Source of the DNA: Thermoanaerobaculia bacterium
Lineage (GTDB): Bacteria > Acidobacteriota > Thermoanaerobaculia > Multivoradales > UBA5704
Reading direction: 5' to 3'
NCBI GenBank assembly: GCA_036503335.1
Contig: DASXXC010000419.1
Span: 20,363 to 84,362 of the forward strand
DNA length: 64,000 nt
Positions within the stretch are counted from its first letter, which is position 1, and the number at the start of each line of letters is the position of its first letter. A program made the translations under genes and the position numbers. The notes under the pieces are model-generated. The model did no database searches. It worked only from the letters and a program-made list of their open reading frames with translations, and was not told the origin of the DNA. This document shows, piece after piece, positions 1 through 64,000 of this stretch.

Positions 1-704
1 TAATTGATATTGCTCAAATCTGGCGCAACCCCTCCGAGATTCAAATGCCCCCAATTGATGCCTAGCAAAAAGACTCCGCCCTTGTCCTGATTCGCCACGC
101 CTGGACGCCCCATTAAATCAAGAGAGATCCGCACAAACACAGGCGATCCGCTGGCGCCGATCAGTGATCTGCTCTCCACCAAAAAACTCTCTTGGCGCAA
201 TCCCGAGGGTAAAGCAATAGGTTCTAATGGCATCATGGCAATGTTGCCGAAGCGCAAAATAGGATTGTTCGATTCCTTTCCGTCATGCGTAATAAACCTG
301 CCGGCGGTTACTACGTCGTCGCCAGGACCTATGTTCAGCTCCCGGACTAGATCGTGAGTTACAAACATGTCGGTTGAAACGTGTTTGAATTTGTACGTGT
401 CGGTCGGGTCGAGCTTATAGATGGCAACGTCATCGCCGTTTTCATGGTGAAACCAGCCATCCTTTGTGGTTTCGACTACATCAAAACCTCCGCCGATTCG
501 GTTAATTCGAATAACCCTACAACTACCTATGTCACGTACAACATGGCCGTTCGTTACGATGTACGCATGATGGAAGCCGGCCAACTGGCCCGGCACGGAA
601 ACCCAAAACCCACAACCACCAGCTCGGCGCCCCTCCTGAGCCGCCTCGGTAGAAGGATAGAAGTAGACCACGCATTCCAGAAACCGGTCATCGATTCTCG
701 GCAT
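1..704 (-). CDS. Trypsin-like (S1 family) serine peptidase, 5' portion. The ORF runs off the left edge of the window, so it is absent from the supplied ORF track. Start ATG at 704.
   Basis: My manual minus-strand translation from 704 downward stays open to position 1. It shows the catalytic-triad contexts TNGHVV (His), DVAIYKLD (Asp) and GASGSPVF (Ser; GDSGGP-like). The underlying DNA is clearly lower in GC than the rest of the window. Confidence 0.5.
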   Translation of the reverse strand, partial: MPRIDDRFLECVVYFYPSTEAAQEGRRAGGCGFWVSVPGQLAGFHHAYIVTNGHVVRDIGSCRVIRINRIGGGFDVVETTKDGWFHHENGDDVAIYKLDPTDTYKFKHVSTDMFVTHDLVRELNIGPGDDVVTAGRFITHDGKESNNPILRFGNIAMMPLEPIALPSGLRQESFLVESRSLIGASGSPVFVRISLDLMGRPGVANQDKGGVFLLGINWGHLNLGGVAPDLSNIN

Positions 705-849
705 CCGACTCCTTTTCCACAGCGTTACAGGCTCACCTCTCGCGGAAAGCGTCTTCCAAGGCTCCAGAGGGTAGCTTAGCAAATTCGTTCTTGGGGTCTC
801 AGGAAACACGGCGCCCTCCCTTGACAATGCTAGAGCGGTATAGTACAGT

Positions 850-1737
850 ATGGTCATTATGGCAAACGTCCTCAGCAACGCCGACCGGACCGCCGTCGTC
901 GCCGCCCTTGTCGAGGGCAACTCGATCCGCGCCACCTCCCGCATGACGGGGGTGGCCCGGAACACGGTCACCAAGCTCCTCCTTGACCTCGCGAAGGTGT
1001 GCGCGGCCTACTCGGATGAGCGGCTGGTGAACCTGCCTTGCAAGCGGCTCCAGGTCGATGAGATTTGGGAGTTCTGCTACGCCAAGGCGAAGAACGTGCC
1101 GCCCGCGAAGAAGGGCGTTTTCGGCTACGGCGACGTGTGGACGTTCGTTGCCATCGACGCCGATACCAAGCTGGTGCCGTCGTGGCTGGTGGGCTCGCGG
1201 GACATCGGCAGCGCGACCGAGCTGATGCAGGATCTCGTCTCCCGCCTCTCCGGCCGCGTGCAGCTCACCACAGACGGCCTGAAGGCGTACATCTCGGCGG
1301 TCGAGGACGCTTTCGGCGGGGACGTGGACTACGGGATGCTCAACAAGATCTATGCCGCTCCGCCGAACGGCCCAGAGACGCGCTACAGCCCCGCCGAGTG
1401 CACCGGCTGCGAGAAGCGGGTGATCGTCGGCAACCCCGACAAGAAGCACGTCAGCACGTCGTTTGTGGAGCGCCAGAACCTCACGATGAGAATGTCCATG
1501 CGGCGCTTTACGCGGCTGACGAACGGCCACAGCAAGAAGGTGGAGAACCACGGCGCCGCCATCGCGGTCCATTTCGCCTACTACAACTTCTGCCGGACTC
1601 ACATGAGCCTCGGAAAGGGACCGGACGGTAAGGGGGTGACCCCGGCGATGGCGGCCGGAGTCGAGTCGCGGAAGCTCGAAATCTCTGACCTCATAGCCTT
1701 ACTTCCCGATTCAGAAAATAAGGCGGGGTCAAAATGA
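850..1737 (+). CDS. IS1-family transposase (single fused ORF)
   Basis: An N-terminal HTH-like region is followed by a DDE region. The C-terminal block ERQNLTMRMSMRRFTRLTNGHSKKVENH and the ...RTHMSLGKGPDGKGVTPAMAAGV tail match the InsB-type C-terminus (ERTHLNIRTHLKRLARKTICFSRSVEMH pattern). The gene is isolated and flanked by non-coding repeats. Confidence 0.8.
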   Translation: MVIMANVLSNADRTAVVAALVEGNSIRATSRMTGVARNTVTKLLLDLAKVCAAYSDERLVNLPCKRLQVDEIWEFCYAKAKNVPPAKKGVFGYGDVWTFVAIDADTKLVPSWLVGSRDIGSATELMQDLVSRLSGRVQLTTDGLKAYISAVEDAFGGDVDYGMLNKIYAAPPNGPETRYSPAECTGCEKRVIVGNPDKKHVSTSFVERQNLTMRMSMRRFTRLTNGHSKKVENHGAAIAVHFAYYNFCRTHMSLGKGPDGKGVTPAMAAGVESRKLEISDLIALLPDSENKAGSK

Positions 1738-1744
1738 GCCAGTA

Positions 1745-1965
1745 CCCCTGAAGGGCGCGACCTCCCCCTTCGAGGGCCGTCAGCGCCCCAAAGAGGGCGC
1801 GAGCTCCCCCTTTTAGGGACGCTACCATCCCCTCGAGGGCGCGACCTCCCCCAAAGAGGGCAGAGCCGGCCCCTCAGAGGGGAATCGCTGCCCTTTTGAG
1901 GGCGCTCGCTGCCCCTTCGAGGGACGCTACAATACCCAAGAAGGGACTTCAAAGAGCCGCATCCG
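1745..1965. repeat. Imperfect tandem array of ~9-10 units of ~22 bp (approximate consensus cc-ttYGAGGGcgcg-N5-cccc)
   Basis: Visible periodicity in the sequence: cccttcgagggccgtcagcgcc / ccaaagagggcgcgagctcccc / cttttagggacgctaccatccc / ctcgagggcgcgacctcccc / caaagagggcagagccggcccc / tcagaggggaatcgctgccc / ttttgagggcgctcgctgcccc / ttcgagggacgctacaataccc. The ORFs overlapping it on both strands translate to repetitive nonsense. Confidence 0.6.
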
Positions 1966-2146
1966 GAATCCACGCGTAGAGGAGGGACCGAAACCATTTA
2001 AGCTCAGCTACTTGGCAATTTCGATCGCCTCCGCCGGCCCTTGAGGGAGGCTGGACGGCGTGTCCGGTGCGCCTCCAACGGTAACCCAGATCGGAGGATC
2101 GGGGAAGAGGGCGTGGAGCGCCGGTCGACCAGCAGCTGGAGAAGCC

Positions 2147-2602
2147 ATGGAACCAAGACTCGTCGATCAATCAGCCTTTGACGTAGTGGGCCTGGAAGTT
2201 GTGACGACCCCAAAGTCGCCCGCGATTTCAGCCCTGTGGGACTCCTTCGTACCCAGGATGCACGAGATTTCCATGTCCGCTCCGGAAAAGGCGGCCTACG
2301 GAGTTATGACGCGGGACGAACGGGATCCGGGCAGCATGCGCTACCTGGCCGGCCTCCCGGTCGCGGGTGCTTCGTCCATGCCCCGGGGCATGAAGTCGGT
2401 CACCATACCCGCCGGGCGGTATGCGGTGTTCAATTCCTCCTTGGCCGAGCTCTCGCGCGACTTCGACTCCATCTACGGAAGCTGGTTGCCAGCCTCGGGA
2501 ATGCGAGTGGAGGGCCGGCCGGTCTACGAGCGCTATGGCGAGGAATTCGACCCCGGCAATCCTCATTCGCTTGTAACAATTCATATACCGGTTGCGCCAT
2601 GA
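2147..2602 (+). CDS. GyrI-like (SbmC/AraC effector-binding type) small-molecule-binding domain protein
   Basis: Begins MEPRLVDQSAFDVVGLEV... and has the overall length and composition of GyrI-like domain proteins. I chose the internal Met start over the 2060 start. Confidence 0.6.
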   Translation: MEPRLVDQSAFDVVGLEVVTTPKSPAISALWDSFVPRMHEISMSAPEKAAYGVMTRDERDPGSMRYLAGLPVAGASSMPRGMKSVTIPAGRYAVFNSSLAELSRDFDSIYGSWLPASGMRVEGRPVYERYGEEFDPGNPHSLVTIHIPVAP

Positions 2603-2789
2603 AGGTGCCAGGACCACCCCGAACTCGGGTCCGTCCTCTTAAACACATTTCTGTATCCCGTAGGGAGGCAGGAAGGGGAGGAGGGGCGAAGGAGTCCGAT
2701 CTCGAGGGGCCGGGCCGTCGCTTATCCAATCGTCATTGAGCGCTACAATAGTATACGATTGCTATAAGTCTAGAGGAGAACAAGCAAAG

Positions 2790-3656
2790 ATGCCGAGATC
2801 AACTAAGCCTCCCGAACCAAGGCCTGCTCAACTCACACCAGATCTGATGGCAAGGGGGCTGCCCAAGCTAGAACGAAGGATCGAGGAGCTTAAAAGCTTT
2901 GACGTGCGCACGCTTAAGAAGCGCGGGGATCCTGCTGCCGAGGCGCTTAAGAATAAGGTCAACGGAACGCTGCGAGAGCTTTTAGGGTACGATACTATCG
3001 AGTACGAAGAGTATAGCACGTACTCTCTGGATACACTGCCGATGAGGATAGGGGGCTATCCGCATCCGATTGAGGACATCTGGGAGGGATATCAAGAGGG
3101 GATTGATCGCGCGGTTACAAAGCTTCAGACGCTCAAGGCAGTGTTTGAGGAGCGTTTAGCTGATTTAGATGTTAGGGACGTCTCTTCGGAGCAGGAATCT
3201 CTCGCACCATCGAGCCCTAGAATATTTCTTGTTCATGGTCATGATGCGGCTACAAAGCTTGGCGTTGCTCGCTTTTTGGAACGGCTTGGGCTGGAGCCCA
3301 TAATTCTTCATGAGCAGGCCAACGAAGGCAAGACCATTATCGAGAAATTCGAGGTTCACTCCGCTGTAGATTTTGCGGTTGTATTGCTGACTCCGGACGA
3401 TATGGGTTATCCGCTCGACAAGCCGGAATTGACCCAGCCTCGTGCTCGGCAGAACGTAATAATGGAGCTTGGATTTTTTCTCGGAAGTCTAGGGCGTGGC
3501 AAAGTAGCCGTTCTCTATAAGAAAGGGGTGGAGATCCCTTCCGACTATCAGGGGGTAGCTTTTATTTCATTGGATGAAAGCGATGGATGGCACCTCCAAC
3601 TTGCTAGGGAGTTGAAGAAGGCAGGCCTTAATGTTGACCTCAACCGGGTTGTATAG
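2790..3656 (+). CDS. TIR-like / SLOG-type predicted nucleotide-binding domain protein (COG4271/MTH538-like C-terminal domain) with a helical N-terminal region
   Basis: C-terminal block IFLVHGHDAATKLGVARFLERLGLEPIILHEQANEGKTIIEKFEVHSAVDFAVVLLTPDD...PRARQNVIMELGFFLGSLGRGKVAVLYKKGVEIPSDYQGVAFISLD is the characteristic COG4271 TIR-like signature. AGGAGA Shine-Dalgarno sequence sits before the ATG at 2790. The gene is markedly lower in GC than its neighbours. Confidence 0.7.
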   Translation: MPRSTKPPEPRPAQLTPDLMARGLPKLERRIEELKSFDVRTLKKRGDPAAEALKNKVNGTLRELLGYDTIEYEEYSTYSLDTLPMRIGGYPHPIEDIWEGYQEGIDRAVTKLQTLKAVFEERLADLDVRDVSSEQESLAPSSPRIFLVHGHDAATKLGVARFLERLGLEPIILHEQANEGKTIIEKFEVHSAVDFAVVLLTPDDMGYPLDKPELTQPRARQNVIMELGFFLGSLGRGKVAVLYKKGVEIPSDYQGVAFISLDESDGWHLQLARELKKAGLNVDLNRVV

Positions 3657-3922
3657 ACTTGGAACGGTGGGTGAGGTCATTGGCCAGACCAACTCGCTAC
3701 TCGTGAGCTTCCGCGAGCGCTTGAGAGGTGTCGTCGACCTCGGCTGGGTCACTCCGATCGTTTCAGCACCCGGCGTGGTGAGAATCCCTTATGAAGCAGG
3801 GGACGGCACGATGGGGGAAGCTGTCGTCGTCGACGCGCGAGCGCTTCGCGATTGGCTGTCGCATCCGCGCTTTCACATGCCGAAGTGAGCCGCGTGCCTC
3901 ATAGGATCGGAACCGATCCCCC

Positions 3923-4816
3923 CTACCACATCAGCTCCGCCGTGACCGGCAGGTGGTCCGAGGTTCCGAGTGGCCAGGCGCGCGAGGCCCGGACCTGCCA
4001 GCCGTGGTCCACGAAGATGTAATCGATCTGCTCCTTCCAGCGCGGAAAGGTCGGACCGATCCCCCTTGAGGCGAGCTGGGCGGCGTTCTCGTGGAGGAAC
4101 GCCCTCATCTCCGGCGAGCCCGGACCCGTGTTGAGGTCCCCGGCGAGGATGTACGGGTAGCGGCTGGTGCGGACCTCCCGGGCCAGGCAGTCCAACTGCT
4201 CCCTCCGGATCTTCGAGTTGAGGCGGCCCCAGGTCGTGAGGTGCGTGGCGTAGAAGCTGATCGTGGCTCCGTCGATGCGGACCGTCGCCTCGAGGAGCGC
4301 CCGCGGCTCGCCGACGCAGGGCAACGGATGTGCCTCCGCCCGCACGATCTGGCCGCGGGTGAGGATCGCGTTGCCGAACTCGCCGCCCCACCGGACATAG
4401 CTCGGGACGAAGTAGCCGTGGAGGCCGGTGCCCGATTCCAGCTCGGCGACCTGATCGCGAAAGCGTGACTGCCAGGTCTTGCGGTGTACCTCCTGCAAGG
4501 CCACGAGGTCCGGGTGGAGGCGCTGGATCGCCTCGGCGATGTGGCGCACGTGATCGCCGTCGATCAGCTCGTCGTGGCCCGCGATGTTGTAGGTCATCAC
4601 CACGAGAGGCCGGCGCTGCGGCGGAAAGCCGGACCGCTCCGGGAAGCTGACGAGCGCGCCGTGCTCGTCGCGCGTCAAGAGGCGAAGGCTGGGGTCGACC
4701 GGCCGGGGCCGGCACTCGCCGGAACGTACGGTGAAGATGAACAAGACCCGGTAGAGAGCGGGCACGAGGAGGAGGGCGAGCACGCCGAGGATCAGTCTTC
4801 GCTTCTTGAGGGCCAT
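3923..4816 (-). CDS. Endonuclease/exonuclease/phosphatase (EEP) family protein with an N-terminal membrane anchor or signal
   Basis: Hydrophobic N-terminus (LILGVLALLLVPALYRVLFIF) followed by EEP-fold motifs (VMTYNIAG, LQEV, GDLN, SDHLPV). Confidence 0.85.
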   Translation of the reverse strand: MALKKRRLILGVLALLLVPALYRVLFIFTVRSGECRPRPVDPSLRLLTRDEHGALVSFPERSGFPPQRRPLVVMTYNIAGHDELIDGDHVRHIAEAIQRLHPDLVALQEVHRKTWQSRFRDQVAELESGTGLHGYFVPSYVRWGGEFGNAILTRGQIVRAEAHPLPCVGEPRALLEATVRIDGATISFYATHLTTWGRLNSKIRREQLDCLAREVRTSRYPYILAGDLNTGPGSPEMRAFLHENAAQLASRGIGPTFPRWKEQIDYIFVDHGWQVRASRAWPLGTSDHLPVTAELMW

Positions 4817-4959
4817 CGCTATCCGATCTCCAGGTCTCTGCTCTCCAGGTGGCGGCCCTGGACAGCAGGGCCCGGATTGTAGCGAAGCGTGGAGCGAAAC
4901 AGCGGCGGGCGAGGCCTAGAGGAGAGCGCTGGGTGGCTTGGACGCCTGGACGCCCTGCT

Positions 4960-5754
4960 TCAACTGGCGGAGGAAATCGACCAGCGCCTTGCCAGGGTCG
5001 GGCTCTCCGGAAGAGAGGACGTCGATTCCCAGCCGGCCGAGCACCTGCTGATCGATCGGATTGGGGAAGCCTGGAAGAGATAGGAACGGGGCCGCGCGCC
5101 GTCGCGGCCGACCCGCTCCCAGAGCTTCGCGAGCTTATAGAACAGATAACGGATGTTGAAGTCCGAGAAGCTGTAGCCGATGAAGAGCACGGAACGGCCC
5201 AGGACGTCGGCGCGGAGCTTCAGGTCGAGAGCCGTCTGAAACTCCAGCCGGTCGAAATAGCTCGATTCGGTCAGCACGAGCGAGGAATCGTCGTCGAAGT
5301 CACCATGGAACTTGACGATCTGCGTGACGCCCTCGCGGATCTTCACCATGTCGTCCACCTTGGCGATCCGGGTGTAGCTCCGCTCGATCCGTTCGTGAGC
5401 CGATTCGAGCCAGCGGTCATAATTGGTTGTATAGAGGATCGGGAAATCGAGATCGAGGATGAGGTTGTGGACCTCGGAATCCTCAATGCGGATATCCTTG
5501 GAGTGCCACTCCCGGTCCATGAGACTGCGGAGCGGGCCGATGCTGCCTTTCTTCAATACGTAGTACTCGGCCAGGCTCTGGAAGTTGCCGTAGGAACGGA
5601 AGATGTCGGGATCGAAATCCAGATCCCTGGCCATGAGCGCGATCAACTGGGACCACGAGGGGAGCTTCAATCCCATGGAGACCCCGGCTCCGGCGAAGAG
5701 AATCACCCGCCGCTCCGCGAGGGCGGCGATCAACTCGTCTGATGAATGCGCCAT
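4960..5754 (-). CDS. SIR2-like (SIR2_2/DSR/ThsA-type) domain protein. The C-terminal ~55 aa are probably out of frame; an alternative reading ends at 4916.
   Basis: ILFAGAGVSMGLKLPSWSQL, YTTNYD, KFHGD, SSLVLTESSYF and RSVLFIGYSFSDFNIRYL are the SIR2_2 signature blocks. The annotated tail (SPIRSISRCSAGWESTSSLPESPTLARRWSISSAS) looks unnatural. The -1 frame instead gives PNPIDQQVLGRLGIDVLSSGEPDPGKALVDFLRQLKQGVQASKPPSALL up to a TAG at 4916-4918. Confidence 0.75.
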   Translation of the reverse strand: MAHSSDELIAALAERRVILFAGAGVSMGLKLPSWSQLIALMARDLDFDPDIFRSYGNFQSLAEYYVLKKGSIGPLRSLMDREWHSKDIRIEDSEVHNLILDLDFPILYTTNYDRWLESAHERIERSYTRIAKVDDMVKIREGVTQIVKFHGDFDDDSSLVLTESSYFDRLEFQTALDLKLRADVLGRSVLFIGYSFSDFNIRYLFYKLAKLWERVGRDGARPRSYLFQASPIRSISRCSAGWESTSSLPESPTLARRWSISSAS

Positions 5755-6317
5755 ACCGGCTCCAGCTTCGCGCAGAGCGCGTCGAGCGCCTTGCGGCGCA
5801 TGGAGATCTCGTCCTTGATCTCATCTCCCATCTCTGCGTAGGTCTGGGAATAGCCGTCTGGGACGAAGAGTCTGTCCCAACCGAAACCGGCTATGCCCTT
5901 GGGCTCGGGAGCGATCCGGCCGCGGACACACCCCTTCGCCTGAACGATCTTGCGGCCGTCGCAGTATCCAACCATCGTACAGGCGAAGAGGCGCTGCTCC
6001 TCCTGCTTCCCGAAAAGCCGCAGGAACCTCTCGGGCCTCGACCGTTCAGGGCCCAGACCCATCCAGAAGCTCTGGGTCAGGCCGCCAGGCAGGCCGTTCA
6101 GGCACCGCACGTACAAGGCGGTGTGCTCGACCAGCAAAGGTAACCGGACCTTCTGAAAAGCGTCCAGCGTCTTCTGGCGGACGAGCCTGGGGAGGCTGTG
6201 AGTCTGGATCTCCTCGATCCCCAAATTCTTCCAGACGACGTCGATACCGCGGGGACCGAGGATGCTCTGAGCTTCCAGAACCTTTCGCTCAGACTGGGAT
6301 ACTAGAAAGAGCCGCAC
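5730..6317 (-). CDS. Ham1/RdgB/ITPase-family protein, divergent
   Basis: The C-terminal block GFGWDRLFVPDGYSQTYAEMGDEIKDEISMRRKAL matches the Ham1 GFGYDPIF...TFAEM...ISHR..AL region, and the fold is recognisable throughout. Canonical positions are substituted: SQS for TGN, EHTAL for EDSGL, and SMR for SHR. It overlaps the SIR2 gene start by 25 nt. Confidence 0.75.
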   Translation of the reverse strand: MRLFLVSQSERKVLEAQSILGPRGIDVVWKNLGIEEIQTHSLPRLVRQKTLDAFQKVRLPLLVEHTALYVRCLNGLPGGLTQSFWMGLGPERSRPERFLRLFGKQEEQRLFACTMVGYCDGRKIVQAKGCVRGRIAPEPKGIAGFGWDRLFVPDGYSQTYAEMGDEIKDEISMRRKALDALCAKLEPVWRIHQTS

Positions 6318-6345
6318 GCGAGGGTCTCCGTTTCAATGCTCTTGC

Positions 6346-8970
6346 TCACGGCAGAGCCGCGGAATTTTCGAAGCGCCGGCGCGGTGGAGCGCCGACGATG
6401 CTCTCCGGCTCGTCCAGTGGACGAGGAGGCAGAGTGAACTGGCTGATGCATCCTTGGGCGCGGACCCGCTCCAACCACCGCTCCGCCTCTTCCTGAGAGA
6501 GGCCGCTCACCACCAGCGTATCGATCAGCTTTTGATACTCCTCACGCAAGGTCGTGGCGAAGGTGACCGGATCGTCGGACCCGATACAGACCGAGATCGG
6601 CTGCAGGGGCGTGCCGTCCCGGGGAGGAGAGAGGCGCCAGAGCGGATGCCGGCCGAGGTCCCGCAGGTCTCCGATCAGGAAATTCGAGCTCGGGTTCGCC
6701 TCGATGACGATGCCGTGAGCGCCGACGTGGCGGATCAGCTCCGACTGGATCGTGGCGAGCGCCTCCCCCTCCGGCTCGGTCCGGATCCATTCGAGCTCAT
6801 GTCCGTTCTGGAACACCACGGGATCGGTCAGGAACTGCACGAGCAGGTTACGGCGCTTGCGGTCCTCGATCTCTCCCCGGGCCACTCCACCCCGGAAGGG
6901 CCGGCCGCTCGGGAATCCGACTTGGCAGAGGACCTCGGGCTTGTGCAGATCCTCGACCATCTTCTCCAGGCGGTCGGCGGGATGCGGTTTGCCGAAAATC
7001 TCTTGGGAAAGGCGGGCGATCTCCCGCATCAGGTGGCTGACCCTGCGGCCATCCGGAGGGCTCACGCGGGCCAGGGAATACCAGCCCCACTCCCAGACCA
7101 GATCGAACAGGCGCTCCTCCTTGGGCATCACCACCGAGCCGGTCCGCTTCGCCCAATCCAACGGATCGAGGCCCAGGGCCATCGCGTGCCCGAGCCGGTC
7201 CCCCTCCTGGAGCGGCAGGAACTCCATCGCTTCCGTCACCCGGCGGAGCCCGGTGAGCAGATGAGCGAAATCCTCGCCCGCGTGTACCGTGCTCCGCAGC
7301 GCGGGCGCGGTCTCCTCCGACATCTCCTGAAGGAAGCTCGAAGCTTCCCGGCCGGCGGCGTGAACGTATTGGAACACGGGCACCAGGACCCAGGTGGGAA
7401 CCCCCGCCTCGTCCGTGCAGATGTCGAGCCCGCGCAGCAGAAACAGAACGCTGGGGTGGCGCTGGATGGCCGTCGCCAGCGCCAGCGCCTCCCGCTTCTT
7501 TTTCTGGTAGTAAATCGAATAACGCCAGCCCGTCCGCTTGTGACGCGGATCGGCATAGGAATCGGCCCAGCGGTTTCCGAGCCTCCCCTCCGCCGCGTGG
7601 CCGCCCCGGTCCCGGGTGAAATGGAGAATGAGACCGACCTCGACAGGATGATCCCTGACCCGCTCACACCGCTCCTGGAGGGAGCGGGCGGCCAGCTCCG
7701 TGTCCTTGAAGAGCGTGACGTGCTCGGAGACCGACTCGGACGGCGCGGTCCGGAGCTCCAGATAGCGCAGGCCATGGCCGATCCCCTCCAACTGGGCCGT
7801 GCTCTCGATCTGCACCTTCGTCCCCCAGGCTCTCGCCGTACGGATCCGGCCATAAAAGCGGAAAAACCATTGCAATCCCGGAGTCAAGGGGCGCTGCACG
7901 AGGTGCTGGTAGAAGATGCCGCGCACCCGGATCACCTGCCAGAACAGAGATTCGAAAAGCGCGTCTTTCTTGCCCTTGCCGGCCCTGTCCTCCAGATGCC
8001 ACAGGCCCGCCGCCACGAACCGGATCTCCGGTGTGGGAACGACTGGCGACTCGGATGCCGGAAAATAGCGGGCGATCGGATCGAGCTGCTGGATCTCGGA
8101 GGCACACGTCGGCTCTTTCCATACCGTCGCTCCGCTCAGGCGCGCATAGAGTCCCCGGACCTCGGATAGCTTGATCCCATGCTCAGGCTCCAGCCGGCCA
8201 TGGACGAGCTCCCGGGCCACCGCCTGCAGGAGAGCCGCTCCGGTCGCTCTGAGCTCCGAAGCCAGGACCCCTTGCACCCATTGGGCAAAGCCCATCTCCC
8301 GCGCGTCGCGATCGGTCAGGAACGCGCCCATGAGCACCCGCACGAGCGCGGCCCGGGCCAGCCATTCGCCGAGCTCCTGCCCCTCATTGAATGCGGCGCC
8401 CGGGCTGCGGAAGTCCGAGGCATCGAGGCGCGAGTGCGCCATCACGAGGAGCACTCCCACCCAGAGATCCGTGAATTCGGAGGCGGCTCCGAAGTGCAGA
8501 TGAAGCTGCCCGAAACCGCGGTCCTTCAGCATGCGGTCGAGCCGGGGGGACACCGTGGCGACTCTGCGGCAGGGAGGGGGGCCCTTCTCGATCGCGGCCA
8601 GGAGCAGATCGGGAGGGAGCGAGAGAGCGATCCATTGCCAGAAGATCCTGGAGTCCGCTCCGGAGCTGTCGGGAGTCTGGAGCTCCTCCGGCAGCCTGGG
8701 CCACACCGTCGCTCCGTCCACCCGCAGGCACCGGGCGGCGATGGACCGCAACAGCGCCTCCAGAGGGACGTCGGTCTTTGACCGTTCCCCCTTCTCCGAG
8801 AACCAGATGTAATCGCGCAGGTTGGTGATCTCGTCGATCGAAAGCGAACGCGAGCGGAGATCGTTCTCCACGCACCGCCAGAAGTCGCCGGTCGGTCCCT
8901 TCAGGTCCGGGCACAGGTTCGTGACGTTGGTCCGGAACGCAAGCTCGGTGGCAAAGGGATACGACGCCAT
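6346..8970 (-). CDS. rdrB: Large adenosine-deaminase-fold protein, RdrB-like (RADAR deaminase candidate)
   Basis: LHLHFGAA (HxH metal ligands), STVHAGEDF (HAGE motif) and SVCIGSDDPVTFATTL (SLNTDDP-like), with IEANPSSN immediately upstream, are the adenosine/AMP deaminase signature blocks. They are spread over an 874-aa protein with large insertions. It lies 66 bp downstream of the big ATPase on the same strand. Confidence 0.7.
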   Translation of the reverse strand: MASYPFATELAFRTNVTNLCPDLKGPTGDFWRCVENDLRSRSLSIDEITNLRDYIWFSEKGERSKTDVPLEALLRSIAARCLRVDGATVWPRLPEELQTPDSSGADSRIFWQWIALSLPPDLLLAAIEKGPPPCRRVATVSPRLDRMLKDRGFGQLHLHFGAASEFTDLWVGVLLVMAHSRLDASDFRSPGAAFNEGQELGEWLARAALVRVLMGAFLTDRDAREMGFAQWVQGVLASELRATGAALLQAVARELVHGRLEPEHGIKLSEVRGLYARLSGATVWKEPTCASEIQQLDPIARYFPASESPVVPTPEIRFVAAGLWHLEDRAGKGKKDALFESLFWQVIRVRGIFYQHLVQRPLTPGLQWFFRFYGRIRTARAWGTKVQIESTAQLEGIGHGLRYLELRTAPSESVSEHVTLFKDTELAARSLQERCERVRDHPVEVGLILHFTRDRGGHAAEGRLGNRWADSYADPRHKRTGWRYSIYYQKKKREALALATAIQRHPSVLFLLRGLDICTDEAGVPTWVLVPVFQYVHAAGREASSFLQEMSEETAPALRSTVHAGEDFAHLLTGLRRVTEAMEFLPLQEGDRLGHAMALGLDPLDWAKRTGSVVMPKEERLFDLVWEWGWYSLARVSPPDGRRVSHLMREIARLSQEIFGKPHPADRLEKMVEDLHKPEVLCQVGFPSGRPFRGGVARGEIEDRKRRNLLVQFLTDPVVFQNGHELEWIRTEPEGEALATIQSELIRHVGAHGIVIEANPSSNFLIGDLRDLGRHPLWRLSPPRDGTPLQPISVCIGSDDPVTFATTLREEYQKLIDTLVVSGLSQEEAERWLERVRAQGCISQFTLPPRPLDEPESIVGAPPRRRFENSAALP

Positions 8971-9036
8971 CTCCGCGCAGATCTCCAGCGTGGGGATGGC
9001 GAGGGTGCGGGCGGCGGCGTTGTTGGTGGTCAGGGC

Positions 9037-11955
9037 TTATCCCCCAGAATTCTCATCGAGGTCGGGAAAAGCAGCACGCAACTGGGCTGTGAAGCCTTCC
9101 AGTGCGAAAGCGATCCGCTCTTGTGGGTCTCTGAGCCCTTTCTTGAGGAGCCGTTCTTGGGCTTGTTTCAACTCCTCGGAATTAGGCACCAGCTCACCGC
9201 CAAGAAGCTCATTGACCGGATGGATGTTGCTCAATTCCGCCGGGCTCATGCTGCTATCGCCCTTCTTGATCAGCATGCCAATCTTTTCATTGTCTATGAA
9301 GGGTGCAAGGCGATCTGCGCGAAGGTTGCGTATGCGCGAAGCTCTAGAACGTGATTCCTTAGGGTCACCTAGAAAGTTGCTCAAAGTGCTCTTGGCGAGG
9401 AGCGTGGTTATCGCTTGTTTCACGATGCTATGGTCTTGTGTTGCAAGGAATCCGGATTCCGGTGCAAGAAGAACGGGCAATCGAATAAGCCAGCTTTTGA
9501 TCCTTTCTGCTCGTACTGTCACGGCATTGGAGTCCTTAACGAGTTGTTCTATGGCTTCTGCCAATTTAACCCAAAGCTCGGAGCCAATCTCAACCTCGTC
9601 GAGAGAATCGGGAATGGTCTTGAGACCCGTGTCAGTTAAAGATTGCTCCTCGGAACCCGACGTCTCGGATTTGCTCGACTCCTGTGGTGGCGGTGGAGGT
9701 GGCGGATCCGATTTCTCAAAGATTTTGCATATCCCCGCGATCCAGGTATAGAGCAGCAAAGCTCTTTGATGCGGCTCGTCCCCTAGATACCACAGGTCAC
9801 TGCGAAGAGCGGAGTCCCAGATGTGACTGAGCTGATCGAACTCCCAGAAGCTAGTCCAGGCAGGGGTAATCCAAGGGACCTTTACTGCGTCACGAAGCCC
9901 CAGATCCCAGGCAGCTACGGCCCAACCCAGGTCCAGTGAGTTGGGCGAGAGAGAATGAGAGCCGACGATGCCTCCCCACCTCTCCAAGGCCAGGAGGTCA
10001 TGCAGCAGTACGATCAGGGCCTTGGTCCGTTCGGCGATCTCAATCGGGCGCTCTCTTTCCAGGTCCCAAAAGGCCCAGGAGCGCCGATAGCTAGCGTGCA
10101 GCGTGCAATCGTGATCGCGAAACGGGATGATCCTGCCGGGAACGGATATGCTTCGAGCCTCGACAAACCTCATAGCTTGAAGCCATTCCTCGTCTGGGTT
10201 GACTCCGAGCGCCTCTACGAAGCGCTCCCTGTAACGAATTGACAACAGCTCGTCTTCCTCCATGGCCCGGTGAGTCTCCATTCCGACCAAATTTATAAGC
10301 ATGGTGAGGTGTGATTTCCACTTATCCTCGGGGCCATGCGGAGTCTCGCGATGAATAAGGTCACGTATGGAAAACCATAGGTCGGCAATATAGCGTGGAG
10401 TTGCCTTGAGCAGCGTAGAGCCCGTGTAGGGGAAGATGCGTTCCTGGTCCGTTTTTTCTCTGCTCTTCTTTTCGAGTAAATTCTGTTCCTCGAGTGTGCT
10501 TGCTCTTGCGCCAGGTTTGGAGGAGGTCAATTCTTGAAGGCGTACATTGAAGCAAAGGAATTCGCAAAAATTGGGAACAATCTTGCCTGCGATGGATTGT
10601 AGCTTGTGCCTTTTGACCTTTTCGAGTTGTTTCTGTTCTTCGGATTCCTCGGGTTGAGGGGGTTGTTGTTGCCCTGTTTCTTTTCTGTCTGGCTCAAAGG
10701 CCGTTTCAATATCTATCGGAAGCTGCTCAAGGAGGTCTCGGAGTCTTTCTTTGTCGTTATTCCAGCCGTTTTTCGTATCCTCATTTCTGAGGTGGCGAGG
10801 ATGAAAATTGAGAGCTTCCCATACTTTTAATGCTCCCAGCTCAATCCGCTGCCCCGGAGGCACGAGCTTGCGGATCGCATGGCCGGATAAGGATCGCGCT
10901 ATACCTCGGATCTCCGAGGAAGACAGAGACAGGTAATCGGGTGTATAAGCGGCTTCGAGCACCTTGGCAAAGTCGCCGCTCTTCCTCAAGTTGAACATCA
11001 GCTCCGCCATCCGGACGTCACCCAAAACTATGATGAAAAGGCGGGGTGAGGTGACCATGCGGATCAGGTGCAGAAGCTCCAGGGAACGCAGAGGGTTCAG
11101 GTCATAGTCGTCTACCGGGAGAACGAAGAACGGGTTCTTGACGTAACTGCTCTTGCCGAGCTCCTGCGCGAGGTCATCGAGAGCCTTGTTGAGGGCTGCG
11201 TTGATCCCTACACGCGCATCCTCGACGCGAGTGACTTCAGCGGCGTAAGCGTCAGGGTCCAAGGCGCTGGCGCGAGCATCCACGTTACCGTCCCAGGCGA
11301 TGGCAACGTCTGCGGCCAATTTTCGTAGCCCATGTAGAGCCTTTTCCCCCGACGCGAGGCTCAGAAGGCCACTCTGGTAAGTTTTGTCATCCTTTTTCTG
11401 ATTAAAACGAGTAGCGGCTCGGTCAATCCGTGCTAGAATAGCCGCGAGGAGATTGACGGGGCGCGGTAGTGGTTCCATGTCCAAGGGATCAAGCCATACG
11501 AGGCGATCCTGCAGCTCTTCCAGAGATTTCCCTATCGCATCAGGGGTTTTCTGCTGATTATTTGTACTGGCATCCGGACCTTGCGATTTTGTGCCGGCTT
11601 TATCATTCGTAGTTGTCTCTTCTTTTTTGTCTCTTCTCTCGTCGCTGGCCTGGCAAAACCTGTCAGGATCGAGGAAGGCCTCGAACAAAGAAACGAGGAC
11701 CGTGGACTTGCCTGTCCCTCGTTTTCCCGAGACGAAGACCAGCCGGCTCGACCGGAAACGATCCGGGGTGGCGGGGAGGTTGGGAGGGTTCTCCGCGGAC
11801 TTCTGCCTGGCGGCCTCATCGACATCACGTCGAGCGTCTTTCAGCGCGTCGAGAATCTTGCGAAAGGCGCTCTGCTGGGAGGCATTCAGGAGATCCCAGC
11901 GCAGCGGCCGGGCTTCGGGGCGTAGGACGTAAGGCGTCTTCTCGTCGGAAGCCAT
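9037..11955 (-). CDS. rdrA: Large P-loop NTPase, RdrA-like (RADAR ATPase candidate)
   Basis: Walker A motif VFVSGKRGTGKSTVL at about aa 75-88 and Walker-B-like FFVLPVDDYD. It is about 970 aa, the first gene of the string, and the gene body is lower in GC than its neighbours. Confidence 0.65.
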   Translation of the reverse strand: MASDEKTPYVLRPEARPLRWDLLNASQQSAFRKILDALKDARRDVDEAARQKSAENPPNLPATPDRFRSSRLVFVSGKRGTGKSTVLVSLFEAFLDPDRFCQASDERRDKKEETTTNDKAGTKSQGPDASTNNQQKTPDAIGKSLEELQDRLVWLDPLDMEPLPRPVNLLAAILARIDRAATRFNQKKDDKTYQSGLLSLASGEKALHGLRKLAADVAIAWDGNVDARASALDPDAYAAEVTRVEDARVGINAALNKALDDLAQELGKSSYVKNPFFVLPVDDYDLNPLRSLELLHLIRMVTSPRLFIIVLGDVRMAELMFNLRKSGDFAKVLEAAYTPDYLSLSSSEIRGIARSLSGHAIRKLVPPGQRIELGALKVWEALNFHPRHLRNEDTKNGWNNDKERLRDLLEQLPIDIETAFEPDRKETGQQQPPQPEESEEQKQLEKVKRHKLQSIAGKIVPNFCEFLCFNVRLQELTSSKPGARASTLEEQNLLEKKSREKTDQERIFPYTGSTLLKATPRYIADLWFSIRDLIHRETPHGPEDKWKSHLTMLINLVGMETHRAMEEDELLSIRYRERFVEALGVNPDEEWLQAMRFVEARSISVPGRIIPFRDHDCTLHASYRRSWAFWDLERERPIEIAERTKALIVLLHDLLALERWGGIVGSHSLSPNSLDLGWAVAAWDLGLRDAVKVPWITPAWTSFWEFDQLSHIWDSALRSDLWYLGDEPHQRALLLYTWIAGICKIFEKSDPPPPPPPQESSKSETSGSEEQSLTDTGLKTIPDSLDEVEIGSELWVKLAEAIEQLVKDSNAVTVRAERIKSWLIRLPVLLAPESGFLATQDHSIVKQAITTLLAKSTLSNFLGDPKESRSRASRIRNLRADRLAPFIDNEKIGMLIKKGDSSMSPAELSNIHPVNELLGGELVPNSEELKQAQERLLKKGLRDPQERIAFALEGFTAQLRAAFPDLDENSGG

Positions 11956-12248
11956 GAATCCTCACTCTTTGGAAAAAGAAAGGGTCATTCTCTTAAAAGT
12001 ATAGAGAGGAGGATCTCGCTCCTGTCAAGGATTCTTGCTGATAGAAATATTCATCTCCGCGAAGGGAAGCGGTGAGGCCTCCGCCAAGAGATAGACGGAC
12101 GCTGGTTGGAAGTTCCGCGGGGATTCGGGAGAAGAGGTAGACCCCCTCCGGGATCAGAGGAGGACCCGGTGTATAATCGTCCGGCACTGACTCCTGGCGC
12201 TTACCCGCATCGGCTCGTCCCGCCATCGTCTTCGCAACGGAGGCCGCT

Positions 12249-13136
12249 ATGAGAGCACATCGTTTCGCCTGGCTGCCGGTCCTGGTTTTCGCCCTCCCTG
12301 GCTTCGGCGCAACCCCGGCCCCCCCGGTCTCGGGCCAGTTCGTGCTGGACGGAAAGGCGGTGGCGGTGAGCGAGGTCGCGGCTTTCCGGATGCGCGATCA
12401 GTTCAATCCCCGGACCCTCGAGACCTATGTGATGCTGACCGCCAAGCCCGTGGACCGGGCGGCGATCAGCGCCTCCCTCGATCCCTATAGCGTGGCGATC
12501 AACGATCCCGCGACGCTCCACGCCGACTACATCGCTTTCAGCGTGCGCGCCAACGGCGAGGTCGGCATGAACGCTCACGTGGGCGGGGTCCAGTACATCG
12601 ACACCTCAGGCAGGATCATGGGCCAGCCCGGCTCTCTGGTCGCGAAATGCAGCGAGAACACGCCGACGCGCGTCGCTTGCCACGTGAAGACGGAGAAGCC
12701 GGTCAAGACGATGGACGGGCCGACCTTTTCGCTGGACCTGAGCTTCGAGGCCGACGTGCAGTCCCGCAAGCCGGGCAAGCCCCTGGCCAAGGAGGACCAG
12801 GCCCCCGGCCAGGCGCTGCTGGCGCTGCGGGCCGCGGTCGCGGGTGACGACCTGGCCAAAATCCTGGCGCTTCTCACGCCTGAGCAGGCCAAGAGCTACC
12901 AGGAGGATTGGCAATCGCCGGCGGAGAATCTCAAATCCGCCAAGGACATCCTGAACGTCCAGCTCCCGAAGAATCCCAAGATCACCGGCGGCGAGATGCT
13001 GGCCGACGACCACGTGGTGCTGGAGGTCGAAGGCGAGCCGTACGAGAACGGTCACATGCTCTACCTCGTGGAGATGCGGCGGATCGACGGCCGCTGGCTC
13101 TACGAGCGGGCGAGCGTGGCCGGGATGTTGCGCTGA
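12249..13136 (+). CDS. Secreted hypothetical protein (signal peptide)
   Basis: N-terminal MRAHRFAWLPVLVFALPGFGA signal-like segment, coding-like composition, and a terminator hairpin directly downstream. Confidence 0.55.
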   Translation: MRAHRFAWLPVLVFALPGFGATPAPPVSGQFVLDGKAVAVSEVAAFRMRDQFNPRTLETYVMLTAKPVDRAAISASLDPYSVAINDPATLHADYIAFSVRANGEVGMNAHVGGVQYIDTSGRIMGQPGSLVAKCSENTPTRVACHVKTEKPVKTMDGPTFSLDLSFEADVQSRKPGKPLAKEDQAPGQALLALRAAVAGDDLAKILALLTPEQAKSYQEDWQSPAENLKSAKDILNVQLPKNPKITGGEMLADDHVVLEVEGEPYENGHMLYLVEMRRIDGRWLYERASVAGMLR

Positions 13137-13142
13137 GGCGCC

Positions 13143-13164
13143 CGGGATTTTGAATCCCGGGCGG
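13143..13164. terminator. Bidirectional hairpin terminator between convergent genes
   Basis: cccgggattttgaatcccggg is a perfect 7-bp stem with a T-rich loop. It sits between the stop of the 12249-13136 gene and the stop of the OYE gene. Confidence 0.5.
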
Positions 13165-13170
13165 GCTCCA

Positions 13171-14271
13171 TCAGACCGCCGCGGTCACCGCGTCCCGGGT
13201 CGGATAATCGATGTACCCCTTCTCGCCGCCCATGTAGAACGTCTCGCGGTCGGGGGTGTTGAGGGGGACGCCTTCGGCGAAGCGCTCGACCAGGTCCGGG
13301 TTGGAGAGGAAGAGGACTCCGAAGGAGATCAGGTCCGCCTCATCCTTGGCCAGAGCCGCGTTGGCGGTCTCCTGGTTGTAGCCGCCGTTCAGCATGAAGG
13401 GCCCCTGGAAGAGCGAGCGCAGCAGGGGCGCGACCGGCGACGGGGTCGAGCCGATCGCCTCGGTGACGTGCAGGTAGGCGAGGCCGAAGCGGTTGAGCTC
13501 CCGGGCGGCGTAGCCGAAGGTGGCCGCGGGGTCGGAGTCGCTCATGCTGTTGTAACTCCCGGGGGGGGAGAGGCGTACGCCGACCCGGTCCGCGCCCCAG
13601 ACGCCGGCCACCGCCTCCGCCACCTCCAGCAGGAAGCGGGCGCGGTTCTCGATCGGGCCGCCGTAGGCGTCCGTGCGGTGGTTCGAGCCGTCGCGGAGGA
13701 ACTGGTCGATCAGGTAGCCGTTGGCGCCGTGGAGCTCGACGCCGTCGAAGCCCGATTCCAGGGCCGTCCGGGCGCCGTGGGCGAACTGCTCGACCACGCC
13801 GGCGATCTCCGAGGTCTCCAGGGCGCGCGGGACCCCGAAGGGCTTGGGACCCTCGGAGGTGAAGGTCTGCCCCTCGGCCGCGATCGCCGACGGCGCCACC
13901 GGCAGGGCCCCGCCCGGCTGCAGGAGCGGATGGGAGATCCGGCCGACGTGCCAGAGCTGGGCGAAGATCCGGCCGCCGCGCGCGTGGACGGCGTCGGTCA
14001 CCCGGCGCCACCCCTCCACCTGGGCGGCGTCGTGGATGCCGGGCGTCCCGGGATAGCCCACCCCCTGCGGCGAGACCTGGGTCCCCTCGGTGATGATCAG
14101 CCCCGCGGAGGCCCGCTGGGCGTAGTAGGTGACGGCGAGGCCGCTCGGCACGTTCCCCGCGTCCGCGCGGTTGCGGGTCATGGGGGCCATCACCATCCGG
14201 TTGCGCAGGGTATAGGGTCCCACCTGGACCGGGGAGAACAGAGTCGGGTGCTGCTCCTGCTTGTCGCTCAT
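13171..14271 (-). CDS. Old Yellow Enzyme family NADH:flavin oxidoreductase (N-ethylmaleimide reductase-like)
   Basis: TLFSPVQVGPYTLRNRMVMAPMTR..., HGANGYLIDQFL and RTDAYGG are OYE hallmarks. I chose the Met-11 start (GGAGG Shine-Dalgarno before it). Confidence 0.9.
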   Translation of the reverse strand: MSDKQEQHPTLFSPVQVGPYTLRNRMVMAPMTRNRADAGNVPSGLAVTYYAQRASAGLIITEGTQVSPQGVGYPGTPGIHDAAQVEGWRRVTDAVHARGGRIFAQLWHVGRISHPLLQPGGALPVAPSAIAAEGQTFTSEGPKPFGVPRALETSEIAGVVEQFAHGARTALESGFDGVELHGANGYLIDQFLRDGSNHRTDAYGGPIENRARFLLEVAEAVAGVWGADRVGVRLSPPGSYNSMSDSDPAATFGYAARELNRFGLAYLHVTEAIGSTPSPVAPLLRSLFQGPFMLNGGYNQETANAALAKDEADLISFGVLFLSNPDLVERFAEGVPLNTPDRETFYMGGEKGYIDYPTRDAVTAAV

Positions 14272-14356
14272 TGTGGAGCCTCCTTCGATTCGGGTTTGCA
14301 TTGTTGGTGGGTCAAAGGTACAGGGGTGAACTTTCTAGGCAAAAAATTTTTGAGGC

Positions 14357-14761
14357 TCAGCTCCCCAGCCTTCCCAGCAGCCGGGTGAGGGCCTGGCGGT
14401 CCTCCTCGCCCAGCCCGGCGAAGACCTCGCGCTCGGTCTCGCCCACGATCCGCACGGCCTCGGCGTGGCGCTCCCGGCCCGCGGGGGTCAGGGCGGCCCG
14501 CACGGAGCGCCGGTCGGCGGGATCGGGGAGGCGCTCGACCAGCCGGTCGGCCTCCAGACGGTCCACGAGCTGGGTGATGTTCGAGCGGACGCAGCAGCAG
14601 CGGTCGGCCAGATGGCTGAGGGGCAGCGGCTCGTCGGTGTCCGCGAGCGCCTTGAGCACGTTGAGCTTGGCGAGGGAGAGGCCGATCGTCCCCAGGGCTC
14701 CTTCCAGCCTTCCCTCCACCTCGTGCGCGGCGCCGATCACCCGGAACGCGAGATCGTTCAT
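14357..14761 (-). CDS. MarR-family transcriptional regulator
   Basis: Winged-helix MarR pattern (LSLAKLNVLKAL...LSHLADR...SNITQLVDRLEADRLVERLPDPADRRS). Adjacent to the OYE gene. Confidence 0.85.
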   Translation of the reverse strand: MNDLAFRVIGAAHEVEGRLEGALGTIGLSLAKLNVLKALADTDEPLPLSHLADRCCCVRSNITQLVDRLEADRLVERLPDPADRRSVRAALTPAGRERHAEAVRIVGETEREVFAGLGEEDRQALTRLLGRLGS

Positions 14762-15146
14762 GGGTGAATCATACATCCGTCATCTGTTCAGCGCAAGAGG
14801 CAGGATCGGAGGTAGAATCCCCACCTGATGAACGCGGCTCGCCGTACTCTCGGCCGCTGGGTGCTCGCGGCTCTTCTCGAACGGGGTTGCGACCCCACCA
14901 CGGCCCGTATGCCCCGGCGGGTCTTCAGCGTCCGGCCGCTCGACGCGCGCGAGATGGCGGAGCTCAATCCCCTGGTCTGGCCTCTCGTTCCCGTCTCGAA
15001 CCTGCTGCCGCTGCCGCGTCCGGTCCGCCGGCCAGTCTATGAGGTCTAGATCCAGCAGTGACTCGCAACCCGGAGGCCGCCTTCCCGTACGGGTTGAAAG
15101 AGAATAGGCTCTCCCATCATTCCGTATTGACAGAGCGAGGAACGGC

Positions 15147-15908
15147 ATGGGTCTCAAAGAAGTCCTGAGCAAGATGAAGATCGTGGAGCTCGATCCGGAG
15201 GAGGTGGCCGCGGCGGTGCCTCCGGCCGCCGTGCCATCCATGTCCGGCCCGAAGGACCTGCCGCCTCCGCCGTCGATGCCCAGGAACATCCAGGACCTGC
15301 TGGGCACGATCCCCGAGCCGCCGGCCATCGACGAGAAGAAGCTGCCGCCGCCCGCGGCGGACGACGAGGAGGGGAGCAACATCCCCGACTTCCCGGCCAT
15401 CTACCGGGCGGCGGGGGTGACCGATCCTCCCCATGGATACAGCGCCTACAAGGTGCTGGAGATCTTCGCCTCGCCCGGTTTCGCGGCGCTCGACACGCGG
15501 GCCAAGGCCGCGGCCCTCACCGGGTTCCTCAACATGAATCCGTCCGGGCCGGTGCCGATCACCGACGTGGTGCAGGACGCCGTGCGGCGCGACCAGGCGC
15601 TCGACAAGTTCGAGGAGTTTCTGCGCAACAAGCTGGGCGCGCGAGGGGAGCAGATCGACAAGGAGAACGCCCAGCTCCAGGCGGAGATCGACGAGGTCAC
15701 CCGCCGCAACCGGGAGAAGATGGAGGCCAACCGCGCGGCCGTGGAGGCCGAGCAGGCCCGCTTCACCCGCTGGCTGAGCACCAAGCGCGCCGAGGAGCGC
15801 AAGCTCTTCGACGCGGTCAACCCGTTCGTCGAGCAGAATCCGATCTCGACCGCGGATACGCCCCGTCCGGCGGCGCCGGCACCGGCACCGGAGAAGGCTC
15901 AAGGCTGA
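15147..15908 (+). CDS. Hypothetical Pro-rich / coiled-coil protein, first gene of the PspA operon
   Basis: Coding-like composition; ends 16 bp before the PspA start. The C-terminal half looks coiled-coil (QLQAEIDEVTRRNREKMEANRAAVEAEQARF). Confidence 0.5.
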   Translation: MGLKEVLSKMKIVELDPEEVAAAVPPAAVPSMSGPKDLPPPPSMPRNIQDLLGTIPEPPAIDEKKLPPPAADDEEGSNIPDFPAIYRAAGVTDPPHGYSAYKVLEIFASPGFAALDTRAKAAALTGFLNMNPSGPVPITDVVQDAVRRDQALDKFEEFLRNKLGARGEQIDKENAQLQAEIDEVTRRNREKMEANRAAVEAEQARFTRWLSTKRAEERKLFDAVNPFVEQNPISTADTPRPAAPAPAPEKAQG

Positions 15909-15923
15909 GCCGAGGAGAAAGCC

Positions 15924-16682
15924 ATGTTTCAGCGCATCGCCCGTGTGTTCAAGTCGTGGATCGGCTACTTCATCTCCTTCGCCGAGGACCCGGAGGTGAT
16001 GCTCCAGGAGTCCATCGAGGAGATGCGCAACACGCTGCCCAAGCTCAACCAGATCCTGATCACCACCCGCGCCACGGTGATCCGCCTGGAGCAGGGGAAG
16101 GCGGCGCTGGAGAGCCGGGAGAAGCAGCTCGTCAATTCGATCAAGGCCGCCCTCGCCGAGGGGAGCCCCGAGTCGCGGCGCGTGGCCGAGGACGACGCCT
16201 CGTCCCTCCAGCAGGTGCGCCAGGAGCTGGCGACCACCAACGATCAGCTCACGGCGGCCTCCAAGGCCTTCGAGAACGCCCAGATCACGGTGGAGGACAT
16301 CAAGCAGAAGCTGCGGCAGAAGATGGAGGAGAGCCGCAAGGCGATCACCGAATCGAAGAACGCCGCGGCCCTGCGAAACGCCGCCAGCGCCATCGCCGAG
16401 CTCGACACCTACGGCACCGCCGCCACCAACGACAAGTACCTGGAGGAGATCCGCCAGCGCTCCGCCGAGGCCAAGGCCGCCGTCGAGGTGGCGACCGGCG
16501 GGCTGGACGTCGAGCGGATCAAGACCGAGCGCAAGGCCCGCCAACTCCAGGCCCAGAGCGTCCTCTCCGAGTTCGAGGTGGAGATGGGCCTCAAGAAGCC
16601 GGACGCCACCCGCGAGGCCGCGCCGTTCCCCACCCAGGCGACGCCCACGGCCACGCCGACCAAGCTGCCCGAGGCGGGGTAG
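15924..16682 (+). CDS. pspA: PspA/IM30/Vipp1 family protein (bacterial ESCRT-III-like)
   Basis: The N-terminus MFQRIARVFKSWIGYFISFAEDPEVMLQESIEEMRNTLPKL matches the PspA/IM30 N-terminal pattern. The rest is long coiled-coil. Confidence 0.8.
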   Translation: MFQRIARVFKSWIGYFISFAEDPEVMLQESIEEMRNTLPKLNQILITTRATVIRLEQGKAALESREKQLVNSIKAALAEGSPESRRVAEDDASSLQQVRQELATTNDQLTAASKAFENAQITVEDIKQKLRQKMEESRKAITESKNAAALRNAASAIAELDTYGTAATNDKYLEEIRQRSAEAKAAVEVATGGLDVERIKTERKARQLQAQSVLSEFEVEMGLKKPDATREAAPFPTQATPTATPTKLPEAG

Positions 16683-16685
16683 CCC

Positions 16686-18446
16686 ATGCCCGAAACCGCC
16701 GCCCCGTCCGCCCCCGTGTTCCTCGACACCCTCCCGCCGTGGGCGTCGGAGCTCGTGCGCGCCGTCAGCGCCAAGCAGTCGAATGCCTTCGTGCTGCACG
16801 GCGTGCCGGCCGATCTGATTCCGGTGCGGGGGCCGGCGGGGCTGCGCTTCCTCTCGCTCGACGACTTCCTGGTGCAGCAGCTCTTCGCGGGGTGGTCGTC
16901 GATCGTCACCTACAACCGGGCCGAGGGGTTGGGCTTCGCCACGCCGGCGGCCCGCAGCCACTTCCAGGACCGGCTGCGGGCCTACGACACGGTCCACGGC
17001 ACCAACTGGGCGGACACCCTGCCGCGTGACGCCCCGAACTGCTTCGCCCTCCTCGACTCCTACTTCCGCCAGTGCGCCTCGGCCCAGCCGTCGCGGCCGG
17101 TGGTGCTGATCCTCCCCTTCGCCGAGACGATCGTCCCGGCGGCCGAGGTGGCCTACCGCACCCCCGAGGACCGCGCCGTGCTGGTCTACCTGCGGAAGTG
17201 GTCGCAGGACCCGGTGCTGCTGGCCAAGAACATCGTGGTGGTGATGGTGACCGAGAGCCTGGCCGAGCTCGATCCCAAGCTCGTCCGCTCGCACTCCACC
17301 ATGGAGATCGAGATCGTCCGCCCCGACCTCCGGGAGCGGCTGACCTACCTGGAGGCGGTGCGCTCGCCGGAGTGGTACGCCGCCAAGTCCGACCTGCCGC
17401 CGGCCCGGCTGGCCGAGGTGACCGCGGGCATGACCCGCGTCCAGATCGGCCAGCTTCTCGACGGCGCCGACGGCAACGGCGAGCGCCTGACCCGCGAGCG
17501 GGCCCGCGATCTCAAGAAGGAGGTCATCGAGACCGAGGGGCTGGGGCTGCTGGAGTACGTCGAGCCCAAGTACGACCTCTCGATGGTGGCGGGCATGCCG
17601 GCGGTGAAGGACCGCCTCCGCCGCGCCGCGCGGGCGATCGCGCGGGGGAACCCGGCGGCGGTGCCCATGGGCTACCTCGTCTGCGGTCCGGTGGGGAGCG
17701 CCAAGACCTTCCTCGTCGAGTGCTTCGCCAAGGAGATCGGCTTCCCCTGCGTGAAGCTGAAGAACTTCCGCTCGATGTGGGTGGGCGCGACCGAGTCCAA
17801 CCTGGAGCGCATCCTCAAGATCCTCTCCGCTCTCACCCCCGTGGGCGTGGTGGTGGACGAGGCCGACGCCGCGCTCGGCAATCGCGACCAGCAGGGGGAT
17901 TCCGGCACCCAGAACCGGGTCTTCGCGCAGATCGCCGCCTTCATGGGGGACACCACCCATCGTGGCGAGATCCTCTGGTTCCTGATCACCGCCCGTCCCG
18001 ACCTGCTGCCGATCGACCTCAAGCGCCAGGGCCGGGCCGAGGAGCACATCCCCCTCTTCTACCCGGAGACGGCGGTCGAGTACGACGAGATCTACCGGGT
18101 GATGCTGAAGAAGCTGGGGATCAAGACCGCGGTGGCCAGCATCACCGACGTGGCGACCGAGGACCAGTACTTGGGCCTCTCCGGCTCGGATCTGGAGGCG
18201 GTGCTGGTGCGGGCCATCCTGGAGGCGGAGGCTTCCGATTCCTCCGAGGTCAAGGCGGAGCATCTCCAGAAAGCTTTTACGGACTTCATCCCTCCCGCCA
18301 ACAGCCGCGAGCGGGAGATGCAGATCCTCTGCGCCGTCCTGGAATCGACCAGCCGCGAGCTCCTGCCGGAGAGGTACCGCACCCTCGACCGCGGGGAGGT
18401 GCAGGGGCGGATCAATGAGATCAAACGGGAGCTGCGGCTGGTCTGA
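16686..18446 (+). CDS. Classical-clade AAA+ ATPase (Vps4/FtsH-type ATPase domain) with a ~330-aa N-terminal domain of unknown function
   Basis: Walker A CGPVGSAKT, Walker B VVVDEADA and second region of homology ITARPDLLPIDLKRQGRAEEHIPL (the ATNRPD..LLRPGRFD pattern). It starts 4 bp after the pspA stop. Confidence 0.85.
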   Translation: MPETAAPSAPVFLDTLPPWASELVRAVSAKQSNAFVLHGVPADLIPVRGPAGLRFLSLDDFLVQQLFAGWSSIVTYNRAEGLGFATPAARSHFQDRLRAYDTVHGTNWADTLPRDAPNCFALLDSYFRQCASAQPSRPVVLILPFAETIVPAAEVAYRTPEDRAVLVYLRKWSQDPVLLAKNIVVVMVTESLAELDPKLVRSHSTMEIEIVRPDLRERLTYLEAVRSPEWYAAKSDLPPARLAEVTAGMTRVQIGQLLDGADGNGERLTRERARDLKKEVIETEGLGLLEYVEPKYDLSMVAGMPAVKDRLRRAARAIARGNPAAVPMGYLVCGPVGSAKTFLVECFAKEIGFPCVKLKNFRSMWVGATESNLERILKILSALTPVGVVVDEADAALGNRDQQGDSGTQNRVFAQIAAFMGDTTHRGEILWFLITARPDLLPIDLKRQGRAEEHIPLFYPETAVEYDEIYRVMLKKLGIKTAVASITDVATEDQYLGLSGSDLEAVLVRAILEAEASDSSEVKAEHLQKAFTDFIPPANSREREMQILCAVLESTSRELLPERYRTLDRGEVQGRINEIKRELRLV

Positions 18447-18468
18447 GGACCGGAACGAAGGAGACCCA

Positions 18469-18960
18469 ATGAAAACCGTTCGATGGCTGCTGGCGATCCT
18501 GGTTGTGCTCTGCGCGATGCTGGCCGAGGCGCAGGACCCGAAGCCGGTTTCTTCCCACGTCGTGCTGGACGAGGCCGAGATCCACTGGCGGCCGGCCGCC
18601 TCGGCCGCTCTCGGCAAAGGGGTGGAGGTCGCCGTGCTTTCCGGCAATCCGGGAGCCGCGGGGCCCTTCGTGATGCGAATGAAGATGTCTGCCGGCTACA
18701 AGATCGCGCCGCACTGGCACCCCACGGACGAGCACATCACGGTGATCGCGGGCACCTTCTCCATGGGCATGGGAGAGACCTTTGACGCCAACGCCACGAA
18801 GCCGCTCAGCGCCGGGGGCTACGCGCTGATGCCGGCGAAGATGCGCCATTTCGGATGGACCAAGGACGGGGCCACGATCCAGTTGCACGGCGTCGGCCCG
18901 TTCCTGATCTACTACGTCAACCCCGCCGACGATCCCCGCGGCGGAAAGACCAGGCAGTAG
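18469..18960 (+). CDS. Secreted cupin-domain protein
   Basis: MKTVRWLLAILVVLCAMLAEA signal, then a cupin-like HWHPTDEHITVIAGTF motif. GAAGGAG Shine-Dalgarno before the ATG. Confidence 0.7.
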   Translation: MKTVRWLLAILVVLCAMLAEAQDPKPVSSHVVLDEAEIHWRPAASAALGKGVEVAVLSGNPGAAGPFVMRMKMSAGYKIAPHWHPTDEHITVIAGTFSMGMGETFDANATKPLSAGGYALMPAKMRHFGWTKDGATIQLHGVGPFLIYYVNPADDPRGGKTRQ

Positions 18961-19010
18961 GCCGCGCGGGGCTTGCCGGGAGCCGGGCCCTCCGGTGATA
19001 CCCTAAAGGC

Positions 19011-19610
19011 ATGTCCCGCTACGATTTCCTTCTCGAGACCTACGACACCGAGCGTCTGAAGACCCTCTCCGTCTGGTCGCAATTCCGGGATGAGGATCTC
19101 GCCTTCCGGCCGGAGCCCCGGGCGCGGACGCCCCACGAGCACATGGTCCACCAGCACATCAGCGAGGACACCTGGATGAAGACCATGCTGGGGATCGACC
19201 TCGGCGAGCCGCCGCTGCCCGCCGAGGAGACCCGCCTCGCCTTTATCCGGAAGTACGCGGACGCCTCGGGCCGGCGCCTCGAAAGGCTGCGCGGGATGCC
19301 GGAGGAGTGGTTCGAGGGGGCCACCCGCTTCTTCGATGTCGAGCGCTCCCGCGCCTGGGTGCTGACGCGGCGGATCGCCCACTCGGCCCACCACCGCGGC
19401 CAGCTCACCGCCTACCTGCGCCTGCTGGGCCGGAGCCTCTACTCGACCTACGGCCCCACCGCCGACACCGGCGGGCTGTTCCTCAACGGCGCGCCGACGA
19501 TCTATCGCTATCCGGACCTGGAGGGGTTGCTGGAGGCCGAGGCCCGCGGCGGGGAATCGCCAGAGCTCCCCGGGCCGGGGGAGAAGAGCCCGACCGAGCG
19601 GCCGGGCTGA
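19011..19610 (+). CDS. DinB/YfiT-family (DinB_2) metal-dependent hydrolase-like protein
   Basis: HSAHHRGQLTAYLRLLG is the DinB-family signature. Confidence 0.7.
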   Translation: MSRYDFLLETYDTERLKTLSVWSQFRDEDLAFRPEPRARTPHEHMVHQHISEDTWMKTMLGIDLGEPPLPAEETRLAFIRKYADASGRRLERLRGMPEEWFEGATRFFDVERSRAWVLTRRIAHSAHHRGQLTAYLRLLGRSLYSTYGPTADTGGLFLNGAPTIYRYPDLEGLLEAEARGGESPELPGPGEKSPTERPG

Positions 19611-19613
19611 GCT

Positions 19614-20585
19614 CTACCGCGAGAGCACCCGCGCCAGCTCGAACAGGCTGAGGTCGAGCGGCTTGCGGTTGGCGACCACGTCCACGAGCGGGGTGGTGAC
19701 GATCTGGCTGCTGCTGATCCCCACCAGGATGCCGTGCTCCCCCGCGATCAGCCGGTGGACGGCGCCGGCGCCGAGCCGGGTAGCCAGCAGGCGGTCGAAG
19801 GCTCCCGGGGTGCCGCCGCGCTGGACGTGCCCCAGGATCGTCGCCCGCAGCTCGAACCCCAGCCGCTGGCGGTGCTCGGAGAAGTGGTGGATGAGCCGGT
19901 CGGCGTTGAATTTCGCCCCCTCGGCCACCACCACCAGGGCGTGCGGCTTGCCGCGCTGGTAGGCCCCGCGGAGCTCGGCGGCGAGGGTCTCGGGATCGAT
20001 CTCCATCTCCGGGATGATCGCCGCCTCGGCCCCGCCCGCCACCGCCGCCGCCAGCGCCAGGTATCCGCAGTCGCGACCCATCACCTCCACCAGGAAGGCC
20101 CGCTGGTGGGACGAGGCCGTCACCTTGAGCCGGTCGATCGCCTCCAGGGCGATGTTGAGGGCGGTGTCCACGCCGATGGTGATCTCGGAGCCGTAGAGGT
20201 CGTTGTCGATCGTCGAGGCGACGCCGACCACGGGGAAGCCGAGCTCGGTGAGCTGGTGGGCCCCGGTCTGGGAGCCGTTGCCGCCGATGACCACCAGGGC
20301 GTCGATCCCATGTTGTCCGAGCTGGCGCACGGCCTCGATGCGCCCTTCCTCGTTGCGGAACTCGGGGCAGCGGGCGCTCCCCAGCATGGTGCCCGCCTGC
20401 TGGAGGATGCCGCCGACGTCGCGCGCCTCCAGGCTGATGAAGTTGCCCGCGATGAGCCCCGCGAAGCCGCGCCGGACCCCGAAGACCTGCAGGCCCTCGT
20501 GGATGCCGGCGCGCACCACGGCCCGGATGGCGGCGTTCATTCCAGGGGCGTCCCCCCCGCTGGTCAAGACTGCGATCCTCTTCAT
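19614..20585 (-). CDS. pfkA: ATP-dependent 6-phosphofructokinase
   Basis: MKRIAVLTSGGDAPGMNAAIRAVVR, GGNGS, MGR and GHVQRGG are canonical PFK motifs. Confidence 0.95.
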   Translation of the reverse strand: MKRIAVLTSGGDAPGMNAAIRAVVRAGIHEGLQVFGVRRGFAGLIAGNFISLEARDVGGILQQAGTMLGSARCPEFRNEEGRIEAVRQLGQHGIDALVVIGGNGSQTGAHQLTELGFPVVGVASTIDNDLYGSEITIGVDTALNIALEAIDRLKVTASSHQRAFLVEVMGRDCGYLALAAAVAGGAEAAIIPEMEIDPETLAAELRGAYQRGKPHALVVVAEGAKFNADRLIHHFSEHRQRLGFELRATILGHVQRGGTPGAFDRLLATRLGAGAVHRLIAGEHGILVGISSSQIVTTPLVDVVANRKPLDLSLFELARVLSR

Positions 20586-20675
20586 GGCACCTCCGGCCCG
20601 TTCATGCCGCCCCTACCTTACAAAACGCGGGCCGTGCTTGACAGCCCCATCCGCTTCCGGGATGCTGCGACTGCG

Positions 20676-22592
20676 ATGCAGACGGAGACCACATCGACCC
20701 CCTCGCTCTCGGAGGTCCACGGCTCCGTCGAGATCCCGCGGCAAATTTCCTTCTGGCGGCGCTTTTTCGCGTTCAGCGGCCCCGCCTATCTGATCAGCGT
20801 CGGCTACATGGACCCGGGCAACTGGGCCACGGACATCGCCGCCGGCTCCAAATTCGGCTACGGCCTGCTCTGGGTGCTGGTTATGTCGAACCTGATGGCG
20901 ATCCTGCTCCAGAGCCTCTCGGCGCGGCTCGGCATCGTCACCGGCATGGACTTGGCCCAGGCCTGCCGCTCGATGTTCTCCCGCCGCGTCTCCTGGGTGC
21001 TCTGGATCCTCGCCGAGGTCGCCATCGCCGCCTGCGACCTGGCGGAGGTGCTGGGCTCGGCGATCGGCCTGCAGCTCCTCTTCGGTATACCCCTGCTCGC
21101 CGCCGTCTTCGTGACCGCCCTCGACACCTTCGTGCTCCTGCTCCTGCACCACCGCGGGGTGCGGCTGATGGAGGCGTTCATCCTGGCGCTGGTGATCACC
21201 ATCGGCGCCTGCCTGGCCATCGAGGTCTTCCTCTCGAAGCCGCACTGGGGGCAGATGGCGGCCGGGCTGGTGCCATCGCTGCCGGGGGAGGGGGCGCTCT
21301 TTCTCGCCATCGGCATCCTCGGCGCCACGGTGATGCCGCACAACCTTTATCTCCATTCGGCGCTCGTGCAGTCCCGACGGGTCCAGCACACGCCGGCGGG
21401 CATCCGCTCCAGCATCCGGTTCAACACCATCGACTCCTTCGTGGCCCTCAACGGCGCGCTGCTGGTCAACGCCGCCCTGCTGGTGCTGGCCGGGGCCACC
21501 TTCTTCAAGGCGGGGATGTTCAACGTCGCCGAGATCCAGGACGCTCACCGCCTGCTGGAGCCGCTCCTGGGGCACAAGATCGCTCCCATCGTCTTCGCCG
21601 TCGCCCTGATCGCCGCCGGGCAGTCGTCCACGATCACCGGCACCCTCGCCGGCCAGGTGGTGATGGAAGGGTTCGTCCACATCCGGATGCGGCCGCTCGT
21701 GCGGCGCCTGCTGACCCGGGCCCTGGCCATCATCCCCGCCGTGCTGACCATCGCCTTCTTCGGCGAGCGGGCGACGGGGAACCTCCTGTTGCTCTCCCAG
21801 GTGGTGCTCTCCCTCCAGCTCTCCTTCGCCGTGATCCCCCTGATCCAGATCGCCTCCGACCGCCGCTGGATGGGGCAGTACGTGATCAACCGGTGGATGA
21901 AGCTCGGCGGCTGGCTGGTGGCGGGCGTGATCGCCGTGCTCAACCTGAAGCTGGTCTTCGATCAGCTCATGGACTGGCTGACCGGGACCACCGGCCCGCG
22001 GGCCTGGGTGATCGGCCTGACGGCCATGCCGGTCATCCTCGGGCTGGTGGCCCTGCTCGGCTACGTGATCGTGGTGCCCATCCTGGAGCGGCGGCGCAAC
22101 GACCCGGTGCCGGCGCTGGTGGGGGTCCACGGCCCGAGCGTCATCCCGGAGATCGTGCCGCCGCGGGCTCCCCGTCTGATCGCCGCGGCGCTCGACTTCA
22201 CCTGGGCCGACAAGTCGGTGGTCTCCTTCGCCGTGACCCTCGCCCGCGCCACCGGCCGGGGGGCCAAGGTGCTGCTCTTCCACGTCGTGGAATCCGGCGG
22301 TGCCCTGGTGATGGGCGGCGAATCGCGCGACCGCGAGGCCGAGGCCGACCAGGAGCGGCTGGAGCTCTACACCCGCGAGCTGGCCGAGCTGGGGGTCGAC
22401 GCCGAGTACGACCTCGGCTTCGGCGATCCCCCCGAGGAGCTGGCCAAGCTGGTGGAGGAGCACAAGCCGGACCTCATCGTCCTCGGCAGCCACGGCCACC
22501 GCCGCATGGGCGACATCGTCCACGGCACCTCGGTCGAGCGCCTCCGCCACCGGGTGCGCGTGCCGGTGATGGTGATTCCGGCGAAGGAGTAG
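20676..22592 (+). CDS. mntH: Nramp/MntH-family divalent metal transporter with a C-terminal universal stress protein (UspA) domain
   Basis: GPAYLISVGYMDPGNWATDIAAGSKFGY and MPHNLYLHSAL are Nramp motifs. The C-terminal ~140 aa (KVLLFHVVESGG...LIVLGSHGHRRMGDIVHGTSVERLRHRVRVPVMVI) look like UspA. Start set at the Met after the pfkA overlap. Confidence 0.9.
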   Translation: MQTETTSTPSLSEVHGSVEIPRQISFWRRFFAFSGPAYLISVGYMDPGNWATDIAAGSKFGYGLLWVLVMSNLMAILLQSLSARLGIVTGMDLAQACRSMFSRRVSWVLWILAEVAIAACDLAEVLGSAIGLQLLFGIPLLAAVFVTALDTFVLLLLHHRGVRLMEAFILALVITIGACLAIEVFLSKPHWGQMAAGLVPSLPGEGALFLAIGILGATVMPHNLYLHSALVQSRRVQHTPAGIRSSIRFNTIDSFVALNGALLVNAALLVLAGATFFKAGMFNVAEIQDAHRLLEPLLGHKIAPIVFAVALIAAGQSSTITGTLAGQVVMEGFVHIRMRPLVRRLLTRALAIIPAVLTIAFFGERATGNLLLLSQVVLSLQLSFAVIPLIQIASDRRWMGQYVINRWMKLGGWLVAGVIAVLNLKLVFDQLMDWLTGTTGPRAWVIGLTAMPVILGLVALLGYVIVVPILERRRNDPVPALVGVHGPSVIPEIVPPRAPRLIAAALDFTWADKSVVSFAVTLARATGRGAKVLLFHVVESGGALVMGGESRDREAEADQERLELYTRELAELGVDAEYDLGFGDPPEELAKLVEEHKPDLIVLGSHGHRRMGDIVHGTSVERLRHRVRVPVMVIPAKE

Positions 22593-22602
22593 GGGCCGGG
22601 CT

Positions 22603-23664
22603 CTACGGCACCGTATCCTTCACCACCAGCACCCGCCCGCCCTTCGGATCGCACACCCAGACCTGCCTCTGATCGTCCGCCACGGCGCAGTGGGCGCCGA
22701 CGGCGGTGTCGGCGGTGGCGAGGAGCTTCAGCGTCCCCTCCTTCGTGACGCCGACGATCGCCATCTGCCCGGTCTTGGAGGCGGGGACGTAGAGCCGGTG
22801 GAGGGTGGGGTTGTAGGCGATGATGTCGGTGCCGCTGCCGAAGCGGAAGCGGTCCATGATGGCATGGCGGGTGACCTCGAGGAGGTCCGCTCCCCCCTCG
22901 GCGCAGCCGACAAAGAGGAGCCCCTTGGGAGCGTCCAGAGCGAGGCCGCGGGAGCCCTGGCAGCCGTTGGACCAGGTCTGGACGATCTTGCGCCCCGCGA
23001 GGTCGATCACCACCGTGGAGCTCTTCCAGAGGTTGGCGTACCCGACCTTGCGGCGGGCGTCGATCACCAGCGACTCCGGCCCGCCCGGGACGGCGAGGAA
23101 GGCCGCGTGGGCCGGCACCGGCGGCGTGGCGTTGGAGAGGCTGAAGATCTCGATGCCGTCCTTGTCCGGCTCGGTGACCCAGACCTCGTTGGTGGTGGTG
23201 ACGTAGCGGACGTAGTCCGGGGAGCCGCCGAGAGGGGCGCCGCCCACGATGGCGCCCTTGGCGGGGTCGATCACCACCAGCCGCTTGGCGGTGCGGTCGC
23301 TGGCGAACAGGTAGCCCTTGCCCTCGTCGGCCGAGGTGGGGCCGGCGTCGTGCGAGGCGTTGCCCGGCGGGGTCGACTTGAAGCCGCCGATCTCGCGCGC
23401 CTTGCGGCTCTGGGGATCGAACAGGACGATCTTGCCGGTGCGGCCGGCGGGCACCACGACTTGGCGCAGCCCCGGCGGGAAGGCGAGGTCGTCGAGGCCG
23501 ATCCCCCCTTCACCGCCGGGCAGCGGAACGGGCTCGGCCTTCAGCTTGACCGCGGGCTTCCCGGCCTCCCGGAGGGGCTCGGGATGGGCCGGAGGGAGCT
23601 CCTGGGCGAAGGCGCTCGAGGCGAGGAGCAGCAGGGCGGCGAGGAGGTGGAGGGGTGGTTTCAT
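22603..23664 (-). CDS. Secreted beta-propeller repeat protein
   Basis: Signal peptide MKPPLHLLAALLLLASSAFA followed by repeated strand-rich blades. Confidence 0.7.
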   Translation of the reverse strand: MKPPLHLLAALLLLASSAFAQELPPAHPEPLREAGKPAVKLKAEPVPLPGGEGGIGLDDLAFPPGLRQVVVPAGRTGKIVLFDPQSRKAREIGGFKSTPPGNASHDAGPTSADEGKGYLFASDRTAKRLVVIDPAKGAIVGGAPLGGSPDYVRYVTTTNEVWVTEPDKDGIEIFSLSNATPPVPAHAAFLAVPGGPESLVIDARRKVGYANLWKSSTVVIDLAGRKIVQTWSNGCQGSRGLALDAPKGLLFVGCAEGGADLLEVTRHAIMDRFRFGSGTDIIAYNPTLHRLYVPASKTGQMAIVGVTKEGTLKLLATADTAVGAHCAVADDQRQVWVCDPKGGRVLVVKDTVP

Positions 23665-23686
23665 AGGCTCTTTGGATCCTTTTTCC

Positions 23687-24712
23687 CTACCGGCTGACCA
23701 CCAGGATTGTAAACGTGTTCGGCAGAATCGTGGGCCGCGGGCGCGGCTGCTCGGCGGTGGGGGCGGGCGCCGGGCCGAATTGGGCGGTGACCACGTAGAC
23801 AGTGTGGGTCTTCTCGTCGAGGGCCATGGTGCGCGCGCCCTTGCGGGTAGGCACGTTCTCGGCGACCGTGAAGCGGCCGGGGGTCTCCTCGCGGATCACG
23901 GTCAGCGTGGCGTCCCGGCCGTTCGAGCTGAAGAAGAGCCCCGTGCCGGGATCGAAGGCGTTGGCGTCCACCCCCTCGCCGATCGGCACCGTGGTCACCA
24001 CCTTGCCGCTCTCGGTATCCACCACGGCGGCCATCTTGTTGTCGCAGCCGCTGAGCAGGCGGTGGTGCTGGCGGTCGATCGCCATGCCCGAGGGCTCCTC
24101 GCAGGGCTTGAGCGGCCAGTGGGCCTTGACGGCCAGGCTCTTGGCGTCGATCTCGGCGATCTCGCTCAAGTCCTCGATGTTGACGAAGACCCGCCCCTTG
24201 AGGTCCGTGGTGGCGAACTCGGGCTTGCCGCCCAGCGCGATCGTGCCCACGACCTTCCCCGTCCTGGCGTCCAGCACGGTGGCGTTCTTGGAGCGGCCGT
24301 TGAAGGCAAAAACCTGCGACGAGAAGGGGTCGTAGAGGATGGCGTCCGGGTTCTCGCCCGTCGATTTGACCTCGCCCACGTTCGCCAGGGTCTTGAGATC
24401 GAAGATGGTCACCGTCGAGCTGCGGCCGTTGCTGATGAAGCCGCGGTTGAGGTCGTGGGCGATGGCGATGCCGTGGACTCCGGAGAGGCCCGTCACCTCG
24501 CCGGCTTTCTTCCCGCTGTCGACGTCGATCACCTCGACCTTGTTGGTGTGGGAGACGTAGAGGCGGCGGCCGGCGGGGTCCACGGTCAGGTAGTCCCAGC
24601 CCCCCTCGCCGCCGACCTGGATTTCCTTGGCGACGTGGTAGGCGGGCGCAGCGGCGTGGAGAGGGAGAACGAGACACGCGAGGACGGTCATGGAAAGCAG
24701 GGGGCGGTTCAT
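23687..24712 (-). CDS. Secreted YVTN-type beta-propeller repeat protein
   Basis: Signal peptide, then repeated ...G.LYVSH....V.V.D..SGK..G.V......HGIA... units typical of the YVTN/40-residue repeat. Confidence 0.8.
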   Translation of the reverse strand: MNRPLLSMTVLACLVLPLHAAAPAYHVAKEIQVGGEGGWDYLTVDPAGRRLYVSHTNKVEVIDVDSGKKAGEVTGLSGVHGIAIAHDLNRGFISNGRSSTVTIFDLKTLANVGEVKSTGENPDAILYDPFSSQVFAFNGRSKNATVLDARTGKVVGTIALGGKPEFATTDLKGRVFVNIEDLSEIAEIDAKSLAVKAHWPLKPCEEPSGMAIDRQHHRLLSGCDNKMAAVVDTESGKVVTTVPIGEGVDANAFDPGTGLFFSSNGRDATLTVIREETPGRFTVAENVPTRKGARTMALDEKTHTVYVVTAQFGPAPAPTAEQPRPRPTILPNTFTILVVSR

Positions 24713-27700
24713 GGTTCCTCCAAAGGGAATGATGAAGGCCTTCTCCGCAGCGCCACGTACGCCGAAGGCACCGCGAACAGGGTCACCAGGGTCGAGAGCC
24801 CCAGCCCGCCGATGACAGCCAGGGCGAGCGGCTTCTGGAGCTCGGCGCCGGCGCCCAGGCCGAGGGCGAGGGGGAGCAGGCCGAAGAGGGTGCAGAGGGT
24901 GGTCATCAGGATCGGCCGCAGGCGCACCTGGGCCGCGTGGGCGACCGCTTCCGGGAACGGCTGCCCCTCGGCGTGGAGGCGGTGGGCGTAGTCGATCATC
25001 ACGATGCCGTTCTTCACCACCAGGCCCACGAGCAGGATCAGCCCCATGGCGGAGGAGACGTCGAGCTCCGAGCCGGCGAGGCGGAGGAGCAGGAAGGCGC
25101 CACCGAAGGAGAGCGGCGCCGCCAGGAGCAGGATGATCGACGGGGTTACCCGCCGGAATTCGATCACCAGCACCAGCAGCACCAGCGCGGCGGCGGTGGC
25201 GAAGACCAGCATCAGCTCGCGGAAGGCCTGGCGCTGCGACTGGTACTGCCCGCCCACCTCGACCGAGTAGCCCACGGGCAGCTTGAGGCCGCGCAGCCGC
25301 TTCTGGATCTCGGCCGCGGCGGTGCCGAGGTCCCGTCCTTCAAGCCGCGCGGTCACCAGCGCCACCTGCCGGAGGTTCTCGCGGGTGAGCTCGCCGTCTC
25401 CCGTGCTCACCACCGGCCGGGCCACGGAGGAGAGGGGGACGAGGCGGCCGTCCGGGGCTTTCAGGGTGAGGCGCGCCAGCCGGGCGGGATCGAAGCGGTC
25501 GCGGTCCGGATAGCGCACCCGCACGGGGATGGCGCGGTCGCCCACCTGGAGGTGGGTGGCGGTCTCGCCGGCCCAGGCGACGGCGAGCTGGTCCTGGATC
25601 TGCTCGGCGGTGAGCCCGGCGCGGCCGGCGGCTTCGAGATCGATCCGCCAGGTGAGCTCGGGAGCGCCCCGCTGCGGCCCCACGAGGTCGACCACCCCCT
25701 TCACCCCCTCCATCTTGTTCTGGACCTGCTCCGCGAGTCGGCTAAGGGTGCTGGTGTCGTCGCCGAAGATCTTCACCTCCAGCGGCTCGGCGGCCCCTTC
25801 GAGGTCGCCGATCATGTCCTGGAGGAGCTGGACGAACTCGAGATCCACGCCGGGCGCGGCCTCGGACAGCTTCGGCCGCAGGTCCGCGATCACCTCCTCG
25901 GCGGAGCGGCGGCGCTCGGAGCGGGGCTTCAGCCGCACCAGGATGTCCCCCTTGTTGGGCTGGGTGGCGAAGAGGCCGAGCTCGGCGCCGGTGCGGCGGG
26001 AGAAGGCGGCCACCTCGGGGGTCTTGGCGATCTGTGCCTCCACCTTGCGGAGCAGCCGGTCGGTCTCGGCGAGGGCGGTGCCGGGTGGCGTCAGGTAGTC
26101 GATCACGAAGCCCCCCTCGTCCATGGGCGGCAGGAAGCCGCTGGGCATGCCGAGGTAGAGGAGATAGCCAACCACCGCCAGCCCGAGGGCGGCGGCCACC
26201 GCGGCCCAGGGGCGGCGCACCGAGGCGGCGAGCGCCCGCGCGTAGCCGCGCTCCAGCCGGCTGGGCCCCGCTCCTTGGCCGTGCTCGCCGTGGCGGTAGG
26301 CGAAGTGGGAGAGCAGGGGGATGAGGGTGAGCGAGAGCACCAGCGAGACCAGCACGGAGACCGAGAGGGTGAGCGACAGGGCGCGGAAGAACTGCCCCAC
26401 CACGCCGGAGAGGAAGCCGAGCGGCGTCAGCACCACCACCGTAGTGAGGGTGGAGCCCACGACGGGCGCGATCAGCTCGGCTGTAGCCTCTTCGATCGCT
26501 TTTTCTCCGCGCCCCGCGCGCAGCCGCCGGTGGATGTTCTCCACCATCACCACCGCGTCGTCGATCACCAGGCCGATGGCGACCGCGAGGCCGCCCATCG
26601 ACATTAAATTGATCGATTCGCCGAACAGGCGCATGAAGAGGAAGGTGGCGAGCACGGTGAGCGGCAGGGTGATCGAGGCGATCAGGGTCACCCGCCAGTC
26701 GCGCAGGAAGAAGAGGAGCACCAGCACGGCCAGGGCGCCGCCGATCAGGATGGCGTCGCGCACGTTGGCGATGGCGGTGGCCACGAACTCGGCGAGGTCG
26801 TAGACCTTGGAGAGGCGGAGCCCCGAGGGGAGGGTATGGGTGAGCTCCCTGAGCGTCCCCTCGACGCCGTCCTTGACCGCCAGGATGCTGGCCCCAGGCT
26901 GCTGGGAGACGTTGATCACGGCGGCGTCGCGGCCGTTGCCGGTGATCAGGGAGGTGCGGTCCGGCGAGCCGGGGAAGACCTGGGCCACGTCGGCCACCCG
27001 TACCGTGGCGCCGTTGCGCACGGCCACCGGGGTGCGGCCGATCTCGGCGGCGGAGCCCCAGAGGGCCGAGGCCAGCACCAGATGCTCCAGGCCGCCGGCG
27101 GCATAGCGCCCCACGGGGGCCAGGCGGTTGGCGGCGCGCAGGGCGTTGACCACGTCATCAATCGTGAGATTGGCGGCCAGCAGGCGGTCCGGATCGGCCG
27201 CCACCTCGATCTCCCGGGTGTCGGTGGCGTCCACCTCGACCCGGCCCACGCCCGGCACGCGGGCCAGGGCCGGGCGGATGACGAAGAAGGCGTAGTCGCG
27301 GAGGTCCGGGGTGGGCAGGCCGCCGGTGAGGTTGAGGCTGAGCATGGGGAAGGCCGAGACGGTGAGGCGCTCGACGGTGAGCTCGGTCTCGGCCGGCAGC
27401 TCCTGGCGGACCTCCGCCACCCGGTTCTGGAGCTGCTGGAGGGCCCCGGCCATGTCGGTCCGGGGGTCGAATTGCGCGGAGATCTCGGTGGCGCCGCGGA
27501 AGGTGCGCGAGCGCACCCGGCGGATGCCCGGCACCTCCATGGCCGCCTGCTCCAGCGGCCGGGTCACCGAGGTCATCATGGTGCGCGCGGGGAGCGAGCC
27601 GGTGTGGGCGATCACGATCAGCCGGGGGAACTGGAGCGGCGGATAGATGTCGCTCGGCAGCGAGGGGAGCACCACCGCGCCGGCCCCGGCCAGCAGGAGG

Positions 27701-27753
27701 GTGATCAGCAGGACCGCGCGTCCCTGGGCGCCGGCGAAGCGGGCGAAGGTCAC
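24709..27753 (-). CDS. RND efflux permease (CzcA/AcrB superfamily)
   Basis: 1014 aa and 12-TM RND architecture; the N-terminus MTFARFAGAQGRAVLLITLLLAGAGAVVLPSLPSDIYP is typical. It is translationally coupled to the MFP gene. Confidence 0.95.
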   Translation of the reverse strand: MTFARFAGAQGRAVLLITLLLAGAGAVVLPSLPSDIYPPLQFPRLIVIAHTGSLPARTMMTSVTRPLEQAAMEVPGIRRVRSRTFRGATEISAQFDPRTDMAGALQQLQNRVAEVRQELPAETELTVERLTVSAFPMLSLNLTGGLPTPDLRDYAFFVIRPALARVPGVGRVEVDATDTREIEVAADPDRLLAANLTIDDVVNALRAANRLAPVGRYAAGGLEHLVLASALWGSAAEIGRTPVAVRNGATVRVADVAQVFPGSPDRTSLITGNGRDAAVINVSQQPGASILAVKDGVEGTLRELTHTLPSGLRLSKVYDLAEFVATAIANVRDAILIGGALAVLVLLFFLRDWRVTLIASITLPLTVLATFLFMRLFGESINLMSMGGLAVAIGLVIDDAVVMVENIHRRLRAGRGEKAIEEATAELIAPVVGSTLTTVVVLTPLGFLSGVVGQFFRALSLTLSVSVLVSLVLSLTLIPLLSHFAYRHGEHGQGAGPSRLERGYARALAASVRRPWAAVAAALGLAVVGYLLYLGMPSGFLPPMDEGGFVIDYLTPPGTALAETDRLLRKVEAQIAKTPEVAAFSRRTGAELGLFATQPNKGDILVRLKPRSERRRSAEEVIADLRPKLSEAAPGVDLEFVQLLQDMIGDLEGAAEPLEVKIFGDDTSTLSRLAEQVQNKMEGVKGVVDLVGPQRGAPELTWRIDLEAAGRAGLTAEQIQDQLAVAWAGETATHLQVGDRAIPVRVRYPDRDRFDPARLARLTLKAPDGRLVPLSSVARPVVSTGDGELTRENLRQVALVTARLEGRDLGTAAAEIQKRLRGLKLPVGYSVEVGGQYQSQRQAFRELMLVFATAAALVLLVLVIEFRRVTPSIILLLAAPLSFGGAFLLLRLAGSELDVSSAMGLILLVGLVVKNGIVMIDYAHRLHAEGQPFPEAVAHAAQVRLRPILMTTLCTLFGLLPLALGLGAGAELQKPLALAVIGGLGLSTLVTLFAVPSAYVALRRRPSSFPLEEP

Positions 27754-28835
27754 GGCTCGGGCTCCGCCGTCTCCGTCATCTCCACGGTGGCGCCGTCGGG
27801 GAGGGCCGTCTGGCCGCGCACCACCACCGTGTCGCCGGCCTTGACGCCGGAGAGGATCTCGGCCTGGCCATCCGCCGTCACGCCCACCGTCACCTCGCGG
27901 CGGTGGGCCTTCTTCTGGCCGTCCACGATGTAGACGAAGCTCTGCGTCCCCTCCTGCACCAGGGCGTCGGCGGGGACGAGCACGGCGGCCGGGCGCTCCT
28001 CGCCGTAGATTTCGACGTCCACCGCCAGGCCCGCGGGCCGGCGGGTGGGCTGATCGAAGGCGAGCCGCGCCAGGGCGGTCCCGGTGGCGGGATCGACGGC
28101 AGGCGGCCGGGCGATGACGCGGGCAGTCTCGTCCGGGAAGGAGCCGCCGCGCACCCGCGCGGGGCTCCCCACGGCGATCCGTCCGAGCTCGCCCGCGGGC
28201 ACCGCGGCCTCCACTTGCAATCGGGATGGGTCGATCAGGCGGATCAGCGGCTCGGGGGCGCCGGGCTCGACGAGATCCCCCACCTGATGCGAGCGGCCGA
28301 CCACCACGCCGTCGAAGGGGGCGCGCACCACCTCGCGTCCGGCGAGGCGTCCGGCGGCCGAGGTGGAGCTGCGGGCCTCGGCTACGGTGGCCTCCGCCTG
28401 GGCCACGTCGCGGCGGGCGTCCTCCACCTCCTTGCGGGCGGCGATGCCGCGGTCGTAGAGCCCGGAGAGGCGGGTGAGATTCTGCCGCGCCGTCTCGAGC
28501 TGGGCCTGCCCCCGCGCGAGATCGGAACGCCGGGCGGCGGCGTCCGCCTCCAGACTGGGGATCTCGAAGCGGATCAGCAGATCGCCGCGCCGTACATGGT
28601 CCCCCACCACCTTCGGCATCTCCGCGACGCGGGCCTCCTGCGGCGGCGATACCTGAAAATCCGCTCCCGCCGCCGGCTTCACCTGTCCGGTGGCGGCGAC
28701 CACGGCGCGGATGGGGCCGGCGTGGGCCGTGGCGACCGTGACCGGGACGGCCTCGGCGGTCTCCACCGCCTCGGGGGCGGCTTTGTGGCAGGCGGCGAGG
28801 AGGAGGGCCAGGCCCAACAAACGGAGGGTCTTCAC
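27750..28835 (-). CDS. RND efflux periplasmic adaptor (membrane fusion protein)
   Basis: Lipoprotein-like N-terminus (LLLAACHK), coiled-coil hairpin region and beta-barrel C-terminus. Overlaps its neighbours by 4 nt. Confidence 0.9.
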   Translation of the reverse strand: MKTLRLLGLALLLAACHKAAPEAVETAEAVPVTVATAHAGPIRAVVAATGQVKPAAGADFQVSPPQEARVAEMPKVVGDHVRRGDLLIRFEIPSLEADAAARRSDLARGQAQLETARQNLTRLSGLYDRGIAARKEVEDARRDVAQAEATVAEARSSTSAAGRLAGREVVRAPFDGVVVGRSHQVGDLVEPGAPEPLIRLIDPSRLQVEAAVPAGELGRIAVGSPARVRGGSFPDETARVIARPPAVDPATGTALARLAFDQPTRRPAGLAVDVEIYGEERPAAVLVPADALVQEGTQSFVYIVDGQKKAHRREVTVGVTADGQAEILSGVKAGDTVVVRGQTALPDGATVEMTETAEPEP

Positions 28836-30097
28836 GGCAGCGGCTCTCCGATCGCCCGCTCCAGGTCGGCGAGCGCGTTCTGGTAGTCGATCCCGGCCTG
28901 CACCGCCTGGAGGCGCAGGTCGTGCACGGATTGCAGGCTCTGGAGCAGGGCCACGAGGCCGGTCTGGCCCGAGCGGTAGGAGTCCTCGGCCAGGCGCTCC
29001 ACCTCGGCGGCGCGGGGGAGGATCTCGTCGCGGTAGCGCAGATAGGCCTGCCGCTGCACCTCGGCGTTGGCGGCGGCGGACCAGACCTCGCCGCGCACGC
29101 GCGCCGCGGCGGCGTCGCGCTCGGCCTGGAGGCGCGCCAGCGTCGCCTCCTCCAGACGCACCTGAGCCCCGCGGGTGAAGATCCGCAGCGGCACGGCGAG
29201 GGAGGCGCGCCAGCCCCAGGTGAAATCCGGCGGCGAATAGTGGGTGACCCCGGCGGCGGCGGTCAGATCCGGCACCGCCTCGGCGCGGGCGAGCTCCACC
29301 TGCGCTTTCTGCTGGGCGAGCCCCAGATCCAGCACGGAGAGCTCGGTGCTCGACCGCAGGGCCAGATCGACGGCGGCCTGCGCAGGCGGCACCTTTCCGG
29401 CGTCCAGGAGATCGCTCACCACCAGGGGATCGTCCGGGGGCCGGCGGAGCAGGGCGTTTAGATCGGCCCGCGCGCCGGCCAGGAGCCCCCGGGCCTTGTC
29501 GGCCTCTCCCGCGCCTTGAGCCGCGGAGAGCTCGGCCTGGAGCACGTCGAGGCGGGGGACGTCGCCGGCCTCGAAGCGGGCGCGGGCGGCGTCGCGGGCC
29601 CTCTCGGCCAGGCTCTGGAGCTCGGCCGCCTCCGCCGCCCGCCGCTGCGCCGCGGCGAGGGCGAAATAGGCCCGGCGGATCTCGTTCCGGGTCTGAGCCT
29701 CCAGGCGCGCGATCTCCGCCTCGTTGCTCCGGGCCTGCGCCTCGGCCAGCGCGATCCGCCGCCGCCGCTTCCCCCCGCGCTCGATCGGCACCGAGAGCCC
29801 GGCCGAGTCGCGCGGATAGTCCCTGGCCTCCTCGACCGACAGCTCGGGATTCGGCCGCTGGCGCGCCACCTCCCCGCGCACCTGGGCCTCCGCCCGGCCG
29901 AGCCGGGCCGCGGCCAGCGCCGGATTGGCCGACAGGGCGGCCGTCATCACCTGGTCCAGCGTCAGAGGAGGAGGGAAAGGCGGAGGAGCCTCGGCGTGGC
30001 CGGGCAGCGCGGTCTGGAGGCTGAGGAGAGCACCGAGGAGCAGGGCGCGCACGGGTGGACTCTGTCTCGTCCCGAGGGCCTCGTCAAGGGACGGCAT
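28832..30097 (-). CDS. TolC-family outer membrane efflux protein
   Basis: Signal peptide plus the two-repeat alpha-helical/beta-barrel TolC pattern (LTLDQVMTAALSANPALAAARL...). First gene of the three-gene efflux operon. Confidence 0.85.
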   Translation of the reverse strand: MPSLDEALGTRQSPPVRALLLGALLSLQTALPGHAEAPPPFPPPLTLDQVMTAALSANPALAAARLGRAEAQVRGEVARQRPNPELSVEEARDYPRDSAGLSVPIERGGKRRRRIALAEAQARSNEAEIARLEAQTRNEIRRAYFALAAAQRRAAEAAELQSLAERARDAARARFEAGDVPRLDVLQAELSAAQGAGEADKARGLLAGARADLNALLRRPPDDPLVVSDLLDAGKVPPAQAAVDLALRSSTELSVLDLGLAQQKAQVELARAEAVPDLTAAAGVTHYSPPDFTWGWRASLAVPLRIFTRGAQVRLEEATLARLQAERDAAAARVRGEVWSAAANAEVQRQAYLRYRDEILPRAAEVERLAEDSYRSGQTGLVALLQSLQSVHDLRLQAVQAGIDYQNALADLERAIGEPLP

Positions 30098-30193
30098 ATG
30101 GAATGCAGTACTCCGAGGCTCGTGGCGGAGGGGCGGACGTCTCGCCCCTGCACGGCTCGCAGCTCAGACCGTGTCGGTCGGGAGGAAGCGCCC

Positions 30194-31033
30194 ATGAAAC
30201 CCCCCTTTCATTCCAAGCTGTCTACCTATCTTCTTCTCTCGATGATGCTCGCCGGCTCCGCGGCCTGGGCCCAGGATAAGCCGCCGGCCTCCGCGCCGCC
30301 TGGCGCTCCGGAAGCGTCGGCGCCGGGCTTTTTCTATCTGGTCCGCACCGACCTGCGGGACGTGCTCGGCGCGCCGCGCCACTGGACGGGCCGGCAGTGG
30401 GAGCACTTCTCGTTCGCCGTGGCGGGCATCGGCGCGGCGGCCCTCCTGGACCGCACGGTGCGCGACCGGGAGCTGCACGATCACAGCCATTTCTCCGATC
30501 AGGTCGCCAGGGACTTCGAGCAGTTCGGCACGACCGGCGCCTTCGGAACCATGGGAGCCTTCTACCTCGTCGGCCTGGTCAGCGACGACGCGCGGGCCCG
30601 CTCGGTGGGGGCGGACGGCCTGATCTCCACCCTGATCGCGGGCGGCATCGTCACCCCGGCGCTGAAGCTCGTGGTTGGCCGCCGGCGCCCGCGGGATACG
30701 GACAAGACGTTCGACCTCAAGCCGTTCAGCGGCAATTCGTCGTTCCCGTCCGGGCACTCGACCGAGGCCTTCGCCGTGGCCTCGGTGATCGCGACCCACT
30801 ACGATCAGCGCTGGGTCCAGGTGGTCTCCTACGGCTCGGCGACCCTGGTCGGCTTCGCTCGCATCCACCACCGGGCGCACTTTCTCTCGGACGTGACGGC
30901 GGGAGCGATCATCGGCACCGCGACCGGCAGGTCGGTCGTCCACCGCAACGAGGAGGAGCGCCACAAGTACGCCCTGATGCCCGTGGTGGGTCCCCACGGC
31001 GAGCCGGGGGTGGGGATGGCGTTCAGCTTCTAG
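30194..31033 (+). CDS. PAP2-family phosphatase (signal peptide)
   Basis: KLVVGRRRP, PSGHS and SRIHHRAHFLSD are the KxxxxxxRP / PSGH / SRxxxxxHxxxD motifs. The start is set at MKPPFHS, after the upstream antisense overlap. Confidence 0.85.
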   Translation: MKPPFHSKLSTYLLLSMMLAGSAAWAQDKPPASAPPGAPEASAPGFFYLVRTDLRDVLGAPRHWTGRQWEHFSFAVAGIGAAALLDRTVRDRELHDHSHFSDQVARDFEQFGTTGAFGTMGAFYLVGLVSDDARARSVGADGLISTLIAGGIVTPALKLVVGRRRPRDTDKTFDLKPFSGNSSFPSGHSTEAFAVASVIATHYDQRWVQVVSYGSATLVGFARIHHRAHFLSDVTAGAIIGTATGRSVVHRNEEERHKYALMPVVGPHGEPGVGMAFSF

Positions 31034-31790
31034 CCCGCAGCACGCGCGCCAGCAGCGAGACGGCGACATCCAGGTTCTTGTCCGTCAGGCCGGGGCCGAG
31101 GATGCGGGCGCGGGACTGCCGGTTCGCCAGCCGCTCGTTGTAGGAGACCTGGGGAAGCGCCCGCCGCATCTCCTCCACCAAAAGGGTGAAGTTGGCCTGC
31201 ACCGACGGCTGCAAGGCGTGTCCGAAGGAGCGATAGTCGAGCGCGCCCGAGCGGAACACCAGCGGCGGATGCCCGGGCGCGTAGAGGTGGAAGAATTCCT
31301 CCCGGTCCACCGACGTCACCTTGTCGGTCGTGCGGACGGTCTTGGTCATCATCAGCCCCTGGGTCAGCACCGCCCGGCTGAGGCTGAATTTCCGCTGCTC
31401 GGTCGTCTTCGTCTCTGTCCGCTCGTCGAGCTTGACCCCGCGCAGGAAGAGGTCGAGGTCCCGGTAGACGATCCGGGTGGTGTCGCCCCGGCGGGAGGTG
31501 GCCGTGATCCCCTGGCCGTCGAGCTCGAAGCCGCGGACGAGGAAGCGCCGGGCGTCGGTCTCGAGGTCGTCGTCGGTCAGCAGGATGGGGGAGATCCCGT
31601 TCGCCCGCAGGCGTCCGGCGCAGGCCCAGGCGGGCTCGATCTCCCCATAGCGGGCGACCACGGCCGGCCCCCCTTCCGGATCGGACAGCCTTGCCCGCAC
31701 CTCGTACGCGGTCTTGTCGAGCGCCTCCGCCAGCGCTCCGGCCAGGGCCTCCCCGCCACCGGGGGCGTAGTGGATGGCGATCACGTTCAC
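31023..31790 (-). CDS. Hypothetical protein
   Basis: Coding-like ORF with no motif I recognise. Confidence 0.45.
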   Translation of the reverse strand: MNVIAIHYAPGGGEALAGALAEALDKTAYEVRARLSDPEGGPAVVARYGEIEPAWACAGRLRANGISPILLTDDDLETDARRFLVRGFELDGQGITATSRRGDTTRIVYRDLDLFLRGVKLDERTETKTTEQRKFSLSRAVLTQGLMMTKTVRTTDKVTSVDREEFFHLYAPGHPPLVFRSGALDYRSFGHALQPSVQANFTLLVEEMRRALPQVSYNERLANRQSRARILGPGLTDKNLDVAVSLLARVLRARS

Positions 31791-31971
31791 GGCTCCACTC
31801 TGGCGCCTCGGGGGCGGCAGGTCAAGTGGCGCGGGCGCGGGCGTGGCATGTTCCTTGCCATTTTCGAAATCCAGGTGGATGGAAACGATTCAATCCGCCG
31901 ATGGATCCCTCCCATGTTGACGCATCTCCAAACACTCACCCGAATTCGCATCCTGGAAGGAGAGCACGATC

Positions 31972-33261
31972 ATGAAGTCTTGCAGCCCATGCCGTCGTCC
32001 CTTGGCGTACTGTCTCCTCGCGCTCGTGCTGCTCGCGGCTCCCGCCGTCCGCGCGGCCAAATTCGTGGGCGATTACTCTGAGTGGTCGGTCTATGGCCAC
32101 GATTACGTCCCCGCCGACATCCCCGCCGACAAGCTCACCCACATCAATTACGCGTTCATCGTCCCGGCCGGCCCCGACGCCAACGGCAACTACGCCTGCG
32201 CCATCTCCGATACCTGGGCAGCCGAGCAGAAGCCGCTCGACCGGCTGGTGCCCGGCACCGACACCTCCAAGGGCGAGGACCTCGGCACCCTCAACCAGCT
32301 CCGGAAGCTGCGCTCCTGGCGCCTGCAGAACGGGCAGGTCCTGCCGCTGATCCTGATCGTCGGCGGCTCCTCCGGCTCCGGCGCCTTCTCGGGCGCGGCG
32401 GCGACCGACGCCACGCGGACCGCGTTCGCGAATTCCTGCGTCGGCCTGATGATGAACGAGGCCTTCGACGGCCTTGAGATCGACTGGGAGTTTCCGGCGA
32501 GCACGGAGACCGCCAACGTCACCGCCCTGCTCCAGAAGCTCCGCGGCACGCTCGACGCCCAGGGGACCGACCCCCGCACGGGCGCCCACTATCTGCTGAC
32601 CCTGGCCGGCCCGGGGGACGCCTACTACCTCAGCCGCTTCGACGTCGCCGGCATCCAGCCCTACCTCGACTGGGTCGACGTCATGAGCTACGACTTCCAC
32701 GGCTGCTGGGGAGGGACGGACCACACCGGCCACAACGCGCCGCTCTACGGCTCCGCGGACGATCCGGACGGCGCCACTTTCAGCGTCAGCCAGGGGATCT
32801 CCGACTGGATCAGCCGCGGGATGCCCGCCGCCAAGATCCTCCTCGGGCTGCCCTACTACGGCAAGGCCTTCCAGGCGCTCACGGACGCCGGCCCGAACGG
32901 CTCCTATCCCGGCCGGTACGCGGGGGTCGACCCGGCGCAGAACGACGGCACGACCTGCGCGCCGGGCACCTGGGGGAACGACGGCGGTCTCGACTACTGG
33001 GACCTCGCCGCCAACTACGTCAACGTGAACGGTTACGTCCACTACTGGGACGGACAACAGGGGGTCCCCTTCCTCTGGAAGGACCTGACCCGCTGGGTCA
33101 CCTACGACGACGCCCAGAGCCTCGCGGGCAAGGCCACGTTCGCGCGCAACCAGGGGCTGGGCGGGGTCTTCGTCTGGGAGCTCTCGCTGGAGTCCGCTCC
33201 CACACAGGTGCCCAAGACTTATCCGCTCACCAACGCGGTGGCGGGGAGCTTGAATCCGTAG
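31972..33261 (+). CDS. Secreted glycoside hydrolase family 18 chitinase
   Basis: Signal peptide, then the catalytic DGLEIDWEFP (DxxDxDxE) motif and MSYDFHG. Confidence 0.9.
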   Translation: MKSCSPCRRPLAYCLLALVLLAAPAVRAAKFVGDYSEWSVYGHDYVPADIPADKLTHINYAFIVPAGPDANGNYACAISDTWAAEQKPLDRLVPGTDTSKGEDLGTLNQLRKLRSWRLQNGQVLPLILIVGGSSGSGAFSGAAATDATRTAFANSCVGLMMNEAFDGLEIDWEFPASTETANVTALLQKLRGTLDAQGTDPRTGAHYLLTLAGPGDAYYLSRFDVAGIQPYLDWVDVMSYDFHGCWGGTDHTGHNAPLYGSADDPDGATFSVSQGISDWISRGMPAAKILLGLPYYGKAFQALTDAGPNGSYPGRYAGVDPAQNDGTTCAPGTWGNDGGLDYWDLAANYVNVNGYVHYWDGQQGVPFLWKDLTRWVTYDDAQSLAGKATFARNQGLGGVFVWELSLESAPTQVPKTYPLTNAVAGSLNP

Positions 33262-33319
33262 GCGGGCAGGGACAAAGGACGTAAAAGACCGCAAGGACTG
33301 CAAGGACGACGTGCCATTG

Positions 33320-33345
33320 TAGAGACGCCCCGTGGGGCGTCTCTG
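33320..33345. repeat. 24-bp perfect palindrome (agagacgcccc-gt-ggggcgtctct), copy 1
   Basis: Visible in the sequence. A near-identical second copy lies ~100 bp downstream. Confidence 0.7.
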
Positions 33346-33423
33346 AGGCGGTGACATCCGCTACGCAACCCCGAACGCCCCGCGGACACGCCATGGCACA
33401 TGGAAACGGTGCTGCCGACTCCG

Positions 33424-33450
33424 GAGACGCCCCACGGGGCGTCTCTACAG
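33424..33450. repeat. 24-bp palindrome (ggagacgcccc-ac-ggggcgtctct), copy 2
   Basis: Second copy of the same palindrome. Both flanking antisense ORFs translate the same ETPHGASLQW peptide because of it. Confidence 0.7.
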
Positions 33451-33514
33451 TGGCAAGGCCGTCCTTGCGGTCCTTTATGTCCTTGGGATAGAACCGTTTC
33501 AAGGAGGGACTGGC

Positions 33515-35053
33515 ATGAGCGGAGAGCAACAGCTTTCGGGACCCGATCTGTCGCAGGGAGTATCTTTGGCGGAGCTGCCGGACGGCGGCCAGCTCCTCGG
33601 GCACAGCGGCGGCGAGGCGGTGCTGGTGGTGCGGCGGGGGGAGGAGATCTTCGCCATCGGCGCCACCTGCACCCACTACGGCGGCCCGCTGGCGGAGGGG
33701 ATCGTGGTGGGGGACACGGTGCGCTGCCCCTGGCATCACGCCTGTTTCAGCCTGCGCACCGGCGAGGCGCTGCGGGCGCCGGCCCTCAACCCGGTCTCCT
33801 GCTACCGGGTGGAGCGCGCGGGGGACCGGATCACCATCCGCGAAAAGATCGACGCGATCCCACAGCGCCAGGCGGCCGGTCCTGATCCAGTCATCATCGT
33901 GGGATCGGGGGCCGCCGGGAATGCCGCCGCCGAGGCGCTCCGCCGCGAGGGGTACGGCGGGAAGATCCTGATGCTCGATCCCGAGGGGGAGATCCCCTAC
34001 GACCGGCCCAATCTCTCGAAGGACTACCTCGCCGGCAACGCCCCCGAGGAGTGGATTCCGCTCCATCCGCCCGACTTCTACGAGGAGAAGAGGATCGAGC
34101 TGGTGAAGGGGGCGCGGGCCACGGCGATCGATCCCAAGGCCAGGACGCTCACCCTCTCGGACGGCCGCTCGCTCTCCTGGGGGGCGCTGCTGCTCGCCAC
34201 CGGCGCCGAGCCGATCCATCTGCCCATCCCCGGCGCGGACCGGCCCCACGTCCACGTCCTGCGCTCACTGGCGGACAGCCGGTCGATCATCGAGGCGGCG
34301 AAATCCGCCAGGAAGGCGGTGGTGATCGGCGCCAGCTTCATCGGCCTGGAGGTGGCCGCGTCGCTGCGGGCCCGCGAGGTCGAGGTGACGGTGGTGGCGC
34401 CCGAGGACCGGCCGCTGGGGAAGATCCTGGGGCCGGAGCTGGGCGATTACATCCGCTCGCTGCACGAGGAGCACGGGGTCACCTTCCGGCTCGGCCGCAA
34501 GCCGGCGTCGATCGAGGAGCGGGAGGTCCGGCTGGACGACGGCTCGTCGCTGCCGGCCGATCTGGTGGTGATGGGGGTCGGGGTCAAGCCCCGGCTGGAG
34601 CTGGCACAGGGGGCCGGGCTCGACGTCGACAACGGCGTGCTGGTGAACGAATTCCTGGAGACGAGCGCGCCGGGGATCTTCGCGGCGGGGGACATCGCCC
34701 GCTGGCCCGACCCCTGGTCGGAGGAGCGCATCCGCGTCGAGCACTGGGTGGTGGCCGAGCGCCAGGGTCAGACGGCGGCGCTCAACATCCTGGGCCGGAA
34801 GGAGCCCTACGACGACGCGCCTTTCTTCTGGAGCCAGCACTACGACGTCGCCATCTCCTACGTGGGGCACGCCACGAAGTGGGACACCATCGAGGTCTCG
34901 GGGTCGATCCCGGAGAAGAACGCGGTGGTCACCTACCGCACCGGCGACCGCATCGCCGCCGTGGCGACCATCTTCCGCGACAGGGAGAGCCTGGAGGCGG
35001 AGATCGCCATGGAGGCGGGGGACGCGACGGCGGTGGAGCGGGCGGTGGGGTAG
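33515..35053 (+). CDS. Rieske [2Fe-2S] domain fused to an FAD/NAD(P)-dependent pyridine nucleotide-disulfide oxidoreductase (ferredoxin-reductase-like)
   Basis: CTHYGGPL...CPWHHACF are the Rieske ligands; [15 protein letters not shown] is the FAD Rossmann motif and [13 protein letters not shown] the NAD Rossmann motif. Confidence 0.9.
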
Positions 35054-35063
35054 ACTCCCGCGA

Positions 35064-35999
35064 ATGCGAATCCTGGTAGCCCTGGGCGGGAACGCCCTGC
35101 TGCGGCGGGGCGAGGAGATGACCGCCGAGAATCAACGCAAGAACGTCCGCCTGGCGGCCGAGGCCCTGGCACCGCTGGTGGGCTTGGAGCATCAGCTCGT
35201 GATCACGCACGGCAACGGCCCGCAGGTCGGGCTGCTGGCCCTGCAGAGCGCCGCCTACAGCCAGGTCAGCCCCTATCCGCTCGACGTGCTGGGCGCGCAG
35301 ACCGAGGGGATGATCGGCTACATGATCGAGCAGGAGCTGGGCAACCTGCTGCCGTTCGAGCAGCCGTTCGCCACCATCCTCTCGATGGTCGAGGTCGATC
35401 CCGACGATCCGGCCTGGGAGCACCCCACGAAGCCGATCGGTCCCGTCTATACCGAGGAGGAGGCCCGGCGCCTGGCGGCGGAGAAGGGGTGGACCATGGC
35501 GCCGGACGGCGACGGCTTCCGGCGGGTGGTGCCGTCGCCGCAGCCGAAGCGGATCTTCCAGGTGCGGCCGGTCAAGTGGCTGCTGGAGAAGGGGTGCATC
35601 GTCATCTGCGCCGGCGGCGGCGGCATCCCCACCATGTACGCGCCCGGGCGCCAGCTCCACGGCGTCGACGCGGTGGTGGACAAGGACCGGGCGAGCACTC
35701 TCCTGGCCCGCGAGCTGGAGGTGGACCTCTTCATCATGGCCACCGACGCCGACGCCATCTATCTCGACTGGAGGAAGCCCACCCAGCGGGCGATCCGGCG
35801 GGCCTCCCCCCAGGCCCTGGCCGCCTACGATTTCGCCAGCGGCTCGATGGGCCCCAAGGTCGAGGCGGCGATCGAATTCGCCGAGCGCACCGGCAGGACG
35901 GCCGCCATCGGCTCGCTGGCCGACGTCGCCCGCATCGCCAAAGGCGAGGCGGGGACGCTGGTGACGAAGGAAGCCGAGGGGGTGGAGCTCTACCCCTGA
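35064..35999 (+). CDS. arcC: Carbamate kinase
   Basis: [20 protein letters not shown] and CAGGGGIP are the amino-acid-kinase / carbamate kinase signature. Confidence 0.9.
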
Positions 36000-36092
36000 C
36001 CGGGCTTCACTGGGGAGATCGGGGTCCTGGATCTGCCTGCCATCGTCGTGTCCTCCGTGGAGAGGGCCGCTGCAGGCTCCGGGCCAGCGCTC

Positions 36093-36632
36093 CTATTCCG
36101 GGGGCGCGCACACGACGCCCTGCTGCGTCGCGGCCTGCTGGAGAAGCTGCTGGCAGACGGCGGCCTCCTGGGGCGTGATCTGGAGAAACTGCGTGAGATT
36201 GGCGCTGCAGTAGGGAGGCGCCGCGGACTGGTTCACCAGGACGAAGGTCCCCTCGGGGGTGACCACGCTGGTCACCTGCGAAACGTTGTCGGCGACGCAC
36301 TGCTGCACCGTGACGCTGCCGGACACGATGCTGGCGAACAACGGGATCGCCGCGCCGCAGGGGCAGGTCACCGCGCACGGAGGGGCTTGGCCGCCGCTGT
36401 GCTTCATGAAATTGTCCAGAACCTTGGCGCAGGCGGTGGGAGAGGCCTGCGGCTGCGGGCTGTCGCAATCCATCGCCTCGCAGTAGGCGTTGCAGAGACC
36501 GAAGAGGACCCCGTCCAGGCTGTCACAGACCGTCTCTTCTGACGGAGGCTGGCCGTCCGGCGTTCCCAGCGCCAGCGAGGGGAGGGCGAGAGCAAGGAGG
36601 CCAAGGACGAAGATGAAAAGGTTTTTTTTCAT
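36093..36632 (-). CDS. Secreted Cys-rich hypothetical protein
   Basis: Signal peptide MKKNLFIFVLGLLALALPSLALG followed by many Cys residues. Confidence 0.6.
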   Translation of the reverse strand: MKKNLFIFVLGLLALALPSLALGTPDGQPPSEETVCDSLDGVLFGLCNAYCEAMDCDSPQPQASPTACAKVLDNFMKHSGGQAPPCAVTCPCGAAIPLFASIVSGSVTVQQCVADNVSQVTSVVTPEGTFVLVNQSAAPPYCSANLTQFLQITPQEAAVCQQLLQQAATQQGVVCAPPE

Positions 36633-36963
36633 GATCTCTTCCCTTCAATAGATGAAAACAGATTTGAAAGAAAACTGCAAAACTAACATCGGACCACGAC
36701 TACAGTCTCACTGTAGACGGGCTTGCGGGAACAAACAACGATGGTTGCTTTTTACGATAGGTCTATGTGCCGGATTTCGCGGGCTCTTCCGGATGATCGC
36801 TGGGCGGGCCGGAGTGGAGCGGCTCCCAGGCGGGGGGATCGCTGGCGGGGAAGCTCTCCTCGGAGGCCTCGTCGACAGGGTCGGGCGTCTCTTCGGGGGC
36901 GGGTGGGGCCGGGGTGTCGGGCATGGCGGGTATTGTAGCGCCCGCCATGCCGATCTCACTCTC

Positions 36964-38271
36964 CTACTCCTGGTAGACCTTCAGGTCGGTCGGGCGGAGC
37001 CCCTTGGAGATCATGTCGCGCCAGCGGGTCACGAAGGCGTTGAGATCGAGCCCCATGACCACGTCGCCGGGCGTGCCGCCGTGGACGATGGCGTCGAAGA
37101 GCCGCTGGTTGCCGTCCTTGTAAGTCTCCACGTCGATCAGCTGCATCTGCTTGCCGCGCGCCGCCTGCCATCTCTTCTCGAAGGCCGCGCGGTCGAGGGC
37201 CTGCCAGTACTCGTTCTGGGTCTCCTCATAGCGGAACGCGCCCGCGTAGAGGACGGTCGAGCTGGGCTTGTAGGTGGTGACGTCGATGAGCTGCAGCCCC
37301 TGGGTGTTCTTGAGCTCCTTCACCTTGGCGTCGAACTCCTTGCGGTTCTGGCCCACCCAGAGGGAGTGCTTCTCGCCGAGGTCGCGGAAGAGCCCGGTGA
37401 ACAGGATCTTGCCGCCGCTCGGGTAGATGGTGAGGTTGAACAGCCGCTTGCGGTTGCCGGTGCCCGTCTTCCAGTTCTTGAGGAAGGTGTCCCCGTCCTG
37501 GTTGGCCAGCATGAGGATCGGCTGCTGGCTGCTGTGGAAGATGCCGTTCCAGTAGACCTTCCCCCCCTGCTCGAAGGTGCTGACCTCGGCGAGCTGGAGC
37601 CCCCGGGTCCCGAGGTCGTCCACCCGCTTCTTGAAGGCGGTCCAGTCCAGGCCGACGACGACCGCCCGCCCGTCCGGCTCCGGGCTGAAGACGGCGAGGA
37701 CCTGCGGCGCCTGCGAAGCCGCCGGAGCGGCAGGGGCCACGGCGCCCTTCTTCCCCTTGGCCGGCTTGGCCGGCCTGGCGGGGGCCGCCGGCGGGGGCGG
37801 CGGGGTGGAGATCTCGAGGCTGTCGACGCTCATCCGCACCGTCACCGACCCCTGCGCGCGGCTGTTGATGTCGAGGGTGTACTCGCCGCCCGCGGGCACG
37901 TTGATGGTGGTGGTGTTGAGCTTCTCCCAACTGGTGCCGATCCAGCCCGTGTCCAGCCAGGCCGTGCAGCGGATGTCCGCCGGGAAGGTCTGGATGTCGA
38001 GGCCTTTGTTGATGTTGACGGAGTACTTGGTCTTCGCCTTGGAGCCGGCGAACATCTCGGCCTCCGGCTTGCCCTCCACGCCGCAGCTCAGCTTCCACGG
38101 GCAGGACCCCTTCTGCGGGCACTTCTGGACCAGCATGTCATTGAAGGTGGCCCGGCCCACGGCGGACGCCGGGGACGGGGAGGCCAGGAGGAGCGCTGCT
38201 CCGGCAAGCAAGCACAGCATCCAGCAGACCGGGGCCGGCAGGCGCAGCCCCTTCAACGCGTGAGCTCTCAT
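36964..38271 (-). CDS. Secreted protein with four tandem ~45-aa repeats (GLDW.AF.KR...GLQL.DV.T..)
   Basis: Signal peptide after MRAHALKGL, AAAGGAG Shine-Dalgarno before the ATG at 38271, a Pro-rich linker and internal sequence repeats. Confidence 0.7.
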   Translation of the reverse strand: MRAHALKGLRLPAPVCWMLCLLAGAALLLASPSPASAVGRATFNDMLVQKCPQKGSCPWKLSCGVEGKPEAEMFAGSKAKTKYSVNINKGLDIQTFPADIRCTAWLDTGWIGTSWEKLNTTTINVPAGGEYTLDINSRAQGSVTVRMSVDSLEISTPPPPPAAPARPAKPAKGKKGAVAPAAPAASQAPQVLAVFSPEPDGRAVVVGLDWTAFKKRVDDLGTRGLQLAEVSTFEQGGKVYWNGIFHSSQQPILMLANQDGDTFLKNWKTGTGNRKRLFNLTIYPSGGKILFTGLFRDLGEKHSLWVGQNRKEFDAKVKELKNTQGLQLIDVTTYKPSSTVLYAGAFRYEETQNEYWQALDRAAFEKRWQAARGKQMQLIDVETYKDGNQRLFDAIVHGGTPGDVVMGLDLNAFVTRWRDMISKGLRPTDLKVYQE

Positions 38272-38416
38272 GGACCGACTCCTTTCAACGAGGGGGAGTG
38301 AAGCGTGCTCATGGTAACCCGGGTCGCGTCTCCGCGGAACATGCTTTTTTATCGTGGGCTCAGGAATACGCAAAGGGGGCCCGCAGGCCCCCTCGTTTCA
38401 CGGCTGGGAAGGACGG

Positions 38417-38740
38417 TTACGGGCAAGTGGCCGTCCCGGTGTTGCAGTCGACCGTCCCGCCCACGTAATAGGTGGCGATCCGGCAGGGAATGGGGTCATC
38501 GAGGCACTTCGGCACGAAGTAGAAGTCGACGTCCATCATGCCCCCTCCCATGTCGATGACCTCCGTCTGCATCTTGTATAGCTTGGAGCCCTCGAAGGGC
38601 GCCATCTGGGTCTGGAAGCAGGGGGTGGAAAGGGCGATCTTGGCGGGCTGGCACTGGTTGGCCTGCGCGGTGGGCGCGGCGAGGATGAGGACGAACGCCG
38701 TCACGGCGATTACCATGGCGATCTTGAAGAGCTTTGACAT
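38417..38740 (-). CDS. Small secreted Cys-containing protein
   Basis: MSKLFKIAMVIAVTAFVLILAAPTAQA signal and a strong AAGGAGGTG Shine-Dalgarno. Confidence 0.55.
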   Translation of the reverse strand: MSKLFKIAMVIAVTAFVLILAAPTAQANQCQPAKIALSTPCFQTQMAPFEGSKLYKMQTEVIDMGGGMMDVDFYFVPKCLDDPIPCRIATYYVGGTVDCNTGTATCP

Positions 38741-38917
38741 GATGCACCTCCTTGGAGCGTGCTGCGTGGACAGCTCTACTGTAGAAAACGATGGAAGGCG
38801 CACCCACGCCCGGCCGGGTGGGCGGGCGCGCGTGCCGGGGGGGATTTCGGGGCTGTCCGGAAGGGTGGGGCGGCGGCCCGATCCGGGCCTGCTATCCTAC
38901 CCGCCGGAGACTGATGC

Positions 38918-40210
38918 ATGAGCGAGCTGATTCTGATCGTTGACGACGAGCCGGGGATCCTCTCCACGCTGGGAGGTATCCTGTCGGACGAGGGATATGC
39001 GACCCTGACCACTACCAGCGGCGAGAGCGCGCTGACTCTCTACGAGGAGAAGCGGCCCGCCGTGGTCTTCCTCGACATCTGGCTGGCCGACCGGGACGGC
39101 CTGGAGACCTTGCAGGCCCTGCGCGACGCCGATCCCACGGCCGCCGTGGTGATGATGTCCGGCCACGGCACCACCTCGACCGCCGTCAAGGCGATCAAGA
39201 TGGGGGCCTACGACTACCTGGAGAAGCCCCTCTCCTACAAGCGGGCGGTCGACGCCGCGGCCGGCGCCCTCGAATACAGGCGCACCCTCCAGGCCGGAGC
39301 GGCCCAGGCCGCCCCCGAGCGGCGGCGGGACCGCGGCGAGGCCGAGCGCCGGTTCGCCGCCGCCCCGGACCTCCCCCTCCTGGCCGAGACCGCGCGCAAT
39401 CAGCGGACCCTCCGCCATTCGACCGTGGTCTACGGCTTAGGTCTGCACTCGGGCCAGCGCACCGGCATGGTCCTCCAGCCGCTGTCCGAGAACAGCGGCA
39501 TCCACTTCGTGACCCTCCCCACCGGGGTCGAGATTCCGGCCCACGTGAGCGCCGTGGCCGAGACCGACTACGCCACCACGCTCTCGGGAGAAGGGGAGAG
39601 CATCAAGACGGTCGAGCACCTCCTCTCGGCCCTTCACGCCTATGGCGTGGGGAACCTGCTGATCAAGGTACACGGGGAGATTCCGGTCCTCGACGGCTCG
39701 GCCCTGGAATTCTGCAAGGTCCTGGAGGAGATCGGAGTGGCCGAGCAGGCCGAGCCGCAACGGGAGGTGGTCATCGACCGCCGCTACGAGGTGAAGGGGG
39801 CGGGCGAGAAGGTGCTGGCGATCGAGCCGGCGGACGAGTTTTCCGTCTCCTACCTCCTCCGCTATCCACCCCCTGTGGGCGAGCAGGCCTACGAATTCAC
39901 CCTCACCTCGCAGGAGGCCTACAAACGGGAGATCGCCCCGGCCCGCACCTTCGGCTTCATGAAGGACCTCAAGATGCTCAACGAGCTCGGCCTCGGCTCG
40001 GGCGGGCGCCTCGACAACTTCATCCTGGTGGGTGAGGACGACGTCATCAACACCGAGCTGCGTTTCCCGGACGAATTCGTCCGCCACAAGATCCTCGACA
40101 TCATCGGCGACCTCTACCTCCTCGGATACCCCATCCGCGGCAAGGTCACCGCCCGTCTCACCGGCCACCGCGACAACATCGCGCTGCTGCGGAAGATCGT
40201 CTCCGGGTAA
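38918..40210 (+). CDS. Response-regulator receiver domain fused to an LpxC-type (UDP-3-O-acyl-GlcNAc deacetylase fold) domain
   Basis: REC: ILIVDDEPGI...FLDIWLADRDGLE...MMSGHG. LpxC-like: RTLRHSTVVYGLGLHSGQRTGMVL, TVEHLLSALHAYGVGNL, ARTFGFMKDL and FVRHKILDIIGDLYLLG. Confidence 0.85.
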   Translation: MSELILIVDDEPGILSTLGGILSDEGYATLTTTSGESALTLYEEKRPAVVFLDIWLADRDGLETLQALRDADPTAAVVMMSGHGTTSTAVKAIKMGAYDYLEKPLSYKRAVDAAAGALEYRRTLQAGAAQAAPERRRDRGEAERRFAAAPDLPLLAETARNQRTLRHSTVVYGLGLHSGQRTGMVLQPLSENSGIHFVTLPTGVEIPAHVSAVAETDYATTLSGEGESIKTVEHLLSALHAYGVGNLLIKVHGEIPVLDGSALEFCKVLEEIGVAEQAEPQREVVIDRRYEVKGAGEKVLAIEPADEFSVSYLLRYPPPVGEQAYEFTLTSQEAYKREIAPARTFGFMKDLKMLNELGLGSGGRLDNFILVGEDDVINTELRFPDEFVRHKILDIIGDLYLLGYPIRGKVTARLTGHRDNIALLRKIVSG

Positions 40211-40288
40211 GCGGGCCACGGGCGTTCCGATCTGGGTTAAAGTTACCGCGCCCTTTCCGACGCAGAGAACGATCCTGGAGGAGTACGG

Positions 40289-42286
40289 ATGGACGCTCCT
40301 GATACGAAGTCCCTGCCCGAGAACGCCTATCGGACCCTCGCCCCTGGCGAGACCTACGCCCCGATCGTCCCCCCCGGGGCCCGCCAGGAGGAGGCGACCG
40401 TGCGCTCGGTCGGCTGGGGTCTCTTCCTGTGCGTCGTCTTCACCATCGCCTCGGCCTATTCGGGGCTCAAGGTCGGGCAGGTGATGGAGGCGTCGATCCC
40501 CATCTCCATTCTCGCCATCGGCCTCGCGCGGACTTTCCGGCGCCGCTCGACGCTGCTGGAGAACGTCATCCTCACCAACATCGGCGGCACCTCCGGCGGC
40601 ATCGTCGCGGGGGCGATCTTCACCCTGCCGGCCTTCTACATCCTCCAGCTCTCGCCGCACCCGCTGCAGACCACCTTCATCCTGATCGCCGGCGGCTGCC
40701 TGGGCGTCCTCTTCCTGATCCCCCTGCGGCGCTACTTCGTGCGCGAGACGCACGGCGAGTTCCCCTATCCGGAGGCAACGGCGATCACCGAGGTCCTGGT
40801 CACCGGCGAGAAGGGGGGCTCACAGGCCGCGCTCCTCCTCCAGGCGACGGGCATCGCGGCGGTCTACGACTTCTTCGTCACCACCTTCCAGGTCTGGCGC
40901 GAGACGATCGACTTCCAGTTCATCCCGGGGATGAAGGTGCTCGCCGACCGCGCCAAGCTCGTGCTCCGCTTCGACGCCATCTCGTTCATCCTGGGGCTCG
41001 GCTACGTGATGGGCCTGCGCTCGTCGGCGATCCTCTGCGCGGGCGGGGCCCTCGCGAACTTCGTGCTGGTGCCGCTGGTCTGGTACTTCGGCCGCGACAC
41101 CGCCCTCGCCGGCTATCTGAGCAAGCCGGTCACCCCCAACATGGACGCCGCGGCGATCTTCCGCAACTACGTCCGCTTCATCGGCGTGGGCGCGATCGCC
41201 ACCGCGGGTATCTTCGGCGTCCTCAAGTCCCTGCGCATCATCCAGGGCTCCTTCGCGATCGCGGCCAAGGCGTTCAAGCACGGCGAGGACAGGGCCCAAG
41301 AGCGCACCGACCGCGACATGCCGATCACCACCATCCTGATCGGCGTGATCCTCACCGCGGTCGTGGCGGGGGTCTTCTTCAACACCCTGGAGGGGACCCT
41401 GCTGGCGGCTCTGGTCGGCCTGCTGCTGACCCTGGTCTTCTCCTTCTTCTTCGCCTCGGTGGCGGCGAACGCCATCGCCACCACGGCCCGCAACCCGGTC
41501 TCGGGAATGACGATGCTGACCATCATCATCTCCTCGATCGTGATGCTGCGCTTCGGCCTCTCCGGGACCACCGGCATGTTCTTCGTGATGGCGGTCGCCG
41601 GCATGGTCTGCACGGCGCTCTCGGTCTCGGGGCAGGTGATCACCGACCTCAAGACCGGCTACTGGCTGGGCAATACGCCCGCGGTGCAGGAGCGGGTGAA
41701 GTTCCTGGGCATCCTGGCCTCGGCGGTTGCGGCGGCGCTGACCATCGTGCTGCTGGCGAAAACCTTTCAATTCGGCGAGGCGGCGCCGGGGGATGCCCGG
41801 GTAGTTCTGGCCTCCCCGCAGGCCTCGATCATGAAGGCGCTCGTCCAGGGGTTCATGAGCCAGCAGCCGATCCCGTACGCCCTCTTCGCCGTCGGCGCGG
41901 TGGTCGCCATCCTCGTCGAGCTGCTGGGGATTCCGCCGCTGATCTTCGCGCTCGGCATGTACCTCCCCCTGGAGCTGAACACGCCGGCGCTGGTGGGCGG
42001 CTTCCTCTCCCACTGGCTGAACCGCCGCTCCGAGACCATGGGCGGCGAGGAGGGGCGGAGCGTCCGCGAGCGGGGGGTGATCATCGCCTCGGGCCTGATG
42101 GCCGGCGGCGCGCTGGGCGGCGTCTTCGGAGCGGCCCTGCGCCTCTTCCCCTGGTACCGGGAGGATCTGATCAAGACCCCCTTCTTCGACATCGATTGGG
42201 TCTCGCAGATCGTCTCGGCCCTGCTCTTCGTGGCGCTCTGCGTCTATCTCTGGTACGGATCGCTGAGGCGGCGGCGGGCGGGATAA
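40289..42286 (+). CDS. OPT-family oligopeptide transporter
   Basis: 665 aa polytopic membrane protein with OPT-like blocks (NIGGTSGGIVAGAIFTLPAFY, MFFVMAVAGMV). Confidence 0.85.
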   Translation: MDAPDTKSLPENAYRTLAPGETYAPIVPPGARQEEATVRSVGWGLFLCVVFTIASAYSGLKVGQVMEASIPISILAIGLARTFRRRSTLLENVILTNIGGTSGGIVAGAIFTLPAFYILQLSPHPLQTTFILIAGGCLGVLFLIPLRRYFVRETHGEFPYPEATAITEVLVTGEKGGSQAALLLQATGIAAVYDFFVTTFQVWRETIDFQFIPGMKVLADRAKLVLRFDAISFILGLGYVMGLRSSAILCAGGALANFVLVPLVWYFGRDTALAGYLSKPVTPNMDAAAIFRNYVRFIGVGAIATAGIFGVLKSLRIIQGSFAIAAKAFKHGEDRAQERTDRDMPITTILIGVILTAVVAGVFFNTLEGTLLAALVGLLLTLVFSFFFASVAANAIATTARNPVSGMTMLTIIISSIVMLRFGLSGTTGMFFVMAVAGMVCTALSVSGQVITDLKTGYWLGNTPAVQERVKFLGILASAVAAALTIVLLAKTFQFGEAAPGDARVVLASPQASIMKALVQGFMSQQPIPYALFAVGAVVAILVELLGIPPLIFALGMYLPLELNTPALVGGFLSHWLNRRSETMGGEEGRSVRERGVIIASGLMAGGALGGVFGAALRLFPWYREDLIKTPFFDIDWVSQIVSALLFVALCVYLWYGSLRRRRAG

Positions 42287-42298
42287 CGTCTCAGCACG

Positions 42299-42325
42299 CC
42301 CTCCCCTCCTGGCGGGAGGGGAGGG
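42299..42325. terminator. Bidirectional hairpin terminator (ccctcccctcc-tggcg-ggaggggaggg)
   Basis: Perfect 11-bp GC-rich stem between the convergent OPT gene and the small peptide gene. Confidence 0.55.
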
Positions 42326-42343
42326 CAGGAGAGCGGCGGACTT

Positions 42344-42487
42344 TCAGCAATACTTGGTTCCGCAGGTGCAGCCGGTGAAACAACTGAGCGCGGTGTTACC
42401 TCCTGCCACGCCTTCGAGCTGAGTCTTTTCGAGGGCCTGCAGCGTCTCGCGGTTGAGGCTCAACTTGACGGTGTTCTGCTTCTTCAT
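42344..42487 (-). CDS. RiPP-type precursor peptide (47 aa): GG-motif leader plus Cys/Thr-rich core
   Basis: My manual translation gives MKKQNTVKLSLNRETLQALEKTQLEGVAGG|NTALSCFTGCTCGTKYC. AAGGAG Shine-Dalgarno sits 7 nt before the ATG. It falls below the ORF-track size cutoff. Confidence 0.6.
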   Translation of the reverse strand: MKKQNTVKLSLNRETLQALEKTQLEGVAGGNTALSCFTGCTCGTKYC

Positions 42488-42867
42488 GAGGAAACTCCTT
42501 TCGTGGCTCATCGTCTCCAGCCTATCTGGGGGACGATAAGGTTACCATACTAAAATTTAGATAACTTGAAAAGACTTGGCTCCAGCGTGCCCGTAATTTC
42601 CACCCCGCCCTACCGGAAATCCCGCCCCACCCGACGGAGCGGGGCGCGTTCTTTGCGCCCGCGCAATAATGAAACCGAGACCTCAGCTTTCCGGTTTCAT
42701 CCCGCCGTTCCCGGTCCTATCCCCGTGGCGATCGTCGCCCCGGGGCCTCCTCCGGAGCCGGGGGTGGCGGGGCCAAATCATCTCGTGGTGACGCGCGGTT
42801 GATTCCTGGAGCTCGACTGCCTACTCTTGTGCCTCGATCCGGTCTCGAAGAGGCCAAGGAGGAAGCG

Positions 42868-43035
42868 ATGAAGAGAGTCGGCAAGCTTACCCTCAACAAG
42901 GAAACCCTAGGCCAGATGGTCGCTCAGCAGGATTCGACCGTCATCGATCCCGTCAACGAGTCGTGCGTCCAGAGCTGCTACATCCAGTCCTGTGGCGGCG
43001 GCTGCACGATCTCGACGGGCTACACCTCGGACTAG
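42868..43035 (+). CDS. RiPP-type precursor peptide (55 aa) with a KLTLNKETL leader and a Cys-rich core
   Basis: MKRVGKLTLNKETLGQMVAQQDSTVIDPVNESCVQSCYIQSCGGGCTISTGYTSD. AGGAGG Shine-Dalgarno before the ATG. Divergent from the other precursor across an AT-rich promoter region. Confidence 0.55.
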   Translation: MKRVGKLTLNKETLGQMVAQQDSTVIDPVNESCVQSCYIQSCGGGCTISTGYTSD

Positions 43036-43347
43036 TACGCCGTCAACCTGAAATGGCGGGTGTTTGTAAGGGCGGCCCTGCGTGGCCGCCCTTACGGAAT
43101 GCGTCATTCCTAGTTGACGATTGACGGCCGCCGCAAATAGCGCTAAATTGAATTTTTGGAATCTTACGGCCTGACCGCCGTGAGAAACCTGAGCGCGGCT
43201 GCATCGCTCTTGCCGGTGCTGACCGTAAACCTCTGGGCCGGATCACTCGGCTCGTTCAGGTGTTCCGACCCTCCTCCCCGGGCAGGACGAGCTTCCTGCC
43301 ATGCCACGCGCCGGGCGCTCGGTGTGCTCGGCGCCAAGGAGAAACCC

Positions 43348-43743
43348 ATGAGCAATCCGGAAGGAAAGAGCGCGACGTACGCCGTCATCGGGTTCGTTCC
43401 CGATGAGGTCGCCCGGTCGATCGGAAAGCAGGGCTATGGCAAGGCGCTCGAGGTCCGCACCGAACGGGGGAAAGATCACGAGGTCATCCATATTCAGCCC
43501 GACCACATCGTGGGGGTCCTGCAGGGGGCCTCGCAAGAGGGGGAGACCGGCGTGCAGGTGATCCTCAAGGAGAACGCAACCGTCCAGACCATGTCTCGCG
43601 GCGTCTCCAGCGAGCTTCGCCTGCGGCCCATCACCGACCTGAGCACCATCATCCACAAGCCTCCGATCTTCGTCATCTATATCGATCCTCACGGTCCGCG
43701 GCTGCCGGATATTCTCAGAGAGCTCAACACCGCCCACCGGTAG
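43348..43743 (+). CDS. Hypothetical protein between the precursor peptide and the radical SAM gene
   Basis: AAGGAG Shine-Dalgarno, coding-like composition, no motif I recognise. Confidence 0.45.
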   Translation: MSNPEGKSATYAVIGFVPDEVARSIGKQGYGKALEVRTERGKDHEVIHIQPDHIVGVLQGASQEGETGVQVILKENATVQTMSRGVSSELRLRPITDLSTIIHKPPIFVIYIDPHGPRLPDILRELNTAHR

Positions 43744-43828
43744 CTTCCGGCTCGCCGCGCCGCTTCGCCGTCGTGCCGGGCGGTCGCCGACCGTCCGGCA
43801 AGTCCTTCATCCGAGGGAGGAGCCTGCC

Positions 43829-45736
43829 TTGAGAGTCCTATTGACCCAGCCGCCCCTCAGCACAAACCCGGAGGTCGGTCCACCGGTGGGCCTCTGCACG
43901 CTGGCCGCCTGGCTGATCCACAAGGGACACGAGGTCTCCGTCCTGGACCTGGACCTCGCCGTCAAAGGCCTTCCATCCGGCCAGGAGGTCTACCGCGGCT
44001 TGCTGGCCAGCGCCGTGAGGGATTTCGCGCCTCAGGTGGTGGGTGTCACCTCGATGTTCAACAACAGCCTGCAGGCGGAGCGTCTCACGCGGACGGTAAA
44101 AGACTGCGATGACTCCATCGTCACCGTCGGGGGCGGCTCTCATTTCGGCGCGCTGACCCTCCAGTCGCTCCGGCGTATCCCCACGCTGGACTACACCATC
44201 GAAGGCGAGGGCGAGGAGGCGTTCGCGGAGCTGCTGGACGCGCTCGCCGCCGGCGCCGCGGTGGCGGACATCCCCCGGCTGTGCCACCGCGTGGATGGCG
44301 AGCCGCGCCAGAACCCCTCCCGCGGCCTGATGGACCTCGCGGAGATCCCGCCGGTCTGGCCCGTGGTGGATGGCTGCGTCGACATCGGCAGATACGCGCG
44401 CACCGTCCCTGCCGGCTCGGCGCGGCGGACCGTCTACATCGAAGTCGGGCGGGGCTGCCCGTTCACCTGTACCTTCTGTGCGACCGCCCCGTTCTGGGAA
44501 CGCAAGTACCGCGTAAAGCCGGTGGCGGCCCTCCTCCAGGAGATCCGCTTTCTTCACGAGCAATACGGATACAACGGCTTCATGCTCGTTCACGACCTGT
44601 TGACGGTCGACAAGGATTTCCTGGACGAATTCAGCGAAGCCGTGCGGGAGTCGCGGTTGCCAGTGGAGTGGATGGCGAACCATCGGACCGACATCAACTT
44701 GTACGGGCTGCTGCCGAAGATGAAGGCGGCGGGCTGCTGGGCGATGTTCTTCGGCATCGAGTCCGCCTCCGAACGCCTGCAGAAGAAGGTACGGAAAGGG
44801 CTAAAGCGCGAGGGCATCGTCTCGACCATCACCGGGCTGGCCGGCCTCGGGATCGCCTCGACGTGCTCTTTCGTTATCGGTTTCCCCGACGAAACGCCGG
44901 AGGAGCTATCGGCCACCGTGGCCCTGGGAGCTGAGCTGAAGCTGCTGGGCGCGGGCATGGTCCAGCTCCATCGCCTGCGTACCTGGCCCCCCGCGCCGCT
45001 CTCCCGCGCCATGCTGCCGGCGCGATTCGACCTGGATTCGCTGCGCCTCGAATACCCGTTCCTCGACGTGCCCGAAGCGGACGTCGCCGCGATCACGGCG
45101 GATCCGGAGTTCTTCGCCGGTTACTTCGCCCCCTCCACCACGGCGGGTACCTTCGCTCAGATGGCGCAGGTCGAGCTGTTCTTCACCCACGCCGTCCACA
45201 TGGCGTCCCTGACGGTCGCCGTAATGAGCCGGCTGGCTGGCGGGAGCCTCATCCCCACCTTCTATGACGTGCTGGCGCGGAGAGGAGGCATCACCCGGCA
45301 GGAGATGGAGGCCGATCCGAACAGCCCATGGCCGGCCTGGCGCGCGTTGCGCCCCCGCCTAGAGGACTGGGTCGCCATCCATCCGGCCTTGGAAGATTGG
45401 CAGCGAAAGCTCGTCCTGGGCGCCATAGACTACGAGGAGAGTCGGCTGCGATTCGTCAACAGCAACGGGGCGGAGCGGGATGGCATGGCCGCCGGCGGCG
45501 AGGACTGGGCCGCGTTCGTCTCCACGGTGGACATCGCCACGCTGTTCGACCACCTACGCAACGGAGGCGCCTTACTGCCGGACCTCGTGAGCGACTGGGC
45601 GGTAGTGTTTGTGCAGACGGGCGGCGGTGCCTTCGGCGCCTATATGACCGACGTGGAACGTCTGCCGGAGCTCAGTGAGCGTCCATCCCTGATGGCGACG
45701 AACGCGCGCTCCGCTCCCGCACCTCCTCCGACGTGA
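43829..45736 (+). CDS. B12-binding-domain radical SAM protein (candidate RiPP maturase)
   Basis: N-terminal Rossmann-like region (VVGVTSMFNNSLQAERLTRTVKDCDDSIVTVGGGSHF) consistent with a cobalamin-binding domain (inference from its position N-terminal to the rSAM core), then the CPFTCTFC (CxxxCxxC) radical SAM cluster motif. Confidence 0.85.
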   Translation: MRVLLTQPPLSTNPEVGPPVGLCTLAAWLIHKGHEVSVLDLDLAVKGLPSGQEVYRGLLASAVRDFAPQVVGVTSMFNNSLQAERLTRTVKDCDDSIVTVGGGSHFGALTLQSLRRIPTLDYTIEGEGEEAFAELLDALAAGAAVADIPRLCHRVDGEPRQNPSRGLMDLAEIPPVWPVVDGCVDIGRYARTVPAGSARRTVYIEVGRGCPFTCTFCATAPFWERKYRVKPVAALLQEIRFLHEQYGYNGFMLVHDLLTVDKDFLDEFSEAVRESRLPVEWMANHRTDINLYGLLPKMKAAGCWAMFFGIESASERLQKKVRKGLKREGIVSTITGLAGLGIASTCSFVIGFPDETPEELSATVALGAELKLLGAGMVQLHRLRTWPPAPLSRAMLPARFDLDSLRLEYPFLDVPEADVAAITADPEFFAGYFAPSTTAGTFAQMAQVELFFTHAVHMASLTVAVMSRLAGGSLIPTFYDVLARRGGITRQEMEADPNSPWPAWRALRPRLEDWVAIHPALEDWQRKLVLGAIDYEESRLRFVNSNGAERDGMAAGGEDWAAFVSTVDIATLFDHLRNGGALLPDLVSDWAVVFVQTGGGAFGAYMTDVERLPELSERPSLMATNARSAPAPPPT

Positions 45737-46199
45737 GCCCGTAGAGCGGCGGCGTGGGGACGTCCAGAAGCCCGAGCATCAGATAGATCTGCCCGCGATG
45801 GTGGATCTCGTGCTCGGCCATCGAGCGCAGCCACTTCCAGACCTGGATCCTGGCGCCGCCGGGGGTTTCACAGCGGCGCTCCAGATCCTCAGGGGTGAGG
45901 CCGCGGAAGATCGCCATCGACTCCGCGTGCATGCGGTCGAAATAGGCCAGCACCGCGTCGTATCCCGAGGCCAGCTCCTGGCCGTGGCCGGGATAGCGGC
46001 TGGGCCGGCAGAGCGCGTTCTCGGCGAACATCCAGCGCTCGATGGCGCCCAGGTGGCGCGTGAGGTCGCCGAAGGTGAAGGCCCCGGGCTTGTACGTCCA
46101 CTCCAGTTGCTCGGGCGGAACGCAGAGGACGACGCGGCGGGTCCGCTCCCGCACGCGCTCGAAATACTGTAGGAAGGGCTCGACGCTCTGGATCTCCAT
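45672..46199 (-). CDS. DinB-family (DinB_2) protein
   Basis: MAEHEIHHRGQIYLMLGLL signature. It is the C-terminal 175 codons of a longer spurious ORF; start set at MEIQS, 12 bp after the pepT stop. Confidence 0.7.
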   Translation of the reverse strand: MEIQSVEPFLQYFERVRERTRRVVLCVPPEQLEWTYKPGAFTFGDLTRHLGAIERWMFAENALCRPSRYPGHGQELASGYDAVLAYFDRMHAESMAIFRGLTPEDLERRCETPGGARIQVWKWLRSMAEHEIHHRGQIYLMLGLLDVPTPPLYGLTSEEVRERSARSSPSGMDAH

Positions 46200-46210
46200 C
46201 TGCTCTCCTC

Positions 46211-47470
46211 CTAGCCCTCCGCCTTCTCCTCCCAGATCCGCGCGAGATGGACGATCACCTCGACCGCCTTCTCCATGTCCTGCGCCGAGACCCATTCGAG
46301 GCGGGAGTGGAAATTCTGCTCGCCCGCGAAGATGTTGGGCGTGGGCAGCCCCATGAAGCTGAGCTTGGAGCCGTCGGTGCCGCCGCGGATGGGGCGCTCG
46401 TGGATCTCCAGACCCACGCGGCGGATGGCCTCGCGGGCGTTCTCCACCACGTCGGGATGATGGTCGAGCACCTCGCGCATGTTGCGGTAGCTCTCCTCGA
46501 CCTTGATCTCCACCGACGCGCCCGGCCAGGCCTCGACCGTCTGGCGGGCGAGCTTCTCCAGGAAATCCTCCTTCTCCTGGAGCCCCGGCCGCGTGAAGTC
46601 GCGGATCAGCAGCTTGACCGAGGTGCGGTCCACGCTCGCGTTGACCACGTAGGGGTGGACGAACCCTTCGTATCCTTCGGTGGTCTCGGGGGAGAGACTG
46701 CCCCTGGGCAGGCGGGAGATGAAGTCGGCGGCGACCTTGATCGAATTGATCATCTTCCCCTTGGCGAAGCCCGGGTGGGTGTTGAAGCCCACGAAGGTGA
46801 TCGTCATCGCGTCGGCCGAAAAGGTTTCCATTTCGATCTCGCCGCGCGCGCCGCCGTCCATGGTGTAGGCGTAGTGAGCCCCGAATTTGGCCACGTCGAA
46901 GTGCTTGGTGCCGGCGCCCACCTCCTCGTCGGGGGTGAAGCCGACGCGGATCGCTCCGTGGGGGATCTCCGGGTGATTCACCAGATACTCGGCCGCGGTC
47001 ATGATCTCGGCCACGCCGCTCTTGTTGTCGGCCCCCAGCAGGGTGGTGCCCGAGGCGGTGATGATGTCGTCGCCGATCCGCTCGCGCAGATAGGGGACGT
47101 CGGCGGCGCGGATCACCGCGGTCGGGTCGTCCGGCAGCACGAGGTCCTGCCCCTGGTAATTCTGATGGACGATCGGCTTGACCCCGGCGCCGCTCATCTC
47201 GGGAGAGGTGTCGACGTGGGCGATGAAGCCGATCACCGGCACGTCCTTCTTCGGGCTGGTGGCCGGGATGGTCGCCATCACGTAGCCGTGCTCGTCGATG
47301 GCGGCGTCGGCGAGGCCGATCGACTTGAGCTCGTCGACCAGATGGTTGAGCAGGTCGAGCTGCTTGGCCGTGCTGGGGTAGGTCTGCGAGGTCTCGCTCG
47401 ACTGGGTGTCGAACTTCACGTAGCGCAGGAACCGCTCGACGACGGAAAAATGGACGGTGGAATCGGGCAT
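46211..47470 (-). CDS. pepT: Peptidase T (tripeptide aminopeptidase, M20B)
   Basis: N-terminus VERFLRYVKFDTQS, HVDT, GADNKSG and M20-type metal-ligand blocks. GAGGAG Shine-Dalgarno before the Met-44 start. Confidence 0.9.
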   Translation of the reverse strand: MPDSTVHFSVVERFLRYVKFDTQSSETSQTYPSTAKQLDLLNHLVDELKSIGLADAAIDEHGYVMATIPATSPKKDVPVIGFIAHVDTSPEMSGAGVKPIVHQNYQGQDLVLPDDPTAVIRAADVPYLRERIGDDIITASGTTLLGADNKSGVAEIMTAAEYLVNHPEIPHGAIRVGFTPDEEVGAGTKHFDVAKFGAHYAYTMDGGARGEIEMETFSADAMTITFVGFNTHPGFAKGKMINSIKVAADFISRLPRGSLSPETTEGYEGFVHPYVVNASVDRTSVKLLIRDFTRPGLQEKEDFLEKLARQTVEAWPGASVEIKVEESYRNMREVLDHHPDVVENAREAIRRVGLEIHERPIRGGTDGSKLSFMGLPTPNIFAGEQNFHSRLEWVSAQDMEKAVEVIVHLARIWEEKAEG

Positions 47471-47675
47471 GGGCGGGGTCTCCTCGGGTCTCCGGCTTGG
47501 CCGGGCTGCCAGGCTCAGCGGAGGAAGGGTATAGGAGGAGAGAGCCCGCCGCCAAGGGGAGGAGAGGCGGCGAGGATCGCTTCTTGAGGGATTGCGCACT
47601 TACAGGGGTAGAGACGGCGAGCCGTGCTCGCCGGATCGTCAACGAGGCTCTATGCCTGCAAAGGAGAACAAGATG

Positions 47676-47906
47676 AAGCGAGGCGCCTGCAAGCTGGTCC
47701 TGGCCTGTACCCTCCTGGTCGCCACGGCGTTCCTGCCGCCGAGCGCCCAGGCGGGGACCTGCTGCACCAACTGCTACAACAAATACCTGGTCACCTGCTG
47801 GAACAGCTGCGCCAGCAACGACACCACCTGCCAGAACAACTGCGAGAACCAATACGACAGTTGCGCCACCGGCTGCAGCCGCTTCGGCGATTTCTGCCCC
47901 ATCTGA
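47676..47906 (+). CDS. Small secreted Cys-rich peptide (76 aa)
   Basis: AAGGAG Shine-Dalgarno, signal peptide MKRGACKLVLACTLLVATAFLPPSAQA, then a 12-Cys mature region (GTCCTNCYNKYLVTCWNSCASNDTTCQNNCENQYDSCATGCSRFGDFCPI). Confidence 0.6.
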   Translation, partial: KRGACKLVLACTLLVATAFLPPSAQAGTCCTNCYNKYLVTCWNSCASNDTTCQNNCENQYDSCATGCSRFGDFCPI

Positions 47907-47989
47907 TTCGGCTCGGGGGGCACCCACTCGGGTGCCCCGGCTTCATCGGGGTTTTGGCCAACCCGCTGGGGGGACCTTTCCTGCGCGCC

Positions 47990-50900
47990 TCACCGCACCA
48001 CCGGCGCTAGCCCGGCCGCGCGGACCTGGCGGTCGAGATCGCGGATCTCCCCGTTGAGGAGCGCCTGCCACTTCGCCAGCGCCGCGTCGAGCTGCTTCCG
48101 GTAGATCTCGAAAGCCTCGCGCTGCGGCGCGTTGGGGGCGCGGTCGGCCCCTTCCAGATCGGTCGCGAGGGGGGTGAGGACGGCGGCGATCGCGGCGAGG
48201 TTGTCCTCCCCGCGAGCGGCGCGCCGCCGGCCACCCGCGGCCTGGAAGCCCGCGACGTCGGCCGCGACCCGCTTCGCCATCTCCCGCAGCGCGGCCGAGC
48301 CCGGACGGCCGCTGAGCTCGCCGTCCAGGGCCTTGAGCCGCGTCGAGATCTCCCCGATCTGCTCCTGTGCGTCCGTCGACCGCGCCAGAGCCTGCGAGAC
48401 CGCCGCGTACATCTCGTGCTGGGCCACGAGATCCGCCTGCGGCGTCTTGACCCGCGGGTCCATGGCGACCTTCAGCGGCTGGGTGACGGTCTTGCCGTCC
48501 GCCGTCAGGCGCACCTGATAGGTCCCCGGCAGGACGAAGATCCCCTGCGGTAGCTCGGGGGTGTCCGCGCCGGGCACGGCGGCGATGGAGTAGTCGTACT
48601 CCAGGGCGCGCGGGCGCGGACCGCGGAGATCCCACACGAAGCGGTTGTGGTGGGGCTGAGCCGGCAGCGCGGACGGCGCCTGCAGCCAGTCGTTGGCGAA
48701 GTATTGCCCCGCCTCCGGACGCTTCGGCGCCTCGTCGCTACGGAAGCTCCGCACCACCTGACCCTTGGGATCGACGATCTCCAGGACGACCGGGCCGCGC
48801 ACGGAGGCCGGCAGCACGTAGTCGAGGATGGCGCCGGCCGGAGGGTTGAACGCCCGCGGCTCGTCGAGCGGCAGCGGCGTGTCCCGGTTCTGGTTGGCCC
48901 CCACCCGGTAGGCCGTGGCCGGCGGGAGGAGGGTGGCGGCGGTGACCGAGCCGGTCAGATGGCGTAGCGGCGAGATGTCGTCCAGCACCCAGAGCGAGCG
49001 CCCCTCGGTGGCGGCCACCAGGTCGTCGCCGTGGATCGTGAGATCGTTGACGCCGGTCGTCGGCAGGTTGAGCTGCAGCGGCTGCCAGTGAGCGCCGTCG
49101 TCGAAGGAGACGAAGGCGCCCCGGCTGGTGCCGGCGAACAGGAGCCCCGCCTTGACCGGGTCCTGACGCACCACCGCCACCCAGCCCTCGGCCGGCAGGC
49201 CTGCCGTGGCCTGCGTCCAGGTCTTCCCGAAGTCGTGGGTGACATAGAGATAGGGGCGGTCGTCGTCCATTCGGTGGCGGTCGACCGCGGCGTAGGCGGT
49301 GCCGGCCGAGGTCGCCGAGGCGTCGATCTGGGCCAGCCGGCTCCACTCGGCGAGGCCGGGCGGGGTGACGTTCTGCCAGTGCTTGCCGCCGTCCCGGGTG
49401 AGCCGGATCAGCCCGTCGTCGGTGCCCACCCAGATCAGATCTTTCTCGATCGGCGACGGCGCGATGGTCGAGATCACGCCGAAGCCGCAGGTCCTGGCGC
49501 GCGAGACGGGGACGTCCCCGGTCTCACAGTCCTTGGTGCCGGGGACGGCGCCCGAGAGGTCCGGGCTGATCGTCTCCCAGTGCTGGCCGCCGTCGAGCGA
49601 GCGGAAGAGCACCTGGGCGCCCTGATAGATCGCGTGCGGCGGCAGGGGGGAGATGGCGATCGGGGTGATCCAGGTGGTGCGATAGCGCACGGAGGTCGGC
49701 CGCGCGCCGTAGGTGGAGACCGGCCACGGAGCCACGTTCGAGACCTGGCCCGTGCGGCCGTCCCAGCGCGAGAGGCGCCCGCCGAGGCCGCTGCCGTAGA
49801 TGATGTCGGGGTCGCCGGGGAAGGGGAGGTCGTAGTCGCGCTCGTCGCCGCCCACCGGATGCCAGTCGCGGAAGGTGAGCTGGCCGTAGTCGCTTCGGCT
49901 CGCCACCCCCACCGTGCCGCTGTCCTGCTGGCCGCTGTAGATCCAGTAGGGGAAGCGGTCGTCGGTGGCCACGTGGTAGAACTGGCCCGTGGGCTGGTTG
50001 TACCAGGAGCTCCAGCTGGCCCCGTTGTTGACGGTGACCACCGTCCCCTGATCGCTCGCCACGATCATCCGCTCCGGCCGCTCGGGATCGATCCACAGGA
50101 AGTGATAGTCGTCGCCGCCCGGCGCGCCGCGGAAGAAGTCGAACGTCTTGCCGCCGTCGTCCGAGCGCCGGATCGACTGCCCCATCACATAGACCGTGTC
50201 CTGATTCTTGGGGTCGACCGCGAGCATCGAGAAGTAGTCGCTGGCAAAGCCTCCGTTGTTGTTGACGTACTGCCAGTTGGTGCCGCCGTCGTCCGAGCGG
50301 TAGAGCCCCGAGCCGGGGCCGTTGGCGTTGATCGTGGCATAGACGCGGGCGCCCCGGCTGCCGGGCGCGACCGCGAGGCCGATGCGTCCCAGGGTGCCGT
50401 CGGGGAGGCCGTGGCCGGTGAGGTGCGTCCAGGTCTTGCCGCCGTCGGCCGATTTGTAGATGCCGCTCCCCGGGCCGACGCTGGGCGTGAAGTAGGAGAG
50501 CCAGGGGTAGTAGCGAAGCTGCCAGGTGGCGGCGAACACCGTGTCCGGCGCGGCCGGATCGGCCGCGAGGTCCACGGCGCCGGTGTTGTCGTCCACGAAC
50601 AGAACCTTCTCCCAGCTCCGGCCGCCGTCCGTGCTGCGGAACACCCCGCGCTCCGCGTTGGGTCCGAAGACGTGCCCTTGGGCGGCCACCAGCACCACGT
50701 CGGCGTTGCGGGGATCGACCCAAAGGCGGCCGATGTGGCGGCTGTCGGCGAGCCCGCGCGCCTCCCAGGTCCTGCCGCCGTCGGCGGAGCGGTAGATGCC
50801 GGCGCCCGAGGCGATGTCCCACCGGGAGGTGACCTGGCCGGTGCCCACGTAGATCACCGCCGGATCGCTCGGCGCCACCACCAGGGCCCCGATCGACGCC

Positions 50901-51166
50901 ACCTTCTCACGGTCGAAGAGAGAGCTCCAGGTGCGTCCGGCGTCGGTGGTCTTCCACACCCCGCCGTCGGCGGCGCCGAAGTAGAACGTCTCCGGCTGCC
51001 CCGGCACGCCGGAAGCGCACGTCCCCCAGCCGCCGCGCAGGGGCCCCACCAGGCGCCAGCGCAGGGCGGAGTAGTCCTCGGGCGGCACGGGAGCCGCGGC
51101 GGCCAGGACGGCGGAGATCAGGAGCAGGAGGACGGTGGAGATCAGGGACAGGCGGCGAAGATTCAT
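47990..51166 (-). CDS. Secreted BNR/Asp-box repeat (sortilin/Vps10-like) beta-propeller protein
   Basis: More than 10 repeats of S.D.G.TW (YRSADGGRTWE, FRSTDGGRSWE, YKSADGGKTWT, ...). Signal peptide after MNLRRLSLISTVLLLL. The annotated 1227-aa N-terminal extension is antisense read-through. Confidence 0.8.
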   Translation of the reverse strand: MNLRRLSLISTVLLLLISAVLAAAAPVPPEDYSALRWRLVGPLRGGWGTCASGVPGQPETFYFGAADGGVWKTTDAGRTWSSLFDREKVASIGALVVAPSDPAVIYVGTGQVTSRWDIASGAGIYRSADGGRTWEARGLADSRHIGRLWVDPRNADVVLVAAQGHVFGPNAERGVFRSTDGGRSWEKVLFVDDNTGAVDLAADPAAPDTVFAATWQLRYYPWLSYFTPSVGPGSGIYKSADGGKTWTHLTGHGLPDGTLGRIGLAVAPGSRGARVYATINANGPGSGLYRSDDGGTNWQYVNNNGGFASDYFSMLAVDPKNQDTVYVMGQSIRRSDDGGKTFDFFRGAPGGDDYHFLWIDPERPERMIVASDQGTVVTVNNGASWSSWYNQPTGQFYHVATDDRFPYWIYSGQQDSGTVGVASRSDYGQLTFRDWHPVGGDERDYDLPFPGDPDIIYGSGLGGRLSRWDGRTGQVSNVAPWPVSTYGARPTSVRYRTTWITPIAISPLPPHAIYQGAQVLFRSLDGGQHWETISPDLSGAVPGTKDCETGDVPVSRARTCGFGVISTIAPSPIEKDLIWVGTDDGLIRLTRDGGKHWQNVTPPGLAEWSRLAQIDASATSAGTAYAAVDRHRMDDDRPYLYVTHDFGKTWTQATAGLPAEGWVAVVRQDPVKAGLLFAGTSRGAFVSFDDGAHWQPLQLNLPTTGVNDLTIHGDDLVAATEGRSLWVLDDISPLRHLTGSVTAATLLPPATAYRVGANQNRDTPLPLDEPRAFNPPAGAILDYVLPASVRGPVVLEIVDPKGQVVRSFRSDEAPKRPEAGQYFANDWLQAPSALPAQPHHNRFVWDLRGPRPRALEYDYSIAAVPGADTPELPQGIFVLPGTYQVRLTADGKTVTQPLKVAMDPRVKTPQADLVAQHEMYAAVSQALARSTDAQEQIGEISTRLKALDGELSGRPGSAALREMAKRVAADVAGFQAAGGRRRAARGEDNLAAIAAVLTPLATDLEGADRAPNAPQREAFEIYRKQLDAALAKWQALLNGEIRDLDRQVRAAGLAPVVR

Positions 51167-51231
51167 GGAACCCTCCAGGGTCACGGTTGTCGGCCCGGAG
51201 CATATCGCGGGACGAGGCGCAGGGGAGACGC

Positions 51232-51933
51232 TCAGTCCTGCGGCGGACCGTCCGTCTCCACCTGGCCGCGTCGCTGGAGCCAGCGGGCGAGCAGCCAGCA
51301 GATGAGCGCCCAGACACCGCCCAGGGTCCAGCCGGCCAGCACGTCGGTCGGCCAGTGGACCCCGAGATAGACGCGGCTGGTGCCGACCAGCAGGGTGATC
51401 AGCATGGCGAACCCGAGCAGGAACACCTTGAGCCGCCGCCGGCGCTGGACGCGCGCCAACAGGGCGCCGAGGGTGAGATAGGTGGCCGCCGACATCGTCG
51501 AGTGGCCGCTGGGGAAGCTGGAGGTATAGACGTACGAGCCGTGGGGGACGAGGTCCGGTCGCGGCCGCTCGAACCCGTGTTTCAGCACCGAGCTCCACAG
51601 CAGGGCGCCGGCGACCGCGGCCAGCACCAGAAGGGCCGCGCGGTCCTTGCCGTCGATGAGCAGGAATCCGCACACCCCGAGCGTCAGGAGAGACATCACG
51701 CCGACGCCCCCAAGGGCCGTGAAATCGCGCTCCGTCTCCTCGACCCAGGCGGGCCCGAGGGGGTCTGAGCGGTCCGCCGGATTGCGCAACGCGAGCAGAA
51801 CCCGCTCGTCGAAGCGGCGCGTCTCCCCTTCCCGGACCTCATCCGCGAGGCCGGCGAAAGCCCAGATCCCACCCGCGATGACGATGAGCGCGATGAGGGG
51901 CAACAGCTCAGGGTGCAACCGCCGGCTGATCAT
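51232..51933 (-). CDS. PAP2-family membrane phosphatase
   Basis: KHGFERPRP, PSGHS and SRVYLGVHWPTD motifs. AGGAAAGGAGAA Shine-Dalgarno before the MISRRL start. Confidence 0.8.
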   Translation of the reverse strand: MISRRLHPELLPLIALIVIAGGIWAFAGLADEVREGETRRFDERVLLALRNPADRSDPLGPAWVEETERDFTALGGVGVMSLLTLGVCGFLLIDGKDRAALLVLAAVAGALLWSSVLKHGFERPRPDLVPHGSYVYTSSFPSGHSTMSAATYLTLGALLARVQRRRRLKVFLLGFAMLITLLVGTSRVYLGVHWPTDVLAGWTLGGVWALICWLLARWLQRRGQVETDGPPQD

Positions 51934-52071
51934 CTCGTTCTCCTTTCCTCCCCGCCGCCTGTGATTGCGAGCCGGATGCCAGGGCACGCGCCAGATTCAC
52001 CAGCAATTGTCGTATCAGTGATACGACAATCTCGCGAATCTGGGCCAATAGCACGCCGGGTCCGTGAAGAT

Positions 52072-53118
52072 CTAGATCCCGGCAGCGATCGCGTCGGCGT
52101 CGCGGCTGCCGCGGTCTGTCGCCTGCTGCTCGAGTTGCAGCCGGGTGCGGGCCACAGCCTCGCGAAGGTGCCGCTCCAGCAGGTCGCGCGGCGGGAGCTC
52201 GGTCAGGTACTCGGCCACATGGATGCCTCGGGGCTCGAGCTCGAGCACCTCAACGGTTTCGCGCTTCTTGCCGGCACAGAGGATGAGGCCGATGGGTCTC
52301 TCTTCCCCCTTCTGCCGTTCGTGGCGGTCGAGCCAGCGTAGGTAGAGCTCCATCTGGCCGGCATCCGCGGGCTTGAAGTCGCCGATCTTCAGCTCGATGA
52401 CCACCAGCCGCCGCAAGCGGCGATGGTAGAACAGGAGATCCATGTAGTAGTCGTCGCCATCCAGCGTGATGCGCTTTTGGCGTTCGACGAAGGCGAAGCC
52501 GATGCCGAGCTCCAGGAGAAAGGATTCGATCTCGCGTAGCAGAGCGTCCTCCAGATCTCTTTCGCCGTAGGTATCCCGCAGGCCGAGGAAGTCGAGCACA
52601 TAGGGGTCCCGGAAGACCAGGTCGGGAGTGAGCTGGTCTCGTTCGCGCAGCGCCTGGATCTCCTGCGCGATGAGCTTTTCGGGCTTCTTCGAGAGGGCGG
52701 TGCGCTCGTAGAGCATGCTGTCGATCCGGGACCGCAGAGCCCGGACGCTCCAGCGCTCGATGCGGCACATCTCGGCGTAGAATTCGCGCTGAAGCGGGTC
52801 TGTCAGGGGGAGGATCTCCTTGAAGTGGCTCCACCCCAATTGTCGCGACAGTGTAGCGACAATCTGGGGGTCGGTGAATGAAGAGGCGAACTGCACCATC
52901 CGGCGAAGGTTTTTCTCGCCGAAGCCGCGTCCGAATTCGAGCTCCAATTGTGCGGACAGCGCCAGCACGATCTCGGCGCCATACTCCGCACGCTTCTCCT
53001 GGAGAATCTCCCGCTGGATGCGCTCACCGACCTGCCAGTAGAGTAGCGTCAGGCCGGTATTGACCATCCGGGCGGTCTGCTGCCGGGCTTCGAGGATAAG
53101 GTCTCTCACCTCGGCCAA
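52072..53118 (-). CDS. YhcG/DUF1016-family protein (PD-(D/E)XK nuclease fold)
   Basis: N-terminal NTGLTLLYWQVGERI and LSWSHF blocks, plus C-terminal DGDDYYMDLLFYHRRLRRLVVIELKIGDF (a D...ELK PD-(D/E)XK core). Confidence 0.8.
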   Translation of the reverse strand: MAEVRDLILEARQQTARMVNTGLTLLYWQVGERIQREILQEKRAEYGAEIVLALSAQLELEFGRGFGEKNLRRMVQFASSFTDPQIVATLSRQLGWSHFKEILPLTDPLQREFYAEMCRIERWSVRALRSRIDSMLYERTALSKKPEKLIAQEIQALRERDQLTPDLVFRDPYVLDFLGLRDTYGERDLEDALLREIESFLLELGIGFAFVERQKRITLDGDDYYMDLLFYHRRLRRLVVIELKIGDFKPADAGQMELYLRWLDRHERQKGEERPIGLILCAGKKRETVEVLELEPRGIHVAEYLTELPPRDLLERHLREAVARTRLQLEQQATDRGSRDADAIAAGI

Positions 53119-53312
53119 CAGACCTTTGGACCGGACCCTGGTCTTCGATGGCGCGAGGTTCTTGAACGTGGATCGCTTCGGGCTCAGATCGATCCGCCTT
53201 TCCAGAGTCGTTTTATGCCGTGCCGTTACTTCTGTCGCGAGTATACCGCACGGTCGGACGATTGCCGGAGGCGTTTCGCTATGATCCGGAACGCTAAGGA
53301 GGGGGGCACGAA

Positions 53313-54227
53313 ATGAACATCGCGATCCTGGGAGCCGGCGGCGTCGGCGGGTACTACGGGGGCACTCTCGCCCGGGCGGGGAACCGGGTGGCGCTGGTGG
53401 CCCGCGGTGCCCATCTGGAGGCCTTGCGGGAGCGGGGACTGGAGGTGCGGACGCCAGAGGGGACGTTCACCGTGGCGGTCGAGGCGGTGGAGGAGGCGGA
53501 GGCTCTGCGGGGGATCGAGCTCGCGGTGGTGGCCGTCAAGAGCTACTCGCTGGCGGAGATCGCTCCGGCGGCCCGGCTGCTGGCCGAGCGCGGGGCGGTG
53601 GTGGTGCCGCTGCTCAACGGCGTCGAGGCCGCGGACCGGCTGATCGCGGCTGGCGTGCCGGACGAGCAGGTGCTCGGAGGCTTGACCGGGATCAGCGCTG
53701 TGCGGATCGGGCCGGGGATCGTCGAGCGCCGCAGTCCGTTCCAGCGGGTGGTCGTGGGCGAGCGGGAGGGCGGAATCTCGGAGCGCGCGGAGCGGATCGC
53801 CGCCGCCTTCCGGGAGGCCGGCGCGGAGGCCCGCGCCTCGGACGACATCACGGTCGACCTCTGGCGGAAATTCGCCTTCATCACCACCATGTCCGCCGCC
53901 TGCGGTCTGGCCCGCACGTCCATCGGGCCGGTCCGCGAGGCGTCGTTGGGAAATCTGCTGATCGAGCGGGCCCTGCGGGAGGTGATCGCGGTGGCCCGCG
54001 CCCACGGCGTGGCCCTGCCGGCGGACGCGGAAGCGGACGTCCTCGCGCTCGTGAGCGGGATGCCCAGCGCCATGAAGCCGAGCTTCCTGCTCGACCTGGA
54101 AGCCGGCGGCTCCACGGAGCTCGACGATCTGAGCGGCGCGGTCTCCCGGCTCGGCCGCCAGGCAGGCGTCGAGACCCCCGTGCACGACGTGGCCACGGCG
54201 GCGTTGGGCGCGGGGCGCGGGATCTAA
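53313..54227 (+). CDS. panE: 2-dehydropantoate 2-reductase (ketopantoate reductase)
   Basis: MNIAILGAGGVGGYYG Rossmann motif and ApbA/PanE-length architecture. GGAGGGGGG Shine-Dalgarno region before the ATG. Confidence 0.85.
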   Translation: MNIAILGAGGVGGYYGGTLARAGNRVALVARGAHLEALRERGLEVRTPEGTFTVAVEAVEEAEALRGIELAVVAVKSYSLAEIAPAARLLAERGAVVVPLLNGVEAADRLIAAGVPDEQVLGGLTGISAVRIGPGIVERRSPFQRVVVGEREGGISERAERIAAAFREAGAEARASDDITVDLWRKFAFITTMSAACGLARTSIGPVREASLGNLLIERALREVIAVARAHGVALPADAEADVLALVSGMPSAMKPSFLLDLEAGGSTELDDLSGAVSRLGRQAGVETPVHDVATAALGAGRGI

Positions 54228-54871
54228 GGCAGCCGCTGCGCCAGCAGCCATTCGATCACGGCCGGATCCTCGTAGGTGCGGCTCCAGGCGTCGTGGCCGG
54301 CGTCGGGATAGATCGTGAGCCTCACGTTGCCACCGCAGCCTTCCAGGCGCCGGGCGAGCGCCTCGGACCAGGAGACGGGGATCACGTCGTCCTGGCGGCC
54401 ATGGACGATCCAGACCGGCACGTCCTTCAACTGGCAGACCTCCACCGGATTGCCGCCGCCGCTGATCACCAGCAGCGCCGCGAAGCGGTCGGGCGTCGCG
54501 ACACCCAAATCCCAGGCGCCGAACGCCCCCATGCTGATGCCGGTGAGGTAGACGCGGTCGCGATCGACCCACAGCGTGGTCTCGAGCTCGTCGAGCAGGT
54601 AGGTCAGGGGCTCCTCGTTCCAGACCTGCCCTTCCGGGATCTGCGGCGCCACCAGGACGAACGGGAAGCTCCGCCCGGAGGCGGCGAGCTTCGGCAGCCC
54701 CTGCCGCTCCAGCTTCTTCAGATCGGTGCCCCGTTCGCCGGAGCCGTGAAGGAAAAGCACCAGCGGCCACGACTTGCGGGCGGTCTTGTGCTCCTCCGGC
54801 AGGTAGCGGAGATAGGGGAGGTCGAAGCTGCGGGCGGCGGTGACGTGGTAGTCGTGCTCGGTGGCTTGCAT
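54224..54871 (-). CDS. Alpha/beta hydrolase (phospholipase/carboxylesterase family)
   Basis: LFLHGSGERG, GISMGA (GxSxG) and HGRQDDVIP. Confidence 0.85.
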   Translation of the reverse strand: MQATEHDYHVTAARSFDLPYLRYLPEEHKTARKSWPLVLFLHGSGERGTDLKKLERQGLPKLAASGRSFPFVLVAPQIPEGQVWNEEPLTYLLDELETTLWVDRDRVYLTGISMGAFGAWDLGVATPDRFAALLVISGGGNPVEVCQLKDVPVWIVHGRQDDVIPVSWSEALARRLEGCGGNVRLTIYPDAGHDAWSRTYEDPAVIEWLLAQRLP

Positions 54872-54948
54872 GGCGATCCTGGATAGAGACGCGCAGATTC
54901 GGAAATGGTATCAGGCGCCTCGGCCCGCGCTCCAAGCAAGTAGGATAG

Positions 54949-55812
54949 TTGCTCTTGAGCCCGTCCGCTCTCCTCCTGTTGCTCGTCGCGGCCGCCGTGC
55001 ACGCGGGCTGGAACCTGCTGGTGAAGCAGGCCGGCGAGAAGCACATCTTCTCCTGGTGGGCCCTGGTGACCGGCTCTCTCCTGTTCGTGCCCCTCGTCCT
55101 CTGGGGCGCGCCGTGGCCCGCCCGGGTCTGGCCGTACGCGCTCGCCAGCGGTCTGGCGGAGGCGGGGTACTTCGCCCTGCTCGCGTGGGCCTATCGCCTG
55201 ACGGATTTCTCGCTCGCCTATCCGCTGGCCCGTGGCGCCGCGCCCGCCTTGCTGGCGCTCTGGGCCGTCCTCTGGCTGCACGAGGCCCCACGGCCCGGCG
55301 GCGTGCTGGGCCTCGGCACGCTGGTGCTCGGTCTGATCATCGTGGGAGCCGCCCGGACGAAAGGGCCGGATGGGACGGCCGGGCGCCCCTGGGCCGGCAT
55401 CGCCGCGGCGCTGGCGGTGGGCGTGCTGATCTCGATCTATTCGGCGATCGACGGAGCGGCCGTGCGCTTCGTCTCTCCAGTCCCGTATACGGCGTTGGTT
55501 CTCGTGCTCGGAGCCCTGTTCGTCACACCTGTCGTCCTGCTCCTCTATGACGGCCGGGCTCTGCTGGCCGAGTGGCGGCGGAGCTGGCCGCGCATCCTCC
55601 TCGTGGGGCCGCTCATGCTGTTCTCCTACGGGCTGGTGCTGATCGCCTATACGCTCGCTCCGGTGTCCTATGCGGGAGCGGTCCGCGAGGTCAGCATCCT
55701 GTTCGCGGCGCTGGCGGGATGGCGTTGGCTGCGCGAGCCGCTGGGGAGGTGGCGGCTTGCCGGCGCAGGGCTGATCTGCGCCGGCATCCTTCTCATCGCT
55801 CTCGCGGGTTGA
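54949..55812 (+). CDS. EamA/DMT-family transporter (TTG start)
   Basis: 10-TM hydrophobic profile with EamA-like duplicated halves. Confidence 0.8.
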   Translation: MLLSPSALLLLLVAAAVHAGWNLLVKQAGEKHIFSWWALVTGSLLFVPLVLWGAPWPARVWPYALASGLAEAGYFALLAWAYRLTDFSLAYPLARGAAPALLALWAVLWLHEAPRPGGVLGLGTLVLGLIIVGAARTKGPDGTAGRPWAGIAAALAVGVLISIYSAIDGAAVRFVSPVPYTALVLVLGALFVTPVVLLLYDGRALLAEWRRSWPRILLVGPLMLFSYGLVLIAYTLAPVSYAGAVREVSILFAALAGWRWLREPLGRWRLAGAGLICAGILLIALAG

Positions 55813-55815
55813 GGT

Positions 55816-56382
55816 CTAGACCCGCCGGCGGTCACGGAACGAGGCCACGATCAGCCAGACGCCGACGGCGACCATGACGAACGGCCAGAGCCGGAAGAGC
55901 CAGTCGTAATCGATGATGGTGTAGCGGTCGAGCACGGAAGCGATGCCGATCAGGGTGAGCAGCACCCCCGCCACCAGGCCGCCCTGGCCGGCTCCGGGAA
56001 CCTTCGGCAGGTCGAGGAGGCCCAGATCCTGGGCGTAGCCGTAGTTGATCAGCGTCGCCTGCCGGTAGGCGTCGATCACGTTGAAGAGCCAGAAGAAGGC
56101 GACCGCCATTCCGAACAGCGGATGCCCGCCGCCGCTGTTCGCGACGCCGAGCAGAGAGGCGATGACGAGGAAGAAGATCAGCCCTCGCATGTAGAGGCCG
56201 TTGTAGACGTTGCCCATGCCGGGGAAGCCGGAGAGCAGCGCGGCCAGGAAGGGGTTCTTGCGGCTCACGGCCGGCGGCGGCACGGGCACCGCGGCCGGCG
56301 TTGGCGCCGCGAAGGCCGGGGCCGGCTCGGGCTCGGCGGCGATCGGTCCGGCGGCGGTCTGCCAGTTTTCTGCGGGATTCAT
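55816..56382 (-). CDS. Membrane protein with a Pro/Ala-rich N-terminus and a TM2-like domain
   Basis: NPFLAALLSGFPGMGNVYNG followed by hydrophobic helices. Confidence 0.6.
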   Translation of the reverse strand: MNPAENWQTAAGPIAAEPEPAPAFAAPTPAAVPVPPPAVSRKNPFLAALLSGFPGMGNVYNGLYMRGLIFFLVIASLLGVANSGGGHPLFGMAVAFFWLFNVIDAYRQATLINYGYAQDLGLLDLPKVPGAGQGGLVAGVLLTLIGIASVLDRYTIIDYDWLFRLWPFVMVAVGVWLIVASFRDRRRV

Positions 56383-57005
56383 TTCGGTCTCCTCACGGAC
56401 CCGTCGGGCTCGTGCCGCGGGGCCTGATTGACAAGGTTTTCGGGGACGGCGTCAAAAAGGTGGCTGGAGAAGCCGGAGAGCCGCTCCAGCGAGCTCTCGA
56501 CCGACTGCCGGGCGGTATCGCCCACCGTAATGGCGGTCGAGCGCAGCTTCGCGATCTTTTCCCGTCCGCCCCTCTCGGCGCCCTGCACGAGCGGGCTCAC
56601 CTGCGCCTGGACGGTGTCCAGCACCTCGATGCCACGGTGGGCGGCGTGAGAGAGCGCGGGGCCCAGGAGCAGCGCCAGGATGGCGCTGGCGGCCACGGCG
56701 TAGCGCGGGCTGCGGGCCCACTCGGGGAGCGGCGGACGGCTCGCCGGAGCGATTGTCCGCAGGCGGTGGGCGAGGGTCTCCGGCACCGGCGCCCGGGGGA
56801 CGGCGAACTGCAGCACGGCGCCCGGCTCGGGGCCGGCGATCGCGCCGAGGCTCCGGCGCAGGCTCTCCGGCACGGGGAGGCGGACGCCCGCCGCGCTCTC
56901 CAGGGCGGCGGCGAAGGCCTCGCACTCCGGGCAGGCCCGGCGGTGCGGATGCGTCAACCCCGGAGCAAAGCGGGCGCGGAACCGCCGGCAGGGGTTGCTC
57001 AGCAC
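56379..57005 (-). CDS. Anti-sigma factor (zinc-finger type), GTG start, overlapping the sigma gene stop
   Basis: HPHRRACPECEAF (zinc-binding anti-sigma motif), then a TM segment (AVAASAILALLLGPAL). It is coupled to the ECF sigma gene. Confidence 0.65.
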   Translation of the reverse strand: MLSNPCRRFRARFAPGLTHPHRRACPECEAFAAALESAAGVRLPVPESLRRSLGAIAGPEPGAVLQFAVPRAPVPETLAHRLRTIAPASRPPLPEWARSPRYAVAASAILALLLGPALSHAAHRGIEVLDTVQAQVSPLVQGAERGGREKIAKLRSTAITVGDTARQSVESSLERLSGFSSHLFDAVPENLVNQAPRHEPDGSVRRPK

Positions 57006-57610
57006 GGCTCCACCTCCAGGGCCGGGACGGCGGCGCGGGGCGCTGGCGTGGCGAGCCTGGCGGCGACCCGGCCGGCGAGCTCGATCCGTCCGCGATGGAG
57101 CCGCGATTTGACCGTCCCCACCGGCACCTCCAGCCAGGCCGCGGTCTCCTCCAGGCTCCACCCCTGGAGATCGCGCAGCAGCACGACCTCGGCGAGGTCC
57201 TCGGACATCGCCTCGAGCTCGCGATAGACGGCGCGGAGCTGCTGGCGGCGCTGGGCCTCGGCCTGCGGATCGTCGCCGGTGGGCAGCCGCGCCAGCACCT
57301 CCTCGGAGACGGCGGCGGCGCGGCGCTCGCGGCGGGCGCGGCGGTAGTGGTCGATACACAGGTTGCGCGACAGGCGGAGCGCCCAGGCGGCCAGCGGCAC
57401 GTCGCCGCGGTAGAGGCGGAGGCTCTGATGGAGCCGCAGGAAGATCTCCTGGGTGAGGTCCTCCGCGTCCTCGGCCGCCCCCGCGAAGTGGAGGGCCAGG
57501 TTGTAGATGCGCTCGCTGTAGAGCGCCAGCAGCTCCTCCCACGCGTCCACCCGCCCGGCGGCGGCGCGGCGGGCGAGCAGGAGGTCGGGATTGGGGGGCG
57601 GAGCGCTCAT
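56999..57610 (-). CDS. ECF (RpoE-like) sigma-70 family sigma factor
   Basis: Region 2 (EDLTQEIFLRLHQSL...) and region 4 (LQGWSLEETAAWLEVPVGTVKSRLHRGR). Confidence 0.9.
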   Translation of the reverse strand: MSAPPPNPDLLLARRAAAGRVDAWEELLALYSERIYNLALHFAGAAEDAEDLTQEIFLRLHQSLRLYRGDVPLAAWALRLSRNLCIDHYRRARRERRAAAVSEEVLARLPTGDDPQAEAQRRQQLRAVYRELEAMSEDLAEVVLLRDLQGWSLEETAAWLEVPVGTVKSRLHRGRIELAGRVAARLATPAPRAAVPALEVEPC

Positions 57611-57768
57611 CTACCCATCAAGACGAAATCGGGAGGGAAAAGGTTCTCGGGTCCGCCCGGCGTCAGGGAAACCGGGCTGAGGGGAAACGCTCCGGCCGTT
57701 CGTTTCTGCCGCAGGCCCCGATGGGCGGGGCCGGTGAACAGCCAGCAGAGCCGACAAGGAGCTTTCCC

Positions 57769-58089
57769 ATGCAGACCATCCTTCCTCTCATCCCCGGCCG
57801 CACCCTCAACCATAACCAGACCGTGATGACTCCGGAGGTGGGCATCACCGTCAACCACAACCAGACCGTCGCGCGCCCGGAGGTGGGCATCAATCCGAAC
57901 CACAACCAGACCCTGGTCCGCGCCGAGCTCAACGTCCGCATCGCCAACCACAACCAGACGGTCGTCCGGCCGCGGCCGGTGATCGTCGTCGGCTTCGATC
58001 CGGGCCTCGCCACCAACCACAACCAGACCGTCGCGCGGCCGGTCCCCGGGCTGGCGTTCAACCACAACCAGACCCTGGTGCGGCGCTGA
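57769..58089 (+). CDS. Small repeat protein with seven NHNQT(V/L) motifs
   Basis: CAAGGAG Shine-Dalgarno before the ATG. The ORF is open across an 18-bp DNA repeat (caaccacaaccagacc) spaced irregularly at 43-69 bp and always read in the same frame. Confidence 0.5.
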   Translation: MQTILPLIPGRTLNHNQTVMTPEVGITVNHNQTVARPEVGINPNHNQTLVRAELNVRIANHNQTVVRPRPVIVVGFDPGLATNHNQTVARPVPGLAFNHNQTLVRR

Positions 58090-58093
58090 GGAC

Positions 58094-58936
58094 GTGATGA
58101 CGGACGTCGGGGAGGGCCAGAGCATGGAGAGCATCCGGCGGCGAGTATGGGCCCTGGGGCAGCGCGCCGAGCGCCGTCAGGAGCAGGGACGATATGGCGC
58201 GTCGGAGAGGCTCTACCGCCGGGCTCTAATTCTTGCCGAGGAGGCCTTCCCCGACGACCTCGAGACCGCGGCGCTCCTCAACGGGCTGGGCGTGCTGCAC
58301 AAGTATCAGGGGCGGTACGACGAGGCGGAGCCGGTCTACCGGCGGGCTCTGGCGATCGTCGAGGCGGCGCTCGGCCCCGACCATCCGGAGACCGCCTCGC
58401 TCTACCACAATCTCGGCGGCCTGGAGCACGCGCGGGGCCGCGCCGCCGAGGGCGAGCCCTGGGCGCGGCGGTCGGTCGAGATCCGCGAGAAGGCCCTGGG
58501 TCCCGATCATCCGATGGTGGCCGCGGACAAGGCCGCCCTGGCGGCGATCCTCGACGCCCAGGGCCGTTTCGACGAGGCCGAGGCGCTCTACGCGGAGGCG
58601 CTGGCCGTCTTCGAAAGGGTTTACGGTCCGGAGCACTACGAGCTGGCGGTGAATTACAACAACCTCGCGGCGATCCGCCAGACGAAGGGCGAGGCGGCCG
58701 AGGCCGAAACGCTCTACCGCCGCGCCCTGGAGATCAAAGAAAAGGTTTTGGGTGGCGGCCATCCGGACACCGCGCTGACCCTCCACAACCTGGCCACCCT
58801 GCTGGCCGGTCTGGGTAGATCCGCCGAGGCCGGGGCCCTCTACGGCCGCGCCCTGGCCGTCTTCGAGAGCAGGCTCGGGAAGGAGCACCCTCATACGGAG
58901 GTCTGCCGGGAAGGATTGGAAGCGCTTCAGGGGTGA
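58094..58936 (+). CDS. Tetratricopeptide-repeat protein (TPR_10/12-like)
   Basis: Repeated ...A..LYRRAL.I.E..LGP.HP.TA..L.NLA... units. Confidence 0.85.
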   Translation: MMTDVGEGQSMESIRRRVWALGQRAERRQEQGRYGASERLYRRALILAEEAFPDDLETAALLNGLGVLHKYQGRYDEAEPVYRRALAIVEAALGPDHPETASLYHNLGGLEHARGRAAEGEPWARRSVEIREKALGPDHPMVAADKAALAAILDAQGRFDEAEALYAEALAVFERVYGPEHYELAVNYNNLAAIRQTKGEAAEAETLYRRALEIKEKVLGGGHPDTALTLHNLATLLAGLGRSAEAGALYGRALAVFESRLGKEHPHTEVCREGLEALQG

Positions 58937-59493
58937 TCGCGAAGCCAGGCCGCGACCTCTTCCGCGTTGCGGTCCGGCGGGAAGACCGGATAGAAAACCT
59001 TTTCGATCGCGCCGTCCCGCGCCACGAGGGTGATCCGCTTCACGAAACGGGTGCCCGCCAGCTCGAAGGTGGGGAGCATCAGCGCGTCGATCCACTCGAA
59101 GCGCTCGTCGCTCAACAGCTCGAAGGGGAGATGGAGCCGTTCGACCGCCTCGCGCTGGTACTCCGTGTCCTGCGTGCTGATCCCGAAGACTCCGGCGCCG
59201 AGCTCCCGCAGCTCCGCGTGATGGTCCCGAAACGCGCAGGTCTGCGGCGTGCACCCCCGGGCGCCGGGGATCTCGTTCCACCCCGGCAGGGCGTCCCGGT
59301 CCGGCCGTCCGGTGTGGGGATAGAGATAGATCACCGTCCGTCCCGGCAGCGCCGAGAGATCGACCCGCCCTCCCGCCGTCGAGGGGAGGGGGATCGCGGG
59401 GAGCCGCAGGCCCGGCAGGTGATCGCAGGCGCCGTCGTCCTCCGGAATGGGGAGGTCGACGGGGAGGGCGTAGAGGCTGTCGGAGCGGGTCAT
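58927..59493 (-). CDS. Peroxiredoxin (AhpC/TSA-Bcp-like thioredoxin-fold protein)
   Basis: RGCTPQTCAF is the peroxidatic Cys context, within a redoxin-fold protein of typical length. Confidence 0.8.
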   Translation of the reverse strand: MTRSDSLYALPVDLPIPEDDGACDHLPGLRLPAIPLPSTAGGRVDLSALPGRTVIYLYPHTGRPDRDALPGWNEIPGARGCTPQTCAFRDHHAELRELGAGVFGISTQDTEYQREAVERLHLPFELLSDERFEWIDALMLPTFELAGTRFVKRITLVARDGAIEKVFYPVFPPDRNAEEVAAWLRDHP

Positions 59494-59640
59494 GAGGCCG
59501 GAAATTATAACGCCTGGAAATGTCCTGCGGACCAGGGAGATCCACCAGGAGGCTCAATGCAGGTGGGGGTAGCCGCGCCCTTGCGCCTTCCTTTCCCATG
59601 AGCGAGGATGGACCCCTGATCTCAAACCGGGATATCGAGG

Positions 59641-60012
59641 CATCGCCCTTGGGAGGGCGGGGACGAGGTCTTCGGCGGCTATCCCGAGCAGCGGGTCCAC
59701 GGCTTCACCACCAAGGCGTTCCTCAAGCGCTACGCCCTGCGCCATCTCCCGCGCTCGATCGTCCACCGGCGCAAGCGCGGCCTCTCGGTGCCGCTGGCCG
59801 GCTGGCTACGGGGGCCGCTCCAGGAGTGGGCGCGCGGCCGGCTCTCCTCACGGTTCCTGCTCGCGGCGTGCGTCGAGCCGCGGGCCGCCCTTGCTCTGTT
59901 CGAGGAGCACCAGTCGCGGCGGGCGGATCATTCCCGGGCGCTCTGGACGCTGATCACGCTCTCCGAATGGCTCGGCTGGGTGGCGGATTCCCGTCACTTC
60001 CCGAACGTATAA
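59641..60012 (+). pseudogene. 3'-terminal remnant (~120 codons) of an asparagine synthetase (AsnB) gene
   Basis: My manual translation gives ...GDEVFGGYPEQRVHGFTTKAFLKRYALRHLPRSIVHRRKRGLSVPLAGWLRGPLQEWARGRL...ALWTLITLSEWLGWVA, matching the AsnB C-terminus (ELFGGY...KQGF..P...WLRG). It is preceded by an in-frame stop and has no N-terminal amidotransferase or synthetase domains. Confidence 0.55.
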
Positions 60013-60335
60013 GCCAGCGTGTCGTTCGGCACGCTCGCCTGGAACTCGGCCACCTCCTCCAGCTTCCGATCGTCGCTGACGCGGTAGACGTGCCCCGCCT
60101 TGCCGCTCACGTTGCCGGGGGCTCCCGGCACGGGCGAGCTGGTGCGGAAGACCAGGATCCGGCCCGGCTCCCAGACCTTCTGGGGCTCCTTGGGAACGGG
60201 TCCGAAGGTGACGAGCTCGGCCTTGTTGCCGTCGATGACGGCGACCTGCCGGTAGTCCTTCCCGCAGCCGGTGACGGAGAGAGCGAGGACCAGGGCGAGG
60301 AAACAGACGCTTGCGAGAGCGGTCTTGCCAGGCAT
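59994..60335 (-). CDS. Lipoprotein
   Basis: Signal peptide with lipobox LSVTGC. Confidence 0.65.
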   Translation of the reverse strand: MPGKTALASVCFLALVLALSVTGCGKDYRQVAVIDGNKAELVTFGPVPKEPQKVWEPGRILVFRTSSPVPGAPGNVSGKAGHVYRVSDDRKLEEVAEFQASVPNDTLAYTFGK

Positions 60336-60492
60336 GAGGGCCTCCTTTCGAGACGCTCGGCGCCAGCCCGCGCCGCCCGCTTCGACCGCCCCCGTTCAGC
60401 CCTCGATCGGGGGTCCCCCGACGGCCGGCTGGTGAGCCAGAATCGCGATCTCATTGTACTCCTGAAGAGAGGGAAGTCATATCCTGTGGGCC

Positions 60493-60846
60493 ATGAAAAA
60501 CGTCCTGAAACCGGTCAGCGCCGCCACCGCCGAGCACTACACCTGGGGGGAGGTCTGTGACGGCTGGCGCCTGTTGAAGGAAGAGCAGCTCAGCGTCATC
60601 CAGGAGCGGGTGCCCCCCGGCGGCGCCGAGGTGATGCACTTCCACTCGCGGGCGCGCCAGTTTTTCTACGTTCTCTCAGGGATCGCGACGCTGGAGCTCG
60701 CGGACGGCGCGGTGACCTTCGGCGCGGGCGAGGGCGTCCACGTGCCGCCGGGAATCCCCCACCGGTTCCGCAACAATACGGGCGCGGACGTCGTATTTCT
60801 GGTGATCTCCGCCCCTTCGACGGAGGGGGACCGCACCCTGGTCTGA
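60493..60846 (+). CDS. Cupin-domain protein
   Basis: HFHSRARQFFYVLSG...GEGVHVPPGIPHRFRN are the two cupin motifs. Confidence 0.85.
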   Translation: MKNVLKPVSAATAEHYTWGEVCDGWRLLKEEQLSVIQERVPPGGAEVMHFHSRARQFFYVLSGIATLELADGAVTFGAGEGVHVPPGIPHRFRNNTGADVVFLVISAPSTEGDRTLV

Positions 60847-60866
60847 GCCTTGATCGAGGAGACGCC

Positions 60867-62072
60867 ATGAGAGCCCGAGCCCTGCTGCTGTTCCTGGGAA
60901 TCCTCGCCGGTTGCGCCGCCGCGCCGAAGATCGCCGGCCACCCGGAGCCGGTCCCCCACGCCATCCGGCGCCTGGACGGCCGTACCCTGACGCCCGAGCA
61001 GGTCGCGGCCACCGTGGAGCGGCTCATGGCCGCCGGAAAGGTCCCCGGCCTGGCCCTCGCCATCCTCAACGGCGGCGAGATCGTCTACCTGAAGGGCTTC
61101 GGCCTGCGGAACGTGGAAAAGCAACTCCCCCTCACCGAAGAGACCACGATGTACGCCGCGTCGTTCACCAAGGCGATGTTCGCCTGCCTGGTGATGCAGC
61201 TCGTCGAGGAGGGGGTGATCGATCTCGACCGGCCGATCTCCGCGTATCTGAAAAAGCCGCTCCCCGAATATGAGAAGTACGCCGACCTCGCGGGCGACGA
61301 GCGCTGGCGGCGCTTCACCCCGCGCATGCTGCTGAGCCACACCAGCGGCTTGCCGAACTGGCGATGGATCAACGACGACGGCAAGCTCGACATCAAATTC
61401 GAGCCCGGCTCCCGCTACAGCTACTCGGGCGAGGGGATCAATCTGTTGCAATTCGCGATCGAGGAGAGCACCGGGCGCCAGGTCGGCGAGATGATGCAGC
61501 GGCGCGTCTTCGACCGTTTCGGCATGACGCGCACCAGCATGGTCTGGCAGCCGGCGTTCGAAACCAATTACGCGCTGGGCTACGACGAGCAGGGAAAAGT
61601 GATCGGTCACAACAAGCGGACCGCCGTGCGCGCGGCGGGCTCGGCGGACACCGACATCGCCGACATGGCGCGCTTCCTGCGCGGCGTCCTGCGCGGCGAG
61701 GGTTTGAGCCGGCGCGCCCGGGAGGCGATGCTCTCCCCCCAGATCCGCATCCGCTCGGCCTACCAGTTCCCCACCCCCAGGCCGGAGACCACCGGCCGCG
61801 ACGACGCCATCCGGCTCTCCTACGGGCTCGGCTGGGGGCTCTTCTGGTCCCCCTATGGCAAGGCTTTCTTCAAGGAGGGGCACGACGACGGCTGGGAGAA
61901 CTACATGGTGGCCTTCGACGGCCCGAAGACGGCGATGATCGTGATGACCAACAGCTCCAACGGCGAGAGCATCTTCACCGAGCTGCTGGCCACCCTGATC
62001 GGCGACACCTACACGCCGTCGGTCTGGGAGCGCTACGTCCCCTACGACCAGAAGGCGGCGGGAGCCCCCTGA
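60867..62072 (+). CDS. Beta-lactamase-family serine hydrolase (class C / penicillin-binding-protein-like), lipoprotein-type signal
   Basis: LGILAGC lipobox, ASFTK (SxxK motif) and YSYSGEG (YxN-like region). Confidence 0.85.
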   Translation: MRARALLLFLGILAGCAAAPKIAGHPEPVPHAIRRLDGRTLTPEQVAATVERLMAAGKVPGLALAILNGGEIVYLKGFGLRNVEKQLPLTEETTMYAASFTKAMFACLVMQLVEEGVIDLDRPISAYLKKPLPEYEKYADLAGDERWRRFTPRMLLSHTSGLPNWRWINDDGKLDIKFEPGSRYSYSGEGINLLQFAIEESTGRQVGEMMQRRVFDRFGMTRTSMVWQPAFETNYALGYDEQGKVIGHNKRTAVRAAGSADTDIADMARFLRGVLRGEGLSRRAREAMLSPQIRIRSAYQFPTPRPETTGRDDAIRLSYGLGWGLFWSPYGKAFFKEGHDDGWENYMVAFDGPKTAMIVMTNSSNGESIFTELLATLIGDTYTPSVWERYVPYDQKAAGAP

Positions 62073-62170
62073 GGAGGGTGGATGGCCCGGCCCTTGCAAA
62101 GTATGTCGGGCGCAGTAGCTGTAAGCAGCCTGACCAGGCGTCCAATCACGCCGAACGCAAGGAGACCGCC

Positions 62171-62320
62171 ATGCTTTTGACCATTGCGATCATTCTGTTC
62201 ATCCTCTGGGCTCTCGGGTTCTTCGCCTTCCACGTCGCCGGCGGGTTGATCCACCTGCTGCTGGTGATCGCGGTCATCGTGATCATCGTCCACCTGATTC
62301 AGGGACGACGACCGCTCTGA
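62171..62320 (+). CDS. lmo0937-family small membrane protein (49 aa)
   Basis: MLLTIAIILFILWALGFFAFHVAGGLIHLLLVIAVIVIIVHLIQGRRPL. AAGGAG Shine-Dalgarno before the ATG. In the ORF track it appears as the tail of a longer ORF. Confidence 0.7.
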   Translation: MLLTIAIILFILWALGFFAFHVAGGLIHLLLVIAVIVIIVHLIQGRRPL

Positions 62321-64000
62321 GCCCCGCCGGAGCCGGGTGGGGGACGGGGCGCCGCCGCTCCGCCAGGATGGGGACCACCAGCACCGTCGCCGCCACGCAG
62401 GAGGTGAGGCTGAGCGCCAGCAGGCCGCCCAGGCGGTGGTTCGCCGGCACCTGGGAGAGGAGCAGGACGGCGAAGCCCAGGACCGTGCTGGCGGCGTCGG
62501 TGAGGATGGCGGGCCCGGTCGCCTCCAGGGCCGCGGCGGCGGCGTCCTCACCCCGCAGCCCGCGCCGACCCAGGCGCTCCATCCGGTCGAGGAGATGGAT
62601 GGCGTAGTCGACCCCCACCCCCAGCGTCATGCCCGCGAACATCGAGGTGGCGACCCCCAGGGGGACCCCCCACCAGCCCAGGGCCGCGAAGTTGAGGAGG
62701 ACCGCGAACGCCGCCGGCAGCACGCAGAGCAGGCCGCGGCGGAGCGAGCGGGAGAGCCCGGCGGTCACCGCGAAGATCCCCAGCAGCGAGAGGGCCAGCG
62801 ACTCCACCTGGGTCGTCACCACCCCGGCGATCAGCGCCTGGCTCACCGCCACGTCCCCCGCGAAGCCCAGCCGGGCCCCGTGGGGCGCCAGGCGGTTCCG
62901 CTCCCAGGCGCGCAGGGCCGCCATCAGCCGGGCGGTCTCCGCGTAGTTGGAGCCGCGCAGGAAGACGGTCACCAGCCCGCGGGTCCGGCCGGCGTCCACG
63001 ATCCGGCGCAGGCGCTCCTCGCCCAGGGCGCGCCCGGTGTTGTGCCAGAGGATGTCCGCCTCTCGCGGCGAGCCCGGCAGCCGCCGGGGGCCCGCGGCGT
63101 CCGGCCGCATCAGGAAGGCGGCGGTCTCCAGCAGCTCCGCCGGTCCCGAGACCTTCCCCACGCCCGGCCAGCCGGCCAGGAAACGCTCGAGATCCCGCAC
63201 CCGCTCCAGGGTCGCCGGCACCGCCAGCGGCTCCAGCCGGATCTCCCAGGACACCGGCACGCCGGGGCCGGCGCCCAGCCCGAAGCGCGGCGAGCCGCCG
63301 GTCAACGGCCAGCTCAGGGCAATCCGGGGCCCCTCGGGCCGGACGGCCGCCACCCAGGACCCCCAGCGCGGACCGTCGGCGCGCCGGAGATCGAGGAAGC
63401 TCCCCGGGAGCCGCGCCGAGGGCATGCCGGCGGCGGGCAGGAGCAGGGAGCGGTCTCCCACCGCCGCGCCGTCCACCGTCCCCGACCGGTGGAAGCCGGG
63501 CGCCTCCACCACCACCCGCAGGAGGTTGGAGCCGGCGAAGTCGCGGTCGAAGCGGCGCATGGCGCGGGCGAAGCCGCTCGCCGGCGCGAAACCGTCCACC
63601 CAGCTGTCCTGCACCTCCAGCCGCCGCAGGCCGTCGGCCGCCAGCAGCGCGGCGAGAGCGGCGGCGGCCAGCACGGCCCGCCGCCGGTGGATGGCGAAAC
63701 GTCCGAGGGTGGAGAAGAGCCGCGCCGCCGGGGAGGGGCGGAGCGGCCGGCGGCGGGCGATCCAGCCCGGGGGGAGCAGGGCGAGGGCGGCGGGGACCGC
63801 GGTCAGCGATCCCAGCAGGCAGAGCAGGGCTCCGGCCGCCGCGAACAGCCCGAACGCCCGCACCGGCGCCACCGGGGAGAGCGAGAACGACAGGAACCCG
63901 GCCGCCGTGGTGGCCGCCGCCTGCAGCACGGGGGACTCCACCTCCGCGACGGCGGCGGCGGCGAGCTCCCCGGCCGTGGCCTCCGGACGCTCGTCCCGCA
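62283..64000 (-). CDS. MMPL/RND-superfamily transporter, 3' portion (the ORF continues past the right edge)
   Basis: C-terminal 12-TM-type half (GVDYAIHLLDRMERL...). The reading frame is open upstream of the annotated GTG through to position 64000. Confidence 0.75.
   Translation of the reverse strand, partial: RDERPEATAGELAAAAVAEVESPVLQAAATTAAGFLSFSLSPVAPVRAFGLFAAAGALLCLLGSLTAVPAALALLPPGWIARRRPLRPSPAARLFSTLGRFAIHRRRAVLAAAALAALLAADGLRRLEVQDSWVDGFAPASGFARAMRRFDRDFAGSNLLRVVVEAPGFHRSGTVDGAAVGDRSLLLPAAGMPSARLPGSFLDLRRADGPRWGSWVAAVRPEGPRIALSWPLTGGSPRFGLGAGPGVPVSWEIRLEPLAVPATLERVRDLERFLAGWPGVGKVSGPAELLETAAFLMRPDAAGPRRLPGSPREADILWHNTGRALGEERLRRIVDAGRTRGLVTVFLRGSNYAETARLMAALRAWERNRLAPHGARLGFAGDVAVSQALIAGVVTTQVESLALSLLGIFAVTAGLSRSLRRGLLCVLPAAFAVLLNFAALGWWGVPLGVATSMFAGMTLGVGVDYAIHLLDRMERLGRRGLRGEDAAAAALEATGPAILTDAASTVLGFAVLLLSQVPANHRLGGLLALSLTSCVAATVLVVPILAERRRPVPHPAPAGLRAVVVPESGGR

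Follow-up and report, generated by a model that had tools for sequence, protein, structure and literature searches.

Here we describe a gene of foreign base composition in a 64,000-nt stretch of a Thermoanaerobaculia genome (contig DASXXC010000419.1; the whole stretch is called the window below) that joins an all-alpha N-terminal domain to a C-terminal TIR domain. On balance we favour the view that it encodes a self-contained, single-polypeptide abortive-infection NADase, which is switched on by assembly and works independently of its neighbours. The TIR domain would act as an NAD+ glycohydrolase, of the clade that supplies the killing effectors of CBASS (TIR-STING, TIR-SAVED) and Pycsar (PycTIR), and, as in SfSTING, it would probably take the packing of two TIR domains to complete its active site. 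The N-terminal domain would substitute for a STING, SAVED or cNMP-binding sensor: it might keep the protein inactive and drive assembly on an infection cue, which could come from the phage as a protein or from the host as an altered component. NAD+ would then be depleted and the growth of the infected cell would stop before phage release. The gene is a member of a large, already catalogued family of candidate anti-phage genes; the modularity of its N-terminal domain is the new part.

The reading frame is intact over 288 codons from ATG 2790 (Table 1). An alternative in-frame start, TTG 2736, would give 306 aa; ATG 2790 is supported as the start because the alignments of homologues begin at residue 1 ('MAR....P.P..A.L'). 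The gene has a GC content of 0.511 and a GC3 of 0.526. It fills a gene-sized trough, with a GC of 0.47-0.56 over ~2700-3700 as opposed to 0.60-0.72 on both flanks (100-nt windows; mean of the whole window 0.676), and its GC3 contrasts with the 0.87-0.97 of host-like neighbours (IS1-like 0.87, EEP 0.92, OYE 0.94, PFK 0.96). The original prediction of a low-GC, recently acquired segment thus holds: the gene is a recent horizontal import into a high-GC genome. DNA homology with the closest relatives is confined to the ORF and stops at its borders (2790-3657), and the same gene is found, identical and with identical neighbours, on four independent metagenome contigs. An integron cassette was considered and rejected: only chance-level short repeats, no attC site or flanking direct repeats, were seen at ~2400-4100, and the homology stops at the ORF ends. 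A composite transposon was rejected as well. The 295-aa ORF at 12249..13136 shows no protein similarity to the IS1-like transposase (850..1737) and so does not duplicate it, and no long DNA repeats were found within positions 1-16000. Nor does the GyrI-like gene upstream (2060..2602) qualify as an operon partner, as it adjoins none of the homologues and has a GC3 of 0.69 versus 0.53. The inverted repeat that spans the stop codon might form a weak terminator hairpin, one that lacks a T-run, and its significance is unproven; no terminator-like site was called over its length.

Table 1. Coordinates of the TIR gene, its parts and the genes beside it (positions in the window)
Feature	Position	Strand	Description and basis
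N-domain + TIR protein CDS	2790..3656	+	288 aa; TAG stop included (3654-3656); PADLOC PDC-S35 family; ORF list
Shine-Dalgarno-like GAGGAG	2773..2778	+	11 nt 5' of ATG; read from sequence
N-terminal all-alpha domain	2790..3185	+	aa 1-132; AF2
Linker	3186..3218	+	aa 133-143; variable, low confidence; junction where effector domains are swapped
TIR domain, CAP12/Pycsar (PF10137) clade	3219..3653	+	aa 144-288; Pfam, PDB profile matches, Foldseek
Active-site motif R218-A-R220-Q-N222-V-I-M-E226-L-G228	3441..3473	+	putative catalytic Glu E226 = 3465-3467
D252 in 'IPSDY'	3543..3545	+	counterpart of SfSTING D110 by alignment; invariant in 114 sequences
11-nt inverted repeat TGACCTCAACC / GGGTGAGGTCA	3635..3679	+	23-nt loop; spans stop codon; repeat search
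EEP gene	3923..4816	-	between TIR and SIR2 genes; ORF list and Pfam
SIR2 gene	4960..5754	-	1304 nt from TIR stop

A COG4271-type TIR-like domain had been predicted for the C-terminal half, and Pfam PF10137 does match there: its hit takes in aa 144-262 and all but the last of the 119 profile positions (1-118), with an E-value of 7.7e-37 and a score of 126.4 bits, where the cutoff is 24.7. In the AF2 model of the full protein (pLDDT 90.4) this half adopts what appears to be a flavodoxin-like TIR fold nearest to TIR-STING; its pLDDT is mostly 90-97 per 10-residue block, with a dip to about 70 at residues ~171-190. TIR-STING chains fill the first ten Foldseek ranks (E 6e-6 to 2e-4), followed by SPARTA TIR-APAZ, MyD88 and SARM1, and a profile search of PDB sequences gave TIR-STING 9lmq (7e-10), SfSTING 7un8 (3e-8) and PycTIR 8jsj (2e-4). 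These matches to Cap12 TIR-STING and PycTIR chains agree with the module of CBASS or Pycsar type that had been proposed. The labels 'MTH538' and 'SLOG', by contrast, do not apply: the protein belongs to the PF10137 clade. We take MTH538-type TIR-like domains to be those of Pfam PF08937, of the ThsB type, and SLOG/LOG to be a different family. There was no SLOG or LOG match in Pfam or NCBIfam at E<=0.01, no LOG structure stood among the top 50 fold matches, and the contexts of the homologues are variable and mobile. Because neither a LOG/SLOG match nor housekeeping synteny was found, assignment to a non-defence family is not borne out. The domain had further been called a sensor or an NAD-processing effector; the second half of this stands and the first does not, the clade being an NAD-cleaving effector in every characterised relative.

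Cap12/TIR-STING (SfSTING 7un8; 9lmq) belongs to the same PF10137 clade and provides the closest solved structures, and the counterparts of its E84, R78, N80 and D110 are conserved in the window protein. In the HMM alignment R220, N222 and E226 fall on SfSTING R78, N80 and E84. Across 114 sequences there is no variation at R218, Q221, E226 or G228, and conservation reaches at least 90% at R220 and N222. In SfSTING, R78, N80 and E84 have active-site roles and hold NAD+ together with D110, which completes the active site of the neighbouring subunit in trans (PMC9402430). Pairing of TIR domains would probably be needed for a complete site here too, because D252 would have to come from the neighbouring subunit. 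Judging by the Cap12 clade and the conserved catalytic set, the window protein is by analogy probably an assembly-activated NADase.

The whole protein belongs to a catalogued family. PADLOC PDLC05005 (PDC-S35) aligns aa 24-287 with positions 7-262 of its 264-position profile (E=7.2e-79), and the other PDC-S35 models (PDLC05007, 05004, 05006, 05003) follow with E=2.6e-70 to 7.8e-47; all five match the helix-plus-TIR core. With the same architecture and single-gene organisation the window protein is a member. PDC systems were predicted from their embedding in other defence systems ('guilt by embedding') and are candidates for future functional study (Payne et al., bioRxiv 10.1101/2024.01.29.577857). 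The source paper reports no experimental test of PDC-S35 (bioRxiv 10.1101/2024.01.29.577857). In our literature searches the name 'PDC-S35' was found in no paper, no experiment on the family came up and nothing relevant was found on 'COG4271'. The family is large: 4825 homologues were retrieved at E<=1e-3, almost all of the top 120 being 280-300 aa long with at least 90% query coverage, and it spans more than 590 genome loci in many phyla. JGI labels the homologues 'predicted nucleotide-binding protein', which is presumably the description of COG4271. All-against-all ORF clustering at 87 loci gave no universal neighbour cluster and hence no conserved partner gene. The idea of stand-alone defence-type cargo can be kept: the PADLOC PDC-S35 match and the lack of a partner speak for it, though defence itself is still a prediction.

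Where are these genes found? Homologues at loci L020, L036, L039, L049, L053, L054 and L066 lie between type III Mod and Res, adjoining MNT/HepT toxin-antitoxin genes, and type III methyltransferases make up 7 of the 150 immediate neighbours at genome loci. Further contexts include CopG/UPF0175 toxin-antitoxin genes, IS elements, group II introns and integrases. The window copy, unlike some relatives, lies outside any restriction-modification, BREX or DISARM system, and it has no recognisable mobility gene directly attached. Relatives also occur in predicted prophages and on IMG/VR viral contigs (181 relatives), and the TIR half was found on 1152 plasmid records, clinical IncF plasmids included. 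The 'nucleotide-binding protein' of these IncF plasmids (WP_000963206-type; E. coli, Klebsiella) is 53% identical over the TIR half and also matches PDC-S35. It differs in its N-terminal ~140 aa, which are unrelated, and in an overlapping 96-aa ORF that precedes the gene, so the IncF form may be a two-gene system. Its gene region holds the pifC repressor gene, an adjacent large P-loop NTPase gene and VapBC; from its position by pifC we assume the NTPase gene to be the T7-exclusion gene pifA.

Such carriage raises the question of whether the gene might serve the mobile element, as a maintenance or addiction module: a toxin-like stabilisation or competition factor whose anti-phage effect would be secondary. 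In one sub-clade the genes of full-length homologues (~43% identity) share 4 nt with a tyrosine recombinase gene. This arrangement was seen at five chromosomal loci and, close to partition genes, on two plasmids, one of 12.4 kb from Burkholderia pseudomallei and one of 20.5 kb from Pseudomonas avellanae. Because these copies are translationally coupled to a recombinase on small plasmids, they could indicate a role in plasmid or mobile-element maintenance, and the gene-sized foreign insert in the window would suit such a role as well. However, the window copy and most homologues have neither an antitoxin-like partner nor a recombinase next to them, and both the embedding in type III restriction-modification and the pifC-adjacent IncF position are typical of defence cargo. 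The many plasmid records, which might be counted for maintenance, favour neither reading because defence genes are common on plasmids. We regard a maintenance function as unlikely for the window gene.

We turn to the N-terminal domain, which had been described beforehand as an uncharacterised helical region. This description is confirmed: the AF2 model is all-alpha, with helices at residues 17-36, 48-65 and 70-75, an ordered loop at 76-93 and a long helix at 94-132, and no Pfam model covers the domain. Modelled alone it reaches a pLDDT of 91.7 and a pTM of 0.82. There was no significant fold match in the PDB (best Foldseek E=0.2), and a Pfam search at E<=5 with 29 N-domains returned only scattered coiled-coil noise. 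Behind it the linker drops below pLDDT 50 at residues 132-137. Among 126 representatives found by profile search, the N-domain is fused to Ymh-HEPN in 32, to a PF10137 TIR domain in 29 and to a DpnII-MboI REase in 1. In the Ymh-HEPN fusions the effector begins at aa ~141-143, which is the same junction; their HEPN domains match PADLOC Aga_HEPN and PD-Lambda-3_B and carry the RNPRAH motif. These Ymh-family (PF09509/TIGR02391) proteins resemble the window protein in the ~130-aa N-domain, the position of the linker and the C-terminal toxic effector, and differ in carrying, instead of a TIR domain, an effector that its RNPRAH motif predicts to be an RNase. They are found in defence islands; in Bradyrhizobium, for example, one of their genes comes immediately behind what is predicted to be a CBASS-like operon, made up of an unannotated gene of 375 aa, an E1/E2/JAB gene and a patatin gene. 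An apparently split N-domain and Ymh gene pair (L092) turned out to have one in-frame stop in the linker and is not a two-gene form. The TIR half is in turn found behind unrelated N-termini. Such modular exchange of both halves is what would be expected of a sensor-plus-effector design. The N-domain diverges faster (mean pairwise identity 38% as opposed to 61% for the TIR half).

By its distribution in profile searches the N-domain thus appears as a shuffled module shared with HEPN and nuclease fusions, newly recognised here. It may have been described before under another name. AbiJ-NTD1 is a domain of ~140 aa, all-alpha, that is fused to Ymh, a REase and a flavodoxin-fold enzyme (Anantharaman et al. 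2013, PMC3710099). The N-domain fits this published size, all-alpha make-up and choice of fusion partners, in a comparison made by description only; no AbiJ (Abi_C) fusions were present among the N-domain matches. What might the module do? We propose a regulatory role, as a sensor or in assembly; sensing is purely what we infer, because the domain matches neither a solved fold nor a known family. Acidic, low-complexity proteins of 550-2020 aa that have no effector domain contain 2-4 tandem copies of the N-domain, and they suggest that its role may be a general one, in protein-protein contacts or assembly, and not in phage sensing. A more speculative idea, which we put forward tentatively, is that the N-domain is a widespread infection-sensing or assembly switch plugged onto interchangeable killers (TIR NADase, Ymh HEPN RNase, DpnII-type nuclease). 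If one shared ligand or trigger activated all N-domain fusions, this would be a new phage-sensing principle, and the gene described here would be a compact model for a non-nucleotide sensor that drives TIR assembly.

The known relatives are activated in a different way. In Cap12 the TIR domain is N-terminal and is followed by a STING (or SAVED) cyclic-dinucleotide-binding domain, and a CD-NTase is encoded alongside; in the window protein the TIR domain is C-terminal, behind an unrelated helical domain. Pfam and AF2 revealed no STING or SAVED domain in it, no CD-NTase was found among the eight flanking genes, and the NCBIfam Cap12 models reach 40 bits against a cutoff of 450, over aa 189-266 only. 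PycTIR (8jsj), of the same Pfam family, likewise has a C-terminal TIR domain in a protein of ~290 aa, and its PADLOC model matches aa 185-264 (E=2.4e-8). PycTIR, however, comes with an N-terminal cyclic-nucleotide-binding domain and a pyrimidine cyclase partner, and the window protein has neither: no cyclase was found among the neighbours and the N-domain has no cNMP-binding Pfam match. It might still be an orphan effector, an NADase whose N-domain binds a small-molecule signal (a cyclic or base-modified nucleotide or a host metabolite) that is made elsewhere in the cell, much as Cap12 and PycTIR answer to the products of cyclases. Its TIR clade is that of signal-activated effectors, a 2025 preprint reports a TIR-SAVED effector that uses a conserved host signal without a cyclase of its own, and a KomB/KomC pair, of a kind that signals through dITP, is located 1.3 kb from the gene. 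We nevertheless consider this improbable. By Foldseek and Pfam the all-alpha N-domain bears no resemblance to SAVED, STING, CARF, cNMP-binding or Ham1 folds, the surroundings of the homologues show no recurrent cyclase or other signal synthase, and the N-domain is present in the multi-copy proteins that lack an effector.

A separate question is the chemistry of the TIR domain, which we predict from sequence to be that of an NAD+ glycohydrolase. TIR domains can make signalling nucleotides or use other substrates, and sequence alone does not decide between them. The substrate could for example be a nucleotide or nucleoside, with the domain acting as an N-glycosidase or in a 2'-deoxyribosyltransferase-like manner, or it could be nucleic acids. 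Nucleoside 2-deoxyribosyltransferase-like proteins, DNPH1 and the CMP N-glycosidase BcmB do appear among the lower-ranked fold matches, and for AbiJ-NTD1 a fusion to a 'flavodoxin fold nucleoside deoxyribosyltransferase' has been described, along with the term 'TIR nuclease' (Anantharaman et al. 2013, PMC3710099). The best matches in sequence and fold, however, are all proven NADases (TIR-STING, PycTIR), and the NAD+-holding residues of SfSTING (R78, N80, E84, D110) are all conserved, so that we give a substrate other than NAD+ little credence.

The neighbouring SIR2 gene had suggested an analogy to Thoeris. The predicted geometry is confirmed: SIR2 lies within ~1.3 kb on the opposite strand, with the EEP gene between. 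The SIR2 protein has 264 aa and consists of the SIR2 domain alone, and it matches a ThsA profile (E=1.4e-30 over positions 12-213 of 478). The genes of its relatives form triads with adenosine deaminase and Ham1 genes, as in the published architecture of Kongming; the Ham1 protein that adjoins SIR2 has the KomB-type His65, and the closest SIR2 locus (82% identity) combines RdrA/RdrB-like, Ham1 and SIR2 genes and has no TIR gene. On the basis of these sequence relationships we see SIR2 as the KomC-like member of a KomB/KomC pair of Kongming type, which is coupled to RADAR-like genes, and not as a partner of the TIR protein, and the Thoeris analogy has to be given up. That the TIR domain makes a cADPR-type signal for this SIR2 is very improbable in spite of the short distance and of the ThsA match, which covers the N-terminal profile half: the two genes converge and are separated by an unrelated one, SIR2 carries no SLOG or Macro sensor, it belongs with the triads, SIR2 genes do not recur as neighbours at the 87 TIR loci, and Thoeris pairs a ThsB-type TIR with an effector that has a signal-sensing domain whereas the TIR domain here is of the PF10137 effector clade.

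The island can accordingly be parsed into one independent TIR gene and a separate RADAR-like/KomB-KomC operon, without a Thoeris-like TIR-SIR2 pair. If our prediction holds, the gene encodes a minimal one-protein immune system of 288 aa, in which the control of a TIR NADase does not run through a cyclic-nucleotide sensor. The family being large, a single phage challenge with an E226 mutant would annotate thousands of genes. Since HEPN and nuclease fusions contain the N-domain too, it would also offer a route to what stand-alone abortive-infection proteins sense.

The gene under study coincides exactly with one ORF (Table). ATG 2790, with a GAGGAG motif 11 nt before it, is a better start than the later Met chosen by the gene callers of public contigs (269 aa), because homologues of many organisms align from residue 1. 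The original prediction had placed the gene in a low-GC segment, and the trough proved to be real and gene-sized: GC is 0.47-0.56 across ~2700-3700 versus 0.60-0.72 on either side. The contrast is sharper at third codon positions, with a GC3 of 0.526 for the TIR gene and of 0.87-0.97 for the window's IS1-like transposase, EEP (endonuclease/exonuclease/phosphatase family), old-yellow-enzyme, PspA, AAA and PFK genes. With its two nearest relatives the gene shares DNA similarity (73% and 67%) that is confined to the ORF, border to border, and four independent metagenome contigs carry an identical copy with identical neighbours. An 85-aa ORF (3631..3888, + strand) shares 26 nt with the TIR gene's 3' end and sits in the high-GC flank; it is a called gene on public contigs (e.g. 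5144..5401 of locus L001), has no recorded family match and may be spurious. Just 3' of the IS1-like transposase gene (850..1737), GC-rich tandem units of 21/42 nt with short palindromes (CCCC-N4-GAGGG) at 1745..1923 resemble a REP-like or hairpin repeat array.

Table. Coordinates of genes in the window, of predicted protein regions and of two plasmid-borne gene pairs
Feature	Position	Strand	Remarks
N-domain + TIR gene	2790..3656	+	288-aa ORF; ATG 2790, TAG stop 3654-3656
N-domain, all-alpha	helices aa 17-36, 48-65, 70-75; ordered loop 76-93; long helix 94-132		AlphaFold2
TIR fold	aa 144-288		AlphaFold2
EEP-family gene	3923..4816	-	hydrophobic N-terminus MALKKRRLILGVLALLLVPALY..; host-like GC3 0.92
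SIR2-only gene	4960..5754	-	start overlaps Ham1 gene 3' end by 25 nt
Ham1-family gene	5730..6317	-	KomB-type Asp-to-His, His65 in 'VEHT'
RdrB-like adenosine deaminase gene	6346..8970	-	NCBIfam RdrB 190 bits, below cutoff; upstream of Ham1/SIR2
Weakly RdrA-like ATPase gene	9037..11955	-	upstream of Ham1/SIR2
TIR gene + tyrosine recombinase, 4-nt overlap	L103 3696..5536		12.4-kb B. pseudomallei plasmid
TIR gene + tyrosine recombinase, 4-nt overlap	L104 6001..7841		20.5-kb P. avellanae plasmid

The expected TIR-like C-terminal domain was recovered as the single Pfam domain of the protein, PF10137 (CAP12/Pycsar effector TIR domain; aa 144-262, E=7.7e-37, 126 bits against a cutoff of 24.7), with fold matches to TIR-STING; the accompanying SLOG label did not hold, and a SLOG/LOG protein was rejected. 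Similarity to the CBASS NADase Cap12 in NCBIfam is sub-threshold only (40 bits versus 450). PADLOC-DB assigns the whole protein to PDC-S35, a single-gene 'phage defence candidate' (best model PDLC05005, a 264-position profile, E=7.2e-79, aa 24-287), and four more PDC-S35 models span the long helix and the TIR domain; every testable defining feature of PF10137 and PDC-S35 membership was found. The full-length AlphaFold2 model, built with 114 homologues, has a pLDDT of 90.4 and two domains with a disordered linker between them. Its pTM is low (0.54) despite high per-domain confidence, which suggests that the relative placement of the modelled domains is not fixed. TIR-STING chains (9lmq, 7un8, 9lmr) make up the top ten Foldseek matches in the PDB (E 6e-6 to 2e-4), followed by the TIR domains of SPARTA TIR-APAZ, MyD88 and SARM1, and the family profile again retrieved Cap12 TIR-STING proteins (7e-10, 3e-8) and PycTIR (2e-4) from PDB sequences. 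In the profile alignment R218-A-R-Q-N-V-I-M-E226-L-G lies over 'P-R78-D-N80-V-V-F-E84-F-G' and 'IPS-D252-Y' over 'LPT-D110-L' of SfSTING, where D110 is supplied in trans by the neighbouring subunit (Morehouse et al., PMC9402430). E226, D252, R218 and Q221 are invariant in the 114 homologues, and R220 and N222 are at least 90% conserved. Therefore the enzyme-type active site is intact, and homology implies that activity would depend on TIR-TIR packing.

The N-domain is much more variable than the TIR half (mean pairwise identity 38% versus 61% among the 114 full-length homologues). Modelled alone it reached a pLDDT of 91.7 and a pTM of 0.82; Foldseek gave no significant PDB match (best E=0.2, generic helical bundles), and no Pfam model matched even at E<=5. 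A profile of 29 N-domains, searched against a 5.8-billion-protein collection, retrieved 82 proteins, mostly of ~264 aa, whose N-domain gives way at aa ~142 to PF09509 (Hypoth_Ymh/TIGR02391), classed as a HEPN family (Anantharaman et al. 2013, PMC3710099). PADLOC matches this Ymh domain to the short-pAgo-associated HEPN effector (Aga_HEPN) and PD-Lambda-3_B, and one member has the HEPN RNase motif RNPRAH. In two loci (L092 4218..5012 and L093) the N-domain + Ymh-HEPN gene has a single in-frame stop exactly within the inter-domain linker, which may mean a pseudogene, a site of readthrough or a toxin that is split by design. In Bradyrhizobium liaoningense (L094 1346..6795) such a protein is encoded directly 3' of a CBASS-looking operon made up of a 375-aa gene with no annotation plus E1/E2/JAB and patatin genes. 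The surrounding integrase/AlpA island has a GMP synthase-like gene on its margin.

When 1.84 billion cluster representatives were searched exhaustively with HMMER, 1596 proteins proved to carry the N-domain. Among 126 shorter ones the partner is Ymh in 32, PF10137 TIR in 29, and a DpnII-MboI restriction endonuclease and GGDEF in one each; a few others have weak scattered matches, and the ~60 left over are N-domain-only proteins or fragments. Conversely, several unrelated N-termini precede the TIR half. The N-domain is thus a swappable N-terminal module that serves different toxic effectors, with the linker position fixed. By description it is well likened to AbiJ-NTD1, an all-alpha domain of ~140 aa partnered with Ymh, DUF4145, REase, HKD, kinase and 'flavodoxin-fold nucleoside deoxyribosyltransferase' domains (Anantharaman et al. 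2013, PMC3710099). The strongest matches of the exhaustive search (P0203-P0217) are proteins of 550-2020 aa with 2-4 N-domain copies, spaced by long acidic, proline-rich, low-complexity and internally repeated linkers, and contain no effector or significant Pfam domain. The N-domain may therefore be a general assembly or interaction module and not a dedicated phage sensor.

The family is large: 4825 proteins scored at E<=1e-3 among 8000 scored candidates, and nearly all of the best 120 are 280-300 aa long with >90% query coverage. In one-genome-per-species contigs at least 594 stretches encode a relative (594 of the 600 pattern matches listed), from Proteobacteria, Chloroflexota, Bacteroidota, Planctomycetota, Verrucomicrobiota, Acidobacteriota, Nitrospirota and candidate phyla. 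All-against-all clustering of the ORFs called in 87 loci revealed no universal neighbour family but two recurring contexts, type III restriction-modification and a tyrosine recombinase. Seven loci have the gene inserted between those for the Mod methyltransferase and the Res helicase-nuclease, and an MNT/HepT toxin-antitoxin pair comes next; PADLOC found seven type III methyltransferases among 150 immediate neighbours (best E=1e-168). In five others (L012, L013, L016, L017 and L032, from Burkholderia, Paraburkholderia, Rhodopila and two uncultured proteobacterial MAGs) it overlaps a downstream tyrosine recombinase gene by 4 nt. Members of this translationally coupled sub-clade are full-length homologues (~43% identity), and on small plasmids the pair lies near partition genes. 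The pair may be a mobile two-gene unit or have a maintenance role. Maintenance of a plasmid or mobile element as the function of the family, which this sub-clade suggests, is an explanation that we consider unlikely.

Further copies adjoin CopG/UPF0175 toxin-antitoxin genes, DDE transposases, a group II intron and an IS91 element, and 181 relatives occur in IMG/VR viral contigs. In reference phage genomes only relatives of the TIR half occur, in phages that are presumably P2-like to judge by record size and naming. Of the plasmids in PLSDB, 1152 (Klebsiella 617, Escherichia 368) carry the TIR half alone. PDC-S35 relatives sharing just this half are found on about a thousand enterobacterial plasmids. 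On IncF plasmids the TIR half follows an unrelated N-terminus, an overlapping ORF of 96 aa lies upstream, and PADLOC again calls this relative PDC-S35. On the E. coli IncF plasmid L105 (4277..5456) it adjoins pifC, a 741-aa P-loop NTPase gene, which we take from its position to be pifA, and vapBC; the Klebsiella IncFIB/HI1B plasmid L106 shares the 96-aa ORF, the P-loop NTPase gene and vapBC, with no pifC annotated. These variable mobile and defence contexts mark the gene as mobile defence-type cargo rather than a housekeeping gene. PDC systems come from a 'guilt by embedding' approach applied to BREX, DISARM and type I restriction-modification systems and were put forward as candidates for later functional work (bioRxiv 10.1101/2024.01.29.577857); our literature search did not find PDC-S35 by name.

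The explanation that we favour, as somewhat more likely than not, is a single-protein abortive-infection NADase. The N-domain would keep the TIR domains separated, or inactive in some other way, until an infection cue promotes assembly; D252 of one subunit would then complete the active site around E226 of another, and NAD+ hydrolysis would arrest the cell. Domain identities, conserved catalytic and trans residues, the lack of a partner gene, two-way module exchange and mobile, defence-rich contexts are shown by the analysis; substrate, assembly-driven activation, N-domain sensing and anti-phage phenotype we infer. The protein probably works like Cap12 or PycTIR. CBASS, Pycsar and Thoeris have their own sensor domain and signal synthase, whereas both are absent here, and membership in these systems is ruled out. 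An orphan effector that answers a small-molecule signal is given little credence, marginally less than a maintenance role, and the same low credence goes to a different substrate chemistry.

The SIR2 gene, predicted to lie ~1.3 kb away, is at that distance and belongs to a KomB/KomC-type pair instead. In Kongming (KomA/KomB/KomC) a catalytically dead Ham1 (KomB) binds dITP and activates the SIR2 NADase KomC, and RADAR-like (RdrA/RdrB) systems genetically linked to KomBC were reported there without test (10.1101/2024.12.20.629578). The window's Ham1 carries the Asp-to-His replacement reported for KomB. In Pseudomonas, SIR2 homologues with 58% identity are encoded as part of adenosine deaminase + Ham1 + SIR2 triads, and the closest SIR2 locus, L096 (82% identity), has a near-identical arrangement of RdrA/RdrB-like, Ham1 and SIR2 genes, with no TIR or EEP gene. 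The genes at 4960..11955 (- strand) form one operon, in which a RADAR-like sensor/deaminase is combined with a dITP-activated NADase of the Kongming KomB/KomC type. Since SIR2 is assigned to this pair and L096 lacks the TIR gene, the latter is independent of it; a Thoeris-like signal producer serving the SIR2 protein is contradicted by these contexts and highly improbable. GC3 differs sharply between genes (TIR 0.53, RdrA-like 0.60, GyrI-like 0.69, KomB/KomC/RdrB-like 0.79-0.83, EEP 0.92) and therefore points to separate acquisitions; within the operon the RdrA-like ATPase may have been exchanged or separately acquired. The N-terminus of the EEP protein resembles a signal peptide or membrane anchor, and because of its host-like GC3 and its absence from L096 EEP is probably an unrelated host gene, part of neither defence module.

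The family was already catalogued as a candidate, and the principle of a variable N-terminal module joined to a toxic C-terminal part dates back to 2013. Two modest points are new: residues of this family have been matched to the catalytic and trans residues of SfSTING, and its unmodelled N-domain has proved common to Ymh-HEPN fusions, nuclease fusions and giant multi-copy proteins. The annotation is sound and lends itself to experiment, although specialists in bacterial immunity would hardly be surprised by it.

What the first reader, a model, noticed from the sequence alone, without database searches (positions are those of the whole stretch)
4960..6317. A divergent Ham1/ITPase-like gene and a SIR2-like gene translationally coupled to the deaminase: a possible extended RADAR variant not described before
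The Ham1-like ORF starts 29 bp after the deaminase stop and overlaps the SIR2-like ORF by 25 nt, so all four genes read as one transcription unit. I do not know of Ham1 or SIR2 as RADAR accessory genes (rdrC/rdrD are small unrelated proteins). The pairing is mechanistically suggestive. RdrB-type deaminases make (d)ITP, and Ham1 enzymes hydrolyse (d)ITP. The Ham1-like protein could therefore act as a built-in antidote or timer, or use (d)ITP as a signal. It also has substitutions at canonical positions (TGN to SQS, EDSGL to EHTAL, SHR to SMR), so it might bind rather than hydrolyse inosine nucleotides. The SIR2 domain is a known NAD-depleting abortive-infection effector, which suggests a second effector arm.
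Basis: inference. Interest (0 to 1): 0.9.

Follow-up and report, generated by a model that had tools for sequence, protein, structure and literature searches.

The report
RADAR-like deaminase operon carrying Kongming KomBC
The "Ham1-like" and "SIR2-like" genes are KomB and KomC, the inosine-nucleotide sensor and NAD-destroying effector of the published Kongming anti-phage system, here attached to a RADAR-like ATPase/deaminase pair, a combination the Kongming authors already noted but did not test, and the SIR2 gene carries a real one-base frameshift.

Summary
Four co-oriented minus-strand genes are tightly packed: RdrA-like ATPase, RdrB-like deaminase, a Ham1-like gene 28 nt downstream, and a SIR2-like gene overlapping it by 25 nt.

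The claim "not described before" does not hold. The Ham1/SIR2 pair is KomB/KomC of the Kongming defence system. The best solved-structure matches are KomB (E=1.4e-44) and KomC (E=1.3e-88, 60% identity). The Ham1-like protein carries the clade-defining catalytic Asp-to-His change (H65). In Kongming, KomB is a dead ITPase that binds dITP and switches on KomC's NADase.

Zeng et al. already mention RADAR-like systems associated with KomBC as an untested candidate subtype.

New here:
- The fusion recurs but is rare: 2 of 80 metagenomic RdrB-like loci, in two gene orders. The KomBs involved are not each other's closest relatives.
- This KomB differs at two ligand-pocket positions, N9S and Q141G.
- KomC has a 1-nt deletion that puts its last 47 codons out of frame. 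The deletion is identical in six independent assemblies.

Verdict: a new member of a known kind, of moderate interest.

The parts
9037..11955 (-). RdrA-like P-loop/AAA+ ATPase (972 aa), the presumed infection sensor and activator of the deaminase
   Evidence: Walker A is G77-x2-G80-x-G82-K83 and Walker B is D282/D283; these are invariant in alignments A2 and A3. K83 matches E. coli RdrA K82. A profile of 42 family members has RADAR RdrA (8hr7, 8fnt) as its best PDB hits, E=3e-6. The AF2 model has pLDDT 74.8 and pTM 0.76. Its 15 best Foldseek hits in the PDB are all RdrA structures (E 2e-6 to 5e-4), and the next hit has E>0.4. A single-sequence search found nothing, and PADLOC RdrA scored only E=7.6e-5.
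6346..8970 (-). RdrB-like adenosine deaminase (874 aa), the presumed (d)ATP to (d)ITP converter
   Evidence: PADLOC RdrB E=1.3e-45. PDB RdrB 8fnw/8fnv E=1.2e-30 over residues 340-845. H157, H159, H563, E566, H595 and D799/D800 are invariant in 27 relatives. They correspond to E. coli RdrB H152, H154, H498, E501 and H530. It is 100% identical to a Thermoanaerobaculia MAG protein.
5730..6317 (-). KomB homologue (195 aa): a catalytically dead HAM1/ITPase-fold nucleotide sensor
   Evidence: Pfam Ham1p_like E=7e-35. The best PDB hit is KomB 8zsg, E=1.4e-44, 45% identity; canonical ITPases score E=1e-21 or worse. H65 replaces the catalytic Asp. K12, E15, K49, T66, F140, W142 and R168 are conserved; R8Q, N9S, H11R and Q141G differ from E. 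coli KomB.
4916..5754 (-). KomC homologue (SIR2 NADase effector) interrupted by a frameshift. The annotated ORF 4960-5754 gives 264 aa; the intact reading would give 278 aa with its stop at 4916-4918.
   Evidence: The best PDB hit is KomC 8zsf, E=1.3e-88, 60% identity over residues 6-231, and the alignment stops at 231. Catalytic H150 (=H146), D198 (=D194) and N111 are present. The C-terminus is recovered in another frame and aligns with the Ralstonia and L001 KomC.
5063..5066 (-). Frameshift site: a CCCC run where one G is missing relative to the closest relative (gcttc[g]cccaat)
   Evidence: DNA alignment with L001. The 900 nt of the KomC region are base-for-base identical in six independently assembled contigs from different sequencing runs, so this is not an assembly error of this window.
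11956..12248 (-). Intergenic region upstream of rdrA-like, where the operon promoter would lie (inferred)
   Evidence: The divergent ORF starts at 12249 (+). No sigma-70-type consensus was found there. The position is inferred from gene layout only.

Best explanation
This is a four-gene anti-phage operon that joins a RADAR-like signal generator to the Kongming effector module.

Proposed pathway:
1. The RdrA-like ATPase senses infection and activates the RdrB-like deaminase.
2. RdrB converts dATP/ATP directly into dITP/ITP.
3. The KomB homologue, an ITPase fold whose catalytic Asp is His, binds the inosine triphosphate without hydrolysing it.
4. KomB, in complex with KomC, switches on KomC's SIR2 NADase.
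5. NAD+ is depleted and the infected cell is sacrificed.

Canonical Kongming works differently upstream. There KomA makes dIMP, and a phage dNMP kinase is needed to reach dITP. Here RdrB would bypass the phage kinase, so trigger specificity would come from RdrA.

What is shown here: the homology of all four proteins, the conservation of their catalytic and binding residues, the gene layout, and its recurrence elsewhere.

What is inferred from published work on E. coli RADAR and Kongming: every biochemical step.

In this particular population KomC carries a 1-nt deletion that replaces its last 47 residues. The NADase arm may therefore be weakened or dead, leaving a RADAR-only system.

The confidence value refers to the coupled mechanism. 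The identity of the four genes (RdrA-like, RdrB-like, KomB, KomC) I hold at about 0.95.
For: KomB/KomC identity:
- PDB hits to KomB E=1.4e-44 and KomC E=1.3e-88.
- H65, the defining Asp-to-His change, is H in 107 of 121 family members and Q in the other 14.
- KomC catalytic H150, D198 and N111 are present.

RADAR-like identity:
- RdrB hits in PADLOC and the PDB, with all zinc-binding and catalytic residues invariant.
- The RdrA fold match is exclusive.

Coupling:
- A 28-nt gap and a 25-nt overlap.
- No KomA-like short deaminase anywhere in the 64-kb window, so RdrB is the only local source of inosine nucleotides.
- The same gene order occurs in L001 (RdrB 81% and KomB 65% identical to the window's) and in L028. 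L076 has the order KomB-KomC-RdrA-RdrB.
- The RdrB-linked KomBs are only 40-46% identical to each other and are closer to KomBs from other contexts. This suggests repeated, selected joining.

Published mechanism:
- RdrB makes ITP and dITP in vivo and in vitro (PMC9994260).
- dITP activates KomBC NADase, and KomBC does not degrade dITP.
- A structural basis exists for the activation.
- Zeng et al. propose this same RADAR-KomBC synergy.

Defence-island context: an adjacent TIR gene matches PADLOC PDC-S35 at E=8.7e-79.
Against: - No experiment exists on any RADAR-KomBC operon.
- KomC is frameshifted after residue 231. In E. coli KomC the lost segment contains interface residues Q231 and E233. The mutation is present in all six assemblies.
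- Q141, reported as essential in E. coli KomB for dITP recognition and for excluding ITP, is Gly here, and N9 is Ser. The ligand may differ, or binding may be impaired.
- The association is rare. Of 80 metagenomic RdrB-like loci, 54 have at least 1.5 kb of sequence after RdrB; one of these carries KomBC downstream and one other locus carries it upstream. Close relatives L013, L015 and L017 lack it. RdrAB clearly works without KomBC.
- RADAR produces very large amounts of (d)ITP, whereas E. coli KomBC was shown to respond to 1 nM dITP. How leaky activation would be avoided is unexplained.
Confidence: 0.65

Rival explanations
1. The Ham1-like protein is an active (d)ITP pyrophosphatase. It would act as an antidote or timer that clears RdrB's toxic product, or would drive ATP to ITP to IMP depletion.
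For: It has the Ham1 fold and most nucleotide-binding residues. The idea is attractive given RdrB chemistry.
Against: The catalytic Asp is His65, as in most KomB-clade proteins sampled (H in 107 of 121, Q in the other 14). Zeng et al. report that this clade invariably carries the substitution and that KomBC yields no dITP hydrolysis products. The protein matches KomB about 23 orders of magnitude better than any active ITPase. It is translationally coupled to KomC, its obligate partner in Kongming.
Confidence: 0.04
2. RdrAB-like and KomBC are two independent defence modules that merely sit next to each other in a defence island. KomBC would be fed by some other dITP source, such as a phage kinase plus a host deaminase.
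For: Most RdrAB-like loci lack KomBC. KomBC pairs with many different partners and with KomA in Ralstonia. Defence genes cluster in any case, and a TIR PDC-S35 gene lies nearby.
Against: The spacing leaves no room for a separate promoter: a 28-nt gap, an SD sequence, and overlap with komC. KomBC alone has no known way to obtain its signal, and no KomA exists in the window. The pairing recurs in at least three KomB lineages and in two gene orders, always contiguous and co-oriented.
Confidence: 0.12
3. In this organism the KomBC arm is a recent pseudogene. The frameshift has inactivated the toxic NADase, and the locus now works, if at all, as a plain two-gene RADAR-like system. This is compatible with the ancestral mechanism given as the best explanation.
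For: A 1-nt deletion lies after codon 231. It is identical in six independent assemblies and absent at that site in the relative L001. The displaced frame still encodes an undamaged, conserved C-terminus, so the event is recent. In E. coli the lost segment carries KomC-KomC interface residues. Two-gene RdrAB-like systems are the norm.
Against: The catalytic core (residues 1-231) is intact and the shifted frame stays open for 33 codons, so a truncated protein could retain activity. The deletion lies in a CCCC run, where P-site tRNA-Pro slippage could restore some full-length protein; this is speculation. The assemblies may derive from one population.
Confidence: 0.4

Closest known systems
Kongming (KomA-KomB-KomC), E. 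coli NCTC13216; Zeng et al. bioRxiv 10.1101/2024.12.20.629578, structures 8zsf-8zsi/9xvc (Li et al. PMC13454610)
   Same: KomB and KomC homologues at 45% and 60% identity. The KomB catalytic Asp is His. KomC has its catalytic His, Asp and Asn. The two genes are adjacent and coupled. An adenosine-deaminase-family gene lies immediately upstream.
   Different: - The deaminase is not the roughly 350-aa KomA but an 874-aa RdrB-type enzyme with its own RdrA-type ATPase.
- The predicted substrate is therefore (d)ATP rather than dAMP, and no phage dNMP kinase should be needed.
- KomB pocket residues N9 and Q141 are Ser and Gly.
- KomC is frameshifted.
RADAR (RdrA-RdrB, optionally with RdrC/RdrD); Gao et al. 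2020 (from memory); Duncan-Lowey et al. PMC9994260
   Same: The gene order is ATPase then deaminase. RdrB zinc-binding and catalytic residues are conserved. The RdrA Walker motifs and overall fold match.
   Different: The proteins are very divergent: RdrA is detectable only by profile or fold search, and RdrB matches the PDB RdrB chains at E=1.2e-30 over residues 340-845. The family occurs in Thermoanaerobaculia, Planctomycetota and Eremiobacterota MAGs. The accessory genes are KomBC rather than RdrC/RdrD.
"RADAR-like systems associated with KomBC", a candidate Kongming subtype in Zeng et al. fig. S19A
   Same: The same concept: RdrB as (d)ITP generator feeding KomBC.
   Different: It was only mentioned bioinformatically. 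I could not see the figure, so I cannot say whether this lineage or this gene order is among their examples.
Housekeeping ITPases (RdgB, ITPA, Mj0226)
   Same: The fold and the base- and phosphate-binding residues. The Gly in FGWD resembles ITPA.
   Different: The catalytic Asp is replaced by His and SHR is replaced by SMR. The gene is operonic with a SIR2 effector. PDB E-values are 1e-21 or worse, against 1e-44 for KomB.
Thoeris ThsA and other SIR2 effectors (DSR1/2, SIR2-APAZ)
   Same: A SIR2_2 NADase domain (PADLOC ThsA E=1.4e-30) used as an abortive-infection effector.
   Different: There is no SLOG/STALD sensor domain. Sensing is delegated to a separate KomB subunit.

Membership tests
Kongming KomBC effector module | KomB: a HAM1-fold protein of the 'defensive HAM1' clade with the catalytic Asp replaced by His | tested here: met
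   H65 lies in VEHTAL. The best PDB hit is KomB at E=1.4e-44, against 1e-21 or worse for active ITPases. Among 121 relatives the position is H in 107 and Q in 14. The feature is defined in Zeng et al..
Kongming KomBC effector module | KomB retains the dITP-contact residues shown by mutagenesis to be essential (R8, K49, F140, Q141, W142; N9/K12/E15; T66; R168) | tested here: inconclusive
   K12, E15, K49, T66, F140, W142 and R168 are conserved. R8Q, N9S, H11R and Q141G differ. R8 and H11 vary across the family. N9 (112 of 121) and Q141 (109 of 121) are normally conserved.
Kongming KomBC effector module | KomC: a SIR2 NADase with catalytic His146 and Asp194 | tested here: met
   60% identity to KomC 8zsf. 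H150, D198 and N111 are present.
Kongming KomBC effector module | Intact full-length KomC (about 264 aa, including the C-terminal interface segment) | tested here: not met
   A 1-nt deletion between bases 5066 and 5065 puts residues 232 onward out of frame. It is identical in six assemblies.
Kongming KomBC effector module | komB and komC adjacent and co-oriented | tested here: met
   25-nt overlap. The same pairing occurs in L001, L002-5, L016, L028 and L076.
Canonical three-gene Kongming (KomABC) | KomA: a stand-alone adenosine deaminase of roughly 350 aa (PF00962) acting on dAMP | tested here: not met
   The upstream deaminase is an 874-aa RdrB-type protein. tblastn with Ralstonia KomA finds nothing in the window.
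Canonical three-gene Kongming (KomABC) | Activation by phage dNMP kinase; dITP-stimulated NAD+ hydrolysis | not testable with these tools
   Biochemistry and phage assays are needed.
RADAR | RdrB: a large adenosine deaminase with four zinc-binding His and a catalytic Glu | tested here: met
   PADLOC RdrB E=1.3e-45 and PDB 8fnw E=1.2e-30. H157, H159, H563, E566 and H595 are invariant, matching E. coli H152, H154, H498, E501 and H530.
RADAR | RdrA: an ATPase with Walker A/B motifs and the RdrA fold, encoded immediately upstream of rdrB | tested here: met
   K83 and D282/D283 are invariant. The profile hits RdrA at E=3e-6. The top 15 Foldseek PDB hits are all RdrA. Caveats: global TM-score is only 0.26-0.33 and the single-sequence search was negative.
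RADAR | Infection-induced conversion of (d)ATP to (d)ITP; the giant RdrA-RdrB complex | not testable with these tools
   Inferred only from conserved residues.
Housekeeping ITPase (RdgB/ITPA) | Catalytic Asp in the (E/D)D(S/T)G motif and the SHR motif | tested here: not met
   EHTAL and SMR.
Thoeris ThsA | SIR2 fused to a SLOG/STALD cADPR-sensing domain | tested here: not met
   Only the SIR2 part aligns (PADLOC profile positions 12-213 of 478). The protein would be 278 aa even when repaired.

The most novel reading that the evidence does not exclude
The KomB of this lineage has a remodelled ligand pocket. Q141 is the residue that in E. coli KomB contacts hypoxanthine O6 and sterically excludes the 2'-OH of ITP. 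Here it has reverted to the Gly of true ITPases, and N9 has co-varied to Ser, Glu or Asp.

This KomB might therefore sense ITP, RdrB's most abundant product, or both ITP and dITP. That would make ribo-ITP a new immune second messenger and would recast RADAR's output as a signal rather than only a poison.

Supporting hints:
- Gly at position 141 occurs in 2 of 3 independent RdrB-linked KomB lineages (window/L001, and L076). Among the other KomBs sampled it occurs in roughly 3%.
- RADAR-like operons have recruited SIR2 effectors by at least two routes: KomBC, and a TauD-like gene plus SIR2-TPR.

Counter-hints:
- L028 keeps Q141.
- Gly 141 also occurs in an operon without RdrB (L016).
Probability: 0.2. 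Interest if true: 0.6.

Novelty: new member of a known kind. Interest (0 to 1): 0.35.

Why it matters
RADAR's mode of killing is still debated: ATP depletion, or toxicity of ITP/dITP. Kongming showed that dITP can act as a second messenger. An operon that joins the two offers a clean test of whether RADAR-made inosine nucleotides act as signals. It also tests whether a signalling system can swap an enemy-dependent generator (KomA plus a phage kinase) for a self-contained one (RdrAB).

The idea is already in print as a hypothesis, so this window supplies a further natural example rather than a new concept. It adds two things an experimenter would want to know before cloning: pocket substitutions that may alter ligand choice, and a frameshift in KomC that must be repaired.

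Tried and rejected
- Single-sequence PDB search with the ATPase found only P-loop noise. RdrA was reached only with a 42-sequence profile and an AF2 model plus Foldseek.
- The GTDB genome scan with the RdrB-like protein returned one irrelevant weak locus. No species-representative genome carries a close relative.
- The IMG/VR scan with the RdrB-like alignment found nothing, so the family is not visibly phage-borne.
- I tested whether Gly141 in KomB tracks RdrB association. It does so only partly: L076 has Gly, L028 has Gln, and L016 has Gly without RdrB. It is kept as a lead, not a finding.
- I tested whether the 283-aa third gene of other RADAR-like loci is a hidden Ham1-like sensor. It is not. 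It has an HxD...H motif and a faint TauD/asparagine-oxygenase similarity.
- Assembly error as the cause of the KomC frameshift is rejected, because six independent assemblies are identical over 900 nt. L001's own, different 1-nt deletion is probably a sequencing error, because that contig also splits RdrA into fragments.
- The contigs around the closest RdrA-like relatives (P0154, P0156) end before the position where KomBC would lie.
- The promoter and terminator scans were uninformative.
Full report
**Observation**

On the minus strand the window carries four co-oriented ORFs:
- 9037-11955, 972 aa.
- 6346-8970, 874 aa.
- 5730-6317, 195 aa, GTG start.
- 4960-5754, 264 aa.

The gaps are 66 nt, then 28 nt, then a 25-nt overlap. 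Both small genes have GGAG motifs at Shine-Dalgarno distance.

Pfam gives Ham1p_like at E=7e-35 and SIR2_2 at E=2.3e-24. The 874-aa protein hits A_deaminase. PADLOC gives RdrB at E=1.3e-45, but only a marginal RdrA hit (E=7.6e-5) for the 972-aa protein.

**What the Ham1/SIR2 pair is**

A search of solved structures identifies both proteins. The Ham1-like protein's best match is KomB (8zsg, E=1.4e-44, 45% identity). Active ITPases trail at E=1e-21 or worse. The SIR2-like protein's best match is KomC (8zsf, E=1.3e-88, 60% identity over 226 residues).

[quoted passage not shown] In that system:
- KomA is an adenosine deaminase, KomB a HAM1-like protein and KomC a SIR2 protein.
- KomB and KomC form a stable complex. 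dITP activates its NADase, and KomBC does not hydrolyse dITP.
- 'Defensive HAM1s' invariably carry His in place of the catalytic Asp while keeping the nucleotide-binding residues.

The window protein has that His (H65). Among 121 relatives recovered here the position is H in 107 and Q in 14, never Asp. In KomC the catalytic H146, D194 and the TTNYD Asn correspond to window H150, D198 and N111.

The "antidote or timer" alternative is not supported.

**Is the upstream pair RADAR-like?**

RdrB: yes.
- It matches RADAR RdrB structures (8fnw/8fnv, E=1.2e-30, residues 340-845).
- In an alignment of 27 relatives, H157, H159, H563, E566, H595 and D799/D800 are invariant.
- These correspond to the E. 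coli RdrB zinc ligands H152, H154, H498 and H530 and the catalytic E501 (PMC9994260).

RdrA: yes, but distantly.
- A single-sequence search fails.
- A profile of 42 family members puts RdrA (8hr7, 8fnt) on top at E=3e-6 across the ATPase domain.
- An AlphaFold2 model (pLDDT 74.8, pTM 0.76) has 15 Foldseek hits in the PDB at E of 5e-4 or better. All are RdrA structures, most aligned over 800-1,000 columns. The next hit has E>0.4.
- Global TM-scores are low (0.26-0.33), as expected for a multi-domain protein with different domain packing.
- The Walker A lysine K83 matches E. coli RdrA K82.

**Is the combination new?**

No, not as a concept. Zeng et al. write that, where KomA is absent, KomBC associates with other nucleotide-metabolism genes. 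[quoted passage not shown] S19A), and that this needs further investigation.

I could not see the figure; the supplement text gives only its legend. No other paper in the library treats the combination. It is therefore an already noted but untested candidate subtype.

**Comparative survey**

Origin of the window. The RdrB-like protein is 100% identical to a protein of a Thermoanaerobaculia MAG, and the same locus was assembled from many sequencing runs.

The four-gene order recurs:
- In L001, where RdrB is 81% and KomB 65% identical to the window's, with the same Oxidored_FMN neighbour upstream.
- Probably in the 2.4-kb contig holding P0001, whose KomB is 97% identical.

KomBC also occurs without RdrAB. 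In Ralstonia solanacearum the KomB homologue sits in a canonical KomA(349-365 aa)-KomB-KomC operon next to Gabija.

The RdrB-like family is mostly a two-gene system:
- L013, L015 and L017 have ATPase plus deaminase only.
- A metagenome scan gave 80 loci with RdrB-like genes, 54 of them with at least 1.5 kb of downstream sequence.
- Only L028 has RdrB followed by KomB and KomC. Only L076 has KomB-KomC-RdrA-RdrB.
- About a dozen loci have a different third gene of about 265 aa, and three of these also have a SIR2-TPR protein.

The three RdrB-linked KomB lineages are 40-46% identical to one another. Each is closer to KomBs from other contexts. This argues for repeated independent joining of the two modules.

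The GTDB species representatives and IMG/VR contain no close relative of this RdrB. No KomA-like short deaminase exists anywhere in the 64-kb window.

**Features specific to this copy: the KomB pocket**

Li et al. (PMC13454610) showed that K49, F140, Q141, W142 and R8 are essential in E. coli KomB. They also showed that Q141, which is unique to KomB relative to ITPases, contacts hypoxanthine O6 and crowds the 2' position, explaining why dITP is recognised and ITP is not.

The window protein keeps K12, E15, K49, T66, F140, W142 and R168. It has Q8, S9, R11 and G at the Q141 position (FGWD, as in true ITPases).

Across the 121 sequences aligned (the window protein plus its 120 best hits), N9 is Asn in 112 and position 141 is Gln in 109. 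Gly occurs in 8, and all 8 also lack Asn9. Four of those eight are the window's own lineage. The other four belong to a clade whose representative locus has a canonical, Asp-containing ITPase gene in front of KomB-KomC and no RdrB (L016). The KomB of L076 (RdrB-linked) has Gly; that of L028 (RdrB-linked) has Gln.

The link between Gly141 and RdrB is therefore suggestive at best: 2 of 3 lineages, against a background of a few per cent, with very small n. A relaxed 2'-OH exclusion that allows ITP sensing is possible but untested.

**Features specific to this copy: the KomC frameshift**

- The alignment with E. coli KomC stops at window residue 231.
- The conserved C-terminus (NPIDQQVLGRLGIDVLSSGEPDPGKALVDFLRQLKQ...) lies in another frame and ends at 4916-4918.
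- DNA alignment with L001 shows that the window lacks one G in gcttc[g]cccaat, between bases 5066 and 5065.
- The 900 nt from the komC start are identical in six independently assembled contigs, so the deletion is real in this population.
- The displaced frame is otherwise undamaged, so the event is recent.
- In E. coli KomC the missing segment includes Q231 and E233 at a KomC-KomC interface.

Whether the truncated and altered protein still works is unknown. L001 has a different 1-nt deletion about 30 nt upstream. That contig also fragments RdrA, so I attribute its deletion to sequencing error.

**Mechanism proposed**

1. RdrA-like senses infection.
2. The RdrB-like deaminase converts dATP/ATP to dITP/ITP.
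3. Dead-ITPase KomB binds the inosine triphosphate.
4. The KomBC assembly is remodelled.
5. KomC hydrolyses NAD+, giving abortive infection.

The difference from canonical Kongming is that the triphosphate is deaminated directly. The phage dNMP kinase step is bypassed, and trigger specificity moves to RdrA.

Shown here: homology, residue conservation, layout and recurrence. Inferred from E. coli work: all enzymology.

Main caveats: the frameshift, the altered pocket, and the rarity of the association. A further open problem is how a sensor that in E. coli responds to 1 nM dITP avoids leaky firing next to an enzyme as productive as RdrB.

**Verdict**

- The mechanistic intuition is largely right.
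- The novelty claim is wrong.
- This is a new natural member of a known, literature-flagged hybrid of two known systems.
- The useful extras are the pocket substitutions, the effector frameshift, and evidence for repeated modular joining.
- Interest is moderate at 0.35. The most novel surviving reading, ITP rather than dITP as the messenger in RADAR-linked KomBC, has a probability of about 0.2.

Noticed in passing
window 2736-3656 (+): A 306-aa TIR-domain protein matches the PADLOC candidate single-gene defence system PDC-S35 (E=8.7e-79; Pfam CAP12-PCTIR_TIR). It lies about 1.3 kb beyond the end of komC, so the operon sits in a small defence island.
   Followed up: partly
window 850-1737 (+) and 1745-1923: An ORF with a faint IS1-type DDE transposase signal is followed immediately by an array of short palindromic units (CCCC-N4-GGGG-like, about 21-nt period; 4 overlapping 74-nt copies). 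This may be a REP-like element or a mobile-element end flanking the island.
   Followed up: no
window 9000-11500: The rdrA-like gene has markedly lower G+C (0.50-0.58) than rdrB, komB, komC and the flanks (0.62-0.75). It also contains low-complexity, low-pLDDT inserts (residues 115-135, 418-451 and 760-773). This suggests mosaic or foreign origin.
   Followed up: no
window 3923-4816 (-): A 297-aa Exo_endo_phos family protein with an N-terminal hydrophobic segment starts about 100 nt after the repaired komC stop, on the same strand. It has no PADLOC hit. Whether it belongs to the operon is unknown. It is absent after KomC in L001 and Ralstonia.
   Followed up: partly
L014 9868-12392; also L042, L045, L051-L053, L055, L058, L062, L068, L077, L094: A subclade of RADAR-like operons carries a conserved third gene of about 265 aa directly after rdrB. 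It has an invariant HxD...H pattern (H89, D91, H234) and a faint TauD/asparagine-oxygenase similarity. In three loci (L014, L055, L058) it is followed by a SIR2-TPR protein (PADLOC Aga_SIR2 E=2e-60). This may be a second, undescribed way of coupling RADAR-like modules to a SIR2 effector.
   Followed up: partly
L016 4229-5742: This operon has a canonical ITPase with its catalytic Asp intact (199 aa, Pfam Ham1 E=7e-56, AEDSGI/SHR motifs), followed by a Gly141-type KomB and the start of KomC. No deaminase is visible on the 5.7-kb contig.
   Followed up: partly
L076 658-8488: The alternative gene order KomB-KomC-RdrA-like(1148 aa)-RdrB-like lies on one strand. The same four components are assembled in a different order.
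   Followed up: partly
proteins P0163 and P0186: Some RdrA-like relatives are fused to other domains: PLD-like PF13091 in a 1384-aa protein and TPR repeats in a 1269-aa protein. This hints at effector or sensor fusions within this ATPase family.
   Followed up: no
PDB 9v0g and related entries: A second, more divergent solved HAM1-SIR2 complex exists (ITPase-like chain E=2.7e-22, SIR2 chain E=4.1e-42). It has His at the catalytic position and His at the Q141-equivalent position. I did not find the associated paper.
   Followed up: no

What the first reader, a model, noticed from the sequence alone, without database searches (positions are those of the whole stretch)
6346..11955. RADAR-like core: ~970-aa P-loop ATPase immediately followed by an ~870-aa adenosine-deaminase-fold protein
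The same-strand pair of a ~900-aa ATPase (Walker A GKRGTGKST near the N-terminus) and a ~900-aa protein carrying HxH / HAGE / SxxxGSDDP adenosine-deaminase motifs is the defining architecture of the RADAR anti-phage system (RdrA + RdrB, which deaminates ATP/dATP to ITP/dITP). The pair sits in a mosaic island beside an IS element and other defence-type domains, which supports a defence role.
Basis: partly seen in the sequence, partly recalled or inferred. Interest (0 to 1): 0.8.

Follow-up and report, generated by a model that had tools for sequence, protein, structure and literature searches.

The report
RADAR-like pair wired to Kongming effector
The two big genes are a distant relative of the RADAR anti-phage system, and they sit in one four-gene cassette with the inosine-nucleotide sensor and NAD-destroying enzyme of the Kongming system. 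This suggests that RADAR's product can act as an alarm signal, though the last gene carries a frameshift in this genome.

Summary
Two minus-strand ORFs, 9037-11955 (972 aa, Walker A GKRGTGKST) and 6346-8970 (874 aa, HxH/HAGE/GSDDP), lie 66 nt apart.

ORF 5730-6317 is a KomB-type HAM1 with the catalytic acid replaced by His65 (PDB KomB, E 1e-44). ORF 4960-5754 is a KomC-type SIR2 NADase (PDB KomC, E 1e-88).

The four genes form one cassette. They are shared with a relative at the same chromosomal site, recur in Methylococcaceae, and recur in a different gene order in one metagenome contig.

Likely mechanism: RdrA-gated RdrB makes (d)ITP, KomB senses it, and KomC depletes NAD+.

Caveats: KomBC accompanies only about 3% of such pairs. 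The KomB residue that selects dITP (Q141) is Gly here. A 1-nt deletion truncates KomC's KomB-contact tail. Zeng et al. already noted this association, untested.

The parts
9037..11955 (-). RdrA-like AAA+ ATPase, 972 aa. Walker A G82-K83-S84, Walker B D282-D283, putative sensor 1 D313. Low-complexity inserts at aa 96-140 and about 417-505.
   Evidence: ORF and translation. The family profile's top PDB hits are E. coli RdrA, E 6e-9, over profile positions 67-339. The only Foldseek hits with E<=1e-3 are 16 RdrA chains. [quoted passage not shown] NCBIfam RdrA scores only 37 bits against a cut-off of 600.
6346..8970 (-). RdrB-like adenosine-deaminase-fold protein, 874 aa. Zn and catalytic residues H157, H159, H563, E566, H595, D799, D800.
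   Evidence: AF2 model has pLDDT 89. The top 8 Foldseek hits are all E. coli RdrB (E 4.5e-27 to 1e-24, TM 0.62-0.73, full length). The next hit is at 5e-4.
5730..6317 (-). KomB-type HAM1 protein, 195 aa, GTG start 28 nt after the deaminase stop. A probable nucleotide sensor rather than an enzyme: His65 replaces the catalytic acid. K12, E15, E36, Q38, K49, T66, F145, W147 and R174 are kept. Gly146 stands where E. coli KomB has Q141.
   Evidence: Pfam Ham1p_like 7e-35. PDB KomB 8zsg_V, E 1.4e-44. In 123 relatives, position 65 is H (109) or Q (14) and never D. Residue roles are taken from 10.1101/2024.12.20.629578 and PMC13454610.
4960..5754 (-). KomC-type SIR2 NADase ORF, 264 aa as it reads, overlapping the KomB stop by 25 nt. 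N111, H150 (catalytic) and D80/R81 (filament contact) are kept. The last roughly 34 aa are out of frame.
   Evidence: Pfam SIR2_2 2e-24. PDB KomC 8zsf_D, E 1.3e-88, aa 6-231 against 2-227. The alignment with three KomC relatives breaks at about aa 230.
4916..5065 (-). Displaced KomC C-terminus. After a 1-nt deletion at 5065/5066 (relative to L085), the KomC-like tail PNPIDQQVLGRLGIDVLSSGEPDPGKALVDFLRQLKQ... continues in another frame to a stop at 4916-4918.
   Evidence: The sequence is identical over the compared region in an independent Logan assembly (L001), and four such assemblies from separate runs call the same 264-aa ORF. The lost segment corresponds to KomC S245/E246/D248, the KomB contacts essential in E. 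coli (PMC13454610).
11998..12028 (-). Possible promoter for the cassette: TTGACA (12028-12023), 19 nt, TATACT (12003-11998), then GAGG 6 nt before the ATG at 11955.
   Evidence: Read directly from the sequence. It was not called by the consensus scan because the spacer exceeds 18 nt. It lies inside the DNA shared with L085. This is weak evidence.

Best explanation
Window 4916-12028 (minus strand) is a four-gene anti-phage cassette. It joins a divergent RADAR-like sensor/generator to the Kongming effector.

Proposed mechanism, step by step:
1. The RdrA-like AAA+ ATPase detects infection and licenses the RdrB-like deaminase. This is inferred from E. coli RADAR.
2. RdrB converts dATP/ATP to dITP/ITP. 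This is inferred from the conserved active site and fold.
3. The inosine nucleotide binds the catalytically dead HAM1 protein (KomB-type). This switches on the SIR2 partner (KomC-type), which hydrolyses NAD+ and aborts the infection. This is inferred from E. coli Kongming.

The large RdrB stands in for the small KomA deaminase and for the phage kinase step that Kongming needs.

In this genome the effector arm may be weakened or dead. A 1-nt deletion replaces the KomC tail that contacts KomB. The RdrA-RdrB core could still defend on its own through (d)ITP accumulation, as two-gene RADAR does.

What is shown here: the homologies, the conserved residues, cassette conservation and the frameshift. 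What is inferred: every biochemical step.
For: Identity of the parts:
- RdrB.
- RdrA.
- KomB: E 1.4e-44 to the solved KomB, with His65.
- KomC: E 1.3e-88 to the solved KomC, with H150 and D80/R81.

Linkage of the four genes:
- They are co-directional, with gaps of 66 nt, 28 nt and a 25-nt overlap.
- The DNA shared with a relative whose deaminase is about 80% identical, at the same chromosomal site, is exactly window 4954-12102 plus the flanking Oxidored_FMN gene. The EEP/TIR/IS flank is not shared.
- RdrB-KomB-KomC recurs in Methylomonas and Methylomarinum MAGs (L006, L010/L100).
- Contig L150 has KomB-KomC-RdrA-RdrB in a different order, with a 1-nt gap between KomC and RdrA.
- No KomA-type small deaminase or 5'-nucleotidase is present anywhere in the 64-kb window. 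RdrB is therefore the only candidate signal generator.

Literature:
- RADAR produces ITP and dITP in infected cells (PMC9994260).
- dITP activates KomBC NADase through KomB (10.1101/2024.12.20.629578).
- The same paper notes RADAR-like systems genetically associated with KomBC.
Against: - KomBC accompanies this RdrAB clade in only 2 of 68 genome loci and 2 of 64 metagenome loci with room downstream. The pair normally works without it.
- E. coli KomBC responds to dITP and not to ITP. The window KomB has Gly at the Q141 position and also differs at R8 and H11, residues that contact dITP. Its ligand is therefore unknown.
- The KomC frameshift removes the equivalent of E246/D248, which are essential in E. 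coli.
- RdrA and RdrB fall far below curated equivalog cut-offs. No activity has been shown for this clade.
Confidence: 0.6

Rival explanations
1. This is a plain two-gene RADAR-like system that happens to lie beside an orphan, decaying KomBC remnant in a defence island. The two modules do not talk to each other.
For: About 97% of related RdrAB loci have no KomBC. KomC is frameshifted here. The region is a mosaic island with IS and TIR genes. KomBC modules are known to move horizontally and to pair with varied partners.
Against: The four genes are conserved as one block in L085, while the rest of the island is not. The association recurs in at least three further lineages and in two gene orders, with 1-48 nt spacing. 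No other deaminase is available in the window to feed KomBC. The displaced KomC tail is still clean coding sequence, so the frameshift looks recent.
Confidence: 0.22
2. The HAM1 protein is an active ITPase that acts as an antidote or safety valve. It would hydrolyse leaky (d)ITP from RdrB to protect the host, with SIR2 acting independently.
For: Pfam and NCBIfam place it in the RdgB/HAM1 family. It keeps the ITPase-like Gly in the F-G-W-D motif, as in the FGYDP of active enzymes.
Against: The catalytic acid is His65, as in catalytically inactive KomB. None of 123 relatives has Asp there. The canonical SHR motif is SMR. It is about 50% identical to the solved KomB, E 1e-44, against 1e-22 or weaker for enzymes. 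Its gene overlaps the KomC-type gene, as in Kongming. A genuinely active ITPase paralogue (EDSG, FGYDP, SHR) looks different.
Confidence: 0.08
3. The pair is not defence-related. It would be a housekeeping AMP/adenosine deaminase next to an unrelated KAP/STAND NTPase.
For: The single-sequence PDB search of the ATPase finds nothing significant. The curated RADAR HMM cut-offs are not reached.
Confidence: 0.03

Closest known systems
RADAR (RdrA + RdrB) of E. coli, Citrobacter rodentium and Streptococcus suis (PDB 8fnt, 8fnu, 8fnv, 8fnw, 8hr7; PMC9994260)
   Same: Gene order (ATPase then deaminase), protein sizes, AAA+ motifs (Walker A/B, sensor 1) and ADA Zn/catalytic residues. The predicted full-length RdrB fold matches at TM 0.62-0.73, and RdrA is the best structural match.
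   Different: Sequence identity is about 10-20%. The proteins score far below NCBIfam equivalog cut-offs (190/800 and 37/600 bits) and only weakly or partially against the PADLOC models. The clade occurs in Acidobacteriota, Myxococcota, Planctomycetota and similar groups. This instance carries two extra effector genes.
Kongming (KomA + KomB + KomC), E. coli NCTC13216 (10.1101/2024.12.20.629578; PMC13454610; PDB 8zsf-8zsi)
   Same: KomB-type HAM1 with His65 and conserved binding residues. KomC-type SIR2 with the catalytic His and the filament Asp-Arg pair. Overlapping komB-komC genes. The window KomB is about 46% identical to the KomB of a canonical Burkholderia Kongming locus (L086).
   Different: There is no small KomA and no 5'-nucleotidase. 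An 874-aa RdrB-like deaminase plus a 972-aa ATPase stand upstream instead. RdrB acts on triphosphates, so a phage dNMP kinase should not be needed. KomB has Gly where Q141 selects dITP. The KomC C-terminal KomB-contact segment is frameshifted.
'RADAR-like systems associated with KomBC', noted by Zeng et al. (fig. S19A of 10.1101/2024.12.20.629578)
   Same: This window appears to be an instance of that reported genetic association, and it carries the same proposed logic: RdrB supplies (d)ITP to KomBC.
   Different: That report is a one-sentence bioinformatic remark without experiments. Their figure was not available here, so I could not check whether their RADAR-like partners belong to this same divergent clade.
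Cad1 (CARF-adenosine deaminase of type III CRISPR; PMC11645235)
   Same: A defence deaminase that converts ATP to ITP. It is a weak structural neighbour of the deaminase domain.
   Different: It is activated by cyclic oligoadenylate through a fused CARF domain. It has no AAA+ partner and no HAM1/SIR2 effector.

Membership tests
RADAR | RdrB: adenosine-deaminase fold with an intact Zn/catalytic set (HxH, HxxE, H, DD) | tested here: met
   H157/H159, H563/E566, H595 and D799/D800 are present and conserved in 29 homologues. Pfam A_deaminase scores above its gathering score.
RADAR | RdrB: the large (about 800-900 aa) RdrB-specific architecture around the deaminase core | tested here: met
   The AF2 model (pLDDT 89) aligns full-length to E. 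coli RdrB, E 4.5e-27, TM 0.62-0.73. Ordinary deaminases score 5e-4 or weaker. Sequence E is 1e-30 over aa 340-845.
RADAR | RdrB passes the curated equivalog model (NCBIfam NF041744, cut-off 800 bits) | tested here: not met
   190 bits. PADLOC RdrB gives 1.3e-45, but only over partial stretches.
RADAR | RdrA: AAA+ ATPase with Walker A, Walker B and sensor 1, and RdrA as the closest structure | tested here: met
RADAR | RdrA passes the curated equivalog model (NCBIfam NF041743, cut-off 600 bits) | tested here: not met
   37 bits. PADLOC RdrA gives 7.6e-5 for the window protein. Twelve of 30 family members hit it, best 1.9e-8.
RADAR | RdrA-specific C-terminal helical domain | tested here: inconclusive
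RADAR | rdrA immediately upstream of rdrB, co-directional and conserved | tested here: met
   The gap here is 66 nt. An ATPase homologue lies directly upstream in 49 of 53 metagenome loci with room, and in nearly all genome loci with room.
RADAR | [quoted passage not shown] | not testable with these tools
   Needs biochemistry, cryo-EM and infection assays.
Kongming | KomB: HAM1 fold with the catalytic acid replaced by His, and nucleotide-binding residues kept | tested here: met
   H65 sits in VEHTAL, with K12, E15, K49, T66, F145, W147 and R174 kept. PDB KomB E 1.4e-44.
Kongming | KomB Q141 (FQWD), the residue reported to confer dITP-over-ITP selectivity | tested here: not met
   The window has G146 (FGWD). 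Q is present in 111 of 123 relatives and G in 8, including the RADAR-linked L150. The role of Q141 is from PMC13454610.
Kongming | KomC: SIR2 NADase with the catalytic His and the filament-forming Asp-Arg pair | tested here: met
   H150 corresponds to H146, and D80/R81 to D76/R77. PDB KomC E 1.3e-88 over aa 6-231.
Kongming | KomC C-terminal segment that contacts KomB (S245/E246/D248) | tested here: not met
   A 1-nt deletion at 5065/5066 puts the 'SSGEPDP' segment in another frame. Independent Logan assemblies call the same 264-aa ORF, and L001 is sequence-identical over the compared region.
Kongming | KomA: a small (about 350 aa) adenosine deaminase in the operon | tested here: not met
   tblastn of a canonical KomA and of the 5'-nucleotidase against the whole window gives no hit. 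The only deaminase is the 874-aa RdrB-like protein.
Kongming | dITP-activated NAD+ depletion | not testable with these tools
   Needs an NADase assay with the purified complex.

The most novel reading that the evidence does not exclude
In this cassette the inosine nucleotide made by a RADAR-type machine acts as a second messenger rather than a poison. Because KomB carries Gly instead of the 2'-OH-excluding Gln141, the messenger could be ITP, the ribonucleotide and the most abundant RdrB product, rather than dITP. The same Gly is found in the independently arranged L150 cassette. That would make ITP a new bacterial immune signal. It would also show experimentally that RADAR can work as a signal generator feeding a separate effector.
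Probability: 0.2. Interest if true: 0.75.

Novelty: new variant of a known kind. Interest (0 to 1): 0.52.

Why it matters
How RADAR actually stops phage is still debated. Candidates are ATP loss, (d)ITP toxicity, or something downstream. Kongming showed that dITP can be an immune messenger.

A natural cassette that places a RADAR-type generator directly upstream of the Kongming sensor-effector gives a concrete, cloneable test of whether RADAR output is read as a signal.

The comparison of cassettes also offers a natural experiment on ligand specificity: FQWD versus FGWD KomB, and two gene orders.

The work further shows that a large RADAR-like clade, in at least 175 species genomes across Acidobacteriota, Myxococcota, Planctomycetota, Actinomycetota and others, lies below the thresholds of current annotation models. 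It is therefore probably under-counted in defence-system censuses.

The value is tempered. The association has already been mentioned in print, and this particular copy has a damaged KomC.

Tried and rejected
- **Single-sequence phmmer of the ATPase against PDB** found only P-loop noise. The link to RdrA needed a family profile and structure comparison.
- **EEP gene as a fifth cassette member.** I considered the downstream endonuclease/exonuclease/phosphatase gene (3923-4816) and rejected it. It has a 143-nt gap, host-like GC3 (0.92), an N-terminal hydrophobic signal-like segment, and is absent from the otherwise syntenic L085.
- **Programmed -1 ribosomal frameshift as an explanation for the KomC break.** The site (GCT TCC CCA ATC) is not a canonical X XXY YYZ slippery heptamer, so this is unlikely. 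It was not tested further.
- **Assembly error as an explanation for the frameshift.** This is unlikely. Four independent Logan assemblies from separate runs call the same 264-aa ORF, and L001 is sequence-identical over the compared region. The runs probably sample one population, however. The one contig from another sample (P0068) had no retrievable DNA.
- **Gly146 (FGWD) as a marker of RADAR-linked KomB.** Only partly supported. The window clade and L150 have it. L006 and L010 have FQWD, and other FGWD proteins sit in ITPase-KomB-SIR2 loci without any deaminase.
- **Promoter/terminator consensus scan** gave no more sites than shuffled sequence.
- **Viral-contig scan** for the deaminase clade found nothing.
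- **Other conserved third genes downstream of RdrB.** Apart from a TauD-like ORF in seven Acidobacteria loci and a small membrane protein in two loci, the downstream genes are unrelated.
Full report

The upstream protein has a Walker A motif GKRGTGKST (aa 77-85) and a Walker B VDDYD. The downstream protein has H157-L-H159, H563-A-G-E566, H595 and G-S-D799-D800-P. These residues are invariant or at least 90% conserved in an alignment of 29 homologues.

The segment has lower G+C (0.54-0.65) than the rest of the window (about 0.70). Third-position G+C is 0.60-0.83 here against about 0.93 for surrounding host genes. The genes therefore lie in an acquired island.

**The deaminase is RdrB-like.**
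- It hits NCBIfam RdrB (8e-56) and PADLOC RdrB (1.3e-45), but at 190 bits against a curated cut-off of 800.
- phmmer against PDB sequences finds E. coli RdrB at 1e-30 over aa 340-845. Ordinary adenosine deaminases appear only at 6e-3 or weaker.
- An AlphaFold model built on the family alignment (pLDDT 89, pTM 0.90) matches only E. coli RdrB chains at the top (E 4.5e-27 to 1e-24, TM 0.62-0.73, about 930 aligned columns). The next structure, a human ADA-like protein, is at 5e-4.

The whole RdrB architecture is therefore present, not just the catalytic core.

**The ATPase is RdrA-like, but remotely.**
- The single sequence finds nothing in PDB. It gets only 37 bits from NCBIfam RdrA (cut-off 600) and 7.6e-5 from PADLOC RdrA.
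- A profile of 30 family members puts E. coli RdrA first (E 6e-9). The match runs from Walker A through Walker B to the KLxPxQxR segment. It aligns K83, D282/D283 and D313 with RdrA K82, D221/D222 and sensor-1 D253, as defined in PMC9994260.
- The AF2 model (pLDDT 75) gives 16 Foldseek hits with E<=1e-3. All are RdrA chains from E. coli or S. suis. The next hit is at 0.12.
- Twelve of 30 family members hit PADLOC RdrA.
- Similarity of the C-terminal half is suggested but not firm, because global TM is low (0.23-0.32).

**The pair is a conserved operon in a large, divergent clade.** A scan of one genome per species found 175 genomes encoding a relative of this deaminase. The 80 loci kept span Myxococcota, Planctomycetota, Acidobacteriota, Actinomycetota, Desulfobacterota, Sericytochromatia and others. 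In nearly all loci with enough flank, a homologue of the window ATPase lies directly upstream on the same strand. In the metagenome set the count is 49 of 53. None was found on viral contigs.

- 28 nt after the deaminase stop begins a 195-aa HAM1-family ORF (5730..6317; Pfam 7e-35). Overlapping its end by 25 nt is a 264-aa SIR2_2 ORF (4960..5754; Pfam 2e-24).
- Against solved structures, the HAM1 protein's best match is KomB (8zsg, E 1.4e-44; true ITPases 1e-22 or weaker). The SIR2 protein's best match is KomC (8zsf, E 1.3e-88).
- KomB and KomC are the effector complex of the Kongming system. KomB is a catalytically dead HAM1 that binds dITP. KomC is the NADase it activates (10.1101/2024.12.20.629578; PMC13454610).
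- The window protein has the diagnostic His65 in place of the catalytic acid. Among 123 relatives this position is His (109) or Gln (14), never Asp.
- KomC-type residues H150 (=H146) and D80/R81 (=D76/R77, the filament contact) are present.
- A canonical Kongming locus from Burkholderia cenocepacia (5'-nucleotidase, 365-aa KomA, KomB, KomC) encodes a KomB 46% identical to the window protein.
- No KomA-like deaminase or 5'-nucleotidase is encoded anywhere in the window.

**The four genes behave as one unit.**
- A relative whose deaminase is about 80% identical (L085) carries ATPase-deaminase-KomB-KomC at the same chromosomal site, next to the same Oxidored_FMN gene.
- DNA similarity between the two genomes covers window 4954-12102 and the Oxidored_FMN gene. 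It does not cover the EEP, TIR, GyrI-like or IS genes on one side, or the 295-aa ORF on the other.
- RdrB-KomB-KomC also occurs in Methylomonas and Methylomarinum MAGs (L006, L010, L100).
- Metagenome contig L150 has the order KomB-KomC-RdrA-RdrB, with 1 nt between KomC and RdrA.

Recurrence in distant lineages and in two gene orders argues for functional coupling rather than chance adjacency.

The coupling is rare, though. Only 2 of 68 genome loci and 2 of 64 metagenome loci with room downstream have KomBC.

**Mechanism.** RADAR makes ITP and dITP from ATP and dATP during infection, and needs both RdrA and RdrB (PMC9994260). dITP activates KomBC. The simplest reading follows from this: RdrA senses infection and licenses RdrB, RdrB makes the inosine nucleotide, KomB binds it, and KomC destroys NAD+. 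RdrB would replace KomA and the phage dNMP kinase step. Every biochemical step is inferred by homology, and none is shown here. Zeng et al. proposed this same possibility in one sentence, citing RADAR-like systems associated with KomBC, and stated that it needs investigation. I found no paper in the library that tests it.

**Two features of this copy deserve attention.**

1. *KomB ligand site.* E. coli KomB Q141 (motif FQWD) is essential. It is proposed to exclude the 2'-OH, which would explain dITP-over-ITP selectivity. The window KomB has Gly146 (FGWD, as in true ITPases), and so does the KomB of L150. L006 and L010 keep Gln. R8 and H11 also differ. The ligand of this KomB may therefore differ, and ITP is one candidate. 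This is speculation. The Gly form also occurs in loci without any deaminase.

2. *KomC frameshift.* The alignment to KomC and its relatives breaks at about residue 230. Relative to L085 the window lacks one base at 5065/5066. The KomC-like tail (PNPIDQQVLGRLGIDVLSSGEPDPGKALVDFLRQLKQ...) continues in another frame to a stop at 4916-4918.
   - Four independent Logan assemblies from separate runs call the same 264-aa ORF, and L001 is sequence-identical over the compared region.
   - The lost segment corresponds to KomC S245/E246/D248. E246 and D248 are essential for E. coli Kongming.
   - The effector arm of this genome may thus be impaired. The displaced tail is still clean coding sequence, so the lesion looks recent.

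**Other details.**
- The ATPase diverges faster than its partners. Against L085 its identity runs 69, 53, 56 and 35% from N to C terminus, compared with 80% for RdrB and 82% for KomC. It also has a distinct composition (GC3 0.60). This is compatible with a sensor under diversifying pressure or with module exchange.
- A TTGACA-19 nt-TATACT element and a GAGG lie upstream of the ATPase start, inside the conserved block. The generic scan was uninformative.

**Verdict.** The RADAR interpretation is right in kind, but incomplete and slightly over-stated. This is a divergent RADAR-like clade below curated thresholds. The real unit is a four-gene RADAR-like/KomBC cassette of a type already flagged, but not tested, in the Kongming paper. 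I rate it a new variant of known kinds, of moderate interest, with a damaged KomC in this particular genome.

Noticed in passing
window 2736-3656 (+) and 3631-3888 (+): A TIR-domain protein matching the PADLOC candidate system PDC-S35 (8.7e-79) and Pfam CAP12-PCTIR_TIR. It is followed by an 85-aa ORF with a partial DUF6368 match. This looks like a separate candidate defence gene in the same island, and it is not shared with the syntenic relative L085.
   Followed up: partly
window 850-1737 (+) and 2060-2602 (+): A DDE transposase (weak IS1/IS240 matches) and a GyrI-like/Cass2 small-molecule-binding protein flank the island. Logan assemblies of the same organism differ beyond the transposase (L001, L002 and L004 have different ORFs there), which suggests local rearrangement.
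   Followed up: no
window 3923-4816 (-): An endonuclease/exonuclease/phosphatase-family protein with a hydrophobic N-terminal segment (MALKKRRLILGVLALLLVPALY), lying 143 nt downstream of KomC. It has host-like codon composition and is absent from L085, so it is probably not part of the cassette.
   Followed up: partly
window 12249-13136 (+): A 295-aa ORF with no family match lies between the cassette and the Oxidored_FMN gene. It is absent at the same position in L085.
   Followed up: no
window 9037-11955 (-): The ATPase gene has a much lower third-position G+C (0.60) than the deaminase (0.83) and KomB/KomC (0.79/0.82). It also contains long low-complexity, low-pLDDT inserts (aa 96-140 and about 417-505). 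Its identity to the L085 homologue falls from 69% at the N-terminus to 35% at the C-terminus.
   Followed up: partly
L039:12730-13557, L040:12832-13620, L042:12835-13626, L048:12817-13668, L052:13024-13737, L055:12774-13577, L061:12556-13329: In seven loci from Acidobacteriota-type MAGs (Pyrinomonadaceae, Vicinamibacterales, Terriglobia), a conserved 237-283-aa ORF starts at or just after the RdrB-like stop codon. It has a borderline TauD/TfdA dioxygenase match (6e-6, 26.8 bits against a cut-off of 27). It may be a different accessory gene for this RADAR-like clade.
   Followed up: partly
L007:9780-10289 and L009:12702-13292: A small (169-196 aa) hydrophobic, membrane-like protein without a Pfam match follows the RdrB-like gene in two loci. 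This is reminiscent of the small membrane accessory proteins that, from memory, are reported for some RADAR operons.
   Followed up: no
L088:691-2798; also L087:4229-5742 and L089:1-1677: A three-gene arrangement without any deaminase: an apparently active ITPase (199 aa; EDSG, FGYDP and SHR motifs intact), then a KomB-like dead HAM1 (VEHT, FGWD, SMR), then a 300-aa KomC-like SIR2. In L088 it is preceded by a MarR regulator. It may be a distinct Kongming-type variant in which an active ITPase sets the (d)ITP threshold.
   Followed up: partly
L150:679-8569: Metagenome contig JACCDS010733965.1 carries the same four gene families in the order KomB-KomC-RdrA-RdrB. The ATPase is longer (1148 aa), the KomC C-terminus is intact, and KomB has the FGWD motif. 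This is a better candidate than the window copy for experimental reconstitution.
   Followed up: partly
L017:14384-17035 (-): A second, much more distant deaminase homologue (E 2.4e-29 to the window RdrB-like protein) lies about 2 kb from the RdrAB-like pair on the opposite strand in a Myxococcales MAG. It may be a second RADAR-type system in the same island.
   Followed up: no
L085:4726-7620: The ATPase of the closest relative is split over three reading frames, and its KomC has its own 1-nt indel in a G/C run. The contig name suggests a long-read assembly, so these may be sequencing errors rather than pseudogenes. This could not be resolved.
   Followed up: no
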